Shown: positions 1 to 64,000 of the stretch, in pieces
Layout: every line of letters begins with the position of its first letter
Position numbering within the stretch: the stretch's first letter is position 1
From: an uncultured Actinomycetota bacterium
Lineage (GTDB): Bacteria > Actinomycetota > Actinomycetes > JACCUZ01
Length of the DNA: 64,000 bases
Assembly: GCA_963807005.1 (NCBI GenBank)
Contig: CAWDZK010000005.1
Span: 124,806 to 188,805 of the forward strand
Direction of reading: 5' to 3'
Notes under the pieces: model-generated
Database searches by the model: none
Told to the model about the DNA's origin: nothing
Seen by the model: only the letters and a program-made list of their open reading frames with translations
Program-made: the position numbers and the translations under genes

Positions 1-1316
1 CCAGGTCGCTGCCGCTGGCGGTCCGGCTGGCGTTGCGGGACGCGGCCCGGCACCGCGGCCGGAGCGCGCCGGCGATGGCCGCGGTGCTCACCGCGGTCAC
101 CGGGAGCACCGCGCTGCTGCTGTACGTCGCCTCGCTGGACGCCCACGACCGGGACGCCTACCGACCGTCCTGGCCCACCCTCAGCGGCGGCGTCGCGCTG
201 ACCGACTTCACCTACGACCTCGCGACCGGGCAGGAGACCCGGACCCTCGTCGACCCCGCCCGCGTCCGGACGGCGATCGCGCCGTCGCTGCCGCCGTTCG
301 ACTCGAAGGTGGTCCGCGTCGTCGACGGCACGTGCACACAGGAGCCGGGTGAGGAGTACTGCACCCCCGCGTCCGCGACACCGGTCGTCCCGACGGAGAA
401 CGACTGCTTCGTCAACGCCCTGGACCGGCCGCCGACGACCGCGGAGAAGAACCGGGCCGAGCGGGACCCGCGGTGCACCGGGACCGAGCTGGAGATCAGC
501 GGCGGCTTCACGGGTACTCCCGTCGGCGGCCCGGACCTCCTGCGGGTCGTGACCCGCAAGCCGCCGTCGCGGGATGCGGCCGCGACGCTGGCTGCCGGCG
601 GGGTGGTGGTCTTCCGGCCAGAGCTCGTCGGCGCGGACGGCACCGTCACCTTCGACGTCGTCTCCGCCGAGGAGGCAGCAGCCGCCCAGCAGGAGAACCG
701 GGAGCCGACGTACACCCGGGTCACCCTCCCGGGCGCCTACCAGCAGGTCGACGCGCCCGCGGCCGAGGCGGTCTACAGCCCGGTCGCCGCGCGGCGGCTG
801 GGGCTGACGACCACCCCGTCCACCCTGCTGCTCCAGTTCCAGCGGGTGCCCACCACGGCCGAGCAGGAACGAGCCCAGCAGGCCCTGGGGGACGGGGGGA
901 TGTCGGTGTACCTCGGCGTGGAGCGCGGCTACGTCAGCGACTACGGCCTCGGTCTGCTGGCCCTCGTCGTCGGCGCCGCGATCATCACGCTGGGCTCGGC
1001 CGGCATCGCGACCGGGCTGGCCCAGGCCGACGCCCGCGCCGACCATGCGACTCTGGCGGCGGTCGGGGCAGCCCCACGGCTGCGACGACGGCTCGCGGCG
1101 GCGCAGGCACTGTCGATCTCGGTTCTCGGGACCGTGCTCGGAGTGGCCGCCGGCTTCGTGCCCGGGGCGGCCCTCCTCGGCGCCCTGCCCACCATCGACC
1201 TCGTGGTCCCGGTGTGGCAGCTCGTCGAGGTGCTGGTCCTCGTCCCGCTCCTCGCCGCCGGCGCCGCCTGGCTGCTCACCCGCTCCCGGGTGCCGCTCGA
1301 CCGGCGGATCGGATGA
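1..1316 (+). CDS. FtsX-like ABC transporter permease, C-terminal part (5' end outside window)
   Basis: Frame open from base 3 (..LPLAVRLALRDAARHRGRSAP..). C-terminal FtsX-type TM block with 'ADHATLAAVGAAPRLRRRLAAAQA' motif. Confidence 0.8.
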   Translation, partial: RSLPLAVRLALRDAARHRGRSAPAMAAVLTAVTGSTALLLYVASLDAHDRDAYRPSWPTLSGGVALTDFTYDLATGQETRTLVDPARVRTAIAPSLPPFDSKVVRVVDGTCTQEPGEEYCTPASATPVVPTENDCFVNALDRPPTTAEKNRAERDPRCTGTELEISGGFTGTPVGGPDLLRVVTRKPPSRDAAATLAAGGVVVFRPELVGADGTVTFDVVSAEEAAAAQQENREPTYTRVTLPGAYQQVDAPAAEAVYSPVAARRLGLTTTPSTLLLQFQRVPTTAEQERAQQALGDGGMSVYLGVERGYVSDYGLGLLALVVGAAIITLGSAGIATGLAQADARADHATLAAVGAAPRLRRRLAAAQALSISVLGTVLGVAAGFVPGAALLGALPTIDLVVPVWQLVEVLVLVPLLAAGAAWLLTRSRVPLDRRIG

Positions 1317-1401
1317 GGCCGTTGGACCTGCGCCGGGAGCAGCGCGCCGCCCGACGTCGCTCCCTGCAGGTGCTGGTGGAGCGCCGGCTGGAGCGGTGGG
1401 G

Positions 1402-2397
1402 TCAGCCGGCGAGGCGGCCCTTGGCCATCGCGTCGATCTCGAGCACCCGGCGCATGCCGACCGACTCGTAGAGCCGCAGCGCGCCGGTCACGTTGGCCAC
1501 GTCGACGTGCAGCAGGACGGCCTTCCGGCCGGCGCGCTGGGCCCGCGCGAAGCAGTCCCGGAGCAGCGCCTTCGCGACGCCCCGTCCCCTCCCGCTCGGC
1601 AGGACGCCGAGGGTGCGGACGTAGCCGGCGTCGTCCTCGGGCTCGAACTGGCGGGTGGTCACCAGCACGCCGAGCGGCTTCCCGTCGACCTCGGCCAGGA
1701 ACACCCTCGCCCAGTCGTCGCCGGCCCCGGTCAGTCGCTCGTGCCACCGCGCGTAGCTGCTCCGGACGTGACCGTAGTGCTCGACGAAGGACTCCTCCTC
1801 GACCTCGTGCGCCACCCGCAGTCCGGCACCGTCCTCGGCGCCGATCTCGCGTACGACAACGTCGGTGGGAGGTATCTCGACCGGAGCCTCCGGGTCCAGG
1901 TCGATCCGCATCCGGGTGAACGTGGTCCGCGCGTCGTAGCCGGCGGCGTCCAGCCACGACCTGGTGCGGGTGTCGGTCCGGTAGACGCCGGTCCCGAACC
2001 ACGGCACGCCGGCCCCCGCCTCGGACACCAGCTCCCGGCCGCGCGCCTCCAGCACGGCCAGCACGTGGTGCCCGAGGGCGGCGTCGTGCTCGGGGTGCAC
2101 GTACAGGTCCAGCTCCACCTGGTTGCTGTCGTCGGCGTGGTCGACCCACCCGTAGGCCTGCATCGCGCCCTCCTCGTCGTACCAGCCGTACGCCTCGACG
2201 CTCTCGCGGCGCAGATCGGCCTCGATGTCCTCGCGGGTGAAGTCGAGAAACCCCACGGCAGCGAGGTCGCTGGCGGCGAGCACGCGGCAGACGTCGTCGA
2301 GGTCGGCGACCGTGACCCGTCGGCGGGTCAGGGACGCGGCATCGGTCGGGGCATCGGTCGGGGCATCGGTCGGGGCATCGGTCGGGGCATCGGTCAT
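1402..2397 (-). CDS. Tandem GNAT-family N-acetyltransferase (MshD-like architecture)
   Basis: Acetyl-CoA motif 'LGVLPSGRGRGVAKALL' and 'VDVANVTGALRLYESVGM'. Start placed at ATG 2397 (MTDAP...). Confidence 0.85.
   Translation of the reverse strand: MTDAPTDAPTDAPTDAPTDAASLTRRRVTVADLDDVCRVLAASDLAAVGFLDFTREDIEADLRRESVEAYGWYDEEGAMQAYGWVDHADDSNQVELDLYVHPEHDAALGHHVLAVLEARGRELVSEAGAGVPWFGTGVYRTDTRTRSWLDAAGYDARTTFTRMRIDLDPEAPVEIPPTDVVVREIGAEDGAGLRVAHEVEEESFVEHYGHVRSSYARWHERLTGAGDDWARVFLAEVDGKPLGVLVTTRQFEPEDDAGYVRTLGVLPSGRGRGVAKALLRDCFARAQRAGRKAVLLHVDVANVTGALRLYESVGMRRVLEIDAMAKGRLAG
2338..2395. repeat. 12-bp tandem repeat (GGCATCGGTCGG, 4 full copies plus a 10-bp partial) encoding TDAP repeats at the GNAT N-terminus
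   Basis: Read directly in the sequence. Confidence 0.95.
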
Positions 2398-2471
2398 GGC
2401 GTCGAGGCTGCCAGCGACCACCGCCGGGGGTCCATCCGTTTCGCCGGCGGCAGGTGGGCGAGGATGGATCC

Positions 2472-3068
2472 ATGACGGAGCCGGACGAGCAGTCACAGCA
2501 GCCTCAGGTCGAGCAGGCACAGGAGCAGCGGGTCGTGATCGTCGGGCCCAACGGCATGGCCGTCGAGGCGGCCCCGGGTGCCGACGAGGTCGACGACCGG
2601 TCGGTCACCGACCTGGTGGACCAGCCGGCGAAGGTGATGCGGATCGGCAGCATGATCAAGCAGCTGCTGGAGGAGGTCCGCGCGTCCGACCTCGACGAGG
2701 CGAGCCGGGTCCGGCTCAAGGAGATCCACACCCGCTCGATCAAGGAGCTGGAGGAGGGCCTGGCGCCCGAGCTGGTCGAGGAGCTGGAGCGGATCTCGCT
2801 GCCGTTCACCGACGAGTCGGTGCCGTCCGAGGCCGAGCTGCGGGTGGCCCAGGCCCAGCTGGTCGGCTGGCTGGAGGGGCTGTTCCACGGCATCCAGACC
2901 GCACTGTTCGCCCAGCAGATGGCGGCGCGGGCGCAGTTCGAGGAGATGCGCCGACGGGCGCTGCCAGGAGGGTTGTCGATGCCGGGCGGCCCCGGCGGCC
3001 CGGGTGGCCCGGGTGGCATGGACGGCACCGACGACGGAACCGCCCACAACACCGGCCAGTACCTCTAG
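2472..3068 (+). CDS. bpa: Bacterial proteasome activator Bpa/PafE
   Basis: 'QPAKVMRIGSMIKQLLEEVR', 'ELRVAQAQLVGWLEGLFHGIQ' and the diagnostic C-terminal GQYL proteasome-docking motif. Confidence 0.95.
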   Translation: MTEPDEQSQQPQVEQAQEQRVVIVGPNGMAVEAAPGADEVDDRSVTDLVDQPAKVMRIGSMIKQLLEEVRASDLDEASRVRLKEIHTRSIKELEEGLAPELVEELERISLPFTDESVPSEAELRVAQAQLVGWLEGLFHGIQTALFAQQMAARAQFEEMRRRALPGGLSMPGGPGGPGGPGGMDGTDDGTAHNTGQYL

Positions 3069-3146
3069 CCCCCCCGCCGAGTGGTGGGTTGGGCACCCGA
3101 AATGCCCGATCCGTCCTGCGCAACCCACCACTCGGCGGACGGGGGG
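3069..3146. terminator. Long hairpin between convergent bpa and HAD genes (bidirectional terminator or REP-like element)
   Basis: Perfect 18-bp inverted repeat CCGCCGAGTGGTGGGTTG (3074-3091) / CAACCCACCACTCGGCGG (3121-3138), flanked by a C run and a G run. Confidence 0.7.
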
Positions 3147-3193
3147 AGGGCGGCGCGGGGGAGCGGGGGGCAGCGGGAGGGCGGTGCGTGGGG

Positions 3194-3991
3194 TCAGAGG
3201 GAGTAGAGCTCCTCGAGGACGCGGGCGACGCCGTCCTGCTCGGGCGGGTCGACCAGCCGGGTGACCGCGGCGCGCACCTCGGGGTGACCGTCGGCCACGC
3301 CGTACGCCAGGCCGGCCCAGGCGAGCATGGGCAGGTCGTTGGGCATGTCGCCGAACGCCACCACGTCGGCCGCCCGCACCCCGCGGGAGGCGGCGAACCG
3401 GGCCAGACCGGTGGCCTTGGACACCCCGGCCGCTGAGATCTCGAGCAGCGCGGTCGTCGAGGAGTGCGTCAGCTCGACCAGGTCGCCCACCACCTCGCGG
3501 GCAGCGGCGAGCAGGTCGTCCGGTCCCATCGCCTCGTGCCGGGCCAGCAGCTTGAGCGCCGGCCCGTTCCACAGCTGCTCCAGCGGCGCGACCGCCCGCT
3601 GCTGCCCCGCGTCCCAGCGCGCGAGGTACGCCGGCTCGTGGCTGAACCCCTCCAGCGTCTCCAGCGCGAAGGTCACGTCCGGCAGCGCCTCCCGCAGCCG
3701 GCGGGCGACCTCGAGCCCGACCTCCACCGGGATCGGGTCGTGCGAGACGACCTGCTCGGTGTGCAGGTCGTACAGCGCTGCACCGTTCGCACACACCGCC
3801 AGCCCGGTGTGGCCGATCCGCTCGGCGACGTCGGCCATCCAGCGGGCGGGCCGACCGGTGACCATGACCACGGGTACGCCGAGCGCCTCCACCGCTCGCA
3901 GCGCCGCGACGGTGCGGTCGGACACGGTGCCGTCCCGGCACACCACGGTGCCGTCGAGGTCGGTGGCGACGAGACGGGGCGGTGGACGCAC
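3194..3991 (-). CDS. Cof-type HAD superfamily hydrolase (IIB)
   Basis: Motif I 'LVATDLDGT', 'TGRP', 'SKATGL', motif IV 'FGDMPNDLPML'. Confidence 0.92.
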   Translation of the reverse strand: MRPPPRLVATDLDGTVVCRDGTVSDRTVAALRAVEALGVPVVMVTGRPARWMADVAERIGHTGLAVCANGAALYDLHTEQVVSHDPIPVEVGLEVARRLREALPDVTFALETLEGFSHEPAYLARWDAGQQRAVAPLEQLWNGPALKLLARHEAMGPDDLLAAAREVVGDLVELTHSSTTALLEISAAGVSKATGLARFAASRGVRAADVVAFGDMPNDLPMLAWAGLAYGVADGHPEVRAAVTRLVDPPEQDGVARVLEELYSL

Positions 3992-4077
3992 GGGACGATC
4001 CTCCCCCGAGACCCTTCCTGCGGTGGTGCCCACCCCACTAGCGTCGGTGGCAGCCCTGACCAGCCAAGGAGGCCCCG

Positions 4078-5442
4078 GTGGCGGACCAGCACAAGTACCT
4101 GCTCGACGAGTCCGAGATGCCGACGCGTTGGTACAACATCATCCCGGACCTGCCGTCGCCGCCACCGCCGCCGCTGCACCCCGCCACCCACCAGCCGGTC
4201 GGGCCGGACGACCTCGCCCCGCTGTTCCCGATGGACCTGATCCTGCAGGAGGTCAGCACGGACAGCTACGTCGACATCCCGGACGAGGTCCAGGACGTCT
4301 ACCGGCTCTGGCGGCCGTCGCCACTGTTCCGCGCGCACCGGCTGGAGAAGGCGCTCGGGACCCCGGCGAGGATCTACTACAAGTACGAGGGGGTGTCCCC
4401 GGCCGGCTCGCACAAGCCCAACACCGCCGTCCCGCAGGCCTTCTACAACAAGAAGTCCGGCGTCACGCGGCTCACCACCGAGACCGGCGCGGGCCAGTGG
4501 GGCACGGCGCTGGCGTTCGCCTGCGCGGTGTTCGGCCTGGACTGCGAGGTCTGGCAGGTCGGTGCCTCGTACGACAGCAAGCCGTACCGCAAGTCGGTGA
4601 TGGAGACGTTCGGGGCGACGGTCCACCGCAGCCCGTCCGAGCTCACCGAGTCCGGCCGCAAGGCCCTCGAGGACGCGGCCAACCACTCCGGCAGCCTCGG
4701 CATCGCGATCAGCGAGGCGGTCGAGGCAGCGGTCGGCGACGAGACGGCGCACTACGCGCTCGGCAGCGTGCTCAACCACGTGCTGCTGCACCAGACGGTG
4801 ATCGGCGAGGAGGCGCTGCTGCAGATGGCCAAGGCCGGCGACTCCCCCGACCTGATCGTCGGCTGCACCGGCGGTGGCTCCAACTTCGCCGGGCTCGCCT
4901 TCCCGTTCCTGCGCGAGAAGATGGCCGGGAAGATGTCCCCGACCATCCGCGCGGTCGAGCCGGCGTCGTGCCCCTCGCTGACCCGCGGCGTCTACGCCTA
5001 CGACTACGGCGACACCGCCGGCTTCACGCCGCTGATGAAGATGCACACGCTCGGCCACGACTTCATCCCCGACCCGATCCACGCCGGCGGCCTGCGCTAC
5101 CACGGCATGAGCCCGCTGATCTCGCACGTGTACGAGCTCGGCCTGATGGAGGCCATCGCCGTGCCGCAGACGGAGTGCTTCGCCGCGGCGCTGCAGTTCG
5201 CGCGGGCCGAGGGCATCGTCCCCGCACCGGAGCCCACGCACGCGCTCGCCGCCTGCATCCGGGAGGCGCTGGCGTGCAAGGAGACCGGCGAGGAGAAGGT
5301 GATCCTCACTGCGCTCTGCGGGCACGGCCACTTCGACATGGCCGCGTACGACGCCTACCTCGGCGGCAGAATGGTCGACGAGGTGGTCTCCGACGAGCGG
5401 TTCGCCGATCCGCTGACGCGGCTGCCGCAGATCGACGGCTAG
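4078..5442 (+). CDS. trpB2: TrpB2-type tryptophan synthase beta-like PLP enzyme
   Basis: 'GSHKPNTA' PLP lysine, 'TETGAGQWG', 'GGGSNFAG', 'HAGGLRYHG'. RBS AAGGAGG upstream. No trpA nearby. Confidence 0.92.
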   Translation: MADQHKYLLDESEMPTRWYNIIPDLPSPPPPPLHPATHQPVGPDDLAPLFPMDLILQEVSTDSYVDIPDEVQDVYRLWRPSPLFRAHRLEKALGTPARIYYKYEGVSPAGSHKPNTAVPQAFYNKKSGVTRLTTETGAGQWGTALAFACAVFGLDCEVWQVGASYDSKPYRKSVMETFGATVHRSPSELTESGRKALEDAANHSGSLGIAISEAVEAAVGDETAHYALGSVLNHVLLHQTVIGEEALLQMAKAGDSPDLIVGCTGGGSNFAGLAFPFLREKMAGKMSPTIRAVEPASCPSLTRGVYAYDYGDTAGFTPLMKMHTLGHDFIPDPIHAGGLRYHGMSPLISHVYELGLMEAIAVPQTECFAAALQFARAEGIVPAPEPTHALAACIREALACKETGEEKVILTALCGHGHFDMAAYDAYLGGRMVDEVVSDERFADPLTRLPQIDG

Positions 5443-6531
5443 CCGAGCAGCCCGGCCACCAGCTCACGGACCTCGGCCGGCGTCCAGGCCGTCGTCGCGT
5501 CGCCGACCGTGAGCTCGACCCGTACCCATCCAGGCACCCCGGTCGCGATGGTGCCCGGCCAGCTGAAGACGCCGCGGTCCCGCGCGACCGTGCGCATCCG
5601 TCGGCTGATCTCGACGTCCTCGCCCCGGAGCAGCAGGTGCATCATCGCGGTCTGCGGAGGGTCCGGCACGACCCGGAGACCGGCCAGCCCGGCCAGCCCC
5701 GCCGCGATCGCCCGGGCGTGGGCGACGTACGCCGGCATCCGTGGACCGCGCAGCCGCAGCCCCGCGCAGGCCGGCCGCCGCGTAGGGCCACAGGCCGAAC
5801 AGCGTGCCGCCGTGCCGGTGGCGCCACTCGCGGGCCTCGGCCACCAGCTGCTCCTCCCCGGCCAGGACGCAGCCGGCGACGCCGCCGAGGCCCTTGTAGA
5901 GGGAGAGGTAGACCGAGTCGAACAGCGACGCGACCTCGGCCGCGTCGCGCTGGTAGAAGGGCAGTGACTCGAGCAGCCGGGCGCCGTCCAGGTGCGTGGC
6001 GGTGCCGTGCGAACGGGCCAGCTCGGTCTGCGCGACGAGGTCGTCCCAGTCGGGCAGCCGTCCCCCGATCTCGCGCTGCGGCAGCTCGAGCAGCAGCACG
6101 GCGGCGTACTCGGCCACCCCGTCCAGGTCGTCGACGGTGATCAGCTCGGTGGGTGTGCCGACCGGACGACCGTGCAGGCCGTGCAGCCGCTCGGCGGCCT
6201 GGTCCTCCCACAGCGCGAGGTGGCAGGTGGGGTGCCACAGGACGGTCCGCCGGCCGGTCCGGTCGGCGTGCACCCGCAACGCGATCTGCTGGGCCATGGT
6301 GCCGCTGGGCATGACGACGGCAGCGGGCTTGCCGAGCAGCCCGGCGACCTCCGCCTCCAGCTCGGCGACGACCCCGCCCGTCCCGTATCGGTCGGACTCG
6401 ACCTCGCCGAGCACCTCGTGCACCTCGGCGAGCACCTCGGCCGGGCTGCGCCGTCCGTGCCCGGCCAGGAAGCGGGTGCAGCCGCCCCGGAGCTCCTCCA
6501 CCGGCACGTCCATGACGTCGGGGGCGTCCAC
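5439..6531 (-). pseudogene. Threonine aldolase / beta-eliminating lyase family PLP enzyme with an apparent 1-bp insertion (probably an intact gene with a sequencing indel)
   Basis: 'MPSGTMAQQIAL', 'HLDGARL', 'SLYKGLGG'. The frame switches near the CCCC run at 5760-5763; removing one base joins it to 'MPAYVAHARAIA...'. Confidence 0.8.
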
Positions 6532-6544
6532 GACGGCCAGCCGC

Positions 6545-7813
6545 CTAGGCCTTGGCGACCGGCTCGAGGACCTCGAGGCCGCCCATGAACGGCCGCAACG
6601 CCTGCGGCACCACGACCGAGCCGTCCGCCTGCTGGTGGTTCTCCAGGATCGCCACGATCCAGCGGGTGGTGGCCAGCGTGCCGTTGAGCGTGGCCAGCGG
6701 ACGGGTGCCGTCGGCGTCACGCAGCCGCACCCGCAACCGCCGCGCCTGGAACGTCGTGCAGTTCGACGTCGAGGTCAGCTCGCGGTACCGGCCCTGGGTC
6801 GGAACCCACGCCTCGCAGTCGTACTTGCGCGCGGCCGACCCGCCGAGGTCACCCGCCGCCACGTCGATGACGCGGTAGGGCAGCTCGACCTTGGCGAGCA
6901 TCTCCTTCTCCCAGGCCAGCAGCCGTTGGTGCTCGGCAGCCGCGTCGGCCGGGTCGCAGTAGGAGAACATCTCGATCTTGTCGAACTGGTGCACCCGGAT
7001 GATCCCGCGGGTGTCCTTGCCGTAGGAACCGGCCTCCTTGCGGAAGCAGGTCGACCAGCCGGCGTACCGCAGCGGCAACCGGTCGGCGTCGATGACCTCG
7101 TCCATGTGGTACGCCGCCAGCGGCACCTCGGAGGTGCCGACGAGGTAGAGGTCCTCCTCCGGCAGGTGGTAGACGTTCTCAGCGGCCTGGGCCAGGAAGC
7201 CGGTGCCCTCCATCGCCTCCGGCTTGACCAGCACCGGCGGTATGACGGGCACGAACCCGGCCGCGGTCGCCTGGGCCATCGCGAGGTTGAGCATCGCCAG
7301 CTGGAGCTGGGCACCGACGCCGGTGAGGTAGTAGAACCGGGCCCCCGAGACCTTGGCGCCTCGCTCGCTGTCGATCGCCCCGAGCCGCTGCCCGAGCTCG
7401 AGATGGTCCAGCGGGGCGAAGTCGAGCTCACGCGGCTCGCCGACCTGCTCCAGCACGACGTAGTCGTCCTCGCCGCCGGCAGGGACCCCGGGCTCGGCGA
7501 CGTTGGACAGCCGGCCCATCAGCGCGGTGAACTCGGCCAGCGCCGTGGCCGAGCCGGCCTCGGCCCGCTTGACCTCGGCCGACAGGTCCTTGGTGCGGAC
7601 GAGCAGCGCCTCTTTCGCGTCGCCGGAGGCCTGCGCGACCTGGCGACCGAGGTCCTTCTGCTCCGCGCGGGCCCGCTCGTAGACGACGATGGCGGCGCGG
7701 CGGCGCTCATCAGCAGCCAGGACGGCGTCGACGAGCCCGGCGTCCTCTCCCCGCGCACGCTGGGAGGCGCGCACGGCCTCGGGGTCGTCCCGCAACTGCT
7801 TGAGGTCCAGCAC
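6545..7813 (-). CDS. serS: Serine--tRNA ligase
   Basis: N-terminal coiled coil, 'GTSEVPL', '[27 protein letters not shown]', '[15 protein letters not shown]', 'TLNGT'. Confidence 0.98.
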
Positions 7814-7819
7814 CCGGCG

Positions 7820-7825
7820 AGCGTA
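7820..7825 (-). promoter_or_regulatory. Candidate -10 element (TACGCT) for leaderless serS
   Basis: TANNNT hexamer 6 nt upstream of the GTG start, no Shine-Dalgarno. Confidence 0.55.
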
Positions 7826-7896
7826 TCCAGCGGGTGCGGCGGCCCACCAATGACTACTCTCGCGGGCAACCGGCCCGAACCGACGAGGGGATCACC

Positions 7897-8619
7897 GTGC
7901 GCAGCTCCCTCTTCTCCCAGGAGTACCTCGAGGCCACCACCGCCGACGGGTTCGGGCTGCAGAACTCCAAGATGCTCAAGGTGACCCTCGCCGGCGGCAC
8001 GATCCTGGCGCGGCAGGGCTCGATGGTCGCCTTCCAGGGGGAGGTCTCCTTCGACTACCAGTCGGCCGGCGGCATCGGGAAGATGCTGAAGAAGGCGGTC
8101 ACCGGCGAGGGACTGGACCTCATGCGGGTGACCGGCACCGGAGACGTCTTCTTCGCCGACCTCGCGGCCGACGTGCACGTGATCGAGCTGGACGGCACCG
8201 ACGGGATCTCGGTCAACGGCGCCAGCGTGCTGGCCTTCGAGTCGACCCTGCAGTGGGACATCAAGATGATCGGCAACGCCGGGATGATCGGTGGTGGGCT
8301 GTTCAACACCTACGTCACCGGCACCGGCCGGATCGCGATCACCACGCGGGGGACGCCGGTCGTGCTCACCGTCGATGCGCCGACCTTCGTCGACACCGAT
8401 GCCGTGGTCGCCTGGTCCGCGTCGCTGCAGACCTCGCTGCGCTCCAGCGGCTTCAAGCCGATGTCGCTGGTCCGCGGCTCCGGGGAGGCGTTCCAGCTCG
8501 GTTTCGCCGGCCAGGGCTTCGTCGTGGTGCAGCCCAGCGAGAACCCGGTGCGCGGTGGTGGTGGCGGCCAGCAAGGCGGGGGCGGCATCGGCGGGATGCT
8601 GGGCAAGCTCGGGGGCTGA
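7897..8619 (+). CDS. AIM24 family protein
   Basis: 'ARQGSMVAFQG', 'TGEGLDLMRVTGTGDVFFAD', 'FVDTDAVVAWS', 'GEAFQLGFAGQGFVVVQPSE'. RBS GAGGGG before GTG 7897. Confidence 0.85.
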   Translation: MRSSLFSQEYLEATTADGFGLQNSKMLKVTLAGGTILARQGSMVAFQGEVSFDYQSAGGIGKMLKKAVTGEGLDLMRVTGTGDVFFADLAADVHVIELDGTDGISVNGASVLAFESTLQWDIKMIGNAGMIGGGLFNTYVTGTGRIAITTRGTPVVLTVDAPTFVDTDAVVAWSASLQTSLRSSGFKPMSLVRGSGEAFQLGFAGQGFVVVQPSENPVRGGGGGQQGGGGIGGMLGKLGG

Positions 8620-8620
8620 G

Positions 8621-9451
8621 GTGGCGGCGCGCTTGTGGCGGCGCCGATCGGGGTACGGACGCGGCGTGCGCAGCGCCCTGTACCGGTCCGTCGAGGACCG
8701 CAAGCCCGCCGAGGAGCCTCGCCGCGGGCTGGCCGCCCGCCTGGCGCTCGGCGGAGGGGTCGCCGTGCTGGTCTCGGTCCCGATGGTCCTGCTGCTGCTG
8801 CTCGTCGAGTCGTCCTGGCAGCCGCTGGAGGACCTGGACCGGTCCACGGCCGACGCGCTCAACACGCTCGCCCGCAGTGAGGGCTGGCTCGTCCGGGCGC
8901 TGGACGTCGTCGCCGTGGTGCTGGCGCCGTGGACGTTCCGCGTGGTCGTGCTCGGCGTGGCCGTGTGGCTCTGGCGCCGCGAGGCGCGGCGGCTGGCCGC
9001 CTGGGCCGTGGTCACGATGGCGATCGGCGGCGGGCTCGGCGTCGTCCTCAAGCTGGTCGTGGCGCGGGCCCGCCCCGAGCTCCCCGAGCCGGTGGCACAG
9101 GCCAGTGGCTACAGCTTCCCGAGCGGCCATGCACTCAACTCCATGCTCGGCGTCGGAGTCCTGATCCTGGTGTTCCTGCCGGTGCTGACCCGGGCCGGAC
9201 GCACGCTGGCCGCCGCCGCCGGGGCGGCGGTCGTCCTGCTGGTGGGATTCGACCGGACAGGTCTGGGCGTGCACTTCGTCAGCGACGTCCTCGCCGGCTG
9301 GGTCGTGGCACTGGCCGTGCTCGCGGGGACGGCCACCGGGTTCGAGGTCTGGCGGCGCGAGCAAGGCCGGCGGCCGTCCACCGTCGCCGAGGGCCTCGAG
9401 CCGGAGGCCGCTCCAGAGATGACGGAGCGGCCGAGCCCACCACAGCGCTGA
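8621..9451 (+). CDS. PAP2-family membrane phosphatase
   Basis: 'KLVVARARP', 'SFPSGHA', 'DRTGLGVHFVSDV'. Start uncertain. Confidence 0.85.
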   Translation: MAARLWRRRSGYGRGVRSALYRSVEDRKPAEEPRRGLAARLALGGGVAVLVSVPMVLLLLLVESSWQPLEDLDRSTADALNTLARSEGWLVRALDVVAVVLAPWTFRVVVLGVAVWLWRREARRLAAWAVVTMAIGGGLGVVLKLVVARARPELPEPVAQASGYSFPSGHALNSMLGVGVLILVFLPVLTRAGRTLAAAAGAAVVLLVGFDRTGLGVHFVSDVLAGWVVALAVLAGTATGFEVWRREQGRRPSTVAEGLEPEAAPEMTERPSPPQR

Positions 9452-9511
9452 CGCCTGCGACCCTGCCCCCGCCGACACCTCGTCGGTGCCGAGAAAGCGA
9501 GACTCCCTGCC

Positions 9512-10234
9512 ATGACGGCACGCATCGCCCGCACCGCCGGGATCGTCGCGGTCCTGCTTGCCCTCGACTACCTGCTGATTCTCGGCATCGGCCTGCTGCT
9601 CACCAGGACCTTCAAGGGCGCGTCCTGGCTGACCGTCGAGAACGACATCAACACCGACCTCGCGCAGAACCGCGACAAGGCCTGGAACGACGCCAGCTAC
9701 ATCGGCTCCGGGCTCGGCAACACCGGCGCGATCGTCGGCGCCCTCCTCCTGGTGAGCATCGCCCTGGTCGTCGCGATGAGGAGATGGCGCCCGTCGATGT
9801 TCCTTGTCGTGGCCGTCGCCGGACAGGCGCTCGTCTTCCTCCTCGTGCAGTTCGCCGTGAAGCGACCGAGGCCCGATGTGAAACGGCTGGACAGCGGCAT
9901 CCCCACGTCGAGCTTCCCCAGCGGCCACACCGGCGCCGCGACCGCGCTGTTCGTCGGCAGCGCCCTGCTCATCGCGTGGTACGTCCGAAAGCGCTGGCTG
10001 CGCACCCTGGCGGTCGCACTGCTCCTCGCCGTGCCGCTCGTGGTCGCAGCCTCCCGGCTGTACCGCGGCGCCCACCACCTCACCGACGTCCTGGCCGCCT
10101 ACGTCAACGGCGGGCTGACGATCGCGATCGCCGCCGGGCTGATCCTCGGGCGGGGCCCGCTCGGCCGGCTGTGCCAGCTGGACGGTGAGTCGTCGGACCC
10201 TCAGGTGGCCCCTGCGACAGCGGGGGCGAGGTGA
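9512..10234 (+). CDS. Second PAP2-family membrane phosphatase
   Basis: 'VKRPRP', 'SFPSGHT', 'SRLYRGAHHLTDV'. Confidence 0.88.
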   Translation: MTARIARTAGIVAVLLALDYLLILGIGLLLTRTFKGASWLTVENDINTDLAQNRDKAWNDASYIGSGLGNTGAIVGALLLVSIALVVAMRRWRPSMFLVVAVAGQALVFLLVQFAVKRPRPDVKRLDSGIPTSSFPSGHTGAATALFVGSALLIAWYVRKRWLRTLAVALLLAVPLVVAASRLYRGAHHLTDVLAAYVNGGLTIAIAAGLILGRGPLGRLCQLDGESSDPQVAPATAGAR

Positions 10235-11112
10235 GGCGCGCCGCGGTCGTCTTCAACCCCCTCAAGGTCCCCGACCTGGACGCGCTCCAGGACCGCGTCG
10301 AGGCGTTCATGGCCGGCCACGGCTGGGAACCGCCGCTGTGGCTCGAGACCAGCAAGGACGACCCCGGCATCGGCATGTGCCGCCGCGCCGTGGACGAGGG
10401 CTGCGACGTGGTGTTCGTCGCCGGCGGTGACGGCACGGTCATGGCGGCCGCGACGGCGATGGCGTCGACCGGGGTGCCCATGGCGATCCTGCCTGCCGGC
10501 ACCGGGAACCTGCTGGCCCGCAACCTCGACCTGCCCCTGAACGACGAGGAGGAGTCGCTGCGGATCGGGCTCGAGGGCCGCAACCGGCCGATCGACGTCG
10601 CCGGGGTCGCCGACCGCAAGTTCGTGGTGATGGCGGGCCTGGGCTTCGACGCGGCGATCATGCAGGACGCGCCCGAGGGGCTGAAGAAGGCGGTCGGGTG
10701 GCCGGCGTACGTCGTCTCGGCGGGCAAGCACCTGCGCGGCCGTGGCATCCGGGTGACCGTGACCGTGGACGACGGCACGCCCCTGCACCGCCGGGTGCGC
10801 ACCGTGGTCGTCGGGAACGTCGGCAAGCTCCAGGGCAACATCCCGCTGCTGCCGGACGCCGTGCCGGACGACGGGGTCCTGGACGTGGTGCTGATCGCGA
10901 TCCGCAATCCGCTGGACTGGCTGCTGGTGACCGGCCGGGTGATGCGGCGGGCCGACGTGCCGGACCGGCGGCTCGAACGGTTCACCGGCAAGCACGTGGT
11001 CGTCGAGGCCAGCCACACCCAGCCCCGGCAGCTCGACGGGGACGTGATCGAGCCCGGAAAGGTCCTCGACATCCGGGTCGAGCCCGGCGCGCTGCTGGTG
11101 CGGGTGCCGTAG
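10231..11112 (+). CDS. Diacylglycerol kinase / YegS-like lipid kinase
   Basis: 'FNP', 'GGDGTV', 'PAGTGNLLARNL', 'AGLGFDA', 'QLDGD'. GTGA overlap with the upstream gene. Confidence 0.92.
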   Translation: MRRAAVVFNPLKVPDLDALQDRVEAFMAGHGWEPPLWLETSKDDPGIGMCRRAVDEGCDVVFVAGGDGTVMAAATAMASTGVPMAILPAGTGNLLARNLDLPLNDEEESLRIGLEGRNRPIDVAGVADRKFVVMAGLGFDAAIMQDAPEGLKKAVGWPAYVVSAGKHLRGRGIRVTVTVDDGTPLHRRVRTVVVGNVGKLQGNIPLLPDAVPDDGVLDVVLIAIRNPLDWLLVTGRVMRRADVPDRRLERFTGKHVVVEASHTQPRQLDGDVIEPGKVLDIRVEPGALLVRVP

Positions 11113-11115
11113 CCG

Positions 11116-12102
11116 ATGACCTCCGTGGCGCGGGTGCCGCAGACCCGGACGATGACCTTCGCCGACACGACGACGGACGACGCCCGCGAGGTCCTGCGGC
11201 ACTACGGGCGGGTGCACCTGGTGCGGTCCGCCTTCGTCCGGTTCCGCTACGGAGACGGCTTCAGCCACTCGCGTGCCCTGGCGCTGCAGCTGGTCCTGTC
11301 GCTGATCCCGCTCGGCATCGCCTTCGTCGGGTTGTCCAGCACGGTCCACACCGAGCGGGTCGGCCGGGTCCTGCGCGAGGTGCTGCTGCGGATCACCCCC
11401 GGCAGCACCGACGAGGTCGTCCGGACGACGTTGCAGCAGGGCCAGCAGCAGGCGGGGCGCGGCGGCCAGCTGGCCCTGTGGCTCGGGCTCGCGGTGGCGA
11501 TGGCGGCGCTGACCACGTCGATGGGACAGATCGAGCGCGGCGCCAACCGCATCTACGGCATCCGTAGGGACCGCCCGGCCCTGCAGAAGTACGGCCGGGC
11601 CGTCCTGATGGCGTGCTCGGCCGGGCTGCTCTCGCTCGTCGGGTTCCTCATCGTCATCGCCGGCGGGACGGTCGGCCGGGTCCTCGCCCGCGAGTACGGC
11701 TGGGACGACGTCGGCCTGCACGTGTGGCAGGCCCTGCGCTTCCCGGTGGGGATCCTGCTCGCCTTCGGCTCGTTCGCGATCATCGTCGAGCGGGCGCCGC
11801 GCCGGCGCCAGCCCGGCTGGTCCTGGGTCGGCATCGGTGCCGGCGTCGCGGTGGTGCTGTGGCTGGTGTTCACCTACGCGCTGTCGCTCTACGTCGCCGG
11901 CAGCGGGTCGTTCGGCTCGACGTACGGCCCGCTGACCGGCGTGATGGCGCTGCTGCTGTGGGCCTACCTCACCTCGATCGCGCTGTTCCTCGGCATCGCG
12001 TTCGCCGCCCAGCTCGAGGCGGTGCGCGCCGGCGTCCGTGAGGCCGAGGCGGGCGACCCCGAGGCGGGCCGCGCGGATGCCGTCGAGGCCGGCGGCGCCT
12101 AG
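11116..12102 (+). CDS. YihY/BrkB family membrane protein
   Basis: 'FRYGDGFSHSRALA', multiple TM segments, 'STYGPLTGVMALLLWAYL'. Confidence 0.88.
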   Translation: MTSVARVPQTRTMTFADTTTDDAREVLRHYGRVHLVRSAFVRFRYGDGFSHSRALALQLVLSLIPLGIAFVGLSSTVHTERVGRVLREVLLRITPGSTDEVVRTTLQQGQQQAGRGGQLALWLGLAVAMAALTTSMGQIERGANRIYGIRRDRPALQKYGRAVLMACSAGLLSLVGFLIVIAGGTVGRVLAREYGWDDVGLHVWQALRFPVGILLAFGSFAIIVERAPRRRQPGWSWVGIGAGVAVVLWLVFTYALSLYVAGSGSFGSTYGPLTGVMALLLWAYLTSIALFLGIAFAAQLEAVRAGVREAEAGDPEAGRADAVEAGGA

Positions 12103-13052
12103 ACCTTCCCGTTGCGGATCCGGCCGAGCCAGGCCGACGCGTCCCGGTAGAGGGCGTCCTTCTCCGCGGCGTCGCGCTCGGCAGCCTCGGCGGCAGGCCC
12201 GCGGTCGGCCCGCGGGTAGGACCCGAGGAACCGGACGTCCGGGCAGACCCGGCGAAGGCCGGAGAGCGCCTCGCCCAGGCGGGCGTCGTCGACGTGGCCC
12301 TCGCAGTCGATCGAGAAGCAGTAGCGGCCGAGCCGCTCCCCGGTGGGCCGCGACTCGATCCGGGTGAGGTTGACTCCGCGCACCGAGAGCTCGGTGAGGA
12401 CCTCGAGCAGGGCGCCGGGATGGTCGTCGGAGATGAACGCGACCAGCGAGGTCTTGTCGTGGCCGGTAGGCAGCGGGGGCTCGCCCGGCCGGCTCACCAT
12501 GACGAACCGGGTCACGGCGTCGGGGTTGTCCTCGACGTCGCGCGCGAGCACCTCGAGGCGGTAGCGCTCGGCTGCGATCGGCGCCGCGATCGCGGCGTCG
12601 TGCGAGGCGCTGCCGTCGGCCAGGGAGGCCGCTGCGGCGGCGGTCGACAGCGCCGGTACGACGGTGGCGTCCGGCAGGGCGGTCGCCAGCCAGCGCCGGC
12701 ACTGCGCGGCGGCGTGCGGATGGGTCGCGACCCGTCGTACGGCGTGCAGGCCGGTGCCTGGCCGGGCGAGCAGCGCGAACGACACCGGCAGCAGAACCTC
12801 GCGGGTGACCATCAGCGGGTCGCCGACGGCCAGCTCGTCCAGCGTCGCGGAGACCGAACCCTCCACCGAGTTCTCGATCGGCACGAGGGCGTGGTCGGCC
12901 TCTCCCCGCCGGACCGCCTCGAGCGCCGCGGCGACGCTCACGTGCGGCTGGAGCTCCCCCTTGGCGGCGGCCGGGACCGTCCGCAGCGCGGCCTCGGCGA
13001 AGGTCCCCTCGGGACCGAGGTACGCATAGCGGGCGGGCGGCACTCCAGGCAT
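12099..13052 (-). CDS. pheA: Prephenate dehydratase
   Basis: 'YLGPEGTF', 'VPIENSVEGSV', 'NPDAVTRF', ACT domain 'NLTRIESRP'. Confidence 0.97.
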   Translation of the reverse strand: MPGVPPARYAYLGPEGTFAEAALRTVPAAAKGELQPHVSVAAALEAVRRGEADHALVPIENSVEGSVSATLDELAVGDPLMVTREVLLPVSFALLARPGTGLHAVRRVATHPHAAAQCRRWLATALPDATVVPALSTAAAAASLADGSASHDAAIAAPIAAERYRLEVLARDVEDNPDAVTRFVMVSRPGEPPLPTGHDKTSLVAFISDDHPGALLEVLTELSVRGVNLTRIESRPTGERLGRYCFSIDCEGHVDDARLGEALSGLRRVCPDVRFLGSYPRADRGPAAEAAERDAAEKDALYRDASAWLGRIRNGKV

Positions 13053-13058
13053 GCCGCG

Positions 13059-13064
13059 ACCCTA
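13059..13064 (-). promoter_or_regulatory. Candidate -10 element (TAGGGT) for leaderless pheA
   Basis: TANNNT 6 nt upstream of ATG 13052. Confidence 0.55.
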
Positions 13065-13210
13065 GTGCGGCGTCGCCTTCCCGAGCGTTGGACGCCTGCG
13101 CCCCGGACCCGGTCATACGCGGGTAATCCGCGTCCTCCGGGCGGCCAGCCAGGTCGCTCAGCCGTTCGGTCCGGCCTGACCGCCGATGCGCCGATTTCTC
13201 GGCCCCGCCC

Positions 13211-13238
13211 TCAGGCGCGGTTCCGGCCGGGCCGATGT
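13211..13238 (+). promoter_or_regulatory. Possible sigma-28/WhiG-type promoter upstream of the surface protein gene
   Basis: TCAG-N16-GCCGATGT resembles the TAAA-N15/16-GCCGATAA consensus. The -35 match is weak. Confidence 0.3.
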
Positions 13239-13315
13239 GGATCTTCGCGGCACGGCGCCGCGTGCACCGACCTGCCCCCTGGGGAACACCGGTGTGGGTG
13301 GTCGCAGGAGTGGTG

Positions 13316-16300
13316 ATGGGAAGCATGAACCGGGCACCGCTAGGACCGGGTCCGGCCACCGGGTTGCTGCGCCGGGTCCGGCCCCGCGCGGCCGCGCTGG
13401 CGACGGCGCTGGTCGTGGTGGCGGTGACCACGCTCTCCGGCGCCGGTGCGGCACAGGCCGCGATCACCACGCCGTTCGCCTCGGTGTTCTCGCAGAACAC
13501 CACCGGCGACATCATGCTGCGCGGCAACACCCTGATGACCTGCCAGACCGCGGTCAGCGGGTGCACCGCCGCACGCAACACCGCCGGAGGCGGCGCCACC
13601 GCCAACGCCGCACTGGACGACAACGCCTACTGGATGGTCTACGTCGACGACGACAGCGACCCGAGCACCTTCAACTCGTCCTCGTCCACCGTCGACATGC
13701 CGGTCAACGCCACCGTCCTGTACGCGGCGCTGGTCTGGGGTGGGCGACCGGCAGCCGGCGGGACCGTGGGCGGCACCGCCGGAACGGCCGCTCCCAGCCC
13801 CGCCGACACCGCCAAGGTGAAGCTCAAGGTGCCCGGTGGCGGCAGCTACACCGACCTCACCGCCAGCTGGACCGCGACCGACTCCGGCAACTACCAGGCA
13901 TTCGCCGACGTCACCTCGCTGGTGTCGGCTGCCGGCAACGGCTCGTACAGCGTGGCGAACGTGCAGAGCGGTCAGGGCGGGGACTCGTACGCAGGGTGGG
14001 GCCTGGCGATCGCCTACCGGGACGTCGACGCCCCCGCGCGCAACCTCACCATCTTCCGCGGCTACGGGTCGGTTGCCAGCGGGCAGGCGTACGACATCCC
14101 GATCAGCGGGTTCTCCACCCCGCCGTCCGGTGCCGTGCGGACCACGCTCGGGGCGGTCTCCTGGGAGGGCGACCTCGGCAAGATCGGCGACCAGCTGCTG
14201 CTGGGCAACACCACCGGGACGCTCACCAACGTCAGCGACTCACTGCACGCCGCCACCAACGTCTTCGACTCGACGATCAGCGACAGGGGTGTCGACTCCT
14301 CCACGCGCAGCCCCCGATACAAGAACCAGCTCGGGTTCGACCTGGCCACGTTCAACGTCGACGGGAAGCTCCCCAACGGGGCGTCCAGTGCCGTCATCCG
14401 CGTGACCTCCACCAACGAGACGTACTACCCGGGCCTCCTCACGTTCGCCCACGAGCTCTACGCGCCGAACATCGACATGACCAAGACGGTCTCCGTGGTC
14501 AAGGCACCGGGCAACACCAACGCCGGCCTGGTCGAGCCGGGGGACCAGCTGCAGTACACCCTGACCGGGGTCAACGACGGGTACGACGACGCGACCGCCA
14601 CGGTCCTCACCGATGTGGTGCCGACGGGCACGACCTACGTCCCCGGCAGCATCACCTGGAACGGCGTCCCGAAGACCGACGCCACGGGTGACGACGAGGC
14701 GAAGTACATCGGCGCCACCCGGACCCTGACCGTCCATCTCGGCACCGGCGCGAGCCCCTCGAGCGGCGGCAGCGTCGCGGTCGGGGCGTCCACCCAGGCG
14801 GTCACGTTCCGCGTCACCGTCGACGCGGTGACCGACCAGCGCCCGATCGCGAACACCGCCTCGGTGAGCTACTCCGGTGTCCTGTTCACCTCGTCGGTCA
14901 GCGGGGCCAGCTCCACCGCCACCGCGGTCGCCGTACAGCACCGCAGCGACCTGGCGGTCGTCAAGTCCCGCGACGCCGGCACGGTCCAGGTGGGTGCCGC
15001 GACGCCGGTCACCTACACCCTGGTCGTCACCAACCACGGTCCCTACGACGACCCCGGCGTCACCGTCACCGACACACTGCCCGCCGGTGCGGTCGTGAGC
15101 GGCGTTCCGACCAGCACGCAGGGCAGCTGCACCCAGCCGGCCGGCCAGGTCGTGTGCGACCTGGGAGCGCTGGCCAACGGCGCGACCGCGAACGTCACCC
15201 TCAAGGCGGTCCTGGACGGCTCGGCGGACCCGGCCACCAACGCGGCCACCGTCACCGGGACGAACTTCGACCCCGCCACGAGCGACAACACCTCCTCCGT
15301 GTCGACCGCGGTGAACCGCGCACCGGCCGCCGGCGACGACGCCCGCACGGCCAGCGGCGGCACCGTCACCTTCGACCCGAGGAGCAACGACGCGGACCCG
15401 GACGGCGACCCGCTGACCGTGAGCGCACCCACCACGACGACGCCGACCCGCGGCTCGGTCGTGGTCAACGGGAACAACACCCTCACCTACACCGCGGCGA
15501 CCGGCCAGGCCGGCACCGACACCTTCACCTACGCGGTGAGCGACGGCCGCGGCGGGTCGGCGACGGCCACCGTGACCGTGACGATCCCGAACACCCCGCC
15601 GGTCGCGGTGGGTGACTCCGGCACCGCCGCCCCGGGGTCTGCGCTGGCGGTCAGCGTGCTCGGCAACGACAGCGACGCGAACATCCCGACCACGAGCCAG
15701 TCCCTCGTCGTGAGCGGAGTGACCCAGCCGGCCGGCGGCGAGGGCACCGTCGCGACCGACGGCAGCACCGTGACGTTCACACCGGCGCCCACGTTCCGGA
15801 AGGGGACAGCCACCTTCACCTACACCGTCTCCGACGGAGCGGGAGGCACGGACACCGCGACCGTGACGGTCACGGTGCCCGACACCGCACCGGTCGCCGC
15901 CGACGACACCGCCACGACACCGTCCGGTACGGCGGTCGACGTCGACGTCCTCTCCAACGACCGCGACGACAACGGTGACCCGCTGACCATCACCGGCGTC
16001 GTCGGCGCGGCGCACGGGACGGCGAGCATCGTCGGGAGCGGGTCGTCCGCGCGGGTCCGGTACCAGCCGGCCGCCGGGTGGTTCGGCGCGGACACCATGA
16101 CCTACACGATCGGCGACGGGACCACGACGACGACCGCCCAGCTCACCGTCACCACCGGCAGCGCCGCCCCCGTCGCAGCCGACTTCAGCCGGACGGTTCC
16201 TGGCGGTACGGCCACCAGCATCGACGTGCTCGGCCACGTGACCGACGCGGACAGCCCCGGCAGCAGCCTCTCCGTCGTCGGCACGACCTCGCCGGCGCAC

Positions 16301-18265
16301 GGGTCGGCGTCGGTCGACGCGTCCGGCGCTGTCGTGTACACGCCGGTGGGGACGTACGCCGGTGCCGACTCCTTCACCTACACCGTGAGCGACCCGCAGG
16401 GGAACACCCACACGGCGACCGTGACGCTGACGGTGACCAACCAGGCGCCCTCCGCCGGCGACGACACCGCGACCGTCCCGCTGGGCGGCTCGGTCGACAT
16501 CGTGGTGCTGCTCAACGACGGCGACCCGAACGGTGACCCGCTGACGGTCGCCATCGCCACGAGCCCGGCGCACGGAATCGCCGTCGTCCTGCCGGGCGGA
16601 GCCATCCGGTACACCCCGACCCCGGGCTACCTCGGCGGCGACACGTTCACGTACACCGTCGACGACGGTCAGGGCGGCTCGGCGACCGCAACGGTAGCCG
16701 TCGCCGTCGCCAACGACCCGCCGGTGGCGGGCACCGACCACGTCACGCACATCGGGCCGGTCGGGGCCGCTCTCGTCGTCCCGGTGCTGGCCAACGACAG
16801 TGACCCCAACGGTGACCTGCTGACCGTTTCCGGCATCACCGTGGCGCCGGCACACGGCACCGCGACGGTCGTCGGCGGCCAGGTCGTCTACACGCCCGAC
16901 CCCGCCTGGGCGGGCCCGGACTCCTTCCAGTACCGCGTCTCCGACGGCCACGGTGGCTTCGCGGACGGCACCGTGGACGTGGACGTGCGCAACGCCGCGC
17001 CGGTCGCTGTCGACGACGTCGCGGCCGCACGCAGCGCGATCACCACGGTGATCGCCGTGGTCGCCAACGACGCGGACCCCGACGGTGAGGCACTCACGGT
17101 CTCCTCCGTCTCCACCCCGGCCCACGGCAGTGCCGTCCTGACCGCCGGCGGCAAGGTGCGCTACACGTCGGTCGCCGGCTTCGTCGGCGTCGACACGTTC
17201 ACCTACGCAGTCACCGACCCCCGCGGAGGCGTCTCCACCGCGACCGTCCGGGTCACCGTCGGCAACGCGGCGCCGACAGCGAGTGCCGGCACAGCGTCGA
17301 CACGCGGCGGCACCCCCGTGACCGTGGACCTGCTCTCGCTGGTCACCGACCCGGACGGCCAGCGAACGGCCATCACCTCGGCGGGCCCGGCGTCGCACGG
17401 AACGGTGCTGCTCGACCCGGTGGGCGGCACGGTCAGCTACACGCCGACGCCGGGCTTCCTGGGCATCGACACCTTCTGCTACACAGCCTCGGACGGCAAC
17501 GGCGGGACGGCGACGGCCTGCGTGACCGTCACGGTCGGCAACACCCCGCCGAGTGCCAACGACGACGCGGCAGTGACGACGTCCGACAAGCCGGTCAAGG
17601 TCGACGTGCGCCTGAACGACTTCGACCCCAACCCCGGGCACACGCTCGCCGTCACCTCCGTCGCGGTCACCCAGGGGAAGGGGTCGGCGGAGGTCATGCC
17701 GGACGGTCTCGTCCGGGTGACGCCGAAGACCGGCTTCACGGGAGTGATCACGGTCGGCTACACCGTGTCCGACGGGCACGGTGGCACCGCCACCGCGGTC
17801 CTGCGCGTGCGGGTGACCGCGCCCGGCACGGCGGCACCCGCCGCGGAGTCGACGTCGGCCACGGCGACGATCGGGGTCGGCACCAGCTCGGTGGTCCTCG
17901 ACCCGGCCGAGACCGTCACCCGCCACGGGCAGCTCGCAGTGAGCTCGGTCACCGACCCGGGCACCGGCCTGACGGTCACGGTGCACGACAACCGGCTGGT
18001 GGTGGACAAGCGGAAGGGTTTCGTCGGCGTCGCCACGTTCCAGTACGTCGTGATGGGAACCGATGGGGTGCCGGTCACGGTGGACCAGACAGTCCGGGTG
18101 CTCGGCGCCTCGACCGGACCGGCCGTCACCGCCGCCCAGGCGGGTCCGCTGCCGCACACAGGCGCCGGTGACGTGCTCCCGGTGGGGCTCACCGGCCTGC
18201 TCCTGCTCCTGCTCGGATCCCTGCTGGTCGGGCTGGTCCCGGGGCGGTCACGGCAGCCGCGGTGA
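13316..18265 (+). CDS. Large secreted, LPxTG-anchored surface protein: N-terminal DUF3344-like domain, two DUF11-like domains, about 9-10 Ig-like/cadherin-like (~95 aa) repeats
   Basis: Signal peptide ending 'AQA'. Repeats of the type 'N.PP.A.DD...VL.ND.D.DGD.LT...HG...YTP...G.D.F.Y.V.DG.GG..TA.V.V'. C-terminal LPHTG, TM helix and RSRQPR tail. RBS AGGAG at 13306. Confidence 0.88.
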   Translation: MGSMNRAPLGPGPATGLLRRVRPRAAALATALVVVAVTTLSGAGAAQAAITTPFASVFSQNTTGDIMLRGNTLMTCQTAVSGCTAARNTAGGGATANAALDDNAYWMVYVDDDSDPSTFNSSSSTVDMPVNATVLYAALVWGGRPAAGGTVGGTAGTAAPSPADTAKVKLKVPGGGSYTDLTASWTATDSGNYQAFADVTSLVSAAGNGSYSVANVQSGQGGDSYAGWGLAIAYRDVDAPARNLTIFRGYGSVASGQAYDIPISGFSTPPSGAVRTTLGAVSWEGDLGKIGDQLLLGNTTGTLTNVSDSLHAATNVFDSTISDRGVDSSTRSPRYKNQLGFDLATFNVDGKLPNGASSAVIRVTSTNETYYPGLLTFAHELYAPNIDMTKTVSVVKAPGNTNAGLVEPGDQLQYTLTGVNDGYDDATATVLTDVVPTGTTYVPGSITWNGVPKTDATGDDEAKYIGATRTLTVHLGTGASPSSGGSVAVGASTQAVTFRVTVDAVTDQRPIANTASVSYSGVLFTSSVSGASSTATAVAVQHRSDLAVVKSRDAGTVQVGAATPVTYTLVVTNHGPYDDPGVTVTDTLPAGAVVSGVPTSTQGSCTQPAGQVVCDLGALANGATANVTLKAVLDGSADPATNAATVTGTNFDPATSDNTSSVSTAVNRAPAAGDDARTASGGTVTFDPRSNDADPDGDPLTVSAPTTTTPTRGSVVVNGNNTLTYTAATGQAGTDTFTYAVSDGRGGSATATVTVTIPNTPPVAVGDSGTAAPGSALAVSVLGNDSDANIPTTSQSLVVSGVTQPAGGEGTVATDGSTVTFTPAPTFRKGTATFTYTVSDGAGGTDTATVTVTVPDTAPVAADDTATTPSGTAVDVDVLSNDRDDNGDPLTITGVVGAAHGTASIVGSGSSARVRYQPAAGWFGADTMTYTIGDGTTTTTAQLTVTTGSAAPVAADFSRTVPGGTATSIDVLGHVTDADSPGSSLSVVGTTSPAHGSASVDASGAVVYTPVGTYAGADSFTYTVSDPQGNTHTATVTLTVTNQAPSAGDDTATVPLGGSVDIVVLLNDGDPNGDPLTVAIATSPAHGIAVVLPGGAIRYTPTPGYLGGDTFTYTVDDGQGGSATATVAVAVANDPPVAGTDHVTHIGPVGAALVVPVLANDSDPNGDLLTVSGITVAPAHGTATVVGGQVVYTPDPAWAGPDSFQYRVSDGHGGFADGTVDVDVRNAAPVAVDDVAAARSAITTVIAVVANDADPDGEALTVSSVSTPAHGSAVLTAGGKVRYTSVAGFVGVDTFTYAVTDPRGGVSTATVRVTVGNAAPTASAGTASTRGGTPVTVDLLSLVTDPDGQRTAITSAGPASHGTVLLDPVGGTVSYTPTPGFLGIDTFCYTASDGNGGTATACVTVTVGNTPPSANDDAAVTTSDKPVKVDVRLNDFDPNPGHTLAVTSVAVTQGKGSAEVMPDGLVRVTPKTGFTGVITVGYTVSDGHGGTATAVLRVRVTAPGTAAPAAESTSATATIGVGTSSVVLDPAETVTRHGQLAVSSVTDPGTGLTVTVHDNRLVVDKRKGFVGVATFQYVVMGTDGVPVTVDQTVRVLGASTGPAVTAAQAGPLPHTGAGDVLPVGLTGLLLLLLGSLLVGLVPGRSRQPR

Positions 18266-18354
18266 CCGGGCGCGGCGACCCGCCGAGCTGCGGACCGGCG
18301 CACCGTGCCGGGCCGGTCGTACGCGGTGAGTCCACGACCAGGCGGCGGGTGGCG

Positions 18355-18762
18355 TCAGGCGGGGCGGGCGGCGGCGATCGCCTCCTGCTCCTCCGGGGAG
18401 AGGGTGTGCTCGCTCTGGCCGCCGACCAGCGCCTTGGCGTAGGTGCGGGTCTCGGACCGTCCGTTGATCGAGGAGAGCACCAGGCCGTCGCCCTGGTCGT
18501 CGAGCAGGGCCGCGGAGAACGAGAGCCGGCCACCCATGTCGCCGAACGCGTCGTAGCGCACGACGGCCACGTGCCGCAGCGCCCGGGGGTCCGGCCCGGC
18601 GGCCTCGGTGACGGCCCGGGCTGCGGGGCCGGCGCGGCGAACCCGGCGCGCGACCACCCGCAGCCGGGCGAGCACGACGAGCACCAGCAGCAGGGCGAGC
18701 GCGGCGGTGGCCGCGGCCGCCAGGGCGACGGCCTGGTAGGTCTCGGTGGACCAGCTGGGCAC
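18355..18762 (-). CDS. DUF4446 family membrane-anchored protein
   Basis: N-terminal TM helix, then 'VAVVRYDAFGDMGGRLSFSAALLDDQGDGLVLSSINGRSETRTYAK' and 'LSPEEQEAI'. Confidence 0.85.
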   Translation of the reverse strand: MPSWSTETYQAVALAAAATAALALLLVLVVLARLRVVARRVRRAGPAARAVTEAAGPDPRALRHVAVVRYDAFGDMGGRLSFSAALLDDQGDGLVLSSINGRSETRTYAKALVGGQSEHTLSPEEQEAIAAARPA

Positions 18763-18919
18763 GGGTGTCCTCGGGGTGACGGGGCGGGAGGTCCGCACGC
18801 TACCGGCAGACACCGGTCCCACCCGGTACGCGCGGCCGGACCGGGGCACCGCCGCGGCCACGGCGGCCTTGGCGGGGTGGCGCTGTGCCTGACGCGGCAT
18901 CTGCGCCACGACAAGCGCG

Positions 18920-18945
18920 CGTCGACCACGTCTACGTGGTCGACG
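18920..18945. promoter_or_regulatory. Perfect 11-bp inverted repeat in the divergent DUF4446/larB intergenic region
   Basis: CGTCGACCACG-TCTA-CGTGGTCGACG. Confidence 0.45.
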
Positions 18946-18988
18946 GCGCGGGAGGCGGGCAGGTGGGTCCGGGCCCGGGGGCGGGTCC

Positions 18989-18994
18989 TAGATT
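18989..18994 (+). promoter_or_regulatory. Candidate -10 element (TAGATT) for leaderless larB
   Basis: TANNNT 6 nt upstream of GTG 19001. Confidence 0.55.
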
Positions 18995-19000
18995 GACGGC

Positions 19001-19768
19001 GTGGACCGCGCCGAGCTGACCTCGTTGCTGGACGCCGTCGCCGCCGGGGGGATGGCGGTCGATGCCGCCGTGGACCGCCTCGCGGACGGCCCGTTGCACG
19101 GCCCGCTCGACCTCGGCTTCGCCCGGGTCGACACCCACCGCGGGGTCCGGACCGGCGACCCGGAGGTCGTCTACGCCGCCGGCAAGAGCCCCGAGCAGAC
19201 CGTGGCCATCCTGCGTGCGTTGACCGAGCAGGGCCCGCGCGCCGCCGTCGCCACCCGGGTCCCGGACGCCACCGCCGACGCCGTCCTGGCCGCCTTCCCG
19301 GACGCGCTGGTCGACCCGGTCGCCCGGGCCGTGGCGGTGGGCGCCCTGCCCGAGCCGCGGGGCACGGTGTGCGTGGTGGCGGCCGGCACCTCCGACGGTC
19401 CGGTGGCGGCGGAGGCGGCGTTCGTGGCGCGCGCGTTCGGCGCCGGGGTCCGCCGGATCGACGACGTCGGCGTCGCCGGCCTGCACCGGCTGATGGCGGT
19501 CCGGTCCGAGCTGGACGACGCCGACTGCCTCGTGGTGGTGGCCGGGATGGAGGGCGCGCTGCCCAGCGTCGTCGGTGGCCTGACCGGCGTGCCGCTGGTG
19601 GCGGTGCCGACGTCGGTCGGGTACGGCGCGTCGTACGGCGGGCTGGCCGCGCTCCTCGCGATGCTCAACTCGTGCGCGCCGGGCGTCACCGTGTGCAACA
19701 TCGACAACGGCTTCGGGGCCGGGGTGTTCGCCGCCCGGGTGGCGCGCCGGGCAGCGGCGCGCACATGA
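19001..19768 (+). CDS. larB: Nickel-pincer cofactor biosynthesis carboxylase LarB
   Basis: 'FARVDTHR', 'EVVYAAGK', 'AGTSD.PVA.EA', 'DVGVAGLHRL', 'VAGMEGALPSV', 'PTSVGYG', 'NIDNGFGAG'. Confidence 0.95.
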   Translation: MDRAELTSLLDAVAAGGMAVDAAVDRLADGPLHGPLDLGFARVDTHRGVRTGDPEVVYAAGKSPEQTVAILRALTEQGPRAAVATRVPDATADAVLAAFPDALVDPVARAVAVGALPEPRGTVCVVAAGTSDGPVAAEAAFVARAFGAGVRRIDDVGVAGLHRLMAVRSELDDADCLVVVAGMEGALPSVVGGLTGVPLVAVPTSVGYGASYGGLAALLAMLNSCAPGVTVCNIDNGFGAGVFAARVARRAAART

Positions 19769-20962
19769 CCGCCACCGGCTCGCTGCTCTGGGTGGACGCC
19801 TCGGCCGGAGCCTCCGGCGACATGCTGCTCGGTGCGTTGGTCGGCGCGGGCGCGGACCTGGCGGTGCTGCAGGCAGCGGTCGACGCGCTGGGCACCGAGC
19901 CGGTGCGACTGGTGCGGACTGCGGTCACCCGCGGCGGGCTGGCGGCCACCAAGGTCGACGTCGAGGTGGCGCCGAGCGAGGTGCGCCGCACCTGGCCGGA
20001 CGTGCGGGCGCTGGTAGAGGGCGCGGGGCTGGGCGTCAGCCGTCCGCGACCGGGCACTGGACGTGTTCGCGCGGCTGGCCAGCGCGGAGGGGGCGGCGCA
20101 CGGGATCGACCCGGAGCAGGTGCACTTCCACGAGGTCGGCGCCCTCGACTCGCTGGCCGACGTGGTCGCTGTCAGCGCCGCTCTGCACGACCTCGGGGTC
20201 ACCGAGGTGCACTGCGGGCCGCTGGCGCTGGGCCGTGGCGAGGTGCGCACCGCGCACGGGGTGCTGCCGGTGCCGGTCCCGGCAGTCCTGGGCGTGCTGG
20301 CCGGGACCGGGGCGCCCGCCTCCGCCGGCGAGGTCGACGGCGAGGCGTGCACCCCGACCGGGGCCGCGCTGCTCGCCTCGGCGGTGACCCGCTGGGGCCC
20401 GATGCCGGCGATGACCGTGCGAGCGACCGGGAGCGGGGCCGGCGGCCGCGACCCCGAGGGCAGGGCCAACGTGCTCCGGGCCGTGCTGGGCGACCCGGTC
20501 GACGTGCCGTCGCGCGAGCAGGCGGGCGAGGCGGTGGTGCTCGAGGCCAACGTCGACGACCTGGACCCCCGGGTCTGGCCGGCAGTGCTGGCTGCGCTGC
20601 TCGCGGCGGGGGCCGCGGACGCCTGGCTCACGCCCATCCTGATGAAGAAGGGCCGGCCGGCGCACACCCTGTCGGTGCTGACCGACCCGGGCGCGCTCGA
20701 CGCCGTCCGCCGGGTGATGTTCATCGAGAGCTCCACGATCGGCGTGCGCGAGCACCGGGTCGGCAAGCACGCCCTGGACCGCGAGCTGCGCACGGTGCAG
20801 GTCGACGGCTGCCAGGTGGCGGTCAAGGTGGCGAGGCTGGACGGCAGCGTGGTCAACGTCTCGCCGGAGTACGACGACGTCGCGGCGGCGGCGGCCGTGC
20901 TCGGCCGGCCGGTCAAGGCGGTCCTCGCCGCGGCCGTCGCCGCCGCCGAGGCCCTCGCCTGA
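19765..20962 (+). pseudogene. larC: Nickel insertase LarC with an apparent 1-bp insertion near codon 90 (probably a sequencing indel)
   Basis: 'GASGDMLLGAL', 'VHFHEVGALDS', 'TPTGAALL', 'EANVDDLDP', 'MKKGRP', 'SSTIGVR', 'PEYDD'. Removing one G from GGG at 20031-20033 restores 'LASAVRDRALDVFARL'. Confidence 0.88.
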
Positions 20963-21571
20963 ATGGACCTCGCTCACGTCGCGACGGCCTTCGCCCTGAT
21001 CTTCCCGGTCGAGCTGCCGGACAAGACGTTCGTCGCGACGCTCGTGCTGGCCACCCGGTACCGGCCGCTGCCGGTGTGGCTCGGCGTGTCCGCGGCGTTC
21101 CTCGTGCAGTCGCTGGTCGCCGTCACCGCCGGCTCGCTGCTCTCGCTGCTGCCGCACCCCGTGGTCGGCCTGGTCGCCGGCCTGCTCTTCCTCGTCGGTG
21201 CAGTCGTCCTGTGGCGCGGGGCGGCCCGCGCGGACGCGGAGGAGGCCGAGCAGGAGGCGGCGTTCAGCGCCAGGGCGTCGCGGGACGTCACCGGCGTCCG
21301 GGCCGCGGCGACCAGCTTCGGCGTGCTGTTCCTCGCCGAGTGGGGCGACCTGTCGCAGCTGCTCACCGCCGGGCTCGCCGCCCGCTACCACGACCCGGTC
21401 AGCGTCTTCGCCGGCTCGTGGCTGGCCCTCGTCGTGGTGGCCGGGCTGGCCGTCGGGCTCGGCCGCACGCTGCTCCGCTACGTCCGGCTGTCGACGATCC
21501 GCCGGGTCGGCGCCACGGTCTGCCTGGTGCTCGCCGCGGTGGCGGTGTACGACGTGGTCGCCGCGCTCTGA
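20963..21571 (+). CDS. TMEM165/GDT1 family cation transporter
   Basis: Two signature motifs 'ELPDKT' and 'EWGDLSQ'. ATG directly follows the larC stop. Confidence 0.9.
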   Translation: MDLAHVATAFALIFPVELPDKTFVATLVLATRYRPLPVWLGVSAAFLVQSLVAVTAGSLLSLLPHPVVGLVAGLLFLVGAVVLWRGAARADAEEAEQEAAFSARASRDVTGVRAAATSFGVLFLAEWGDLSQLLTAGLAARYHDPVSVFAGSWLALVVVAGLAVGLGRTLLRYVRLSTIRRVGATVCLVLAAVAVYDVVAAL

Positions 21572-21592
21572 CCCCGGTCGCGTCGGCTGCGG

Positions 21593-22510
21593 TCAGAGGT
21601 CCGCGCGCTCGGTCATGCTGAAGCGCAGCTTGGCCATCATGTTCTCCACCTCGGGGCTGATCCCGCTGGTGTCGAACAACTCGTGCGCGCGGGCGGCGAT
21701 GCCTTCCGCCGTGAACCTGGTGTCGTGGTTCTGGATCACGGCCACCGAGGTGAACGGCTGGTACAGCTCGACCGCGTCGCCCTGCACGCCGAACACCTTG
21801 CCGCTGATGGTGCCCGCGGCGTCGCTGCAGAGGTAGGCCACCAGCGGGGCGACGTTGTCCGGGTGCCAGAAGTCGAACGTCTCGCCCTCGTCGTCGGCAG
21901 AGAGGTCCTTGAAGCTGCCGTACGCCGACTCGGTCATCCGGGTCCGGGCGGCGGGTGCGATCGCGTTGCACCGCACGCCGTACCTGGCCATCTCCATGGC
22001 CACGATCGTCGAGAAGGCCGCGATGCCGGCCTTCGCGGCGCCGTAGTTGGCCTGGCCGAAGTTTCCGAGCAGCCCGGACGACGAGGCCGTGCACACGATG
22101 CGCCCACCCGTGCCGGTGTCCTTCCAGTGCGCACAGGCGGCTCGGGTCGGCAGGAAGTGGCCCCGCAGGTGCACCTTGATCACGGAGTCCCACTCGTCGG
22201 CCGACATCTTCGCGACGGTGCGGTCGCGCAGGATGCCCGCGTTGTTGACCAGGCCGTCGAGCCGGCCCCAGGTGTCCAGCGCGGTGGCGATCAGCCCGCG
22301 GGCGGTGTCCTCCTCGGAGCAGTCGCCGGTGTCGAGCGCTGCCTCACCACCGGCGGCGGTGATCTCGTCGACGACCGCCTGTCCCGCCTCGGGGTCCAGC
22401 TCGTTGACCACGACGCGGGCGCCCTCGCGGGCGAGCTCGATCGCCTCGCCGCGGCCGATGCCGCGCCCCGCGCCGGTGACGATCACGACCTTGCCGTCCA
22501 GGAGAGCCAT
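21593..22510 (-). CDS. Short-chain dehydrogenase/reductase
   Basis: 'TGAGRGIG', 'NNAGILRD', 'NYGAAK' (YxxxK). Candidate -10 TAGGGT at 22518-22523. Confidence 0.92.
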   Translation of the reverse strand: MALLDGKVVIVTGAGRGIGRGEAIELAREGARVVVNELDPEAGQAVVDEITAAGGEAALDTGDCSEEDTARGLIATALDTWGRLDGLVNNAGILRDRTVAKMSADEWDSVIKVHLRGHFLPTRAACAHWKDTGTGGRIVCTASSSGLLGNFGQANYGAAKAGIAAFSTIVAMEMARYGVRCNAIAPAARTRMTESAYGSFKDLSADDEGETFDFWHPDNVAPLVAYLCSDAAGTISGKVFGVQGDAVELYQPFTSVAVIQNHDTRFTAEGIAARAHELFDTSGISPEVENMMAKLRFSMTERADL

Positions 22511-22584
22511 GCGGGTGACCCTACGAGCCGCCCGGTCCGGGGTCCCAATCGGCCCGACCTGCCGGATCGCTGCGCTCGCGCGGG

Positions 22585-24537
22585 TCAGCCGGCGGGGACG
22601 CCTGGTGCCGCCCCGACGTCCATCGGCCCGGCCCGCCGCAGCTCGGTCGTGAGCCGGGTGGCGCCGGAGGCGTCGGAGCGGAGGACGACCAGGGTGTGCG
22701 CGGCTGCCGAGGGCGCGAGGTCCGGCGCATCGACGTACGGAGGCTGCGGGGCGGCGTCCGTCACGGTGACGGAGGTGCCAGTCGGCGGCACCAGCACCCA
22801 GGCCGTCCCGTCGGCCACGGTGAACCGCAGCGACCCGTCCGGCTGCCGCACCACCGCCGCGGGAGGTGCGGCGAGAAGGAACGAGGCCGAGACCGGCACC
22901 GGCGCACCGCCGGTGGTGGTCAGGTCGTCGCGCACCTGGACCGCCCCGTCGCCGGTGGTCACCCGCCGCTGCCAGCTCGCGACCCCCGGCAGGGCCGTGG
23001 TCGACGTCATCACGAGGTCGCCCCCGCCGTCGACGGAGACCCCGCCGGACCCGGTCCCCCGCTGCCGGACGCTGCCGTCGTCCTGCAGCACCCCGATCGT
23101 GCTGTGCGCCTTCGTGGCCGCCCGCCAGACCGGGCTCCCGGTGAACGAGTACGACCGCTGGCCCAGGTCGTCGAGCAGCGTCTGCTCGCCCTGCTTCACG
23201 ACCACGTTGCCGACGTCGGCGTGGGCGTGCGGGGCGTCGTTGGGCACCGCGGTCAGCAGCGCGTACGTGTCGCCGGAGGTGGCGCAACCGTAGGAGCGGG
23301 CGGCGGCCGGTCCGCCGGCGACGTACGGCCCGGTCGCCGGGGCCGGCGGCGCGGCCGGCGCGTCGGCCGGTGCGCCCGGGGTCAGCTGCGAGAGGACGAG
23401 CTCGGCGATGCCGTCGGGCACGGCCCACTCGCCGACGCCGGGCAGCGTCAGCCGGGCGCTCGCCTGCAGCTCCTCGTAGATCGCCCGGACCCGCGGACCC
23501 GCGGCGTCGTGGCGCGACATCGCGGCCAGCGCGGTGGTGCGGTCCACCCACGGGTACACGTCCCAGCCGTCCTGCACCGCCGGCTCGGCGACCCGCCCGC
23601 AGTGCTCGGTCCAGGCGGCCAGCGCTCCGAGCGTCGGCAGCGCGGCGGACAGCCGGCCGGTGAGCTCCGGCTGGTGCCGGGTGGCCCGGACCGTCGCGTC
23701 GAGCAGCGCGACGCTCGCGGCCTCGTAGGTCGTGTACATCAGGCCCTCGACCGTCGGGCCGTCGGCGAGCGACCGGCCCGACCCGTCGGCCGCCGCGTGC
23801 CGGGCCAGCGCGGCCGACCCGGCCTGCACGGCGGCGTCGGACCAGCCGGCTGCGCCGCGCGCGGCCAGGCCCGCGAGCACCACCGCGCTCCCGACGACGG
23901 TCGCCTGGTTGCCCTCCCCCGCCTCGCGCGCTGCCAGGCCGCCGGTGCCGCAGACGTACGGCGCCACCAGGCGGTCCTCCAGGGCGGCCAGCACCTCGGT
24001 GCGCTCGCCGGGGGTCATCCGGGACCGCGACCAGGAGTACCCGAGGGCGACCGCGGCCCCCACCTGGGCACCGTCCAGCGGGTGGCCCGGGTTCCAGTCC
24101 GACCAGCGCGCGGCCCGCACGGTCTGGGCGGCGAGGAAGTCCCGGTAGCGCGGGTCATGGGTGGCGGCGTAGGCGTACCCGAGGACGCCGACCACCCGGC
24201 GCAGCGCGACCCCGTCGTCGTAGAGGTAGCGCAGCGGGTCCTGCCCCGGGACCGGGCGGGGCCGGACCACCGGGAGGGTGCCGGCGAGCACCTGGTCGGC
24301 CGCGGCCACCAGCGGCGCCTCCGACGCGCTGTCCCGGACGTGCACCCGGTCGAGGTCGACCACGAGCGGCACCGGCCGGTCGGTCACCTGCACCGGTCCG
24401 GCCGGGCACCGGGTGACCGTGCGCACCCCGGGCAAGGGCGCGGGGCCGGGGTCTCCGACGACGCTCGCCGCCTGGACCCCGACCACCGCGACCACGGTGG
24501 CGGCGGCGGTCAGGCCGGCCAGGGGGAGACGACGCAT
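22585..24537 (-). CDS. Secreted heparinase II/III-like (polysaccharide lyase-like) protein
   Basis: N-terminal signal/TM segment. Alpha-toroid-like '[25 protein letters not shown]' and C-terminal '[11 protein letters not shown]...LLDDLG', 'KAHSTI'. Confidence 0.6.
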
Positions 24538-24658
24538 CCGCCCCATGGTCGCCCACCGGCGCGCGGGCCGCGAACCGGTCCCGGCGGTCGGCGCGGCGGC
24601 TGTGACCGAGGCCACAGCGCCCGGGACGCCGGGCCGCTGCCACGGCTACCCTGCCGCC

Positions 24659-25882
24659 ATGACCGAGACCCCCGCCCGGCCCGGCGAGACGGCTCCGCTC
24701 GGCGTCGACAGCGAGGTCGGCCGCCTGCGCACGGTGCTGCTGCACCGGCCCGGACCCGAGCTGAAGCGGCTCACGCCCCGCAACAACGACACCCTGCTCT
24801 TCGACGGGATCCCGTGGGTGGGCCGGGCCCAGGACGAGCACGACGCGTTCGCCCAGGCACTGCGCGACCACGGCGTCGAGGTGCTCTACCTGGCCGAGCT
24901 GCTGGCCACGGCCCTGGAGGTGGAGGCGGCCCGGAGCGAGGCGATCGACGCCGTGCTGCGCGACCCGCGGCTGGGCGAGACCCTGAGCGGCTTCGTCTCG
25001 TCGTACCTGCAGGGGCTGCACCCGGCCGACCTCGCCCAGGCGCTGATGGCCGGGTTGGCGCACGAGGAGATCGCGCCGGTCGGCGGCCTGGTCTACCGGT
25101 TCATGGACCGGCACGACTTCGTCATCGACCCGCTGCCGAACCTGCTGTTCACCCGCGACTCCAGCGTGTGGATCCGGGACCGGGTGGCGGTCACCAGCCT
25201 GGCGATGCCGGCCCGCGAGCGCGAGACGACGCTCACCCGGGCGATCTACCGCCACCACCCGCGGTTCGCCGGCACCGAGCTGGTGCACGGCCCCGAGAAC
25301 GAGCCGGTCGAGGGTGGCGACGTCCTGCTGCTCGCGCCGGGAGTGGTCGCGGTGGGGGTCGGCGAGCGCACCACCCCGGCCGGGGTCGAGCGGCTGGCCC
25401 GCACGGTGTTCAGCCGCGACCTGGCGCACACCGTGCTCGCCGTGCCGATCGCGCAGGAACGGGCCACCATGCACCTCGACACCGTCTGCACCATGGTCGA
25501 CGTCGACGCCGTCGTCATGTACCCGAACATCGCCGACACGCTGCAGGCCTACACCGTCACGGACGGCGGCGAGCTGCACGTCGACGGCCCGGAGCCGTTC
25601 CTGGTCGCGGCCGCGAAGGCGATGGGCATCGACACGCTGCGGATCATCGACACCGGCCTGGACCCGGTCACCGCCGAGCGCGAGCAGTGGGACGACGGCA
25701 ACAACACCCTGGCGATCGGTCCGCGGCTCGCGGTGGCCTACGAGCGCAACGTCGAGACCAACGCCCGGCTGGAGGAGGCCGGCATCGAGGTGGTCCGGAT
25801 CGCCGGCTCCGAGCTCGGCAGCGGCCGGGGCGGCCCGCGCTGCATGTCCTGCCCGATCAGCCGGGACCCGCTCGCCGGCTGA
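24659..25882 (+). CDS. arcA: Arginine deiminase
   Basis: '[15 protein letters not shown]', 'LFDG', '[10 protein letters not shown]', 'EGGDVL', 'MHLDTV', '[19 protein letters not shown]'. Candidate -10 TACCCT at 24647-24652. Confidence 0.96.
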
Positions 25883-26131
25883 GTCCTGCGCGCCCGCCAC
25901 CCGCGATCGGGGCTCAGCGGCCTCGGGACGGCCCCGGACGACGGAATCCGTGGCAGGACGCCGTCCCGGGTGCGGACATGGAGCGGCCCGAGCGCAACCG
26001 ACGGGGGATGCAGCAGCGCTCGGGCCTGGCGGGGACGATATCCGAGACCACGCCCTCCGCACAGGGCAAGGCGCCAGTGCGTTCGCACCAAATTCCCCAC
26101 GGGCAGCCGCAGCAGCCCGCTCCCCCTTCGT

Positions 26132-26189
26132 CGAGTGGCGCGTAGTGGTCGGCCTGTACCGGTACAGAGCCGCCACTACGCGCCACTCG
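26132..26189. repeat. 58-bp near-perfect palindrome between convergent arcA and DUF5926 genes (REP-like or terminator)
   Basis: CGAGTGGCGCGTAGTGG-T-CGGC-CTGTACCGGTACAG-A-GCCG-CCACTACGCGCCACTCG. Confidence 0.75.
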
Positions 26190-26201
26190 CTGCCACCACG
26201 G

Positions 26202-27170
26202 TCAGCGCAGGGTGAGCTGCCGGCTGCGCAGGCCGTCCCGAGCCCGCCGCTCGGCGTCGGACAGCGCCGCCGTCTCGGCCAGCGCCTCGTCCAGCCGGGC
26301 GGCGAACGCGGCCACCGGCTCCTCCAGGTCCGCTGCCGAGGTGCCGGGCGCGAGGTCCCACACCGGGACGACCAGGCCGTGCGCCCGGAACGAGCCCACG
26401 TAGCGCGAACCGTCGCCCACGGTGTCCGCGCCGGCCGCGTGCAGCCGGGCCAGCGCGTCGAGCAGCGTGTCCTCGTCGTGCGGCACCACCCAACGCAGGT
26501 GGTTGCGCTCCCGGATCTGGCACCAGTACGCCGCCTCGACCGCCGCCAGCCGCACCGTCGGCACCACGGCCTCGTTGGCCCGCTCCATCGACGCGATCAC
26601 CTCCGGGCTGCGGTCCTCGACGCCGTCCAGCCAGAAGTCGAAGCTCTCGCGCACCGACACCTGCAGCGGTGCCGCCGGGTCGAGCAGGTCCTGGAGGCGG
26701 GCGCCGGCACCGGGGAGCGTCGTGGGCGCGATCGGCGTACCCGGCTCGGCCGCCAGCGCGAGCTCGAGGGCGTGCGCGACGTCGCGGTTCGCGTCGCCGG
26801 ACCCGCCCGGGACCTGCAGCCCGACGAACAGCTCGCCGTCCTGGCGGACCAGGCCAGGCCAGGCCATCGGCAGCACGGTGGCGAGGGTGGCCCGGCGGCC
26901 GGCGTGCTCCCCGGCCAGGGTCAGCGCCGCAGTCGCCGCCGGCACGATCTCGCGCATCGCGACCCAGTCGCACTCCCCGGCCAGGCCCCGGAACGGCCGG
27001 GCCACGAAGGCCTCGGCCGCCTGGCCGGCGCCGCGGCCGTGGCAGGCCTTGTACCGGCGGCCGGACCCGCAGGGGCAGGGCTCCCGACCGGCCACCACCG
27101 GCACCTCGCCCCCCGCAGCGGGGGTGCCGGTGGTGCGGGTCGCACGGCGACGGCTCGACTTGGTACCCAT
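26202..27170 (-). CDS. SEC-C motif / DUF5926 family protein
   Basis: 'PCPCGSGRRYKACHG', 'RPFRGLAGECDWVAMREIVPAATA', 'AAYWC', 'GSFRAHGLVVPVWDL'. Confidence 0.85.
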   Translation of the reverse strand: MGTKSSRRRATRTTGTPAAGGEVPVVAGREPCPCGSGRRYKACHGRGAGQAAEAFVARPFRGLAGECDWVAMREIVPAATAALTLAGEHAGRRATLATVLPMAWPGLVRQDGELFVGLQVPGGSGDANRDVAHALELALAAEPGTPIAPTTLPGAGARLQDLLDPAAPLQVSVRESFDFWLDGVEDRSPEVIASMERANEAVVPTVRLAAVEAAYWCQIRERNHLRWVVPHDEDTLLDALARLHAAGADTVGDGSRYVGSFRAHGLVVPVWDLAPGTSAADLEEPVAAFAARLDEALAETAALSDAERRARDGLRSRQLTLR

Positions 27171-27211
27171 GTGCACAGCTCCGGATCGCGGGGAAGAGGA
27201 CCCGCGCGAGA

Positions 27212-27700
27212 CTAGCGACCCGCCTCCGGTCCGCGGTCCGGACGGACCGCGCGGCGAGCCGAGCGAGGCACCTCGGCCCACACGGTGATCGAGTCCCCCG
27301 CCTCGGTGACACCCCAGTGCCTGCTCACGGTCCGCACGATGTCCAGGCCGCGGCCACCCAGTGCCGACAGAGGGGCCACCTCGGCGCGCGGCCGGGTGCT
27401 GCTCCCCCCGTCGGTGATCTCGATGTGCAGCACCTCGGCCTCCAGGCTCCACCGCACGGTGATCTCCCCGGAGGGCAGCGGCGTCGCATGCTTGACCGCG
27501 TTGCTCACCAGCTCGGAGAGCACCAGCAGGGCGTCGTCGCGGGCTGTCTCGTCCAGCCCCGCGGTGGCGATCTGCGCCGCGAAGGCGTGTCGGGCCTTCC
27601 GCACGCCGGTGCGCTCGTGCGGCACGGTGATCGACACGGACGGACCGGCGCGCACGTCACCGCCGGACGGCGCTGCGCGCGTGGACTCCCCGGACGGCAT
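27212..27700 (-). CDS. RsbW-like HATPase_c ATP-binding protein (anti-sigma factor type)
   Basis: 'LVLSELVSNAVKHA', 'ITDGG', 'GGRGLDIV', 'WGV'. Confidence 0.85.
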   Translation of the reverse strand: MPSGESTRAAPSGGDVRAGPSVSITVPHERTGVRKARHAFAAQIATAGLDETARDDALLVLSELVSNAVKHATPLPSGEITVRWSLEAEVLHIEITDGGSSTRPRAEVAPLSALGGRGLDIVRTVSRHWGVTEAGDSITVWAEVPRSARRAVRPDRGPEAGR

Positions 27701-27784
27701 CGCGCTCCCTCGGACCGATGATGATCGTTCCTGGCCCGTGCCCGGGGCTTGCGGGCTGAAACGAGCCGGGCCGCGAGGCTTGCG

Positions 27785-28630
27785 TCACGCTCCGGCCGGG
27801 CCTCCGGACGTGCGCCCCAGCGCGGCCAGCACCCGGCCCGGCCGGTTGGTGATGATCGCCTCGACGCCGAGGCCGACGCAGAGCGCCACGTCCTCGGCCG
27901 AGTCGACGGTCCAGACGTGCACCGGGTGACCCTGCCGGTGGCACCGCTCGACGAAGCGGGGGTGAGCGCGGACCACCTCGATGCTCGGGCCGGAGATCGT
28001 CACGCCCTCGGGCAGGGTGCCGTCGCGGAAGCGCAGCGGGACCCGCTCGAACAGCATGGCGGTGCGCAGGTCCGGCGCCAGCGAGCGGATGCGGCGCAAC
28101 GAGAGCTGGGAGAACGACATCACCCGTATCGGGGAGCCGGCCCGGGCCCAGTCGAACTCGTCGAGCAGCGCCACCAGGCGGCGTTCCACCAGCCCGGCGT
28201 ACCGCGTCGGGTGCTTGGTCTCGATAGCCAGCTCGACCCGGCGGCCGGCCGCCGCGACCGTCTCGAGCAGCCGCCGCAGTGTGAGGATCTGCGACCTGTC
28301 CCGGTCGGGCAGCTCGGGGTCCTCGTAGTCCTCCCAGGTCTCCCGCCAGGAGCCCCAGTCCAGCTCGTTGAGCTCGGCGAGCTCCAGGGTGGACAGGATT
28401 CCCCGGCCGTTGGAGGTGCGGTCGATCCGCCGGTCGTGGACGCAGACCAGGTGCCCGTCCCGGGTCAGCCGGACGTCACACTCCAGCGCGTCCGCGCCGT
28501 CCTCGATCGCTCGCCGGTAGGCGGCCAGCGTGTGCTCGGGCGCATCGTCGGACGAACCCCGGTGCGCGACCACCTGCACGCGCTGGGGTTCGACGCCCAG
28601 CGCCTCGCGGCTCACGGTCACACCGGCCAT
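27785..28630 (-). CDS. Glycerophosphodiester phosphodiesterase
   Basis: 'AHRGSS', 'EHTLAAY', 'ECDVRLTRDG', 'HD', 'IETKHP', 'VWTVD', 'IITNRP'. Confidence 0.92.
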   Translation of the reverse strand: MAGVTVSREALGVEPQRVQVVAHRGSSDDAPEHTLAAYRRAIEDGADALECDVRLTRDGHLVCVHDRRIDRTSNGRGILSTLELAELNELDWGSWRETWEDYEDPELPDRDRSQILTLRRLLETVAAAGRRVELAIETKHPTRYAGLVERRLVALLDEFDWARAGSPIRVMSFSQLSLRRIRSLAPDLRTAMLFERVPLRFRDGTLPEGVTISGPSIEVVRAHPRFVERCHRQGHPVHVWTVDSAEDVALCVGLGVEAIITNRPGRVLAALGRTSGGPAGA

Positions 28631-28693
28631 GGTGGCACCGCGGCGCCGGGCGTGGGCATCACCCGCCGGGTTGCTGGGTAACGTGTCGGGACC

Positions 28694-30034
28694 ATGCGAC
28701 GACCCTTCCCCTCGATCGCCGCCCTGGTCGCACTGCTCCTCGCTGCTGCCATGGCCGGCTGCACGGCCGGCTCGGACGGGCCGGCCGACGACAGCGCGCC
28801 TGCACCGCGGCCGTCCCCCTCGACCACGCCTGTCGCGGGTGGGCTGGGGCCGGAGTTCTTCGGCATGCACGACGCCGACCCGGTCGGCGACTCCTGGCCG
28901 GACGGGCCGGTCGGGTCGCTCCGGGTCTGGGACGCCGGCGTCGCGTGGAGCCAGGTGGAGACCGCTCCCGGCAGCTACGACTTCAGCCGACTGGACGCGA
29001 TCGTCGACACCGCCCGGGCGCACAAGGCGACGACCCTGATCGTCCTCGGGCAGACACCGACGTTCCACTCGCGCAAGCCGAAGAAGGTCGGCGCGTACGG
29101 CGCCGGCGCCGCGTCGATGCCGAAGATGCGCGCCTGGAAGGCTTACGTCCGCGCGGTGGTGGAGCGCTACAACGCCCCCGACGTCGCGTTCCAGGTCTGG
29201 AACGAGGCCAACGTCGAGGGCTACTGGAACGGCAGCTACCGCCAGATGGCCAAGCTGACCGCAGCCGCGCGCGCGGTGGTGGACTCGGTCACCCCCACGC
29301 CGACGCTGGTGGCGCCCGCCATGGCCGCGCGCACGCTCGGTCAGCGCGCCGGTCTCCGCCTGCTGTTCGCCGAGAAGATCGGCGGCGTGCCGATCGCTGA
29401 CATGGTCGACGTGCTCTCGCTGCAGCTGTACCCGGAGGACGGCGAGGGGCTGGTGCGCAAGGCCGAGCTGCTCACCGAGGCCCGGCGCATCCTCGGGCTG
29501 GTCGGCGTCGCCGCGGACAAGCCGGTCTGGGACACCGAGATCAACTTCGGTCTGCAGGGCGGTGACGCGGCGACGCCGATCACCCCGGACGCGCAGATGA
29601 CCAATGTCGCCATGAGCTACCTGCTGGACGCCGCCGATGGTGTCCAGCGCGTCTACTGGTACGCGTGGGACCTGCACGGGATCGCGAACACCGAGCTCGT
29701 CGGAGAGGACAACGCAACCCTCACCCCGGCCGGGCATGCGTTCGACACCGTGCACCGGTGGTTGCTGGGGTCCACCGTCGACTCCTGCGCACCGGCCACC
29801 GACACTGATGCCTGGGTCTGCGCGCTCACGACCCCCCGCGGGCAGGCGAAGGTCTACTGGAGCCCGTCCGGCTCGGCGGAGGTCCGGACGGCCTTCGACG
29901 CGACCTCGACGGAGGTTCTGGGTGACACCGCGGCGGCGCTGCCGCTGGGCGGCAGCACGTTCTCGATCGGCGATCTGCCCGTACTCGTGCTGAGCGACGC
30001 CTCCGGCGCAGCGGCCCTGCCCCCGCGGATCTGA
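28694..30034 (+). CDS. Lipoprotein glycoside hydrolase, clan GH-A (GH39/GH5-like)
   Basis: Lipobox 'AMAGC'. Putative acid/base 'QVWNEAN' and nucleophile 'VWDTEIN'. 'YWYAWD'. Confidence 0.75.
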   Translation: MRRPFPSIAALVALLLAAAMAGCTAGSDGPADDSAPAPRPSPSTTPVAGGLGPEFFGMHDADPVGDSWPDGPVGSLRVWDAGVAWSQVETAPGSYDFSRLDAIVDTARAHKATTLIVLGQTPTFHSRKPKKVGAYGAGAASMPKMRAWKAYVRAVVERYNAPDVAFQVWNEANVEGYWNGSYRQMAKLTAAARAVVDSVTPTPTLVAPAMAARTLGQRAGLRLLFAEKIGGVPIADMVDVLSLQLYPEDGEGLVRKAELLTEARRILGLVGVAADKPVWDTEINFGLQGGDAATPITPDAQMTNVAMSYLLDAADGVQRVYWYAWDLHGIANTELVGEDNATLTPAGHAFDTVHRWLLGSTVDSCAPATDTDAWVCALTTPRGQAKVYWSPSGSAEVRTAFDATSTEVLGDTAAALPLGGSTFSIGDLPVLVLSDASGAAALPPRI

Positions 30035-30159
30035 CCTCGGGCCGCCCGGCGCGGCCCTGTATCGTGCCCCGCTGGCGCATGCTGCGGACGCCACCGGCGC
30101 GTCGAGCCGACCGCGAGTCCGGACCCATCGCCTCGAGCACCGAAATGGAGACCCACCGC

Positions 30160-30765
30160 ATGGCGTTGCGCATCCACGCCACCGCCGAGATAGACGACGG
30201 TGCCACGGTCGGGGACGGCAGCGCCGTGTGGCAGCTGGCGCACGTCCGCGCCGGGGCCGTGCTCGGCCGGAACGTGGTCGTCGGGCGGGGCGCCTACATC
30301 GGCCCGGACGTGTCCGTCGGGGACGGGAGCAAGATCCAGAACCACGCGATGGTCTACGAGCCGGCCCGTCTCGAGGCCGGCGTCTTCGTCGGTCCGGCCG
30401 TCGTCCTGACCAACGACGAGTACCCGCGGGCGGTGAACCCGGACGGCAGCCCGAAGTCTGCCTCCGACTGGGAGCCGGTCGGCGTCACGGTCCGCGAGGG
30501 CGCCTCGATCGGCGCCCGCAGCGTGTGCGTGGCACCGGTGACCATCGGGCGCTGGGCGCTGGTCGGTGCCGGCTCCGTCGTGGTGCACGACGTCCCCGAC
30601 TTCGCCCTCGTCGCCGGGGTCCCGGCCCGGCGACTGCGCTGGGTCGGCCGGGCCGGCGTCCCCCTCGAGGCCGAGGCCGGGTCCGGGACCACCTTCCGCT
30701 GCCCGCGCACCGGCGCGCGGTACGAACAGCTCGACGACAAGACCCTCGTGGAGGTCGACGCATGA
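30160..30765 (+). CDS. Hexapeptide-repeat N-acetyltransferase (WbpD/WlbB-like)
   Basis: Left-handed beta-helix repeats, 'SKIQNH', 'GPAVVLTND.YPR', 'VAGVPARR', C-terminal 'CPRTG'. Confidence 0.88.
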   Translation: MALRIHATAEIDDGATVGDGSAVWQLAHVRAGAVLGRNVVVGRGAYIGPDVSVGDGSKIQNHAMVYEPARLEAGVFVGPAVVLTNDEYPRAVNPDGSPKSASDWEPVGVTVREGASIGARSVCVAPVTIGRWALVGAGSVVVHDVPDFALVAGVPARRLRWVGRAGVPLEAEAGSGTTFRCPRTGARYEQLDDKTLVEVDA

Positions 30766-31847
30766 CCGCGCTCATCCCTGCTGCCCGCCCCCTGATCGGC
30801 GACGAGGAGCGCGAGGCCGTCGACCGTGTCCTGCGCTCCGGCATGGTCGCGCAGGGCCCGGAGGTCGCCGCGTTCGAAGACGAGTTCGCCGCCGTCGTCG
30901 GCGGCCGCCGTTGCGTCGCTGTGAACTCCGGCACCTCAGCCCTCCACCTGGCCTTCCTCGCCGGGGGGATCGGCCCGGGCGACGAGGTGATCGTCCCGTC
31001 GTTCACCTTTGCGGCGACCGCCAACTCGGTGGCGCTCACTGGGGCGACCCCGGTGTTCGCCGACATCGAGCCGGACCACTTCAACCTCGACCCGGACGCC
31101 GTCGCAGCAGCCATCACGCCGCGCACCCGGGCGATCATGCCGGTGCATCTCTATGGCCACCCGGCGGCGATGGACCGGTTCTCCGATCTTGCCGAGCAGC
31201 GGGACCTGCTGCTGTTCGAGGACGCGGCTCAGGCGCACGCCGCCAGCCTGCACGGCCGGCCGGTCGGGTCGTGGAGCCTCGCCGGCTCCTTCTCGTTCTA
31301 CCCGACGAAGAACATGACCTCCGGCGAGGGTGGCATGGTCACCACCGCCAGCGACGAGCTCGCCCGGACGGTGCAGCTGCTGCGCAACCAGGGGATGGAG
31401 AAGCGCTACGAGAACGAGGTCGTCGGCTTCAATGCCCGGATGACCGACCTGCACGCCGCGATCGGCCGGGTCCAGCTGCGCCAGCTCGCCGGCTGGACCA
31501 AGCAGCGCCAGGCCAACGCGGCCTTCCTCGACGAGAACCTCGACGGCGTCGTCGTTCCGCCGGTCGCTGACGGCGCCGTGCACGTCTACCACCAGTACAC
31601 GGTGCGGGTGCCCGGTCACGACAGGGACGCCTTCGCGGCCGAGCTGGCCGCGCGCGGCGTCGGCTCAGGCGTCTACTACCCGATCCCGAACCACCGGTTG
31701 CCCTCCTTCGGGCTGGCCCTCGACCTGCCCGAGACCGAGCGGGCCGCGCGCGAGGTGCTGTCCCTGCCGGTGCACCCGGCCCTCTCGGAGGCCGAGCTCG
31801 AGACCGTCGTCACTGTCGTCAACGCCGTCGCAGGGGCCGGCTCGTGA
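30762..31847 (+). CDS. DegT/DnrJ/EryC1/StrS aminotransferase (WbpE-like)
   Basis: 'VNSGTSAL', 'PVHLYG', 'EDAAQAH', 'SFYPTKNMTSGEGG'. Confidence 0.92.
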   Translation: MTALIPAARPLIGDEEREAVDRVLRSGMVAQGPEVAAFEDEFAAVVGGRRCVAVNSGTSALHLAFLAGGIGPGDEVIVPSFTFAATANSVALTGATPVFADIEPDHFNLDPDAVAAAITPRTRAIMPVHLYGHPAAMDRFSDLAEQRDLLLFEDAAQAHAASLHGRPVGSWSLAGSFSFYPTKNMTSGEGGMVTTASDELARTVQLLRNQGMEKRYENEVVGFNARMTDLHAAIGRVQLRQLAGWTKQRQANAAFLDENLDGVVVPPVADGAVHVYHQYTVRVPGHDRDAFAAELAARGVGSGVYYPIPNHRLPSFGLALDLPETERAAREVLSLPVHPALSEAELETVVTVVNAVAGAGS

Positions 31848-32830
31848 CGTTGCGCGCAGGCCTGCTGGGCCTGGGGATGATGGGGCGCAACCACGCACGG
31901 GTCCTCGCGTCGCTGCCCGGCGTGGACCTGGTCGCCGTCGCCGACGCCGCCGGTGACGTGCACCGCGCCGCCGCTGGGCGGCCGGTCCTCGCCACCGTCG
32001 AGGAGCTCATCTCCCAGGGCATCGACTACTGCATGGTCGCCGTACCTACCTACCTGCACGAGGAGGTCGGCCTGACGCTCGCCGCCGCCGGTGTCCACGC
32101 GCTGGTCGAGAAGCCCCTGACGCCGGACGTGGCCTCCTCGGAGCGGCTCGCGTCGGCGTTCGAGGACGCCGGACTGGTGGGGGCCGTGGGCCATATCGAG
32201 CGCTACAACCCGGCGCTGCAGGAGGCCCGGCGTCGGCTCGCCACGGGTGAGTTGGGCAGCCTGCACCAGATCATCACTCGTCGGCAGGGACCGTTCCCCG
32301 CGCGGATCGCCGACGTCGGCGTGGTCAAGGACCTGGCCACGCACGACATCGACCTGACCGCGTGGGTCACCCAGCAGCAGTTCACGTCGGTCTCGGCGCA
32401 GGTGGCGCACCGCAGCGGGCGCGAGCACGAGGACCTGGTCGCCATCGTCGGCCGGCTCGCGGACGGGACGGTCACCAGCCACCTGGTGAACTGGCTCTCC
32501 CCGTTCAAGGAGCGGATCACCGTCATCACAGGTGACCGCGGCGCCTTCGTCGCCGACACCCTCACCGCCGACCTCACTTTTCACGCCAACGGCACGATCG
32601 CCACCGAGTGGGAGTCGATCGCGAAGTTCCGTGGCGTCAGCGAGGGTGACATGATCCGCTACGCCATCGCCAAGCCGGAACCGCTGCGGTCGGAGCACGA
32701 GGCGTTCCGGGACGCCGTGCTCGGCAAGGAGGCCGACATCGTCACCATGCGACAGGGCCTGGCGACGGTCGCCGTGGCGGAGGCGGCTCTCCGGTCGGCC
32801 CGGACCGGATCCACCCAGAGCATCGGCTGA
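31844..32830 (+). CDS. Gfo/Idh/MocA oxidoreductase (WbpB-like sugar 3-dehydrogenase)
   Basis: 'GLGMMG', 'EKP', 'VGHIERYNPA', 'DVGVVKDLATHDID'. Confidence 0.9.
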   Translation: MTLRAGLLGLGMMGRNHARVLASLPGVDLVAVADAAGDVHRAAAGRPVLATVEELISQGIDYCMVAVPTYLHEEVGLTLAAAGVHALVEKPLTPDVASSERLASAFEDAGLVGAVGHIERYNPALQEARRRLATGELGSLHQIITRRQGPFPARIADVGVVKDLATHDIDLTAWVTQQQFTSVSAQVAHRSGREHEDLVAIVGRLADGTVTSHLVNWLSPFKERITVITGDRGAFVADTLTADLTFHANGTIATEWESIAKFRGVSEGDMIRYAIAKPEPLRSEHEAFRDAVLGKEADIVTMRQGLATVAVAEAALRSARTGSTQSIG

Positions 32831-32831
32831 G

Positions 32832-34349
32832 GTGGACGACCCGCGGCCCGACGAGCCGCCGGAGGAGTTTGTCGACGACGTCGACGTCGTTCCCGGCTCA
32901 CCGAGCGAGCTCGGCCGCGCGGTCTCCCGCGACGTCGCGATCTACACGATCGGCACGGTCGTCGCGAACGGCATCCTTTACCTAGCGGTGCCGATCTACA
33001 CCCGCGTCTTCCCCCCTGTCGAGTACAGCAAGTTCGCCTTCGTGACGACGGTGAGCGGGATGCTTGCAGGCGTGCTCGTCCTCGGCGGCGACACGGCGCT
33101 GGCCCGGTTCTGGTTCAAGGACCCGGCACTGGCTGCGCGCCGCACGTTGTGCCTTACCTGGATCGGCTTCCTCGCAGCTTGGGCCGCGGTGTTCTGCCTC
33201 GCTCTGGCCCCCTTCACACCGGCTGTGGCTTCGTGGACGCTCGACCAGCGCAACGCCGCCTCGCTGTACCTGCTCGCACTCGCCACCCTCCCGATCGCGC
33301 AGACCAGCCGCATGCTCGCCCAGATTCTTCGCAACGAGTTCCGCCCCGTGCCGTTCGTTCTGACCGGTGTGGTCCTCGGCGCCGGCAGCCTAGGAGGAGG
33401 GCTGCTCTTCGCAGTGGGCCTGGACCTCGGGGTCGCGGGGATCTTCGTCGGCATCCTGTGTGCCGAGACCCTGGTACTGGGCCTGCGCACCGCCCTGACC
33501 TTCGACCTGTTCCGTGGGTCGTTCGACCGGGATCTGCTGCGAGGGCTGCTGCGCTTCGGCGTTCCTCTCGTGCCGGTCACGGTCAGCTTCTGGGTCTTCA
33601 CGGCCGCCGATCGGGTCGTGGTCGGAAAGGTCGCCGGGCTCGAACAGCTGGGGTACTACAGCGTGGCCGTGACGGTCACGATGGTCTTCGTCGTACTGAC
33701 GAGTGCGGTATCGCAGGCATGGCTGCCTCGCGCCATGCAGCTCTACGAGGCCGACCGCGAGAGAGCGGCCACGGTCATCGGCGCGTCGCTGACGTACTAC
33801 GTGTTCGTCCTGGGGGTGCTGGCCAGCGGCATCGCCGCTCTGGCGCCAGAGGTCACGGCAGTGCTCGCCGGACCCGAGTACGCGCCCGCCGCCGCGGCGA
33901 TCCCGCTGCTCTGCCTCGGCTCGGTCGCGTACGGTTCGCAGACGATCACTGCCAGCGGGATGACCATGACCCACCGGACCGGTCGGCTTGCCTCCATCTC
34001 CCTCGGCGCAGCGGCCGTCAACGTCGCCGCCGCACTGCTCCTGGTGCCTCCGTTCGGGATCGTCGGTGCGGCCGGAGCCAGCCTGGCCGGCTACGGCCTC
34101 CTGACCACGGGGTACCTCTGGGCCTCTCAGCGGTTCTGGGCGATCCACCTGCAGCCGCGCCGGCTAGCCGTCACCGTTGCACTGCTCGCCCTGGTCGGCC
34201 TGGTCACGACCACCCAGCGCGACCAGCCAGTGGGGCTACGGCTGCTCGTGCCGATCGCGTTCGTCGCGGGCTGGGTGCTCCTGGCCGGGGTGCACGCCGA
34301 CGAGCGGGACGCTCTACGCGCTGGGGCCCGGCTCCTCCGGCGCCGCTGA
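32832..34349 (+). CDS. wzx: Wzx-type polysaccharide flippase
   Basis: About 12 TM segments, 'VPIYTRVFPPVEYS', 'LRFGVPL', 'DRVVVG', 'LGYYSVA'. Confidence 0.85.
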   Translation: MDDPRPDEPPEEFVDDVDVVPGSPSELGRAVSRDVAIYTIGTVVANGILYLAVPIYTRVFPPVEYSKFAFVTTVSGMLAGVLVLGGDTALARFWFKDPALAARRTLCLTWIGFLAAWAAVFCLALAPFTPAVASWTLDQRNAASLYLLALATLPIAQTSRMLAQILRNEFRPVPFVLTGVVLGAGSLGGGLLFAVGLDLGVAGIFVGILCAETLVLGLRTALTFDLFRGSFDRDLLRGLLRFGVPLVPVTVSFWVFTAADRVVVGKVAGLEQLGYYSVAVTVTMVFVVLTSAVSQAWLPRAMQLYEADRERAATVIGASLTYYVFVLGVLASGIAALAPEVTAVLAGPEYAPAAAAIPLLCLGSVAYGSQTITASGMTMTHRTGRLASISLGAAAVNVAAALLLVPPFGIVGAAGASLAGYGLLTTGYLWASQRFWAIHLQPRRLAVTVALLALVGLVTTTQRDQPVGLRLLVPIAFVAGWVLLAGVHADERDALRAGARLLRRR

Positions 34350-34781
34350 ACTCTCGTCGGCCAGCCGGCGCGCGGCCCCGGGGAGGACCCGGGCCGGCAC
34401 CCCGGCGAGCACGCTCCATGGCGGAGCCTGAGTGCCCTGGGTGACCACGGCGCCGGCGGCAACCACCGAGTGGGATCCGATCCTGCAGCCCATGAGCACG
34501 ATCGCGCCGGCGCCGACATGGACGTGGTCGCCCAGAACCGTGGGGGCCTGATCGATGTCCGCCTGACCCTGGGCTAGGGCCCTCCGGACGGTGGAGTGGG
34601 TGTAGATCTGTGCTCCGGCGGAGATGTCGCAACCTGCTCCGATGGTGAGCCCGCCGCTGCCGTCGATAACCGTGAACGCACCGATCCAGCAGCCCGCCCC
34701 GACGTCGGGTTCGCCGACGACCCAGGCGTGCGGATTCCACCGATTGACCGGCAGGTGGTGCCACTCAGGCGGCTGCGTCAT
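34314..34781 (-). CDS. Hexapeptide-repeat acyltransferase
   Basis: 'DVGAGCWIGAFTVIDGSGGLTIGAGCDISAGAQIYTH', 'AGVPARV'. Overlaps the wzx 3' end by 36 nt. Confidence 0.82.
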   Translation of the reverse strand: MTQPPEWHHLPVNRWNPHAWVVGEPDVGAGCWIGAFTVIDGSGGLTIGAGCDISAGAQIYTHSTVRRALAQGQADIDQAPTVLGDHVHVGAGAIVLMGCRIGSHSVVAAGAVVTQGTQAPPWSVLAGVPARVLPGAARRLADESSAAPEEPGPSA

Positions 34782-34923
34782 GCCCGAGCGCCTGCCTCTC
34801 CGACGGTCGACCGCCCTGCAGCGGCACCGGTCCGGCACCGGCGCACCTGTAGTATCCCATCGATCGGGAGCCCGGGGTCGGCGCCCGGAAATCTTGCTCT
34901 CTCTGGTTCGGGACGGATCCTCT

Positions 34924-35892
34924 ATGCACTCGGTGGCAGGGCGCTCGCTGCTCATCACGGGCGGTGCCGGTTTCATCGGCAGCCACCTCGTGGACCGGCT
35001 CCTGCGCGACGATCCAGCCCGCGTGGTCGTCGTCGACAACTTCTTCCTTGGCCACGAGAAGAACCTCGCCGACGCCCGAGCATCCCGACCGGACCTCGAG
35101 GTGGTGCGGCTCGACGCCGCTGATCTCGCCGCGATGCAGGATGTCGTCACGACCCACGAGGTCGACGTGGTCTTCGACCTGGCGGTCGTGCCGCTGCCGA
35201 CCTCGCTGACCTACCCGGCGTGGACGGTACAGACGAACGTCGGCATCGCGACCACCTTCTGCGAGATCGCCCGGCGGGGGCTGATCGACCGGCTCATCCA
35301 CTGCTCGTCGTCCGAGGCCTACGGCACTGCGCGGTACGTCCCAATGGACGAGGGGCACCCGCACGACGCCATCACCCCGTACGCGGCCAGCAAGTCGGCC
35401 GCGGACCACATCATCGAGTCGTACGTGCAGACCTTTGGCATCGACGCGACGATAGTGCGGCCGTTCAACAACTTCGGGCCCCGGCAGAACCCCGGCTCGT
35501 ACGCCGGGATCATCCCGATCGTCGCGCAGCGGGTTGCCGCTGGGCAACCTATCGAGATCCACGGGGACGGTCAGCAGACCCGGGACTTCATCTACGCCCC
35601 TGAGACGGCCGACATGATCGTGCGCGTCTTCGAGAGCGAGGCCTGCCGAGGCCGCGTCCTGAACGTCGCGTCCGGCATCGAGACCTCCGTCAACGACCTG
35701 GTCCGCCGACTGCTGCGCGTCCTGGGTGCCGATGAACACCCGGTCGTGCACACGGATGAGCGCCCCGGCGACGTGCGCCGGCACTGCGCGGACATCTCGC
35801 TGGCGCGCAAGCTGCTCGAGTACGAGCCGCGCGAGATCTCGGACCACGATCTCGCCGAGACCGTCCAGTGGTACGCGGAGATGCAGCGATGA
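34924..35892 (+). CDS. NAD-dependent nucleotide-sugar epimerase/dehydratase
   Basis: 'TGGAGFIGSHL', 'SSSEAYG', 'YAASK', 'RPFNNFGP', 'GDGQQTRDF'. Confidence 0.92.
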   Translation: MHSVAGRSLLITGGAGFIGSHLVDRLLRDDPARVVVVDNFFLGHEKNLADARASRPDLEVVRLDAADLAAMQDVVTTHEVDVVFDLAVVPLPTSLTYPAWTVQTNVGIATTFCEIARRGLIDRLIHCSSSEAYGTARYVPMDEGHPHDAITPYAASKSAADHIIESYVQTFGIDATIVRPFNNFGPRQNPGSYAGIIPIVAQRVAAGQPIEIHGDGQQTRDFIYAPETADMIVRVFESEACRGRVLNVASGIETSVNDLVRRLLRVLGADEHPVVHTDERPGDVRRHCADISLARKLLEYEPREISDHDLAETVQWYAEMQR

Positions 35893-36995
35893 GGCTCAAC
35901 CTTCCGCTTACCGGCCAGGAGGAGCTCGACGAGGTCGCAGCCGTCCTCGAGACCGGTTACCTCACCCAGGGCCCGAAGGCGGCGCAGTTCGAGTCGCTCG
36001 TGGCGGCCTACACAGGTGTCCGGCACGCGTTCGCGACCAGCTCGTGCACCACCGCCCTTCATCTCGCCGTCGTCGGGCTCGGTGTCGGTCCCGGTGACGA
36101 GGTCGTCGTCCCCGACTTCACGTTCCCGGCCACGGCGAACGTCGTCGTCCAGCAGGGTGCAACGCCGGTCGTCGTCGACATCGACCCGGACACGTTCGGC
36201 ATGGATCCGGCGGCGCTCGCCGCCGCCATCACGCCTCGCACCAAGGCCGTCATCGTCGTGCACGCATTCGGGCTGTGCGCTGACATGGACGGCATCAATG
36301 CAGTCGCCGATGCGGCCGGGGTACCGGTTGTCGAGGACGCCGCGTGCGCCCTCGGCGGCACCTACCACGGTCGTGCGGCTGGTTCGCTGTCGGCGGTCGG
36401 CGCCTTCTCGTTCCACCCGCGGAAGATCATCACCACCGGCGAGGGCGGGATGGTCATGACGGACGACGACGAGCTGGCCGAGCGGTTCGCAGTGCTGAGG
36501 ACCCACGGGGGCGTCCGTCGGGAGCTGTACCTCGAGTTCGAGGAGGCCGGTTTCAACTACCGCCTGAGCGACGTCAATGCCGCGATCGGAGTCGCCCAGA
36601 TGGCTCGGCTGTCCGAGCTGGTTCGGCGGCGGCGCGAACTCGCTGGACGCTTGACCGAGATGCTGCAGGGCTCGCCGGGGCTCCGGACGCCGTCCGAGCC
36701 CGAGGGCGTCGAGCACACCTACCAGTCCTACGTGGTGATGCTCGACGACGCGATCGACCGCGACGCGGTCATCCGTGGCACGCGTGACCGGGACGTGGAG
36801 ACCACGCTGGGCACCTACTCGCTCAGCGCCCAGCCGTACTTCCAGCGCACCCTTGACCTGCGCGAGGGCACCTGCAAGAACGGCAGCCGCGCCTTCCGCC
36901 AGTCGCTCACCCTCCCGCTCTACCCTCAGTTGACCGACGCGGACCTCGAGCAGGTCGTCGAGGCCGTCGGCAGGGCTGTCGCGGCAGTGTCCTGA
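35889..36995 (+). CDS. Second DegT/DnrJ/EryC1/StrS aminotransferase
   Basis: 'SSCTTALH', 'EDAACA', 'SFHPRKIITTGEGG', 'GFNYRLSD'. ATGA overlap with the epimerase gene. Confidence 0.92.
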   Translation: MRLNLPLTGQEELDEVAAVLETGYLTQGPKAAQFESLVAAYTGVRHAFATSSCTTALHLAVVGLGVGPGDEVVVPDFTFPATANVVVQQGATPVVVDIDPDTFGMDPAALAAAITPRTKAVIVVHAFGLCADMDGINAVADAAGVPVVEDAACALGGTYHGRAAGSLSAVGAFSFHPRKIITTGEGGMVMTDDDELAERFAVLRTHGGVRRELYLEFEEAGFNYRLSDVNAAIGVAQMARLSELVRRRRELAGRLTEMLQGSPGLRTPSEPEGVEHTYQSYVVMLDDAIDRDAVIRGTRDRDVETTLGTYSLSAQPYFQRTLDLREGTCKNGSRAFRQSLTLPLYPQLTDADLEQVVEAVGRAVAAVS

Positions 36996-37008
36996 TCCGA
37001 GGAGACCG

Positions 37009-37638
37009 ATGAGCAGCACGCCAGAGGTCGTGGTCGTGGACTACGGCATGGGCAACGTCGGGTCGATCCGCAACATGCTGTCGCGGCTCGGCGCCGTCGG
37101 CGTCGTCACCGGCGATCCTGATGTCGTTGCCCGCGCCGACCGGGTGATCCTGCCCGGCGTCGGCGCGTTCGACGAGGCGATGTCCACCCTTCGCGCGGCT
37201 GGCCTCGACGAAGCGCTGCTCCAGCGCTCGGCAGCAGGCGACGCGCCGTTGCTCGGTGTCTGCCTCGGGATGCAGCTGCTGCTGGAGGGAAGCGAGGAGG
37301 GCGACGAGAAGGGTCTCGGACTCGTCCCGGGCACCTGCCGACGGCTCCCGGACAGCGTCGACGGGCTGGCGCTGCGCGTTCCCCACATGGGGTGGAGCAC
37401 GGTGGAGCCGGTCCGCACGTCGCCGCACGTCCCGTCACTCGGCCTCGACGCCCGCTACTACTTCGTGCACTCCTACCACGCCGACCCGGCCGTCGACGAG
37501 GACGTGCTCGGCCGTTCGACCTACGGCGTCACGTTCACGTCCGCCGTCGCGCGCGACAACGTGGTCGGCGTCCAGTTCCACCCCGAGAAGAGCCACCGGC
37601 ACGGCCTGCGCCTGCTCGCCGACTTCGTCGGGGTCTGA
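37009..37638 (+). CDS. hisH: HisH-type glutamine amidotransferase (glycan-associated, WbuY/HisH2-like), copy 1
   Basis: 'VVDYGMGN', 'ILPGVG', catalytic 'GVCLGMQ', 'PHMGW', 'YFVHSY', 'QFHPEKS'. Confidence 0.9.
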   Translation: MSSTPEVVVVDYGMGNVGSIRNMLSRLGAVGVVTGDPDVVARADRVILPGVGAFDEAMSTLRAAGLDEALLQRSAAGDAPLLGVCLGMQLLLEGSEEGDEKGLGLVPGTCRRLPDSVDGLALRVPHMGWSTVEPVRTSPHVPSLGLDARYYFVHSYHADPAVDEDVLGRSTYGVTFTSAVARDNVVGVQFHPEKSHRHGLRLLADFVGV

Positions 37639-37646
37639 GAGGCACC

Positions 37647-39614
37647 GTGAACGTCTACCCCCGGATCATCCCTGCCCTGCTGCTTGACAACGGTCGTCTG
37701 GTCAAGACCCGTCAGTTCCAGGACTCCGTGTACGTCGGCGACCCGGTCAACGTGCTGAGCATCTTCAACGACTTCGAGGTCGACGAGATCGCGCTGCTCG
37801 ACATCGGGGGTGCTCGTTCGCGGACACCGACTGCGGTCTCACTGCTGCACCGGCTCTCGACCGAGTGCTTCGTGCCGCTTTCGTACGGGGGCGGGATCCA
37901 GACCGCCGAGCAGGCGCGCGAGATCATCACCTGCGGCTTCGAGAAGGTCGTGCTGAACTCCTTGCTACTCGAGGACCCTGCCGAGGTCGGTCGCATCGTC
38001 ACCACGCTGGGTTCGCAGGCGGTCGTCGGCGCCCTCGACGTCCGTCGGGACGGCGACACCCTGCGGGTCTTCGGCCGGGGCGGCGCCAGCGGCGCCGAGC
38101 TGACCGTCGAGGAGTGGGCAGAGCGCGCGCGTGCGGTCGGGGTCGGGGAGGTCCTGGTCACCTCGATCGATCGCGAGGGCACGCGTGAGGGCCTCGACCT
38201 CGAGCTGGTCAAGCTGGTCACCTCGCTGGTCAACGTCCCCGTCGTGGCCCACGGCGGGGCCGGAACCCGCGCCGACCTGGTCGCCCCGGTTCGGGACGCG
38301 GGAGCGTCTGCGGTCGCCGCCGGCAGCCAGTTCGTGTTCCAGGGCGGTCGAGAGAGCGTGCTCGTCAACTATCCGTCGCGCGCCGAGATCGGTCTCATGT
38401 TCCGCGACGTCACGCACCTGTCCGGTGGCGACGGCCATACCAGGGTCGCCGGCCCGGTGCACCTCGCCGGGCTCGACATCGTCCTCGACGAGTCCCGCAC
38501 CTGTCAGCGATGCCTGATCACCACCGACGTCCCCAACGCCACGCTGGACGAGCGCGGCATCTGCTATTACTGCCGCCTGCATGACGCGATGGAGCGGCAG
38601 TACCCCATCGGCGAACAGGGCCGGCGACAGCTCGACGCGCTCGCCGCGAAGTTCAAGGAGGCCGGACGCGGCAAGAAGTACGACTGCATCCTGGGGGTCA
38701 GCGGCGGCTGCGACTCGTCCTACCTCGTCCATCTGCTGGTCGAGCTCGGCGTCCGCCCGCTAGCGGTGCACTTCGACAACACCTGGAACTCGCCGACCGC
38801 GACGTCGAACATCTACACGGTCCTGGAGCAGCTCGGCGTCGACCTCGAGACCTACGTCGTCGACAACACCGAGTACGACGACATCTACCGGTCGTTCATG
38901 CTCGCTGGCGTCAAGGACGTCGAGGCACCGACGGACATCGGCTTCATGGGCGTGCTGTACCGGTCTGCCGAGAAGCACGGCATCAAGCACATCGTCGAAG
39001 GCCACTCGTTCCGCACCGAGGGTGTGTCGCCCTTGGGCTGGCTCTACATGGACGGCGGGTACATCAAGGGCGTGCACGAGCGCTACGGCAGCGTCCCCAT
39101 GCGGACCTACCCGAACATGGAGTTCGGGCAGTTCGTGCGCTGGGCGGCCCTGAGCCGGATCGAGCGGCACCGCCCCTTGTACTTCCTGGACTACCAGAAG
39201 GAAGAGGTGAAGCGCTTCCTCGCGGAGACCTACGGCTGGCAGTGGTACGGCGGCCACCACCTCGAGAATCGGTTCACGGCCTTCTACCACACGTACCTCC
39301 TGCCGACCCGGTTCGGCATCGACTTCCGGCAGATCGAGCTCTCCGCATTGGTCCGCTCCGGCCAGCTCGAGCGCGGTGAGGCCGCTGCCCGCCTCGCGGA
39401 GCGGCGGATCCCGGACCCTGAACAGCTCGCCATGGTGAAGAAGCGGCTGCGCTTCTCCGACGCCGAGTTCGACGAAGTCATGACCATGCCGGCCCGGACC
39501 TACCGCGACTTCCCCACCTACAAGCAGCGGTTCGAACGGCTTCGTCCGTTCTTCTGGCTCATGTACAAGGCAGGGCGCGTGCCGAAGAGCTTCTACGTCA
39601 AGTTCTGCACGTGA
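37647..39614 (+). CDS. Fusion: HisF2/WbuZ-like barrel plus N-acetyl-sugar amidotransferase (WbuX/WbpG/PseA-like)
   Basis: N-half 'RIIPALLL', 'PLSYGGGI', 'SIDREGT..GLD', 'VLVNYPS'. In-frame ~30-aa linker with no stop. C-half 'CQRC...CYYC', PP-loop 'SGGCDSS', 'HHLENRFT'. Confidence 0.88.
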   Translation: MNVYPRIIPALLLDNGRLVKTRQFQDSVYVGDPVNVLSIFNDFEVDEIALLDIGGARSRTPTAVSLLHRLSTECFVPLSYGGGIQTAEQAREIITCGFEKVVLNSLLLEDPAEVGRIVTTLGSQAVVGALDVRRDGDTLRVFGRGGASGAELTVEEWAERARAVGVGEVLVTSIDREGTREGLDLELVKLVTSLVNVPVVAHGGAGTRADLVAPVRDAGASAVAAGSQFVFQGGRESVLVNYPSRAEIGLMFRDVTHLSGGDGHTRVAGPVHLAGLDIVLDESRTCQRCLITTDVPNATLDERGICYYCRLHDAMERQYPIGEQGRRQLDALAAKFKEAGRGKKYDCILGVSGGCDSSYLVHLLVELGVRPLAVHFDNTWNSPTATSNIYTVLEQLGVDLETYVVDNTEYDDIYRSFMLAGVKDVEAPTDIGFMGVLYRSAEKHGIKHIVEGHSFRTEGVSPLGWLYMDGGYIKGVHERYGSVPMRTYPNMEFGQFVRWAALSRIERHRPLYFLDYQKEEVKRFLAETYGWQWYGGHHLENRFTAFYHTYLLPTRFGIDFRQIELSALVRSGQLERGEAAARLAERRIPDPEQLAMVKKRLRFSDAEFDEVMTMPARTYRDFPTYKQRFERLRPFFWLMYKAGRVPKSFYVKFCT

Positions 39615-40942
39615 GGCGAGCCCGTCCGGTACGGCGGGTGCTCGTCCTTCCCCAGGAGATCGCAGGCGTCGCGTCCGGGCTGGTGCGCGGCATCCGCGCG
39701 TCCGGCCTCGAGGCCGACCTGCTCGTGCGCGGGCGCCATCCCTTCGGCTACCCGCGGCCTGCGCCGGGTACGCCGGTACTTGGGCGTCTGCAGTCGTTGT
39801 TGACCCGGCTCTCCGGTGCCCGTGGGCCGGTTCGACCGATGGCTCTGGCCATGTCGCTCGTCCTGCGGGTCGCATTGCTGCCCTGGCTGCTGAGGCGCTA
39901 CGACGCGCTGGTCTACCTCGGGCCGACCACGCTGACCGGGCTGGCTGGCGAACGGCGGCTGGCCAAGCGACTCGGCCTTGTCGTCGTCACGGTGTTCCTC
40001 GGCAGCGACGCGAGGCCGCCGTACCTCAGCGGCTACGTGATCCGGCCGGGGCAGGGCGAGCCGGACCTTGCCGACATCCGGCGTCAGGTGCGCGCCACCG
40101 TGCGCCGGGTCCGGGCGGCCGAGACCGGCTCCACCTGGGTGGTCAACCACCCACCGACCGCAGGGTTCCTTCGCCGTCTTTACGTCGACTTCTCCACCAT
40201 GGGCCTGCCGGCTCCGGAGACCGGTGCTCCGCGCACCACCGGTGCTGACGCGGCCGTGGGGCCATTCGACCGCACCGTACGCGTGGTGCACGCACCGTCG
40301 ATGGCGCCGTGGAAGGGCACTGACCAGATCCGAGCGGCCGTCAACCGCCTGCGCGACGAGGGTCTGCGGATCGACTACGTCGAGCTGGTGGGAGTCCCCC
40401 ACGACCAGGTGGTGGCGACGCTTGCCGGTGCCGACCTCGTCGTCGACGAGCTCTACTCCGACGCGATCCTGGCCGGCCTCGCGACCGAGGCGGCCGCGCT
40501 GGGGGCCACCCCGCTGGTCTTCGGCTACGCCGGTGCAGCCCTCGCGAGCACCGCCGAGTCGCTCGGGGTCGGGTTGCGCCACTACCACCCACCGGAGCAG
40601 CTGCTCGACATCCTTCGTGACTTCGTCAGCGACGCTGACCTACGCATCTCGACCGGCTCCGCCGTGCACGACTTCGTGGTCCGCGAATGGTCCGCCGCTG
40701 CGGTAGGAGCCCGGTACGCCCGGCTGCTGACCGAGGGGCCGGACCCTTCCTGGCTGCGCGACCCGGCCGCAGCCGACTATGTGGACGGGTGGGGCGTCGA
40801 ACGGGAGGAGCGACGGACATTTCTGCGGCGGTTCCTCGCCGCCGGCGACCCAGCAGATCTCGGACTGCCCGACGGCAGCGCGCTGCGTGAGGCCCTGCTC
40901 CTCGAGGCCGGCGACGGCCTCCGTCGTGGCTCACCCCGATAG
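39611..40942 (+). CDS. GT-B fold glycosyltransferase-like protein
   Basis: 'VVHAPS...KGT..I', 'ADLVVDELYSD', 'EAAALG'. GTGA-coupled to the fusion gene. Confidence 0.7.
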   Translation: MRRARPVRRVLVLPQEIAGVASGLVRGIRASGLEADLLVRGRHPFGYPRPAPGTPVLGRLQSLLTRLSGARGPVRPMALAMSLVLRVALLPWLLRRYDALVYLGPTTLTGLAGERRLAKRLGLVVVTVFLGSDARPPYLSGYVIRPGQGEPDLADIRRQVRATVRRVRAAETGSTWVVNHPPTAGFLRRLYVDFSTMGLPAPETGAPRTTGADAAVGPFDRTVRVVHAPSMAPWKGTDQIRAAVNRLRDEGLRIDYVELVGVPHDQVVATLAGADLVVDELYSDAILAGLATEAAALGATPLVFGYAGAALASTAESLGVGLRHYHPPEQLLDILRDFVSDADLRISTGSAVHDFVVREWSAAAVGARYARLLTEGPDPSWLRDPAAADYVDGWGVEREERRTFLRRFLAAGDPADLGLPDGSALREALLLEAGDGLRRGSPR

Positions 40943-42097
40943 GGTCTGCTCCCACAACCGCCACAGCACTGCGCTCTCGTTCTCCCAGCACAGCTCGAGT
41001 CGAGCCCTCGCAGCAGCGGCTCGCATCGCGCGCAGGTCCGTTCCGTCGAGCTCGCGCAGTGTCGTGGCCAGCGCAGCCGGGGTGGCCGGGGCATAGCCGA
41101 CTCCCGCTCCATAGCCCTCGATCAGCCGAGACGCCTCCGACGGGGCGGTCGCCACCACCGCAAGTCCTGCCATGAGGTACTCGAAGAGCTTGTTCGGCAG
41201 GCTGATGCGCTTCTGGGGAAGGTCCAGGCCCCAGGGGATCACCCCGAGGTCCGCGGCAGCCGCCGACGGGATCACCTCGGACCAGGTGACGGGCGGAGAC
41301 AGCTCGACCCGGTCGCCGACACCGAGATCGTCGACCTGCTGTCTCAGCGACCGAAGGTAGCCGGGCGAGCCCCCGCCGCGGAGCTCGAGGCGGATGTGGT
41401 CCGGCCACAGCGGGACGCTCTCGACCAGCCCGTGCACATTGCGGTCCGGGCGCAGATGGCCGTGGAACAACGCCGTCCACCTGTCGCCCGGGACATGTTC
41501 AGGCAGCTCCACCAGCAAGGGAGTCGAGCGGACCACGGTCGGCCGGCTGCTCAGGCTGTACGAACGAGCGAGCAGGTCGGCCAGACCGTCGCTGACGGTG
41601 GTGACCCAGGCGGCGTCATGGACGAAGTAGCCCTCGACCGCCCGTACCGCCGGCGGGGCGACGAGCTGCCACACCGCGCTGTCCGCGTGCTGGCCGGCGT
41701 AGAACTCGCGGCAGTCATAGGCGTAGCGGGCCGAGTGTCGCCGGGCGGCGGCAGCGACCATGGGCAGGGCGGCATAGTCGTGCGTGACGTATACGTCGGC
41801 CTCGACGTCGGAGAGGGCAACGGCGATCGCCCGGTGCCGGGCGGCCATCTGGTGCGTGCGCCGGGCCAGCCGCGGCGACACCCGGGCAGTGGCCAGTCGG
41901 CCGACCTCGGCTGCCTTGCCGGCGACCGTGAACGTCGGCGCGGGGACCGCTACATAGCGCCATGGGTGCTCTGCGCCTCCGGCGCCGCTGTACCCGACCA
42001 CGGTGACGTCCACCCCGTGCGAGGCGAGCAGGTCGGCCTGCCGACGCGGCCGCGGGTCGGTCGGCACATGGCTGAGGGCGACGACGCAAACCTTCAG
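40931..42097 (-). CDS. GT4-like glycosyltransferase, probable CTG start
   Basis: '(L)KVCVVALSH..DPR..RQA', 'YDCREFY', 'NKLFEYLMAGLAVV'. AGGAGG 5 nt before a CTG that overlaps the upstream TGA. Confidence 0.82.
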   Translation of the reverse strand: MKVCVVALSHVPTDPRPRRQADLLASHGVDVTVVGYSGAGGAEHPWRYVAVPAPTFTVAGKAAEVGRLATARVSPRLARRTHQMAARHRAIAVALSDVEADVYVTHDYAALPMVAAAARRHSARYAYDCREFYAGQHADSAVWQLVAPPAVRAVEGYFVHDAAWVTTVSDGLADLLARSYSLSSRPTVVRSTPLLVELPEHVPGDRWTALFHGHLRPDRNVHGLVESVPLWPDHIRLELRGGGSPGYLRSLRQQVDDLGVGDRVELSPPVTWSEVIPSAAAADLGVIPWGLDLPQKRISLPNKLFEYLMAGLAVVATAPSEASRLIEGYGAGVGYAPATPAALATTLRELDGTDLRAMRAAAARARLELCWENESAVLWRLWEQTLSG

Positions 42098-43209
42098 GAC
42101 GCCCTCCTGCCTCGGACGAGCCGGGCAGCGCGGGTCATCCAGGTGTAGTCGTTGGGATACGTCGCGAAGGGCACGTGCGGTAGGGCCACCAGCTCGGCCA
42201 GCTCCTCGAGGGAGATACCGAGCTTGCGGGCGACGAATGCCGTTTCGATCCGTTCTCTGCGGGCGTCCAGCGGCGGGCGACGCAGCTCCTCCAGTGCCTC
42301 CTCCCGGGTGACCTGCCCGGCAACGATCTGGCTGGACAGATGTGCGCGACGCTTGTCGAAGCCGTACCGGCGGGGCAGGTACACGCCTTGGAAGTACTTC
42401 GTCCAGCGCGACTCCTCGTGCTTGCCGCCGTAGTCGCGCCAGCCGTACGTCTCGATCAGCAGCTCTCGGGCAGCTGCCTTGTCGTAGGGAACCCAGTTGA
42501 GCGGGGTCACCTTGCGCATCCGCTCGGCCAGCAGGTGCCGCCCGTAGTAGCCGGGGTAGCGCAGCACCGGGAACTCGTCCAGCGGTCGCTGCCCGAAACG
42601 CGCGTGGATCGCCCGCACCTGACGACCGTCCATGGCGTTGCCGGTCCAGGACGCAGGGAGGATGCTCTCGGTCGCGAAGTTCCAGCCGCTGAGCACGTAC
42701 CGGATGCGGTTCTCGCGGGCTGTCCGGTACAGGGCGGCGAAGAACGCGTGGTCCTGCGGGGTGTCCTGGTTCAGCACGCCGGAGCGCAGGTAGGCCACCT
42801 GCACGTCCTGCACCTCGGGCCACGGTACGACGATCGTCACCAGGTCGACGTCCAGCGCCGTCGTCATCCGGTAGATGTTGCTTGTCGCCTCGTTGCTGTT
42901 CCAACCGGCGTCGACGTGCACCACGAGCGGTCGCAAACCGGCCGAGGCGGCGACGTGCAAGAGGTAGGAGCTGTCGACACCGCCGCTCATGCCGAGGATG
43001 CAGTCGTAGGGCCGACCCGCACCGTACGCGCGAAGTCGGGCTGCGGTCTCGGCGAGCCGGCCCTCGCCCTCCGGGCCGCACAGCCAGGTCCCCGGCATCT
43101 CGGCGATGGCCCGAGTGCAGTGCTGGCAGCGGCCCTCGCCGTCGAAGGTGATCTCCGGGTCCGTCGTGTCGATCACGCACCGGGTGCAGATCCGGTAGTC
43201 GTTGCTCAC
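42094..43209 (-). CDS. N-acetyl-sugar amidotransferase (WbuX/WbpG-like), copy 2
   Basis: 'CTRC...CQHC', PP-loop 'SGGVDSS', 'DAGWNS', 'PQDHAFFA', 'YGGKHEES'. Confidence 0.92.
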   Translation of the reverse strand: MSNDYRICTRCVIDTTDPEITFDGEGRCQHCTRAIAEMPGTWLCGPEGEGRLAETAARLRAYGAGRPYDCILGMSGGVDSSYLLHVAASAGLRPLVVHVDAGWNSNEATSNIYRMTTALDVDLVTIVVPWPEVQDVQVAYLRSGVLNQDTPQDHAFFAALYRTARENRIRYVLSGWNFATESILPASWTGNAMDGRQVRAIHARFGQRPLDEFPVLRYPGYYGRHLLAERMRKVTPLNWVPYDKAAARELLIETYGWRDYGGKHEESRWTKYFQGVYLPRRYGFDKRRAHLSSQIVAGQVTREEALEELRRPPLDARRERIETAFVARKLGISLEELAELVALPHVPFATYPNDYTWMTRAARLVRGRRAS

Positions 43210-43940
43210 GGCAGCACCGCCTCGAGCTCCTCGTCGTCGGGATAGCTCACGAGAACCGCGCGCCGGCGGCCGTGGAACACGAAGATGCTGCCCGCGGCCA
43301 CCGCACTGGCCCCGGCCACCTGCGCCGCGGTGAGGTCGGCCAGTGCGCCGGCGCCGCCGAGCGCCACGACGGGCACCGGACAGCTGGCCGAGACCAGCGT
43401 CACCGACGCGGTGTCGTAGCCGCGCATGGACCCGTCCCGGTCGACGCTCTGCAGCAGCACCTCGCCGGCACCGGCATCGACCGCCCGGGCAACGGCGTCG
43501 ACCAGGGTGGCCCGTTCCGGGCCGACCGTTCTGGCGTCGGATCCGGAGCCGGTGTAGTCGATGCAGGCACAGACGGCCTGCGAGCCGTACTCCGAAGCCA
43601 CCCGCGTGACGAGGCGCGGGCTGTCGGTGAGTGCCTGACGAAGCACCACCTTTTCCATGCCGAGGTCGAAGATCGCCGCGCAGTCGTCTGGGGTCCGGAG
43701 CCCACCGCCGTACGACACCGGCATGAAGCACTCGGACGCCAGCTCGGCCAGGAAGCCGAGGTCTGGCCGGGCCGAGCCTGGGTCGATGGACAGGATCGCC
43801 AGCTCATCAGCACCCTTCTCGCTGAAGAGCCGCACGGTGTTCAGTGGATCACCGACATACGTGGGATCCCGGAACGCCGTCGTCTTGACCAGGTCTCGAC
43901 CGCGGAGCAGGAGCGCCGGGATCACGCGGGTGCGCCTCAC
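43206..43940 (-). CDS. HisF2/WbuZ-like barrel protein, copy 2
   Basis: 'RVIPALLL' (HisF catalytic Asp absent), 'GDPLNTV', 'SYGGG', 'SVDRDGSMRGYD', 'VLVSYP'. Confidence 0.9.
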   Translation of the reverse strand: MRRTRVIPALLLRGRDLVKTTAFRDPTYVGDPLNTVRLFSEKGADELAILSIDPGSARPDLGFLAELASECFMPVSYGGGLRTPDDCAAIFDLGMEKVVLRQALTDSPRLVTRVASEYGSQAVCACIDYTGSGSDARTVGPERATLVDAVARAVDAGAGEVLLQSVDRDGSMRGYDTASVTLVSASCPVPVVALGGAGALADLTAAQVAGASAVAAGSIFVFHGRRRAVLVSYPDDEELEAVLP

Positions 43941-44566
43941 GCGGGCAGCTCGAGGAAGTCGGCAAGCAGTGCCATGCCGAAGCGGTGGCTCTTCTCCGGG
44001 TGGAACTGGACGCCGTAGACGTTTCCCGATGTCACCGCCGCGGTGAACCGCTCACCGCCGTACTCGCCGTGCGCGACAGCGGACGAGGCGTCCGCCGTCA
44101 TCGCGAAACTGTGTGCAAAGTAGTAGCGGCTGCGCTGGTCGGCATCATGGCTGGCCAGGATCGGCGACCCCGCCGCCGTCTGGATGTTCGCCCAGCCCAC
44201 GTGCGGGACCTTGTGGGTCGGAGCCGGTCGCAAGCGCCGCACCTCGGCGTCCACCCAACCGAGGCCGGGTAGATCGCCTTCCTCGCTGCCTCGCCCGAGC
44301 AGCTGGTGGCCCACGCAGACGCCGAGGAACGGCACGTGCCGCTCATGCGCGGCCGTGGTCAGTGCCGGGACGAGGTCGAGCTCGTCGAGGCGGCGTCGGC
44401 AGTGGTCGAAGTGCCCGACTCCGGGCAGGATCACCTTGGTGGCGGAGGCCACCTCGGCGCTGTCGGCCGTCCGCAGGGCCGTGTATCCGAGGTACTCGAT
44501 CATGGTGACCATCGAGGCCGGGTTGCCGGCGCCGTAGTCGACGACGACGACGTCGGGACGGGACAC
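43937..44566 (-). CDS. hisH: HisH-type glutamine amidotransferase, copy 2
   Basis: 'VVDYGAGN', 'ILPGVG', 'GVCVGHQ', 'PHVGW', 'YFAHS', 'QFHPEKS'. Confidence 0.9.
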   Translation of the reverse strand: MSRPDVVVVDYGAGNPASMVTMIEYLGYTALRTADSAEVASATKVILPGVGHFDHCRRRLDELDLVPALTTAAHERHVPFLGVCVGHQLLGRGSEEGDLPGLGWVDAEVRRLRPAPTHKVPHVGWANIQTAAGSPILASHDADQRSRYYFAHSFAMTADASSAVAHGEYGGERFTAAVTSGNVYGVQFHPEKSHRFGMALLADFLELPA

Positions 44567-44706
44567 GGGCGGGGGCCTCCGGAGCGCCGCTGCGGGAGCG
44601 GACGGGATGCAGACGACGGGCAGCACAGCCTATCGTCACCGGCTGGAGCGGGGCCGTCGGCGCCGCCGGTGCCCCCGCTCGCCACGACTAGGTCCCGAGG
44701 AGTCCC

Positions 44707-45819
44707 ATGCACGTCGGTGTCGTCCTCACCAACTACCCCCCGCGGCTGGGTGGTGTCGAGGCGCACACCGAGGCCCTGGCGGGGCAGTTGGTGCGGGCCG
44801 GGCACGCGGTGACAGTGGTGTGCCTGGACGGTTCGGTCCCGGCCCTTTCCGCGCAGGAGCGCGACGGGGTACGCGTCCTGACGCTACGCCGTCGGCTCGA
44901 TGTCGGCGGCGTGCTCGCCGTCCCCGCCGCAGCCGAGTGGGCCACGGCCGCCCGGGTGCTCGGTGAGTCGGGCGTGACCCACGTCAGCGTGCACACCCGG
45001 TTCTTCCCCATGACCTGGCTCGGGCTCAGGTTGGCCCGGCGGCTCGGCGTCCCCTCGATGCTCACCGAGCACGGCGGGGGACACGTCAGCGCCGGCTCGC
45101 GACTGACGACGGCGGCGGCCCGCTCGGTCGACCTGACGGCGGGTCGCCGCGCACTGCGCCGCGCCGACCGGGTCGTCGCGGTCTCCAGGACTGCGGCGGA
45201 CTTCGTCCGAAGGCTGTCCGGGCGGGAGGTCCCCGTGCTGGGAAACGGCGCCGACGCCGGATTCTGGGCGGCTGCACCGCGGCCGGTCCGACGACACATC
45301 GTGTTCGCCGGCCGCCTGGTGTCGGAGAAGGGCTGGCGCGAGGCCCTTGCCTGCGTGGCAAGCGCGCCGCCGGACGTCACCGCCACCGTCGCCGGGGACG
45401 GGCCCGACCGCAGCGCCGTGGACCGGGCCGTGCACGAGCTCGGACTCGCCGGCCGCGTCTCCGTTGTCGGCCGCTTGAACCGGACCCAGCTGCGGGACGC
45501 GTACGCAGGGGCGGTGTACGTCAACCCGTCGGTAGCGGCCGAGGGGTTCCAGACGACCCTGCTCGAGGCCGGCCTGGCCGGCGCCCGCATCGCGACGTAC
45601 GACGTCGGCGGGGCGGCGGAGGTCGTCGGCTCGGGTGGCGCGAGCGGGGTGATCGTCGCCGTCGGCGACCAGGCGGGGCTGCGCCGGGCAGTGGCTCGCC
45701 TGGTCGACGACGGGGGCGGCGGCGACCGGACTGTTCTCGACCGCTACGACTGGGCTGCCGTAGCGGACAGGTTCGCCACCGAGCTCGCCGCGACCGTCCC
45801 TGGCGGAGCGAGCCGGTGA
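44707..45819 (+). CDS. GT4 glycosyltransferase
   Basis: 'NYPPRLGGVE', 'AGRLVSEKG', 'EGFQTTLLEA'. RBS GAGGAG. Confidence 0.9.
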   Translation: MHVGVVLTNYPPRLGGVEAHTEALAGQLVRAGHAVTVVCLDGSVPALSAQERDGVRVLTLRRRLDVGGVLAVPAAAEWATAARVLGESGVTHVSVHTRFFPMTWLGLRLARRLGVPSMLTEHGGGHVSAGSRLTTAAARSVDLTAGRRALRRADRVVAVSRTAADFVRRLSGREVPVLGNGADAGFWAAAPRPVRRHIVFAGRLVSEKGWREALACVASAPPDVTATVAGDGPDRSAVDRAVHELGLAGRVSVVGRLNRTQLRDAYAGAVYVNPSVAAEGFQTTLLEAGLAGARIATYDVGGAAEVVGSGGASGVIVAVGDQAGLRRAVARLVDDGGGGDRTVLDRYDWAAVADRFATELAATVPGGASR

Positions 45820-46883
45820 GGCTCGCCTACTACGTCCCCGCCAGCCTGCTCCGCCATGAGGGCATCCGGCGGCGCACCGTGGCGACGGCGCAGACTTGGC
45901 GGGATCTCGGTCACGACGTCGTCGAGGTGCAGCCGCAGCGCCCCGCGCCGTCCGCAGCGTCGGCGGTCGACCTGGCCCGCTGGGAACGGGCGTGCGACCG
46001 CGACGCCTTCGACACGGTCCGCAGGCTGGTGGAGGACGGTGCCGTCGACCACGTCCACCTACGGCTGTTCGTCTTGTCCGGCCGGTGGGCCGGCGTGGCC
46101 GCCCAGGTCCCCGTGTCCACCGAGGTGCACGCGCTGCTGGGGACTCCGGAAAGTCTGCGGGACCTGTACCGGGTCGTCGCGGCCTGGCGCCCGGCGCGCG
46201 CCTTGGTCCGGCGCAGCGTCGGGGCGGTCTTCGTCACTTCCGAGATGGCGGACCGGTTCGGTTTCGACGGGCTGCCGCGGACCGCGATCGGCAACGGCGT
46301 CCCGCTGGGAGAGACGGCAGCCGCGCCCCGCAACGAGCGGCCTCGGTTGGGGTTCGCCGTCGGCTCACAGGGGGCGTGGCACGGACTCGACCGGCTCGAT
46401 GCGCTTGCCCGGCGCGTCCCCGCCGCAGACTGGGTCGTCATCGCTCCCGCGCATCTCGCCGAGTGGGCCACGGGGGCGCTGGGAGCAGGCAGCCCGGTCC
46501 GGGTCGTCGCGAGCACGTCGCGGATCCACTACGACGAGGTGCTCACGACCCTCGACGCCACCGTCGGAACGATGGCCCTGGACCGCCGGGGTCTCGAGGA
46601 AGCCGCCCCGCTGAAGGTGCGCGACTCGGTGTCGGCAGGGATCCCGGTGCTGCTGCCGTACCGCGACACCAACCTGGACCCGGCCGACGACCCCGCAGTG
46701 CTGCGCATCGACCCGCGGAACGCAGACGCCGCGGCGCACCGTGTCCGTTCGTGGTTGCCGGGACTGACCGGCCGGCGCCTGACGCAGGGCACCCGTGACC
46801 TGGTCGACCTGCGTTCGGTGGAGGAGCGCCGGGTCCAGTTCCTGACCGGGATCACGCCTGGCCGCCCGGAGACCGACCTGTAG
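45816..46883 (+). CDS. GT-B fold glycosyltransferase-like protein
   Basis: 'WHGLDRL', 'EEAAPLKVRDSVSAGIPV' (variant of the GT4 PxKxxEY motif). GTGA-coupled. Confidence 0.65.
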   Translation: MRLAYYVPASLLRHEGIRRRTVATAQTWRDLGHDVVEVQPQRPAPSAASAVDLARWERACDRDAFDTVRRLVEDGAVDHVHLRLFVLSGRWAGVAAQVPVSTEVHALLGTPESLRDLYRVVAAWRPARALVRRSVGAVFVTSEMADRFGFDGLPRTAIGNGVPLGETAAAPRNERPRLGFAVGSQGAWHGLDRLDALARRVPAADWVVIAPAHLAEWATGALGAGSPVRVVASTSRIHYDEVLTTLDATVGTMALDRRGLEEAAPLKVRDSVSAGIPVLLPYRDTNLDPADDPAVLRIDPRNADAAAHRVRSWLPGLTGRRLTQGTRDLVDLRSVEERRVQFLTGITPGRPETDL

Positions 46884-46928
46884 TCTGGACGCCTCCTGCC
46901 AGCCGCGACTCTTGGGACGTCACCAGCT

Positions 46929-48218
46929 GTGAAGATCGCCGTCGTCGCCCTCGGGAAGATCGGCCTCCCACTCGCGGTGCACTTCGCAGCGGGCGGCCAC
47001 GACGTGGTCGGCGCCGACGCGAACTCCGCCGTGGTCGACCTGGTCAACGAGGGCCAGGAGCCGTTCCCGGGAGAGCACGGGCTGCAGGAGGCGCTGACCG
47101 CGGCCGTCGGTGAAGGTCGTCTCCGCGCGACCACCGACACCGCTGCTGCGGTCAGTGAGTCCGAGGCGGTCGTTGTCGTGGTGCCTCTGGTCGTCGACGC
47201 GGAGGGCCAGCCCGACTTCACGCTGATGGACTCGGCCACCCGGGACATCTCCCGTGGGCTGCAGCGAGGCACGCTGGTGTCGTACGAGACGACGTTGCCG
47301 GTCGGCACGACGCGCGACCGGCTCGCGCCCACTCTCGCCGAGGGGTCGGGGCTCGAGCCCGGCCGCGACTTCCACCTCGTCTTCAGCCCCGAGCGGGTGC
47401 TGACCGGCCGGGTTTTCGCCGACCTACGCCGCTATCCGAAGCTCGTCGGCGGCGTCGACGACGAGAGCGGTAAGCGTGGCGTGACGTTCTACGAGACGGT
47501 GCTCGACTTCGACGACCGGTCGGACCTGTCGCGGCCCAACGGCGTCTGGGACCTTGGCACCGCGGAGGCGGCCGAGCTGGCGAAGCTCGCGGAAACCACC
47601 TTTCGCGACGTGAACATCGGGCTCGCCAACCAGTTCGCCCGTTTCGCCGAGAAGGCCGGCGTCGACGTCTACCAGGTGATCGAGGCCTGCAACTCGCAGC
47701 CGTACAGCCACATCCACCCACCGGGTGTGGCCGTCGGCGGGCACTGCATCCCGGTGTACCCGCGCCTGTACTTGTGCAACGATCCCGAGGCCACCATCGT
47801 GCAGGCCGCCCGTGAGGCCAACGCCGCGATGCCGGAGCACGCGGTCGACCTGCTCGCAGACGCCTACGGAGATCTCGCCGGCGCTCGGGTCGTCGTGCTC
47901 GGAGCCACCTACCGCGGCGCCGTCAAGGAGACCGCGTTCTCGGGCGTCTTCCCGCTGGTGACGGACCTGCGCGACCGGGGAGCCGTACCGGTCGTGCACG
48001 ACCCGATGCTTTCCGACGAGGAGCTAGCGGCTCTCGGCCTGGACGCCTACCACCTCGGCGACTCGGTGGACGCGGCGATCCTGCACACCGACCACGCGGA
48101 CTACCGGACTCTCTCGGCCCACGAGCTGCCCGGCGTGCGCGTGCTTGTCGACGGCCGGCGGGTGACCGACCCAGCGCGGTGGACCGGGGTTCACCGACGG
48201 GTCATCGGTCAGGCCTGA
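46929..48218 (+). CDS. Nucleotide-sugar 6-dehydrogenase (WbpA/WecC-like)
   Basis: 'LGKIGLP', 'FSPERV', 'KLAETTFRDVNIG', catalytic 'GGHCIP'. Confidence 0.92.
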   Translation: MKIAVVALGKIGLPLAVHFAAGGHDVVGADANSAVVDLVNEGQEPFPGEHGLQEALTAAVGEGRLRATTDTAAAVSESEAVVVVVPLVVDAEGQPDFTLMDSATRDISRGLQRGTLVSYETTLPVGTTRDRLAPTLAEGSGLEPGRDFHLVFSPERVLTGRVFADLRRYPKLVGGVDDESGKRGVTFYETVLDFDDRSDLSRPNGVWDLGTAEAAELAKLAETTFRDVNIGLANQFARFAEKAGVDVYQVIEACNSQPYSHIHPPGVAVGGHCIPVYPRLYLCNDPEATIVQAAREANAAMPEHAVDLLADAYGDLAGARVVVLGATYRGAVKETAFSGVFPLVTDLRDRGAVPVVHDPMLSDEELAALGLDAYHLGDSVDAAILHTDHADYRTLSAHELPGVRVLVDGRRVTDPARWTGVHRRVIGQA

Positions 48219-48592
48219 TCCTCGCGCGGGTCAGTCTCGCGACCGGGAGTCGGGGCAGACCGCATCTCGTGGCCCGCCTCGTCGAGGGCCAGCTGCCGAG
48301 CCAGCACCGTGAGCTGGCGCTCCACGTCCCGGAACCTCAGGTAGAAGCCGACAACCACGTACAGGAAGACGGCCGTCAGCAGGTACAGCAGCAGGTCGGT
48401 ACCACGCCCCACACCCACGACATTGGCCGCCCTCTGGGTCAGCTCCGGGCGCAGGATCGATGCCACCGCGACGGCGGTCAGCGCGATGAGGATGAGCTTC
48501 TTCCAGGCCCGGGTTCGGGCCGACGTACGGCTGCGCAGCAGCACGACGAGCAGGCCGAGGGCGGCGACGATGAGGAAGATCTGAATGAGCAC
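48209..48592 (-). CDS. DUF2304 family small membrane protein (GacJ/WpsB-like)
   Basis: Three TM segments, 'VGVGRGTDLLLY', C-terminal 'ERQLTVLARQLAL'. Confidence 0.88.
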   Translation of the reverse strand: MLIQIFLIVAALGLLVVLLRSRTSARTRAWKKLILIALTAVAVASILRPELTQRAANVVGVGRGTDLLLYLLTAVFLYVVVGFYLRFRDVERQLTVLARQLALDEAGHEMRSAPTPGRETDPREDQA

Positions 48593-48594
48593 GG

Positions 48595-49275
48595 CTACCT
48601 GAAGATGATGTCGAAGATGATGTTGATGGCATTGAGAAGCGGCTGACCCTTGCCGCGCGAGTAGTCGGTGTAGCGGATGTGCACTGGCACCTCGGCGTAG
48701 CGGAACCGCTCCCTGGCGACGATCGCGAGCAGCTCGGAGGCGTGGGCCATTCCGTTCATCGTCAGGTCCAGCGACTCCGCGACCTCGCGGGTGAACGCCC
48801 GCAGGCCGTTGTGCGTGTCGCTGACGCTGAGACCGGTGCTCACCCGCGTGTAGCGGACGGCGGCGTTGAGGACGGCGCGCTTGGCAACGCCGAGCTGGGT
48901 GCGGGTGTCGAGGAAGCGGGACCCGAAAACGATCTGGGCGTCGCCACGGTCGAGGATCTTCAGCATCTGGTCGACATCGTCGATGTCGTGCTGCCCATCG
49001 GCGTCGAACGTCACGAAGTAGCAGGCGCTGGTGAATCGCAGACCGTACTCGATGCCCGTGCGCAGCGCCGCGCCCTGCCCGAGGTTGAACGGGTGCCGTA
49101 CCAGCACGGCGCCCGTGCCTTCCAGTTCCTCCGCGGACCGGTCGCTGCTCGCGTCGTCGATGCAGACGACGTTGGTGTACCGCTCGAGGACGCTCCCGAC
49201 CACCTCCCGGACGACGGGGGCCTCGTTGTAGACGGGGATGACGATGCACACGTCGTCACCCGGTCTCCCCGCCAC
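48595..49275 (-). CDS. GT2 polyprenol-phosphate glycosyltransferase (DPM1/GacI/WpsA-like)
   Basis: 'IPVYNE', 'DDASSD', 'NLGQGAALRTG', 'FDADGQH', 'GSRF', 'DTHNGLRAF'. RBS AAGGAG. Confidence 0.9.
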   Translation of the reverse strand: MAGRPGDDVCIVIPVYNEAPVVREVVGSVLERYTNVVCIDDASSDRSAEELEGTGAVLVRHPFNLGQGAALRTGIEYGLRFTSACYFVTFDADGQHDIDDVDQMLKILDRGDAQIVFGSRFLDTRTQLGVAKRAVLNAAVRYTRVSTGLSVSDTHNGLRAFTREVAESLDLTMNGMAHASELLAIVARERFRYAEVPVHIRYTDYSRGKGQPLLNAINIIFDIIFR

Positions 49276-49471
49276 CCAGCATCTCCTTCGCCCATGCGGA
49301 GTCGTCGCGCTCTACGCCTCGGTCGCGGTCGCCGGTCAGGCTACACCGCTGGCCGGGTAAGGTCGTCCGGGCCGCTCGCGCGGCTGAGGCGGTCCCACCG
49401 CCTCCTGCTGCGCGTGGGCCACCCGCCCGCAGCGATGCGCCCGAGACACCCGAGAGAAGCCACCGTCACCC

Positions 49472-51688
49472 ATGTTCGACCAGGGAGAACCGATCGTCCT
49501 CGTGCCTGTGACCGTCGCCATCCTGGCGGGGCTACTTGGCATCGGCGTAGGGGGCGGCCGCTTCACCTGGCGCCAGGCCGCGTGGGGGATGGTCGCGGGC
49601 TACGTCGGGGGAGCCCTCGCCGCCGTCGGCCTGGTCGGCGAGTACCTGGCCTCGGGGAGAACGGCGGCGGCGGCCATCGCGGGCGTCGGCGGACTGATCG
49701 CCGGTGCGGTCACTGGAGCTGTCCTTCGAGGCCCGGCCGAAGCGCGATCAGGCCCCGAGCTGAGACGCGGCAATGCAACTCACGGAGCCGGCCACCCCCG
49801 AGACGTCGTTGACGCACCGGCCGGCCGTCTGGAGCCACCGGCCACCCCAAGGTCGCACGACCCGAGATACCGCGGTGGTGCGCTGGCAGGGATTGCCGCC
49901 CTCGCAATCGTGGCGGCCGCTCTCGGCGGCGCGCTCCTCGCAGTCGCCAGCCTACTGCTGCTCGCGACCGTGGCCCTGGCCAGGCGTGGCTGGGGCTTGA
50001 GTGCGGGGTTCTTCACGGCTACCGCGACCCTCGGCGCCGTGCTGGTGGTGCTGGGCAAGCTGGTGCTCTCGGACCGGGGCTGGGTGGGGGAGCCGGTCGC
50101 CGTGGTCGTAGTCGCGCTGCTCACACTTCTGCCGCTCATGTGGCGGCTGACCGAGCGCGAGACCTGGCTCCGCGCGGCCCGGAAGGCCAGCCTCGTCGAT
50201 GCCGCCGCCGTGGCCGTCGCCGTCCTCGTCGCCCGCGGCTGGCTGTCGCTCTTCGACGGTCTCGGGAACAGCGAGATCATCTCGCAGCTTCAGCGCCTGG
50301 GCGAGGACAACGCCGGCCACATGATGATGCTGATGTCCACCACGGCGTCCGGGACCGCGCTCGGGACCAGTGCGCGGTCGGTGGAGATCAACAGCGGCTT
50401 CACCGGCTACTTCCCCGGTGGTTCACTGCTCCAGGCGTCGATCGGCGGACTGCTGCCAGCCATGTCGACGCCGCGACTTTATGTCGTGTCGACTGCCTTC
50501 CTCATGGCGCTGCTCGCCGGTGGCGCGTCTGCCGTTGCCAGCCTCGCTCGGACCAGGCTCGACGGCTTCTCGGCGCTCGCCGTACTGGTCCTCGGCTCAC
50601 TCGGGGCCAGGGCCACGCTGGCCATGTTCGAGATCGGGTTCCCTGGCCAGCTCGCGACCGCCTGTTGGGTGGTCGCCGGTCTCACAGTGCTGCTGGCGGA
50701 AGGCCGGCGCGGGGGTCGGCCGGTATGGGCCGCGGGAACCCTGGTCGTCCTTGCGGTGGCGACGTATTGGAGCTGGAGCCTGGCCGCGCCGGTCCTGATG
50801 GTGCCCGTCGGGGTCCTGGCGTTGCAGGGGCTGCGCCACCGCATACGGCCGACGGCGCGCACCGAGTTGTCGGTCGTCTTCGTCGGGGCAATCGTGACCC
50901 TCCTCGCTCTGTACGTCGCCCGGCACCGGATCATCGCCACCCTGGACACGCTGAGCCAGGAGGGTGCGGTCTTCCGCGCCATCCCGTTCTGGTTCGCCAT
51001 CGGCCTCGGTCTCGGTCTGCCACTCGCCTACCGGGTTCGCGGTCGCCGTGAGCCGGCTGCCGGCGTGAGCCTGGTCTGGGGGATGGCCGCTGCTCTCGTC
51101 CTCTTGACCTCCTGGCAGATGTACCGGACCGGCGTGATTACGTACTACAGCTACAAGATCGAATACCTGATGTTCGTCCTGGGCTGGGCGGCGACGGCGC
51201 TCGCGCTGGCCGTCGTGGTCGGTCAGGTGGAACGCCGCTGGGCGATCCCGGTGCGCGCCGTGGCCGTCGTCGCGGCGCTTGCAGTAGCACCGCTCATGAT
51301 GCAGTGGCCCCAGCACAGCTACCGCGACTGGCTCACCGCACGCGCGGTGATCGGGGCGGACTCGGTCATGTCCTGTGCGATCACGCAAGCGCACCGTGAG
51401 GCGGGTTCAATCGTGATCGCCACTGGCTTCGGCGAGAAGCTCTCCAACTACCTCACGACCCGCGCGATGGATGTCGGGGCACGTAACAACGCGTCCAAGC
51501 CTTTCTGGACACCGATCCTGTACGACGCGCCCACGACCTGGCCCTGGAGCGCGGCGACTCGACCAGTCGTCATCGTCGAGGGCCCGTCCGCCAGTGACGC
51601 CGAGACAACAGCAATCGTCGCAGCCGGTCAGGCACAGGATGTCCCGGTCACGGTTGCGCCGCACCGGTGCGTCGAGGCTGCCGGCTGA
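49472..51688 (+). CDS. Large polytopic membrane protein, possible GT-C glycosyltransferase or ligase
   Basis: Many hydrophobic segments. Loop 'LGEDNAGH' resembles a GT-C D-x-x-x-H motif. 'YYSYKIEY' near the last TMs. Family not recognised. Confidence 0.6.
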   Translation: MFDQGEPIVLVPVTVAILAGLLGIGVGGGRFTWRQAAWGMVAGYVGGALAAVGLVGEYLASGRTAAAAIAGVGGLIAGAVTGAVLRGPAEARSGPELRRGNATHGAGHPRDVVDAPAGRLEPPATPRSHDPRYRGGALAGIAALAIVAAALGGALLAVASLLLLATVALARRGWGLSAGFFTATATLGAVLVVLGKLVLSDRGWVGEPVAVVVVALLTLLPLMWRLTERETWLRAARKASLVDAAAVAVAVLVARGWLSLFDGLGNSEIISQLQRLGEDNAGHMMMLMSTTASGTALGTSARSVEINSGFTGYFPGGSLLQASIGGLLPAMSTPRLYVVSTAFLMALLAGGASAVASLARTRLDGFSALAVLVLGSLGARATLAMFEIGFPGQLATACWVVAGLTVLLAEGRRGGRPVWAAGTLVVLAVATYWSWSLAAPVLMVPVGVLALQGLRHRIRPTARTELSVVFVGAIVTLLALYVARHRIIATLDTLSQEGAVFRAIPFWFAIGLGLGLPLAYRVRGRREPAAGVSLVWGMAAALVLLTSWQMYRTGVITYYSYKIEYLMFVLGWAATALALAVVVGQVERRWAIPVRAVAVVAALAVAPLMMQWPQHSYRDWLTARAVIGADSVMSCAITQAHREAGSIVIATGFGEKLSNYLTTRAMDVGARNNASKPFWTPILYDAPTTWPWSAATRPVVIVEGPSASDAETTAIVAAGQAQDVPVTVAPHRCVEAAG

Positions 51689-51750
51689 CCTCGGCACCAC
51701 CGCTCCGCGCCCCTCCTGAGTCGACCGTCGAGGGGACGCGGGCAACCCGC

Positions 51751-52977
51751 CTAGCGGGTCGCCGATACGTCGAACCCGTCTGGCAACGACACCAGTCCGC
51801 CTCGCGCGATGCCGTGCCCTTGCCGGACGACCAGGTCCAGCGCGTTGGTCCAGGCGTCGAAGGCCACAGTTCCGGAGCGGTCCAGGACCGACACGTCCAC
51901 CTGGTAGGTGCCCGGGTTGAGCCGGCACGGCTCCTGCACGTAGTCGACCCGCCCGGACCCGTCGACCACCGGGATCTGGTCGCCGGTCACCCGGCTGCTC
52001 ACGACGCTGACCACCGGCCCCGACTCATGGCGGAACGCGACCGCGAACACCGGGTCCTCCAACCGATCCTGCGCCTGGTACGCGAGCCGGATCCGGAGCG
52101 GTTCGCCGCTCACGCAGGACGTGGCGGGTGCCCCGTCAGCACCGAGGATCTCCACGGACGAGAGACGGATCTGTCCGGTACCGGACCGGTGCTGGTCGAG
52201 CGCCTGGACCTGCTGCGCCGGCCCCCCCGTCTCGACGGCGTTCACCGACGCCAGGTAGTCGTCGACCACCCGGCTAGCACTCCCCCGGCCCCGCAGCGCG
52301 CCATGGTCGAGCCAGGCGACTTCGTCGCAGAGCGAGGCCATCAGCGTCGTGGCGTGGCTGACGATGATGATGGTGCGGCCGGCCCTGCGCAGCTTGTAGA
52401 GGTGGTCGAAGCACTTCCGCTGGAAGTCCTCGTCCCCGACGGCGATGACCTCGTCGACGAGCAGGACGTCGGGGTTCATGTGTACCGCGACCGAGAAGCC
52501 GAGCCGGACGTACATCCCGCTGGAGAAGTTCTTCACCGGCTCGTCGATGAAGTCGCCGAGGCCGCTGAACTCGACGATCTCGTCGGCCGCCGTCTCGATC
52601 TCACGCCGCGTCAGGCCGAGGATCGACCCGTTCAGCCGGATGTTCTCGCGCCCGGTCAGCTCGGGGTGGAACCCCGCGCCCAGCTCGATCAGGGCTGCCA
52701 GCCGGCCGCTGACCGCCACCGAACCTTCGCTTGCGCGGTAGATGCCGGCCATCACCTTGAGCAGGGTCGACTTGCCTGAGCCGTTGTGGCCGATCAGGCC
52801 GTAGACCGTCCCCTGCGGCACCGTCAACGACACGTCACGCAGTGCCCAGAAGTCCTCTACCTGCTTGGCCCGGCCCCGCACCAGGAGCTCCTTCAGCGTG
52901 CCGCGCCGGTCGGCGTGGCGGCGGAACCGCTTGCCGACCGCGGAGACCTCGACGGCGGCCGGGACCAGCGAGGTCAC
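51751..52977 (-). CDS. wzt: Polysaccharide ABC exporter ATPase with C-terminal Wzt_C-like domain
   Basis: Walker A 'GHNGSGKST', 'GAGFHPELTGREN', signature 'FSSGM', 'LLVDE', ~150-aa beta-rich C-terminal extension. Confidence 0.93.
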   Translation of the reverse strand: MTSLVPAAVEVSAVGKRFRRHADRRGTLKELLVRGRAKQVEDFWALRDVSLTVPQGTVYGLIGHNGSGKSTLLKVMAGIYRASEGSVAVSGRLAALIELGAGFHPELTGRENIRLNGSILGLTRREIETAADEIVEFSGLGDFIDEPVKNFSSGMYVRLGFSVAVHMNPDVLLVDEVIAVGDEDFQRKCFDHLYKLRRAGRTIIIVSHATTLMASLCDEVAWLDHGALRGRGSASRVVDDYLASVNAVETGGPAQQVQALDQHRSGTGQIRLSSVEILGADGAPATSCVSGEPLRIRLAYQAQDRLEDPVFAVAFRHESGPVVSVVSSRVTGDQIPVVDGSGRVDYVQEPCRLNPGTYQVDVSVLDRSGTVAFDAWTNALDLVVRQGHGIARGGLVSLPDGFDVSATR

Positions 52978-53828
52978 AGCAGCTCCCCGACGTCCTCGGT
53001 GGTGCGGTCGAAGATCCAGAGACCGAACGTGAACACCGTGGCCCCCAGCGCCAGCAGGCCACCTACCGCGAGCACGCTCGGACCGTGCAGCTCGTACAGG
53101 CTTGCGTGCAGCGCCTGGACGAACAACGAGACCGGGTGCAGGTCGATGAAGGTCCGCAACAGCGGTGCACCGTCCGGTACGGCGGACACCGGGTACAGCA
53201 CCGGCGTCAGGAAGTAGAGGGCACCCAGGATCACAGTGACGATGTACTGCACGTCGCCGTAGCGCGCGTTGGCCGTGGAGAGCATCAGCCCCACGCCCTC
53301 GGCGAACAGTGCCAGCGAGAGGAGGAGGACCGGCGCCCACAGCCAGGTCCAGCCCACGTTGCCGATCACGAGGAACCAGACCAGCAGGACCAGCGTCTCG
53401 AGCCCCACCTGGATCAGCTGCACCAGCGCCGAGCCCAGGACCGGAGCCCAGGGTGGGAAGGCCACCTTGCGCAGGAGCGCGCCGCTCTCACGCAACGAGG
53501 CCATGCTCAGGTTGAGCAGGCCCGCGAAGATGTTCCAGGCGATCAGACCGGTGAACAGGTACAGCACGTAGCTGCTGCCCTCGCCGTTGCCGAGCTCGGG
53601 TGCGGGTGCCTTGAACACGATGGAGAACACCGTCGCGAACACCGCCAGGTTGGCCAGCGGCTGGATCAGCGACCAGGTCCAGCCCACCGCGCTGGTGCGG
53701 TAGCGGGTCCGGAAGTCGCGCTGGGCGAAGGCCCACACCAGGCCGCGCTTGGCGACGAGCTCGGACCAGAGCCTCGGCGACGCGGGCCGGGGGGCCCGCG
53801 ACGGCCGCCGGCCCAGCTCCGTCACCAC
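52974..53828 (-). CDS. wzm: Polysaccharide ABC exporter permease
   Basis: 'RDFRTRYRTSAVGWTWSLIQP', 'RYGDVQY', 'YFLTPVLYP'. Candidate -10 TATCGT at 53836-53841. Confidence 0.93.
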   Translation of the reverse strand: MVTELGRRPSRAPRPASPRLWSELVAKRGLVWAFAQRDFRTRYRTSAVGWTWSLIQPLANLAVFATVFSIVFKAPAPELGNGEGSSYVLYLFTGLIAWNIFAGLLNLSMASLRESGALLRKVAFPPWAPVLGSALVQLIQVGLETLVLLVWFLVIGNVGWTWLWAPVLLLSLALFAEGVGLMLSTANARYGDVQYIVTVILGALYFLTPVLYPVSAVPDGAPLLRTFIDLHPVSLFVQALHASLYELHGPSVLAVGGLLALGATVFTFGLWIFDRTTEDVGELL

Positions 53829-53888
53829 GGCGGCCACGATACGCGAGGCAGGGTCCACCTCCGGACCGCGGTGCGCAAGACTCTGCGG

Positions 53889-55367
53889 GTGCCCGATCCC
53901 GACCCGACCTCCGCGCCGAGCCAGGTCCCCTGGCCCGAGGTACAGGCGGTCGTGGGCACGGCGAGCGTGCTCGTGCTCACCGCCGCGGACGAGGCCTCCG
54001 ACGTGCTCGCCGGCGCCCCGCGCGAGTGGCTCGGCGTCGACGACGGGCGGGCCGAGGCCATCGTTGCGATAGACCCCCTCGACGGTCAGGCCGTCGCTGC
54101 CGCGGCCGCGGCGGCCGGTGACCGGCCGCTGGTGCTTGTTACCCCGAACCTCGGGCGCCCGTCATACGTCCGGGCCCTGCTCGTCGGCGGGGGTGACACG
54201 CTGCCCGGTCGTGGCCGGCTCGGGGCCGTGGCGCTCGACCGGCTGCTGGCCCAGGCGGGCCGTCGCCCGCTGCCGGTCGACCCCATCCAGCCCGCCCCCA
54301 CCGGGCGCCCGCTGGACGACCTGCTCGGCGAGGTCGCCGCGGGCGCGGGCGGCGACGACCGGCCGTGGCGGGTGCGGCGCTACGACGTCGCGGTAGCCGA
54401 GCCGGGGCCGGGTGGACGCTCGCCATTCCTGTCCGTGCTGGTGCGCACCCAGGGCCGCCGCCCGGAGGCGCTGGCCGACGTGCTCCTGTGCCTGAGCGCC
54501 CAGACCTGCGACGACGTCGAGGTGCTCGTTCTCGCGCACGACGTCGAGGGCGAGGCACGGGCGACCCTCGACGCGCAGGTCGCCGCGCTGCCGGACGCGA
54601 TGCGGCCCCTCGTCCGAGTGGTGCCGGTGTGGGGCGGCGGCCGGTCCCGGCCGCTGCGGGTGGGGACCCTGGCCGCACGGGGCGCGTACGTCGCCGTGCT
54701 GGACGACGACGACCTGGTCGCGGCGCACTGGGTCGAGACCTTCGAGCGCGGCGCGCAGGTCGCGCCGGGACAGGTACAGCGCGCCGTGGCGGTCGAGCAG
54801 GACGTCGAGCCGATCGACGCACCCCCCGGTCACCGCGCCGCCTCCTGGCCCCAGGCTCGGTGGGACGCCGAGTTCTCGCTGCTCTCGCACCTCGTCGACA
54901 ACCACTCCCCCATCCACTCCTACGCTTGCCCCCGCGAGGTGTTCCACGAGCTGGGGCTTCGCTTCGACGAGTCCCTGCCCGTGCTCGAGGACTGGGACCT
55001 GCTGGTGCGCGCCGCCTCCCTGGTCGGCGTGCACGACACGGGCGAGGTCACCGCGACCTACCTCCGGTGGCCGGCCCGCACCTCCTCGTTCGCCGAGCTG
55101 TCGGAGGACCGCTGGCCGGAGACGGCCTGGCGGATCGTCGAGAAGTGGGACCGGTCGCCGTTGCTGCTGCCGGCCGGGTCGGCGCTCCGGCTCCGCCGGG
55201 AGGGGATCGCCACGCTCCGAAACCGTCCCCTGCGGGAGCGAGTGCGTGGCCGCGTGGACCGCGAGCGGGACCGGTGGGCTCCGCGGCTGATGAGGACGCC
55301 GTTCTTCCCGGCGCTGCGGTGGGTCTACCGGCGCCTGGTAGCAACCAGACCTGACCGGCAGCAGTGA
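53889..55367 (+). CDS. GT2 glycosyltransferase with a degenerate N-terminal methyltransferase-like region
   Basis: 'FLSVLVRTQGRR', 'LDDDD', 'EDWDLL'. N-terminal part aligns by eye with the methyltransferase-GT2 gene at 56496-58214. Confidence 0.85.
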   Translation: MPDPDPTSAPSQVPWPEVQAVVGTASVLVLTAADEASDVLAGAPREWLGVDDGRAEAIVAIDPLDGQAVAAAAAAAGDRPLVLVTPNLGRPSYVRALLVGGGDTLPGRGRLGAVALDRLLAQAGRRPLPVDPIQPAPTGRPLDDLLGEVAAGAGGDDRPWRVRRYDVAVAEPGPGGRSPFLSVLVRTQGRRPEALADVLLCLSAQTCDDVEVLVLAHDVEGEARATLDAQVAALPDAMRPLVRVVPVWGGGRSRPLRVGTLAARGAYVAVLDDDDLVAAHWVETFERGAQVAPGQVQRAVAVEQDVEPIDAPPGHRAASWPQARWDAEFSLLSHLVDNHSPIHSYACPREVFHELGLRFDESLPVLEDWDLLVRAASLVGVHDTGEVTATYLRWPARTSSFAELSEDRWPETAWRIVEKWDRSPLLLPAGSALRLRREGIATLRNRPLRERVRGRVDRERDRWAPRLMRTPFFPALRWVYRRLVATRPDRQQ

Positions 55368-56545
55368 CTGCCCGCGCGACGGTCGTGGTCGTGACCTGGC
55401 AGGGGCAGCACCTGCTGGGGCCGTGCCTGGACGCGTTGGCTGCGCAGACACTGGGGCCGGAGGAGGTCGACGTGGTCGTGGTGGACAACGCCAGCACCGA
55501 CGGCACGGCGGAACTGCTCGCGAGTTACCGGGACGTGCGGGTCGTCACCGCACCGCGCAACCTCGGGTTCGCCGGGGGCGCGACCCTCGGCCTGGCCGAC
55601 GTCAGCACGCCGTACGCCGTCATGCTCAACAACGATGCGGCGCCGGACCCGGACTGGCTGGAGCGACTGCTGGCTGGATTCTCGGACGACGTGGCCGCGG
55701 TCACGTCGAAGGTGGTGCTCGAGCCCCGATATGTGCTGCTCGACGTGGCCGCCGATCCGCACGACATCAACCGGGTGACGGCAGCCGGCTCCGACGTCAC
55801 CACCGCGGTCGTGGCCCGCCGCACGCCGAGGGGCACCGAGCTCGCCGTGCCCGCGCCCGACGACCGTGAGGTGGTGGTGGTCGTCGAGGGCTCGGGCCGC
55901 ACGGAGCTGCTGCGCACCGCCGTCGCGGCAACCGCGCCCCGCGTCGACGTCCTGAACAGCACCGGCGGAGTCCTCACTCCGACCGGGCACGGGGCCGACC
56001 GTGGCTACCTCGAGGTCGACCGCGGCCAGTACGACGACCAGCCGGACGTGTTCGCGGTGTGTGGAGCGGCAGCCGCCTTCCGCACCGACGTCGCGGCAGC
56101 CGCCGGCTGGTTCGACCCCTGGCTGTTCGCCTACTACGAGGACCTCGACCTGAGCTGGCGGCTACGGCGCGCCGGCTGGCAGGTGCGATACGAGCCGGAC
56201 GCCCGGGTGCGGCACCGACACGCAGCCACCAGCCGGGTCGGGTCCGACCTGTTCCTGTTCCACAACCGGCGGAACCGGTTGGCGGTGCTGGCACGCAACG
56301 CGTCGTTGCCCCAGCTGGGCAGGGTGCTCGCGGCGAGCCGCAGGCCTCGGCCGACGCCTACTGCCGACCTGTTGCGCGCGACCGACGCGCGTCCGGCCGG
56401 TCCGGCAGCACGGGGCAAGGTCTCGGCGCTCGCGTCCTTCGCAGCTCGGCTGCCGCGCCTACTCCTGACCCGCACGACGCGCGGCATGCCACGGCCTAAG
56501 CCTTCGGGCGACGCAGGTTCATCGCCGCTCGCAGTGGAGCGGTGA
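55364..56545 (+). CDS. GT2 glycosyltransferase (rhamnosyltransferase-like)
   Basis: 'VVVTW', 'VDNASTDG', 'NLGFAGG', 'LNNDA', 'FAYYEDLDLSWR'. Confidence 0.88.
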   Translation: MTARATVVVVTWQGQHLLGPCLDALAAQTLGPEEVDVVVVDNASTDGTAELLASYRDVRVVTAPRNLGFAGGATLGLADVSTPYAVMLNNDAAPDPDWLERLLAGFSDDVAAVTSKVVLEPRYVLLDVAADPHDINRVTAAGSDVTTAVVARRTPRGTELAVPAPDDREVVVVVEGSGRTELLRTAVAATAPRVDVLNSTGGVLTPTGHGADRGYLEVDRGQYDDQPDVFAVCGAAAAFRTDVAAAAGWFDPWLFAYYEDLDLSWRLRRAGWQVRYEPDARVRHRHAATSRVGSDLFLFHNRRNRLAVLARNASLPQLGRVLAASRRPRPTPTADLLRATDARPAGPAARGKVSALASFAARLPRLLLTRTTRGMPRPKPSGDAGSSPLAVER

Positions 56546-58214
56546 GCCGCCAGCTCTGCGAGCGTTCCATCGCCAGCGCCTGCTCCTCCAGCTCCTGGTT
56601 GCGGGCAACCAGTGCCAGGATCTCCTGCTCGGCGCGATGCTGCCCGTGCAGGGTCGCCTCGCGAATCGCGGCGATCGTCCCGGGCGGGAACACGTGCGGC
56701 ATGGCGTCGATCCTGGACAGGATCGCGGACTCGGCCCGTCGCCACTCCTCCTCGGTGTGCAAGGACGCCGAGGAGCTGCCAGTCGACCACCGGCGGTAGA
56801 CCGCGGTCACGGCAGGCGTCGAGGCAACGCCCACCAGAAGGGCGGCGCGCAGCTCGAAGTCCCAGTCCTCGCAGATGTCGAGGGTCTCGTCGAAGCGCAG
56901 CCCCAGGTCGCGGAACAGTGAGCCGGGGAACGCGTAGCTCATGAAGGGCGTGTGGTTGCGGCCGATGTGCGCCATCAGGTCGAAGTTGCTCGGGTAGCTC
57001 GCGGTCATCGGCCCGGACGCCCGCACGCCCGATCGCTCCTCAACGGCGTCGACCGGTTCGATCGACTGCTCGACGCACACGGAGCGGAGCACCCGCCCTG
57101 GAGCCTCCTTCGCCAGTGCCGCGAAGCTCTCCACCCAGGACCCGAAGACGAGGTCGTCGTCGTCGAGGACGGCCACGTAGCGGCCGCGGGCCGCCTTGGC
57201 CGCCTCGTTGAGCGGACGGCCTCTCCGGCCGCCGTCCACCGCAAGGAGCCGGGTGCGGCCGCTCAGCGAGTCCGGGAGCTCGGCCAGCAGCGACGACAGC
57301 TCCTCCCGCTCGGACGGGCTGGCCCCGTGCCCGACGAGCAGGATCTCGAAGTCCTGGTCGGTCTGTCCTTGCAGACAGAGGAGGGCATCCCGCAGCGTGC
57401 CCATCCGGCGTCCCTGGGTGCGGACCACCACGGAAAGGAAGGGGCGCCCCGACCCCTCGGCCGGGTCAGCCAGCGGGCTGACCGGTTCCGGGCTCCCTGG
57501 GAGGTAGGCCCGGACGAACTGGTTCGTGCTGCCGTGCGGCCCGGACTGAGATCGGAGCCCAGAGAGGAAGCCGTGCAGGACCGAGGCGTCCGCAAGGGCG
57601 ACGTTGTCGGCGGGAAAGTGCTGGTCGCTCCACTCCAGCTCGAGGTCGCTCTCGCCGACTTCGCGCCACCCCGACGACACCATGACGGCAGCCAGGTGGT
57701 CCGCGGTGTGCATCACGACGTGGGTCCGGTCGAGCAGGCCGGTGGGCGTGTAGTCGAACCGGCCGGTCAGCAGCTTGATGGCGACGTCCCGGTGCGCCAC
57801 ATTCGGCACGCTCACCACGAGTGGAGCGCTGTCGCCGACCGCACGGTCCCGCAGCCCGCGGAGGAGGTCGGCGCCGGTGGTGATGTGTTCCAGCGTGTCC
57901 AGCAGGGTGATCGAGGCGAGCCGGCGACCTTCGAGCATCGTGTCGACCACCCGGAGGGTCGCCTCGACGTCCTGCAGGTCGACGACCGCCGTCTCGAAGC
58001 CGCGGGCCCGCAGGTCGCCGAGGCCACTCTCGTCAAGGTCGAGCCCGACGTAGGTCAGGCCGCGCTCCCGGACCTTCTCGGCGATGGCGCCGTAGCCGCA
58101 GCCGAGGTCGAGATGGATGCCCTCGCGGGCAGCGTGCTCGAGCACCAGCCCCGTGACCCGGGCGTAGACGCTGTCCTCGGTGTACCCGAAGCGGTAGGAG
58201 GGCTCGTCGGTCAT
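56496..58214 (-). CDS. Class I SAM methyltransferase-GT2 fusion with C-terminal coiled coil (WsaE-like architecture)
   Basis: 'LDLGCGYG', 'LLDTLEH', 'VPNVAH', 'LDRTH'. GT2 'FLSVVVRTQGRR', 'LDDDD', 'EDWDF'. Tail 'ARNQELEEQ..SQSWRLTAPLR'. Confidence 0.88.
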   Translation of the reverse strand: MTDEPSYRFGYTEDSVYARVTGLVLEHAAREGIHLDLGCGYGAIAEKVRERGLTYVGLDLDESGLGDLRARGFETAVVDLQDVEATLRVVDTMLEGRRLASITLLDTLEHITTGADLLRGLRDRAVGDSAPLVVSVPNVAHRDVAIKLLTGRFDYTPTGLLDRTHVVMHTADHLAAVMVSSGWREVGESDLELEWSDQHFPADNVALADASVLHGFLSGLRSQSGPHGSTNQFVRAYLPGSPEPVSPLADPAEGSGRPFLSVVVRTQGRRMGTLRDALLCLQGQTDQDFEILLVGHGASPSEREELSSLLAELPDSLSGRTRLLAVDGGRRGRPLNEAAKAARGRYVAVLDDDDLVFGSWVESFAALAKEAPGRVLRSVCVEQSIEPVDAVEERSGVRASGPMTASYPSNFDLMAHIGRNHTPFMSYAFPGSLFRDLGLRFDETLDICEDWDFELRAALLVGVASTPAVTAVYRRWSTGSSSASLHTEEEWRRAESAILSRIDAMPHVFPPGTIAAIREATLHGQHRAEQEILALVARNQELEEQALAMERSQSWRLTAPLRAAMNLRRPKA

Positions 58215-58319
58215 GTGGCGAGTTCCGATCGGGGTCGTGGTGTCGGTTTTGCAGGTCGCGACGGACCGCGGAGGTGTCTCGGCACTGGTCGCCGCGCTGT
58301 CGCCGGAGTCACGCTCACA

Positions 58320-59246
58320 TCAGTACCGATGCCGCGCGTAGTTGCCGGCGACGAACTGGCCGACCGCGTGGTCGGCGTCGATCGGGTCCGGCAGCCGGCC
58401 CTCCACGTCGCGACGCTCGAAGTCCGCCACGGCGCGGCGCTGCGCCTCGCTGCCGTGCGCCAGCAGGTCGCGCCTGATCTCCGCGACCCGTTCGGGTCGC
58501 GAGTACTTGTGCGCGAGGACCAGTGCCCCCTCGGCCGACCAGTACTCCTCGGCGGCACCCACGGCCCACGAGCCGTCCGGCCGCAGCCGCTTGTCGTGGA
58601 AGACGCGAGCCGTCGGCTGGTGCACCACCCGGTAGCCGGCGAGCCGAACGCGCCAGGAGAAGTCCACGTCGTCGCAGTAGAGGAAGAAGCTGCGGGAGTC
58701 GTAGCCGCCGATCTCGCGCACGACCGAGACCGGGACCATCGACGCAGCCCCGGACGCCCACGACGTCTCGCCGCTGACCGGGTCGTAGTCCTTCGGGTGC
58801 TCGATCGGCAGCTGACGGGCGTCGACCAGGCCGACACCGGGCCGGCGCAACGGTGTGACGAGCTCGACCAGGGTGTCCGGGGCGACGACGGTGTCGGGGT
58901 TGAGGATCAGGACGAGGTCGGTGTCCAGACCGTCCCAGAGCCGGTTGTTGCCCTCGGCCGAGCCGAGGTTCTCCCCGAAGAAGACGTAGCGGAGCGGCTG
59001 CGCCCCGGACGCCTCGAGGCCGGCCGAGCGTTCAGCCACGGCACCGTCGTCGAACGTCGCCGTTGGCGAGCAGTCGCCGTACGCGACGACAACGCGGTCG
59101 AGCACGCCGCGGTCACGGGCGATCTCGATGGCCCGGGCCAGCGCGTCCAGGCTGCGGTCCAGGGCACGGATGTCGTTGCCGAAGAGGACCGACTGCACCT
59201 GGAGCGAGGCGGCGCCAGTCACCGCCGTTGCACTGCTGTCTGTCAC
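58320..59246 (-). CDS. GT2 glycosyltransferase
   Basis: 'ENLGSAEGNN', 'LNPDT', 'FFLYCDDVDFSWR'. Confidence 0.88.
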   Translation of the reverse strand: MTDSSATAVTGAASLQVQSVLFGNDIRALDRSLDALARAIEIARDRGVLDRVVVAYGDCSPTATFDDGAVAERSAGLEASGAQPLRYVFFGENLGSAEGNNRLWDGLDTDLVLILNPDTVVAPDTLVELVTPLRRPGVGLVDARQLPIEHPKDYDPVSGETSWASGAASMVPVSVVREIGGYDSRSFFLYCDDVDFSWRVRLAGYRVVHQPTARVFHDKRLRPDGSWAVGAAEEYWSAEGALVLAHKYSRPERVAEIRRDLLAHGSEAQRRAVADFERRDVEGRLPDPIDADHAVGQFVAGNYARHRY

Positions 59247-59310
59247 ATCGCCCCTTGCCGTCGACGGACGCCCGGACACCTGCTGGCACCGGCATCACCG
59301 GCGCACCAGC

Positions 59311-60402
59311 CTAGTGACCGCCACGCAGAAGCCGGGACACGGTCGCGGCCGCTCCGGCCCAGTCGTGCTCGGCGGCCCGCCGTTCCCCGGCGGCCGCCAA
59401 CCGAACCGACTCGGCCGGCTCCATGGCGCGCAGCAGCGCGTCGGCCCAGGCCTCCGCGTCCTCCGCCGCGGCGACCAGCCCGGCGTCGCCGACTACCTCG
59501 GGCAACGAGGTCCGGTCGGACACGACGACTGGAAGCCCGGCCGCCATCGCCTCGAGGGCGGGGATGCCGAACCCCTCGAACAGCGACGGGAACGCCAGCA
59601 CGTGTGCCTGCCGCAGCTCGATGGCGAGCTCGGCCGGTGCGAGGTAGCCGGTGATCGTCACGGCGTCACCGAGCAGGGCGCGGACCCGCTCGGCGTCGGC
59701 CCGACCGGTGGGGTGCACGGTCCCGACGACGCGCAGCCTGACGTCCGAGCCGCGGTCCCGCAGCAACCGGACGGCTCGGGCGACGACGACGAGGTTCTTG
59801 CGCGGCAGCACGTTTCCGACGACGAGCACGGTGGGCGGCCCGGTTCGGGCCGCCGGCGTCTCCCGCAGCAGGGACACGAACTCCGGGTCGACGGCCAGCG
59901 GGACCACGGTCACCCGGTCCGAGGCGGTGCCTGGGTACCGGGCCAGCAGGTCCTGCCGGGTGTACTCGCTGTCGACGACCACGTGTGCCGCGCGCCGGAC
60001 CGACGCCCGGACGCTGGCCCGGTAGCGGAGCCGGACCGCCAGCGGCAGCCACTCGGCGGCGCGGTGGTCCTCGAAGGACAGGTCGTGCACCGCCACGACG
60101 CACGGTGCCGGCGTGAGCGGCGCCGTGTACTGCACCAGGACCGCGGACGACCCCAGCCGCCGGACCGCCCGCGGCAGGTCGACGGCCAGCCGCCGCACGC
60201 TGCTGCGCGAGACCCGCGCCAGCTCGGCGGCCGGTTGCAGCCGGCGCAGGTCGTCGGTGCCGGCCGCGGTCGTCACGGCGACGTCGTAGCTGCCGGGACC
60301 ATCCAGGGCCAGCAGGGCGGCGGCCAGCGACCGGGCCCAGGACTCGTTCCCGGTCTGACGCATCCCCAGGTCGTGCAGGTCGAGCAGCGGCCGGCCGGTC
60401 AC
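59311..60402 (-). CDS. GT4 glycosyltransferase
   Basis: 'VHDLSF', 'VGNVLPRKN', 'FPSLFEGFGIPALEAMAAG'. Confidence 0.9.
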   Translation of the reverse strand: MTGRPLLDLHDLGMRQTGNESWARSLAAALLALDGPGSYDVAVTTAAGTDDLRRLQPAAELARVSRSSVRRLAVDLPRAVRRLGSSAVLVQYTAPLTPAPCVVAVHDLSFEDHRAAEWLPLAVRLRYRASVRASVRRAAHVVVDSEYTRQDLLARYPGTASDRVTVVPLAVDPEFVSLLRETPAARTGPPTVLVVGNVLPRKNLVVVARAVRLLRDRGSDVRLRVVGTVHPTGRADAERVRALLGDAVTITGYLAPAELAIELRQAHVLAFPSLFEGFGIPALEAMAAGLPVVVSDRTSLPEVVGDAGLVAAAEDAEAWADALLRAMEPAESVRLAAAGERRAAEHDWAGAAATVSRLLRGGH

Positions 60403-61448
60403 GCGACGACCGGCAGCAGGTCGTGGACGGCGTCGCGCACCACGGCGCGGAAGGCGTCCGGGTCGTACGCCGCCGCGCGGGCGGCGACCGCGTCGGCGGC
60501 AGCCGTCCAGGTGCGCTCGTCCAGCAGCGGTGCCATCGCGGTGACGAAGTCCCCTGCGCCGACGCCGTGCGCGTCCACCTCGGGCAGCACCCGCGGCATC
60601 GCGCCGCGCCCGGAGTGCACGACCGGCAGCCCGTGCCGGGCGGCCTCCACCAGCGGCAGGCCGAAGCCCTCGTCGTACGACGGCTGCAGCAGCAGCCAGG
60701 ACGAGGCGTAGGCCGAGTCGAGCACGTCGGCGGGGACGTCGGTCTCGCGGGAGGTCCAGGTGCCCCGCGGGTCCGCGGCGGACAGCGCGGCCCGGACCTC
60801 CCGCTCGGCCCGGCCGGCCGGGCCGATCACCCGCAGGCCGAGGTCCGCACCCGTGGATCCCCGCAGGCCGGCGACCGCCTCGATCCCGCGCACCTGGTTC
60901 TTCACCGGATCGGTCGCGCCCACCATGAGCACCACCTTGCGCTCCGGGAACGGCACCCGGGTGGTCGCGCCGCCGGGGTGGGCCCAGGACACCACCCGGA
61001 CGTCGGTGCCGGGCGACATCCGCCGCAGCAGCCGGGCCGAGTGCTCCGACAGCGTGAGGACCCGGTCGGCGGAGCGGACGCTGCGCGGGACCAGCAGCCG
61101 GAAGTAGGCGGCGAACCTCCGGTCGAACAGCTGCGGGTGCTCCAGCGGCATCAGGTCGTGCACGACGAGCAGGTGCCGTCGGGCTGGTCCGCGGCGCCCG
61201 ATGTTGCACGGGGACACCAGCAGGTCCACGTCGGGCCGGGCCCGCGGCGCCCGCCACAGGTCCCACCGGGCGTCGGCCAGCGCGTTGAGCACCGAGGACC
61301 GGCCGCCCCGGCGGGCCGGGGCCACCTCGAGCACCTCGACGTCCTCCACCGCGCGCAGCGCCTCGACCAGCGCCCGGGTCGCCGTCGACGAGCCGGAGGT
61401 GCCGTGCAGGTGGATCGCGGTGTTCACCACCACGCGCCGCGGCGTCAC
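60399..61448 (-). CDS. GT4 glycosyltransferase
   Basis: 'VHDLMPL', 'DPVKN', '[14 protein letters not shown]'. Confidence 0.9.
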
Positions 61449-62554
61449 CCGGCCGGCCGGCGGCTGCGGAGCCGCTCGCACAGCCGCTCGTAGTCGCGGG
61501 CGACGTCGTCCCAGACGTACGCGGACCGGGCCCGTTCGCGCAGGGCCTCGCCCCGCTCCTTGGCCCCCACCGGGTCCTCCTCGTCGGCCACCAGCGCGGA
61601 CGCGACGTCGGCGGGGCCGGTCACGTACCGGGCCAGGCCGTCGGTCACCTCCCGGTTGAACACGACGTCCCACGCCGTGACGGCCGCACCGGCCCCCATC
61701 GCCCGCAGCAGCGAAGGGTTCGTGCCGCCGACCGAGTGCCCGTGCAGGTACGACGTGGCGCCCGCGTAGAGCTGGTCCAGCAGCCCCTGGTCGTCGTACA
61801 CGGGCCCGAGGAAGCGCACCCGGTCGTCCCCCGCGGCCCTCGCCCGGACCTTGGCCTCGTACTCCCCGGCGTACGGCGCGCCCCCGACGACGACGAGCGG
61901 CTGCGTGCCGGCGCTCCGCAGCCGCCCGGCGACCAGCTCGTCGAGATGGTTCTCGGGCTCGAACCGCGCCACTACGAGGTGGTAGCCACCCGCATCGAGA
62001 CCCAGGCTGCCGAGACGGTCCGTCCCGGCGTCGGCGAGAGGCGCGCCGTACGGGATGAACACCGCGGCCCGGCCATGGGCGGCGTGCAGGTGGTCGGCGA
62101 TGGCGCGGGCGTCGGCCACCACCTCGTCGGCCCACCGCACGCTCCACTGCTCGGCGGCCCGGTAGTAGCGGGCGCCGAGGCCCTGCCACTTGGCCCGCTG
62201 CCACTCAAGCCCGTCGACGTGCACGGCGGTGGGGATGCCCGCGGCGCGCAGCAGTGGCACCAGCGGTGCGTTCGCGGCGTTGAACACCAGGGCCACGTCC
62301 GGCCGCACCCGGGTGGCCGCGTGCACGGCGGACAGGAAGGTGTGCGACAGCGTCTCCAGCTCGCGCCGCCGGACCGCTGGCAGGTTCACCAGTCGCATGC
62401 CGTGGTGCTCACGCCGGGTCTGCCCGGGGTTGCGGCAGTAGACGACGACCTCGTGCCCGGCATGCACCAGGCGTCGGCCGATCTCGTCGACCGCGGTCTC
62501 GAACCCGCCGTACCGGGGCGGCACCCCCCGGGTGCCGAGGATCGCGATGCGCAC
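61445..62554 (-). CDS. GT4 glycosyltransferase with N-terminal DUF1972-like domain (rhamnosyltransferase-like)
   Basis: '[16 protein letters not shown]', 'HVDGLEW.RAKW', 'VARFEPENH', '[13 protein letters not shown]'. Confidence 0.9.
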
Positions 62555-62557
62555 CCG

Positions 62558-63409
62558 CTACCGCCCGGTCACGGCCGGGGCCGCGGCGTGCAGCATCGCC
62601 CGCCACTCACCCGGAGCGGCGACGCCGGCCCGGGTCCAGGCGCCGTGGCCGAGGACGCTGTACGCCGGCCTCGGCGCCGGCCGCGGGAAGCGGTCAGTGG
62701 TCGTGGGGCGGATGCGGCCCGGGTCCGCGCCGATCTCCTCGAACACGGCCCGCGCCAGGCCGCACCAGGACGTCTGACCGGACGCCGTCGCGTGGTACGT
62801 GCCGGCCGGTGCGTCGGCGGTGACCAGCCGGTGCACGGCGAGTGCGACCTCGTGGGACCAGGTCGGCGCACCGACCTGGTCGTCGACCACGTCGAGGGTG
62901 TCCTTCGTCTTCTCCAGCGTCGCCATCGTGCGCACGAAGTTGCCGCCGTGCTCGCCGTAGAGCCACGCGGTGCGCACGACGTACGACGCGTCGGGGAGCA
63001 GCTGCCGGACCGCCTGCTCGCCGGCAGCCTTCGACCGCCCGTACGCCGAGCGCGGCGCCAGCGGCGCGTCCTCGGCGTACGGCGCCGTTGCGGTGCCGTC
63101 GAAGACGTAGTCGGTGGAGATGTGCACCAGGCGTGCACCCGCGGCGGCGGAGGCCGCCGCGAGCAGCTGGGGGGCCAGGCCGTTGACCCGGGTCGCCTCC
63201 GCCTCGTGCGTCTCGGCACCGTCGACGTCGGTCCAGGCCGCCGCGTTGACCACCACGTCGTGCCCGGGGACGGCTGCGGCCACCGCCCCGGCGTCGCAGA
63301 CGTCGAGGTCGCTGCGGGTGACCGCGGTCACCTCAGCGCCGGTCCCCCTCAGCACGTCGACGACGTCACGGCCGAGCATGCCGCCGGCACCGGTGACGAG
63401 CCACCTCAT
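62558..63409 (-). CDS. rfbD: dTDP-4-dehydrorhamnose reductase
   Basis: 'TGAGGMLG', '[10 protein letters not shown]', '[10 protein letters not shown]', 'YGRSK', 'DDQVGAPT', 'RPAYSVL'. Confidence 0.96.
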
Positions 63410-63447
63410 CGCCGGGGCCGCACGACGTCGGTGGCCACGATGCGCAT
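63406..63447 (-). CDS. Candidate 13-aa leaderless uORF ([13 protein letters not shown]) coupled to rfbD
   Basis: ATG 63447, TGA overlapping the rfbD ATG (ATGA). TAGACT hexamer at 63456-63461. Confidence 0.35.
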
Positions 63448-63491
63448 GGGCCGGAAGTCTAGGCGGCGCAGGGGACCGGGCCGCACCCCGC

Positions 63492-63497
63492 TAACGT
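63492..63497 (+). promoter_or_regulatory. Candidate -10 element (TAACGT) for leaderless rfbA
   Basis: TANNNT 8 nt upstream of ATG 63506, no Shine-Dalgarno. Confidence 0.5.
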
Positions 63498-63505
63498 GGC
63501 CCCCC

Positions 63506-64000
63506 ATGCGCGGGATCATCCTCGCCGGTGGGTCAGGCACCCGGCTCTACCCGATCACCCGGGGCATCAGCAAGCAGATCATGCCGGTCTACGACAAGCC
63601 GATGATCTACTACCCGCTGTCGACCCTGATGATGGCCGGAGTCCGCGAGATCCTCGTCATCACGACCCCCGAGGACCAGGCCCAGTTCCAGCAGCTGCTG
63701 GGCGACGGCAGCGACCTGGGGATCCGGCTCGAGTACGCCGTGCAGCCGCGGCCCGAGGGTCTCGCCCAGGCGTTCGTCATCGGTGCCGACTTCATCGGCG
63801 ACGAGTCGGTGGCGCTGGTGCTCGGCGACAACATCTTCTACGGCGCAGGGCTGGGCCGGTCGCTGAAGGCGAACAACGACGTTTCCGGCGGCCGGGTCTT
63901 CGCCTACCGGGTCGCCGACCCCACGGCCTACGGCGTGGTGGAGTTCGACGAGGGCGGCTCGGTCGTCTCGATCGAGGAGAAGCCCCAGAAGCCCCGCAGC
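63506..64000 (+). CDS. rfbA: Glucose-1-phosphate thymidylyltransferase (3' end outside window)
   Basis: '[42 protein letters not shown]', '[11 protein letters not shown]', '[10 protein letters not shown]', 'EEKP'. Confidence 0.97.

Follow-up and report, generated by a model that had tools for sequence, protein, structure and literature searches.

Two convergent gene sets for putative N-acetyl sugar amidotransferase systems in a cell-wall glycan locus of an uncultured actinobacterium

Why should one glycan locus carry two complete gene sets for sugar amidination, each with its own glutaminase? The question is raised by a cell-wall glycan locus of the Wzx type in an uncultured soil actinobacterium of high GC content. 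We analysed this locus within a window of 64,000 nucleotides (GCA_963807005.1, CAWDZK010000005.1:124806-188805); the sequencing runs that contain it are exclusively DNA metagenome runs. By analogy with characterised systems we propose, with moderate confidence, that the locus specifies two functional, paralogous, glutamine-dependent N-acetyl sugar amidotransferase (NASAT) systems of the WbpG/HisH2/HisF2 = WbuXYZ = AglXYZ kind, with the mechanism and substrates set out below.

Gene calls and family matches agree on two complete modules that converge, as the first-pass annotation had described. Module 1, on the plus strand, comprises HisH1 (37009–37638), a class-I glutaminase subunit of the WbuY/AglY/HisH2 type; a single ORF of 655 amino acids (37647–39614) in which a WbuZ/AglZ-type barrel, HisF1 (approximately 37647–38390), is fused to a NASAT domain, WbuX1 (approximately 38487–39614); and a 443 amino acid glycosyltransferase with a predicted GT-B fold (39611–40942), belonging to a family that has no Pfam model, whose start overlaps the stop of the fusion. 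Module 2, on the minus strand, comprises HisH2 (43937–44566), likewise a class-I glutaminase subunit, HisF2 (43206–43940), a WbuZ/AglZ-type cyclase-dead barrel, the stand-alone NASAT WbuX2 (42094–43209) and a GT4 glycosyltransferase of the GT4b type (40931–42097). The last gene probably starts at 42097 with a CTG that overlaps the stop of WbuX2, and start codon analysis gives a GTG at 42067 as an alternative. The 3' ends of the two modules overlap by 12 nt (40931–40942), with no terminator at the overlap. All ORFs of both modules are intact, with GC3 values of 0.85–0.91 which are host-like and typical of coding sequence, and no additional copies of either module's amidination genes were found in the 64 kb window. 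Each NASAT has a separate HisH/HisF pair, in keeping with the dedicated glutaminase that had been claimed for each module.

By score and motifs, both WbuX units are members of the NASAT family. The TIGR03573 model (cutoff 203.2) gives 230.1 bits for the WbuX1 domain and 240.5 for WbuX2, with an E-value of 4.7e-68 for the fusion ORF. The defining features of the family, a PP-loop SGGxDS and a tetracysteine CxxC-Xn-[GN]xCxxC Zn site (PMC10607449), occur as SGGCDS and CQRC...GICYYC in WbuX1, and as SGGVDS and CTRC...GRCQHC in WbuX2. The contrasting motifs from which the two enzymes had been judged distinct (FDNTWNS and DVEAPTDIG versus VDAGWNS and QDTPQDHA) are present as quoted and proved to be clade signatures: HFDNTWN occurs in 120/120 fusions and HVDAGWN in 107/120 stand-alone enzymes, and in the fusion clade KD[IV]EAPTDIG replaces the otherwise near-invariant NQDxPQDH. 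In the tree the WbuX domains of fusions group as a clade apart, with WbuX2 among the stand-alone enzymes. Together with the identities between the modules (46% for HisH, 45% for HisF and 37% for WbuX), these separate clades indicate an ancient divergence, and the earlier statement that this is not a recent duplication stands. The fusion itself is not new, being common in the Actinobacteria (more than 120 clusters) and already annotated in RefSeq; its full-length homologues, of 638–671 amino acids, number more than 120. Its AF2 model has a mean pLDDT of 85 and a pTM of 0.69, with a poorly predicted or disordered linker (residues 234–268), and does not fix the inter-domain geometry. WbuX2 has orthologues with 77–81% identity in two or three metagenome contigs, its next relatives being at most 58% identical.

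Both glutaminases exceed the TIGR01855 cutoff of 105.4 bits (HisH1, 218.5; HisH2, 188.7), and alignments display in each the Cys/His/Glu triad reported at first reading. The top match of both barrels is the AglZ/HisF2 model NF038364 (277 and 266 bits, below its cutoff of 310; E-values of 1e-82 for the fusion and 2e-79 for HisF2), and TIGR03572 is likewise among their best matches, again below its cutoff (299.7); Foldseek matches the N-terminal domain of the fusion to HisF structures with a TM-score of about 0.8. The first-pass annotation had singled out the loss of the catalytic Asp in both barrels. Alignment to HisF-LUCA does place a Leu at the Asp11 position in each, but the loss is limited to this residue, since the equivalents of the second Asp (Asp130) and of the ammonia-gate residues R5, E46, K99 and E167 are retained. 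Nor is it special to this locus: Asp11 is kept in none of 63 WbuZ-type relatives beside NASAT genes, a family-wide hallmark, and the equivalents of the gate residues and D130 are conserved in 63–66 relatives. The modules thus have the glutaminase triad, the (beta/alpha)8 barrel and the gate residues in common with imidazole glycerol phosphate synthase HisH/HisF, but Leu replaces the cyclase Asp11 of that enzyme, which suggests that the barrel serves as conduit or scaffold and not as a cyclase. The equivalog-level scores of the HisH proteins would agree with ordinary histidine-biosynthesis genes lying in the locus by chance. The HisF-like proteins, however, lack Asp11, reach 160 and 129 bits with the hisF model, far under its cutoff of 295, and find their top match in the AglZ/HisF2 model; one forms a fusion with a NASAT, and the operons of both pairs also hold NASAT and glycosyltransferase genes. 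We regard this explanation as practically negligible.

That each module ends in its own coupled glycosyltransferase holds as regards the tight coupling and the GT-B assignment of both proteins, but that of module 1 is recognised by fold and has no Pfam match. Its sole NCBIfam match is weak (20 bits against a cutoff of 400). The AF2 model (pLDDT 92, pTM 0.92) gave Foldseek matches to the GT4 enzymes MshA, BshA, PimA and WaaG with a probability of 1.0, and the top matches were all GT-B, which points to a GT-B fold glycosyltransferase. The family numbers 1408 representatives at E<=1e-30, and the Agromyces gene at the same position is a remote homolog (hhalign 99.6%). The module 2 protein matches the Pfam families Glyco_trans_1_4 (43.1, cutoff 27), Glycos_transf_1 (35.2, cutoff 26.4) and Glyco_trans_4_4 (34.4, cutoff 29.7), and GT4b-like homologs with 29–34% identity lie beside NASAT genes in four other loci (L013, L016, L020 and L025). 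The two transferases are mutually unrelated.

Module 1 had been presented as a complete unit; its amidination set is indeed whole, but it supplies only the downstream half of a cassette of six genes, which is conserved, begins at about 34314 and runs acetyltransferase, SDR, aminotransferase, HisH, HisF::WbuX and GT-B. The upstream member, a hexapeptide-repeat acetyltransferase (34314–34781, minus strand; Pfam Hexapep and NCBIfam sugar/serine acetyltransferase families), is transcribed divergently. It is followed by an SDR epimerase/dehydratase-family enzyme (34924–35892, plus strand) with the motifs SSSE...YAASK, whose top NCBIfam matches are dTDP-glucose 4,6-dehydratase and LegB, each below cutoff, and whose top PDB matches are 6WJB/6WJ9; it would form a 4-keto sugar. 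The third gene (35889–36995, plus strand) specifies a DegT-family sugar aminotransferase, PseC/ArnB/LegC-like by NCBIfam and PDB matches. In four other loci (L002, L089, L090 and L008) orthologs of the acetyltransferase (65–70% identical) adjoin those of the SDR enzyme (69–72%), and the aminotransferases of the same cassette elsewhere are 62–64% identical. The cassette is conserved without module 2 in Agromyces, Microbacterium and Demequina.

Module 2 does not bring genes for sugar synthesis with it. A candidate source of its substrate is a trio of WbpD/WlbB-, WbpE- and WbpB/GnnA-like genes (30160–32830, plus strand), which would carry out C3 oxidation, C3 amination and N-acetylation of UDP-HexNAc; it gave NCBIfam matches to UDP-GlcNAc 3-dehydrogenase and DegT families, and top PDB matches 3MQG (9e-41) and 7BVJ. 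Further along lies a nucleotide-sugar 6-dehydrogenase for uronic acid formation (46929–48218, plus strand; TIGR03026, 303 bits, cutoff 190). In L036, WbpD/E/B-like genes immediately precede an unfused HisF-WbuX-HisH set, and WbpD/E/B/dehydrogenase-like genes adjoin unfused NASAT sets there and in several other loci. Agromyces has a WbpB/E/D-like trio with module 1 only, so an enzyme of the module 2 type is not a necessary partner of the trio.

To see how common such an arrangement is, we surveyed 33 unrelated loci. Two NASATs occur in seven of these, six of which share one HisH/HisF pair, and two full sets are present in a single other locus; the convergent layout is seen again in two metagenome contigs that are related, with proteins about 80% identical. 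Two NASAT paralogues per organism or locus are known from Campylobacter and V. vulnificus (PMC10607449 alignment). The NASAT system is well known, and two full copies of it in one locus are uncommon. One locus, L008, combines orthologs of the module 1 sugar genes (SDR 72%, DegT 62%, Hexapep 69%) with an unfused, module 2-type set, the WbuX of which shares 58% identity with WbuX2 and 36% with WbuX1; NASAT subfamily accordingly does not dictate substrate.

Based upon what is known of the family, glutamine would be hydrolysed by HisH, and the ammonia would pass through the HisF-like barrel, which has lost the cyclase Asp11 and kept the gate residues, to the PP-loop/Zn(Cys4) NASAT domain. This domain would use ATP (yielding AMP and PPi) to activate the carbonyl in an N-acetyl group of the sugar, and NH would replace the carbonyl oxygen to give a positively charged acetamidino group. 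Module 1 is the actinobacterial form, with the barrel covalently fused to the NASAT, and gene neighbourhood makes the acetamido sugar produced by its own cassette the most likely target. Module 2 is of the usual kind, with no fusion, and shows translational coupling to its GT4. Its neighbourhood suggests most likely another N-acetyl group than that of module 1, the best candidate being a 2,3-diacetamido (uronic) sugar from the WbpB/E/D-like genes and the 6-dehydrogenase. If fusion confines the barrel of module 1 to WbuX1 in cis, then WbuX2 would need a barrel and glutaminase of its own; this would explain two complete sets here, whereas most two-NASAT loci share one pair. It is plausible that the two modules yield two different products. 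More tentatively, and with rather less than even confidence, the modules may be insulated, non-interchangeable ammonia-channelling machines, the first hard-wired through the HisF::NASAT fusion and the second free-standing, that place two different acetamidino groups, and hence two cationic amidinium sites, on each repeat of a cell-wall glycopolymer in this actinobacterial lineage. The fused subfamily, whose otherwise conserved motifs are altered, may in addition act on a 4-acetamido sugar new to NASATs.

Both modules might instead amidinate the same N-acetyl group of the SDR-aminotransferase-acetyltransferase product, so that the locus would hold fused and unfused versions of one activity, either redundant or with one displacing the other. 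Module 2 could act on the sugar of module 1, as the pairing in L008 indicates, where the orthologous sugar genes are served by an unfused set closest to module 2, and the want of sugar-synthesis genes in module 2 points the same way. Redundant copies would be expected to decay, however, and the modules are intact in every motif in three contigs which have diverged to about 80% protein identity; moreover, a different and unrelated glycosyltransferase is coupled to each, and the locus encodes a second pathway, to a di-N-acetylated sugar, of a type classically tied to NASATs. We consider a shared target unlikely, roughly a one-in-several prospect. Partial loss of function is more improbable again. 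Transcription from both sides of the terminator-less overlap could interfere and leave one module inactive or unexpressed, but the intact ORFs with all catalytic triads, gate residues, PP-loops and Cys4 sites, the coding-like GC3 and the synteny conserved in relatives make such a relic scarcely probable.

A different chemistry has also to be weighed. PP-loop amidotransferases, among them NAD and GMP synthetases, adenylate oxygen centres other than N-acetyl carbonyls, and one module might by the same chemistry convert the carboxylate of a uronic acid to a carboxamide (uronamide). The 6-dehydrogenase encoded in the locus and the altered motifs of the fusion clade would be compatible with this. 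Yet all characterised members of the family are associated with acetamidino formation (PMC10607449), both proteins score above the TIGR03573 cutoff, and uronamides of glycan loci are usually assigned to Asn-synthase-type enzymes, one of which lies near the fusion in Demequina. Carboxamide formation thus seems improbable, by a hair less so than a relic module, and two amidinating systems, plausibly with different targets, remain the reading that we prefer.

Among known systems, LpNASAT of Legionella pneumophila (PDB 8WEX) shares the PP-loop and the Zn-binding tetracysteine motif but is very distant: only about 80 N-terminal residues align (E 4e-5), and at 468 amino acids it carries an extra fragment. 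The three-gene architecture is that of WbuX/WbuY/WbuZ (E. coli O145, L-FucNAm) and AglX/AglY/AglZ (Methanococcus maripaludis, ManNAc3NAmA in the archaellin N-glycan), a likeness seen through the NCBIfam models named after them, which are the top matches here; PMC10607449 gives their role in acetamidino formation, as does the title of Jones et al. (2012). WbpG makes ManNAc3NAmA and WbuX makes FucNAm (PMC10607449). In the B-band O-antigen locus of Pseudomonas aeruginosa O5, WbpG is likewise a NASAT with dedicated HisH/HisF paralogues (HisH2/HisF2), and that locus also makes 2,3-diacetamido uronic acids, as the present one would; P. aeruginosa, however, has one set of three separate proteins, whereas here there are two sets, one with a barrel-NASAT fusion, in a cell-wall locus of Gram-positive type. 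Contact between HisF2 and WbpG, first predicted and then confirmed by co-IP, was read by the authors of that work as support for ammonia delivery via HisH2/HisF2 (PMC11445079); by analogy, the fusion described here is a covalent version of that contact. At least two NASAT paralogues per organism or glycosylation island, with different amidinated sugars, are on record (PMC10607449 alignment, PMC13130089). PseA and PtmG (Cj1324) of Campylobacter jejuni and the multiple NASATs of Vibrio vulnificus are the precedents. The Campylobacter island presumably has a single hisH/hisF pair, whereas in the present locus each NASAT is provided with a pair of its own.

The stretch at 37009-44566 holds seven genes in two convergent operons. 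Module 1, on the plus strand, comprises HisH1 (37009-37638; HisH model, 218 bits against a cutoff of 105), a 655 amino acid protein in which one frame holds both a HisF-like barrel and a WbuX domain (HisF1::WbuX1, 37647-39614), and a 443 amino acid GT-B protein (39611-40942). Module 2, on the minus strand, comprises HisH2 (43937-44566; HisH model, 189 bits, cutoff 105), HisF2 (43206-43940), WbuX2 (42094-43209) and a gene with standard GT4 Pfam domains (40931-42097). Both N-acetyl sugar amidotransferases (NASATs) passed the WbuX model TIGR03573 (230 bits for WbuX1 and 240 for WbuX2, cutoff 203). The AglZ/HisF2 "acetamidino modification" model was the top match of both HisF-like sequences (277 and 266 bits, cutoff 310), which score far under the cutoff for genuine hisF. 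Since the family models, the Pfam domains and the GT-B fold of a transferase that the first-pass annotation could only guess all agree with its gene list, that list is right. No further copies of the module genes were found within the window, the GC content of which is about 72% and the sequence of which was found only in soil and freshwater-sediment DNA runs.

Where the modules meet, their last genes share 12 nt that include the stop codons (40931-40942), and equivalent convergent overlaps of 6 and 27 nt occur in two related contigs. No terminator-like element was seen between the modules, the promoter/terminator scan being uninformative at about 70% GC. The start of the GT4 gene is ambiguous (42067-42100): the called GTG at 42067 would lose the first beta-strand (KVCVVAL), and an alternative CTG at 42097 shares bases with the WbuX2 TGA (CTGA) and follows an AGGAGG at a distance of 7–13 nt. 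This points to a non-canonical start codon and to translational coupling with WbuX2.

Several other genes of the window were also noted. Those at 48209-51688 encode a GT2 protein resembling the polyprenyl-phospho-GalNAc synthase PpgS (269 bits, under the cutoff), a small DUF2304 membrane protein and a 738 amino acid multi-pass membrane protein without a Pfam match; together the three resemble a lipid-carrier-sugar donor with an extracytoplasmic transferase, and the GT2-DUF2304 pair is also present in the Agromyces locus and in related contigs. Adjacent to it lies a second glycan system of the ABC-transporter type (51751-63490), with a Wzt carrying its C-terminal domain, an ABC-2 permease, several GT2 genes, a methyltransferase-GT2 fusion, a GT4 and RmlD. 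A very long ORF of 1713 amino acids (GC3 0.93) occupies 13127-18265 on the plus strand.

The Cys/His/Glu triad is intact in both HisH proteins, and alignment to HisF-LUCA places a Leu at the Asp11 position of both barrels, confirming the earlier observation that the triad is kept and the catalytic Asp of HisF is missing. The equivalents of the ammonia gate residues R5, E46, K99 and E167, and of Asp130, are present in both barrels. Each WbuX domain carries the PP-loop SGGxDS and the CxxC...[GN]xCxxC zinc site by which the NASAT family is defined (PMC10607449). Position 11 is never Asp in the 63 HisF-like genes that lie beside NASAT genes in the fetched loci (59 Leu, 2 Gln, 1 Met and 1 Thr), and the gate residues and HisH triad are invariant across these relatives. 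The absence of Asp11 is therefore a hallmark of the family rather than something peculiar to this locus.

The fusion, too, is a family-wide trait and not specific to the window. Its best 120 homologues are all full-length fusions (638–671 amino acids, at least 61% identity) from Agromyces, Microbacterium, Demequina, Kineosporiaceae and many metagenomes, some of which already carry the RefSeq name "N-acetyl sugar amidotransferase"; in Actinobacteria it is widespread, with more than 120 clusters (including P0002-P0120), all with the motif HFDNTWN. No paper discussing a HisF::WbuX fusion was found in the literature. Sequence comparison of the fusion with PDB gave HisF/HisA alone among the best 60 matches, and the best 50 Foldseek matches of its AF2 model were all HisF; WbuX2 weakly matched 8WEX. 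The model of the fusion has a pLDDT of 85, but its inter-domain geometry is not reliable, given a pTM of 0.69 and a disordered linker.

The 443 amino acid protein has no Pfam match. Its AlphaFold model (28 homologues; pLDDT 92, pTM 0.92) gave best Foldseek matches that are all GT-B enzymes, namely MshA, BshA, PimA and WaaG. The 34 matches of the first homology search, which pointed to a tiny family, proved to be an index artefact: an exhaustive profile search recovered 1408 cluster representatives at E<=1e-30 and 4315 at E<=1e-10, a large family without a Pfam model, the invariant residues of which include H227, P229, K235, G236, D275, D279, D284 and E293.

Genes for an SDR, a DegT aminotransferase and HisH lie ahead of the fusion in Agromyces bauzanensis, Microbacterium sp. 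zg.B48 and Demequina sp. TTPB684, where a hexapeptide acetyltransferase is encoded divergently and a GT-B-like gene comes after the fusion; in Agromyces the latter gene is a remote homologue of the 443 amino acid protein (hhalign 99.6%). The orthologues of this cassette are 69–72% (SDR), 62–64% (DegT) and 65–70% (acetyltransferase) identical to those of the window, and module 2 is absent within 10 kb of the fusion in all three genomes. The SDR has the motif SSSE...YAASK, its top-scoring models being 4,6-dehydratases (under cutoff), and the aminotransferase resembles PseC, ArnB and LegC. PDB entries 9BGP and 8VR2-5 were the best matches of the aminotransferase and SDR; no relevant literature on these entries was found. 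The cassette would form a 4-keto sugar and from it a 4-amino and then a 4-acetamido sugar, to be amidinated by the fused enzyme and transferred by the GT-B protein.

Module 2 itself contains no sugar-synthesis genes. Elsewhere in the same locus are a Gfo/Idh/MocA oxidoreductase (best models UDP-GlcNAc 3-dehydrogenase; PDB 7BVJ), a second DegT, an LbH acetyltransferase (PDB 3MQG, E 9e-41) and a nucleotide-sugar 6-dehydrogenase, a predicted set for a 2,3-diacetamido-2,3-dideoxy (uronic) sugar. In P. aeruginosa O5, WbpG has such a sugar as its substrate context (PMC10607449). In locus L036 an unfused HisF-WbuX-HisH set immediately follows homologues of the four genes (52–56% identical), the same association is found in several other loci, and GT4b-like transferases (29–34% identical) recur beside NASAT genes. 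Because of this gene set, these neighbourhoods and the recurring GT4b, a 2,3-diacetamido sugar is the best candidate substrate of module 2, as judged from gene neighbourhood only. In a Mycobacteriales MAG (L004, 324-2704) a WbuX2-like NASAT (56% identical) directly follows a sugar 6-dehydrogenase (71% identical); HisH/HisF were not found in the 10 kb downstream, and the contig end cuts the upstream side.

The two modules share 46% (HisH), 45% (HisF) and 37% (WbuX) identity. In a neighbour-joining tree of WbuX domains, built from internal sequences only, the fusion domains form a separate long-stemmed clade, and WbuX2 with three orthologues groups with the stand-alone enzymes, beside those of L004, P0129 and the actinobacterial locus L008. 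HFDNTWN occurs in 120 of 120 fusions and HVDAGWN in 107 of 120 stand-alones; the fusions have KD[IV]EAPTDIG where the stand-alones have a near-invariant NQDxPQDH. The motifs by which the first-pass annotation had told the two enzymes apart thus read as clade signatures, and its claim that this is not a recent duplication is borne out by the 37–46% identity and separate clades. Recent horizontal arrival of module 2 was likewise rejected, on the host-like GC3 of both modules (0.85–0.91) and actinobacterial nearest relatives. The pair is old, neither a recent duplicate nor a recent import.

Metagenome contigs were scanned with a profile, yielding 80 loci; among the 33 that are unrelated and 12 kb or longer, 7 carry two NASAT paralogues. 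Since a published alignment also includes three V. vulnificus and two Campylobacter paralogues (PMC10607449), two NASATs per locus are ordinary. Six of the seven loci have a single HisH/HisF pair; only L009 (1891-11131) has two full HisH/HisF/NASAT sets, the sole other such locus found, one of its NASATs being highly divergent (24% identical to WbuX2). Having two complete three-component sets in one locus is the sole uncommon feature here, at about 1 locus in 33, and even this is not unique. Two JGI metagenome contigs have the same convergent layout down to the single gene (fusion and WbuX2 orthologues about 80% identical); it was absent from the four loci that a GTDB genome-contig scan with WbuX2 returned, a scan that yields no frequency estimate.

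The likely mechanism draws on established knowledge of class I amidotransferases and PP-loop enzymes. HisH would hydrolyse glutamine, the ammonia would cross the cyclase-dead barrel, and the NASAT would activate the acetyl carbonyl with ATP for attack by ammonia, giving the amidine, a reaction scheme proposed previously (PMC10607449). Since one barrel is tethered to WbuX1, in a packing that is modelled poorly, WbuX2 would need its own barrel and glutaminase, which may account for the two sets in the window.

The first-pass annotation read the modules as making two different amidinated sugars. Two old, complete modules, each with its own glycosyltransferase, are supported; the two products are less firm, since both modules may do the same amidination. 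In L008 (1630-7816) orthologues of the SDR, DegT and acetyltransferase (62–72%), as near to the window's as the Agromyces ones, are in the same operon as an unfused HisH-HisF-WbuX set of the module 2 type, the WbuX of which is 58% identical to WbuX2 and 36% to WbuX1. From this pairing, either NASAT subfamily can apparently serve the module 1 sugar pathway. Agromyces, moreover, has a WbpB/E/D-like trio, yet the fused module alone. Redundancy is thus an alternative, though a less probable one, since both modules are conserved in diverged relatives and are coupled to unrelated transferases. The L008 operon also resembles an unfused state of the module 1 cassette.

Acetamidino groups make neutral or acidic surface sugars cationic, altering charge, antigenicity and recognition by phages and lectins. 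To our knowledge there is one NASAT crystal structure so far and NASAT enzymology is still thin; no published reconstituted NASAT reaction was found in the literature. In the common actinobacterial fusions, ammonia channel and synthetase come naturally tethered, which suits them to biochemical and structural study, and fused and unfused systems in one locus provide a convenient natural test of subunit specificity. Current views are not overturned. In P. aeruginosa the HisF2-WbpG interaction was predicted and then confirmed by co-IP, and is taken by the authors as support for ammonia delivery by HisH2/HisF2 (PMC11445079). The actinobacterial fusion is a covalent form of this contact, and the two modules belong to a known system, found here in a host and an arrangement that are new.

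Follow-up and report, generated by a model that had tools for sequence, protein, structure and literature searches.

Acetamidino sugars, known from O-antigens, from the glycans of flagellin and from archaeal N-glycans, place a positive charge on surface glycans. The closest described systems are WbuX-WbuY-WbuZ of Escherichia coli O145 and WbpG-HisH2-HisF2 of Pseudomonas aeruginosa O5, which consist of the same three families as the locus studied here and likewise belong to a surface-glycan cluster, together with AglX-AglY-AglZ of Methanococcus maripaludis, an acetamidino-sugar system of these three families as well. Gene neighbourhood has provided most of the arguments on how the amidotransferase is supplied with ammonia, and a single contact, both predicted and recovered by pull-down, has been added more recently: ammonia delivery in this system had already been proposed before 2024, and in that year coevolution prediction and pull-down placed HisF2 in contact with WbpG, in explicit support of such delivery (PMC11445079). 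The tetracysteine zinc motif and the PP-loop of the amidotransferase, as well as the proposal that ATP is converted to AMP and PPi, come from the paper describing the 8WEX structure (PMC10607449).

In the stretch of DNA analysed here (the window, 64,000 nucleotides of a soil-metagenome contig that resembles actinobacteria and has a GC content of approximately 72%), hisF2::wbuX (37647..39614, plus strand) is a real single gene of 655 aa which joins a barrel of the HisF-like, ammonia-conducting kind to a sugar enzyme of the acetamidino-forming kind. According to the ORF list and the sequence, its frame runs unbroken from the GTG start at 37647 to the TGA stop at 39612-39614, with a Shine-Dalgarno-like GAGAGG located 5’ of the start, and bears out the initial annotation of a 655-codon ORF passing without a stop codon through barrel, linker and amidotransferase. 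The GC content at codon positions 1, 2 and 3 is alike in the HisF2 part (0.74, 0.45 and 0.89), the linker (0.75, 0.42 and 0.92) and the WbuX part (0.61, 0.41 and 0.93), therefore the frame does not change at the junction. The linker had been described as about 30 aa long with GC-rich third positions; the latter holds (GC3 of 0.92), whereas the length had been set slightly too short, the domain-model boundaries being about 36 aa apart.

A homology search with the junction had been proposed as a check on whether full-length fusions recur, and they do: clustering at 90% identity gives at least 120 clusters with the full-length HisF2::WbuX architecture, the members of which are full-length orthologues with 61-81% identity to the window protein, and clustering at 50% identity gives at least nine, with nine representatives containing both domains. 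These data also bear on the question whether a stop codon lost, or an indel gained, during sequencing or assembly merged separate hisF2 and wbuX genes. At an identity of at least 95%, public contigs cover parts of the region in four low-depth soil-metagenome runs and contradict nothing, but positions 38395-38480 are present in none of them; moreover, the split relatives closest to the fusion (L010 and L015) exist, both states occur in metagenome-assembled genomes, and the internal frameshift in the fused relative L019 illustrates that such genomes contain some errors. Set against this are a single frame and a high GC3 throughout the linker, the occurrence of the full-length architecture in independent assemblies and in isolate genomes (Agromyces bauzanensis, Microbacterium spp. 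and Demequina sp.), and the closest orthologues, P0002 (81% identity) and P0005/P0006 (72-74%), in which the 44-residue spacer is the same and the linker sequence similar. An artefact is thus extremely improbable, and we rejected it on the basis of the sustained GC3 in the linker and the at least 120 database clusters sharing the architecture.

Investigating gene order, we observed that hisH lies directly upstream in nine out of nine fused loci examined and that HisF2 always precedes WbuX. In most species-representative genomes hisH, hisF2 and wbuX are separate and follow each other in that order, and in 17 species-representative genomes hisF2 and wbuX lie in one frame with one stop codon between them; the fusion probably originated in a hisH-hisF2-wbuX operon by loss of the hisF2/wbuX boundary. 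In neighbour-joining trees, the minimum number of changes between the fused and the split state was six for the WbuX domain (bootstrap range 4-7) and seven for the HisF2 domain (bootstrap range 5-9). Four of the fusions (P0121, P0125, P0127 and P0288) have split genes from other phyla as their nearest tree neighbours, and the window protein falls in a large actinobacterial clade of fusions. In total, about five independent events gave rise to the fusion, distributed over actinobacteria, genome CP047947.1 (2.33 Mb) and several metagenomic lineages. Such repeated independent joining of barrel and synthetase, in constant order and with hisH upstream, is good Rosetta-stone evidence for a physical contact between HisF2 and WbuX and adds comparative support on the supply of ammonia. 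Regarding the direct HisF-WbuX ammonia channel derived from the fusion in the initial annotation, the physical contact is upheld by these recurrent, order-invariant fusions, whereas a continuous tunnel does not follow from them, as a fusion indicates association only. In one relative (L045), HisH and HisF2 form a HIS7-like fusion (HisH::HisF2); in eukaryotic HIS7 the N-terminus of the barrel is fused to HisH.

The N-terminal domain (residues 5-247; 37659..38387, plus strand) is a (beta-alpha)8 barrel of the HisF2/WbuZ/AglZ type, matches NF038364 with an E-value of 1.2e-82 and contains VLVNYPS at residues 237-243, in agreement with the complete HisF2-like barrel noted before. NF038364 and TIGR03572 are by far its best profile matches, although the scores lie below the NCBIfam equivalog cut-offs (277 vs 310 bits and 236 vs 300 bits, respectively), and it also remains below the cut-off for hisF TIGR00735 (160 vs 295 bits). 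Considering that the stand-alone HisF2 encoded in the window scores below the NF038364 cut-off as well (259 vs 310 bits), high-GC actinobacterial members seem to be sub-cut-off as a group. Foldseek aligned the predicted structure to HisF with a TM score of 0.86. In the alignment with Thermotoga maritima HisF (1gpw), R6, E47, K100 and E168 are the kept equivalents of the ammonia-gate residues and D131 is kept too, while the equivalent of the catalytic Asp11 is Leu12. Across 217 HisF2 sequences (141 fused and 76 split), the equivalents of R5, E46, K99 and E167 are kept in nearly all and that of D130 in every one (217/217), and the Asp11 position is occupied by Leu in approximately 94%, by Gln, Met, Thr or alignment gaps in the rest, and never by Asp. 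The retention of the gate residues and Asp130 together with the replacement of Asp11 by Leu is in better agreement with a conduit function than with cyclase activity. Based on these 217 family sequences, we defined a HisF-like barrel without Asp11 but with the ammonia gate as our own operational criterion; the fused barrel combines both properties and also has the corresponding context, with hisH 8 bases upstream, WbuX fused downstream and a glycan locus as surroundings. Because of the low TIGR00735 score and the Leu in place of Asp11, the name ‘imidazoleglycerol phosphate synthase cyclase subunit’ that JGI gives to the fusions is not acceptable.

The second domain (residues 284-612; 38496..39482, plus strand) is an N-acetyl sugar amidotransferase (NASAT) of the WbuX/WbpG/PseA type, which scores 230.1 bits against the TIGR03573 cut-off of 203.2 bits (E 4.7e-68) and covers model positions 2-343 of 344. 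Its Cys4 motif (C286, C289, C306 and C309; 38502-38573, plus strand) follows the tetracysteine pattern CxxC-Xn-[GN]xCxxC (C286-QR-C289 ... G304-I-C306-YY-C309) and is predicted from the sequence to bind zinc; among 47 fusions, C286 never varies, and C289, C306 and C309 are each at least 90% conserved. The PP-loop SGGCDS (residues 352-357; 38700-38717, plus strand) follows the pattern SGGxDS, with S352, G353, G354, D356 and S357 invariant. With CQRC at 286, CYYC at 306 and SGGCDS at 352 inside the TIGR03573 match, the complete CxxC..CxxC/PP-loop amidotransferase of the initial annotation is present, and the domain is predicted to convert an N-acetyl into an acetamidino group. The C-terminal tail (residues 613-655; 39483..39611, plus strand) is conserved too, with a mean column conservation of 0.73, near-invariant residues such as R644, P646, F649 and C654, and a pLDDT of 87-95. 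A sequence search of the PDB with residues 255-655 matched 8WEX only (E 3.9e-9); when the whole model was compared with the PDB by Foldseek, the best 50 matches were all HisF-like barrels and 8WEX was absent from these 50, therefore the link to this structure is drawn on sequence alone.

The AlphaFold2 model of the fusion (pLDDT 90, pTM 0.87) confidently places the two domains in a fixed packing, and disorder is confined to residues 262-276 (38430-38474; 15 aa, pLDDT < 50), which suggests a defined interdomain arrangement. The linker (residues 248-283; 38388..38495, plus strand) is predicted to form a short helix at residues 245-251, and its mean column conservation is 0.32 vs 0.57-0.88 in the domains. 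Fusions differ in the distance from Pro243 to Cys286, which spans 26-46 aa and amounts to 44 residues in the window protein; the C-terminal tail of split HisF2 (approximately 10-13 aa) and the N-terminal tail of split WbuX (2-22 aa) together roughly account for the linker.

The surrounding locus is rich in sugar-modifying enzymes and glycosyltransferases and additionally encodes a flippase, and scans for tRNA and Rfam families across the window gave no matches. The hisH gene (37009..37638, plus strand) ends 8 bases 5’ of the fusion and encodes a glutaminase subunit of 209 aa, equivalent to WbuY/HisH2, which scores 218.5 bits against the TIGR01855 cut-off of 105.4 bits (E 7e-65) and contains the triad Cys85, His191 and Glu193 as well as the motifs GVCLGMQ and HPEKS; TIGR01855 does not separate HisH of the histidine pathway from WbuY/HisH2, and the protein was placed in the latter group because of its context. 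On the other side, the GTG start of a gene for a GT-B-fold glycosyltransferase-like protein (39611..40942, plus strand; 443 aa) overlaps the stop codon of the fusion. This protein had no Pfam match, its model (pLDDT 92) has a fold like that of MshA, BshA and PimA, and homologues are encoded directly downstream of wbuX or a fusion in at least 14 loci; it is likely an operon partner of the fusion. Further upstream lies a conserved module composed of a hexapeptide-repeat sugar N-acetyltransferase (34314..34781, minus strand), whose homologues with 62-67% identity occupy the same position beside fusions in L001, L002 and L019, an SDR-type NDP-sugar 4,6-dehydratase-like enzyme (34924..35892, plus strand), with dTDP-glucose 4,6-dehydratase and LegB as best NCBIfam matches, both sub-cut-off, and a DegT/PseC-type sugar aminotransferase (35889..36995, plus strand; PF01041, E 2e-115), the latter two being conserved beside fusions as well.

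In addition, a second complete set of the three genes, paralogous and unfused, lies on the minus strand of the window (42094-44566) and was absent from the initial annotation. It comprises a stand-alone WbuX (42094..43209, minus strand; 371 aa, 239 bits for TIGR03573), 37% identical to the fused WbuX, a stand-alone HisF2 (43206..43925, minus strand; 239 aa, NF038364 E 4e-77), 45% identical to the fused barrel and likewise with Leu at the Asp11 position, and a second HisH (43937..44566, minus strand; 209 aa, TIGR01855 E 1e-55), 46% identical to the first. A fused and an unfused set in one genome offer a natural comparison.

Most probably, the fusion constitutes the single-chain two-thirds of an acetamidino-sugar system in which ammonia from HisH passes through the HisF2 conduit to the tethered WbuX; here, tunnelling of the ammonia, adenylylation as the chemistry and the nature of the substrate are our inferences. 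HisH (37009-37638) would dock to HisF2 at the N-terminal face of its barrel and hydrolyse glutamine, and the ammonia would travel through the barrel, which, with the cyclase Asp11 lost, would act as a conduit, to be received at the PP-loop of WbuX, the domain tethered to it. WbuX would activate the N-acetyl carbonyl of the sugar with ATP, yielding AMP and PPi, and the acetamidine would form as ammonia displaces AMP. An N-acetylated amino-deoxy sugar is the likely substrate; the neighbouring genes for the dehydratase-like SDR, the aminotransferase and the acetyltransferase would provide for its synthesis, and the product is probably passed to the GT-B protein encoded directly downstream. The fusion would fix a 1:1 ratio and a permanent proximity of conduit and synthetase.

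Neither hisH nor hisF2 is located near many WbuX genes (e.g., L013, L021, L024, L052, L058 and L063), so the amidotransferase is presumably able to use free ammonia too and coupling is optional. Furthermore, WbuX is elsewhere fused to unrelated partners, for example GT4 glycosyltransferases and a membrane domain, and fusion alone is therefore no proof of a tunnel, and WbuY and WbuZ are reportedly dispensable to WbuX activity under plentiful ammonium. These observations would agree with a fusion that secures only co-expression, a 1:1 ratio or folding stability, without any channelling, while WbuX takes free ammonia from the cytoplasm. We nevertheless consider this unlikely, given that essentially all fused and split systems retain both the HisH partner and the four residues of the ammonia gate, that hisH precedes each of the nine fused loci examined, that the identical N-to-C order arose repeatedly and that a fixed packing is predicted (pTM 0.87).

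Whether the barrel is a mere pipe is a separate matter. The phosphate-site glycine motifs G80-G82 and G202-G203 with G/S224-225 are conserved in fused and split HisF2, as are Lys19, Asp130 and G177, and in the Lys19 loop K20, T21 and F24 are invariant among aligned fusions; the phosphate-binding motifs, Lys19 and Asp130 are not obviously needed in a passive pipe. In imidazole glycerol phosphate synthase (IGPS), PRFAR binding switches on HisH, and the HisF2 barrel might similarly bind a phosphorylated ligand, i.e., a nucleotide sugar or a nucleotide, and either carry out a chemical step or allosterically turn on HisH. However, the replacement of Asp11 by Leu throughout most of the family, and never its retention, speaks against this, the glycine motifs may be structural, and we regard it as very improbable. 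Less remote, but still tentative, is the suggestion that the barrel switches on the HisH glutaminase as an allosteric relay sensing the substrate or ATP occupancy of WbuX, or as a ligand binder, since the order-invariant repeated fusion together with the kept phosphate motifs, Lys19 loop and Asp130 indicates that it could be more than a passive pipe. If this were true, the amidotransferase would consist of three modules, one of them a disabled TIM-barrel enzyme kept as both tunnel and switch, and this would be shown most simply with the single-chain form.

One chain plus HisH makes a convenient construct for studying the structure and kinetics of the relay. The inference of the initial annotation is new only in part: GenBank already lists QNI90831.1 under the name ‘histidine biosynthesis protein fused to N-acetyl sugar amidotransferase domain’, the contact was reported in 2024 (PMC11445079), and 8WEX provides a structure for the family (PMC10607449). 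In the literature searched, neither a published description of a HisF2::WbuX fusion nor work on AglX, AglY and AglZ was found, and the AGeNNT and histidine gene-fusion papers mention neither HisF2 nor this fusion. HisF2::WbuX fusions are already common in public databases, where many entries are misnamed as HisF of the histidine pathway, and the window gene is a useful but ordinary example; our findings do not overturn current views.

Compared with the known fusions, i.e., QNI90831.1 and proteins of 650-663 aa from Agromyces, Microbacterium and Demequina, the window protein has the same architecture, the upstream hisH and a similar linker length; its identity is only 61-81% to fellow members of its clade and 36% to QNI90831.1 (P0127, genome CP047947.1), which goes back to a separate fusion event. 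The E. coli, P. aeruginosa and M. maripaludis systems consist of three separate proteins, whereas the barrel and the amidotransferase form one polypeptide here, and the gene order is X-H-F in P. aeruginosa and E. coli vs H-F-X in the window; the proposed ammonia relay is common to all of them (PMC11445079). With LpNASAT of Legionella pneumophila (PDB 8WEX), the fused amidotransferase shares the Cys4 zinc motif, the SGGxDS PP-loop and a Rossmann-like core, yet LpNASAT stands alone, is 468 residues long and contains an additional disordered insert absent from other family members, and sequence similarity to the window protein is restricted to two short stretches. HisH-HisF of IGPS likewise pairs a HisH glutaminase with a (beta-alpha)8 barrel and shares R5, E46, K99, E167 and Asp130 with the window barrel, which differs in the Leu replacing Asp11 and in the C-terminal fusion to a PP-loop enzyme. 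In GMP synthetase and glutamine-dependent NAD synthetase, ammonia from a glutaminase reaches, via a tunnel, an ATP pyrophosphatase site at which a carbonyl or carboxyl oxygen is adenylylated. WbuX would follow a similar logic; in those enzymes, however, the glutaminase is joined directly, whereas here a disabled TIM barrel stands in between.

The hisF2::wbuX fusion is encoded on the plus strand at 37647-39614 by a single ORF of 655 codons (GTG start at 37647, TGA stop at 39612-39614), for which the ORF list and the raw sequence agree on an unbroken frame, and it is preceded by a GAGAGG motif and begins 8 bases past the stop of the gene before it. Upstream, a HisH-type glutaminase (37009-37638; TIGR01855, E 7e-65) carries the triad Cys85-His191-Glu193. 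NCBIfam models identified residues 5-247 of the fusion as an AglZ/HisF2 acetamidino-modification barrel (E 1.2e-82) and residues 284-612 as a WbuX N-acetyl sugar amidotransferase (E 4.7e-68, 230 bits versus the curated cut-off of 203 bits), and Pfam matched His_biosynth alone because it has no WbuX model. The amidotransferase part contains the zinc-motif pattern CxxC...GxCxxC (C286, C289, C306, C309) and the PP-loop SGGCDS (residues 352-357), making it by all sequence criteria a predicted member of the WbuX family. Frame, domain matches and motifs thus confirm the initial annotation, which described one ORF running from a HisF2-like barrel into a CxxC..CxxC/PP-loop amidotransferase with no stop codon. 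Its GC-rich third positions in the linker (residues 248-283) are likewise confirmed, with a third-position GC of 0.92 there, compared with 0.89 for the barrel and 0.93 for the amidotransferase; as these values are high in one common frame throughout, there is no hidden frame change.

Regarding a possible assembly artefact, the matching contigs from public reads are of low depth, derive from four soil-metagenome runs only and leave 38395-38480 uncovered, showing no disagreement with the window. The recurrence of full-length fusions, raised at first reading, was borne out by a search of 5.8 billion proteins, which yielded at least 120 clusters (90% identity) of 638-671 residues that are 61-81% identical to the query over 97-100% of its length, some of them with members encoded in isolate genomes (Agromyces bauzanensis, Microbacterium spp. 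and Demequina sp.). In the closest homologues, P0002 (81% identity) as well as P0005 and P0006 (72-74%), the spacer between the invariant Pro243 and Cys286 is also 44 residues long and recognisably alike in sequence. We therefore judge the comparative evidence to be decisive against an artefact.

Among the 50%-identity representatives, which were searched exhaustively, nine contain both domains and are 34-64% identical to the window protein; one of them, P0127 (GenBank QNI90831.1, from the 2.33 Mb genome CP047947.1), was named by its depositor 'histidine biosynthesis protein fused to N-acetyl sugar amidotransferase domain'. JGI lists fusions of ~650 aa as 'imidazoleglycerol phosphate synthase cyclase subunit' despite Leu at the catalytic Asp11 and an amidotransferase share of two thirds, and NCBI uses either 'HisA/HisF-related TIM barrel protein' or 'N-acetyl sugar amidotransferase'. 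Surveying the 80 best-matching loci of species-representative genomes, we found true fusions in three (L001, L002, L019), all actinobacterial, while the great majority have hisH, hisF2 and wbuX as separate, abutting genes arranged as in the fusion, and a minority show the order wbuX-hisH-hisF2 known from P. aeruginosa. At 17 of the 80 loci (L004-L009, L011, L023, L029, L030, L035, L040, L042, L046, L047, L060, L079), hisF2 and wbuX share one frame with a single stop codon between them, so that a fusion would take no more than a single point mutation or read-through of the stop. Split relatives have a HisF2 tail of about 10-13 residues past the conserved Pro and a WbuX N-terminus of 2-22 residues ahead of the first Cys, which together roughly make up the length of the fusion linker. 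Parsimony on neighbour-joining trees of each domain required six changes between fused and split states for WbuX (bootstrap range 4-7) and seven for HisF2 (5-9). Moreover, P0121/P0270, P0125, P0127 and P0288 have their closest relatives among split genes of other phyla and not among the actinobacterial fusions. From these tree counts and nearest relatives we conclude that the fusion arose about five times. In every fused locus examined (window, L001, L002, L019, L082-L086), hisH lies immediately upstream.

The fusion in L019 (5593-9162 and 7013-7984) has an apparent frameshift within its WbuX part, and in the closest split relatives, L010 and L015 (Acidimicrobiia, Microthrixaceae), the junction ORFs overlap in different frames; each of these cases may reflect an assembly error, a pseudogene or a genuine fission. 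In a Limisphaerales genome (L045, 5299-6744), HisH and HisF2 form one ORF with wbuX separate, resembling eukaryotic HIS7, so the other junction of the trio can also fuse. Other fusion partners of WbuX domains are GT4 glycosyltransferases, on either side of the domain, a membrane domain of the lysyl-phosphatidylglycerol-synthase type and, in a single protein of 996 aa, an AsnB-type glutamine amidotransferase/asparagine synthase (P0139, P0153, P0155, P0169, P0174, P0176, P0178, P0185, P0191).

In an alignment of the barrel with HisF of T. maritima (1gpw numbering), the four residues gating ammonia at the mouth that faces HisH (R5, E46, K99, E167) are retained as R6, E47, K100 and E168 and Asp130 as D131, while the catalytic Asp11 is replaced by Leu12. 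Across 217 HisF2 sequences (141 fused, 76 split), the gate is essentially invariant and Asp130 invariant, and position 11 is Leu in 204 and Asp in none. The barrel is therefore not the histidine-pathway cyclase HisF, for which it scores 160 bits versus a cut-off of 295. It also scores below the HisF2 equivalog cut-offs, but its best match, its genomic context and the pattern of its residues class it as HisF2-like, and it apparently keeps what is needed for receiving and passing ammonia. Retained family-wide are also Asp130, both glycine motifs that bind phosphate and the Lys19 loop (K20, T21 and F24 invariant across 47 aligned fusions), and a simple view of the barrel as a passive ammonia pipe would not obviously explain them.

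Within the fusion, conservation is lowest in the linker (column mean 0.32 versus 0.57-0.88 elsewhere), and the Pro243-to-Cys286 distance ranges from 26 to 46 residues. An AlphaFold2 model built from 47 fusion sequences reached a mean pLDDT of 90.1, falling below 50 at residues 262-276 only, and its N-terminal domain matches HisF structures with a TM-score of 0.86. The pTM of 0.87 in a two-domain chain implies that the barrel is packed against the amidotransferase in a confidently fixed predicted arrangement. A tunnel, and the barrel face that would touch WbuX, are inferred. [quoted passage not shown] The ATP/PP-loop part was proposed with the 8WEX structure (PMC10607449). The ammonia relay is an earlier proposal cited in PMC11445079, a paper that also predicted the HisF2-WbpG interface by coevolution and supported it with a pull-down. 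The initial annotation took the fusion to support a direct HisF-WbuX ammonia channel; what it adds is independent comparative support for the contact, not proof of channelling.

The fusion is located in a surface-glycan cluster, whose core (32000-44000) has a GC content of 0.685-0.70 versus 0.72-0.77 in the flanks, a drop typical of horizontally exchanged polysaccharide loci. A five-gene module comprising an acetyltransferase (34314-34781, minus strand), a dehydratase-like SDR (34924-35892), a DegT aminotransferase (35889-36995), hisH and the fusion is conserved in L001, L002 and L019, which suggests as substrate an N-acetylated amino-deoxy sugar that is synthesised locally. Additionally, the cluster contains a WbpB/WbpE/WbpD-like trio and an NDP-sugar 6-dehydrogenase: the hexapeptide acetyltransferase, DegT aminotransferase and UDP-GlcNAc 3-dehydrogenase-like oxidoreductase, together with the 6-dehydrogenase (30160-32830 and 46929-48218), resemble the WbpD/WbpE/WbpB/WbpA route to 2,3-diacetamido-2,3-dideoxyhexuronic acid, the kind of sugar amidated by WbpG in P. 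aeruginosa. Directly downstream of the fusion, a 443-aa protein (39611-40942, plus strand), whose GTG start overlaps the fusion stop, has no Pfam match and is confidently modelled as a GT-B glycosyltransferase fold (pLDDT 92); its homologues (e.g., L084, 5443-6741) lie directly 3' of wbuX, or of a fusion with an independent origin, at no fewer than 14 loci from several phyla, including one archaeon. Furthermore, a complete unfused set lies on the minus strand 2.5 kb downstream of the fusion (42094-44566), with hisH' (43937-44566), hisF2' (43206-43925) and wbuX' (42094-43209) encoding proteins 46%, 45% and 37% identical to their fused-set counterparts. Both architectures thus occur in one cluster, and the presence of an own glutaminase and barrel beside each amidotransferase argues for cognate pairing.

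In the literature searched, we found no paper describing a HisF2::WbuX fusion, but databases already contain it in abundance, at least one GenBank record names it outright, and the interaction it implies is published. The new contribution is modest: the number of independent fusion events, the invariant gene order with hisH always kept, the family-wide Asp11-to-Leu change with the gate retained, the fused and split sets together in one cluster, and the recurrent GT-B neighbour. Overall, the window encodes an acetamidino system of the WbuXYZ / WbpG-HisH2-HisF2 / AglXYZ kind, from which it differs in its gene order and in the covalent link between HisF2 and WbuX.
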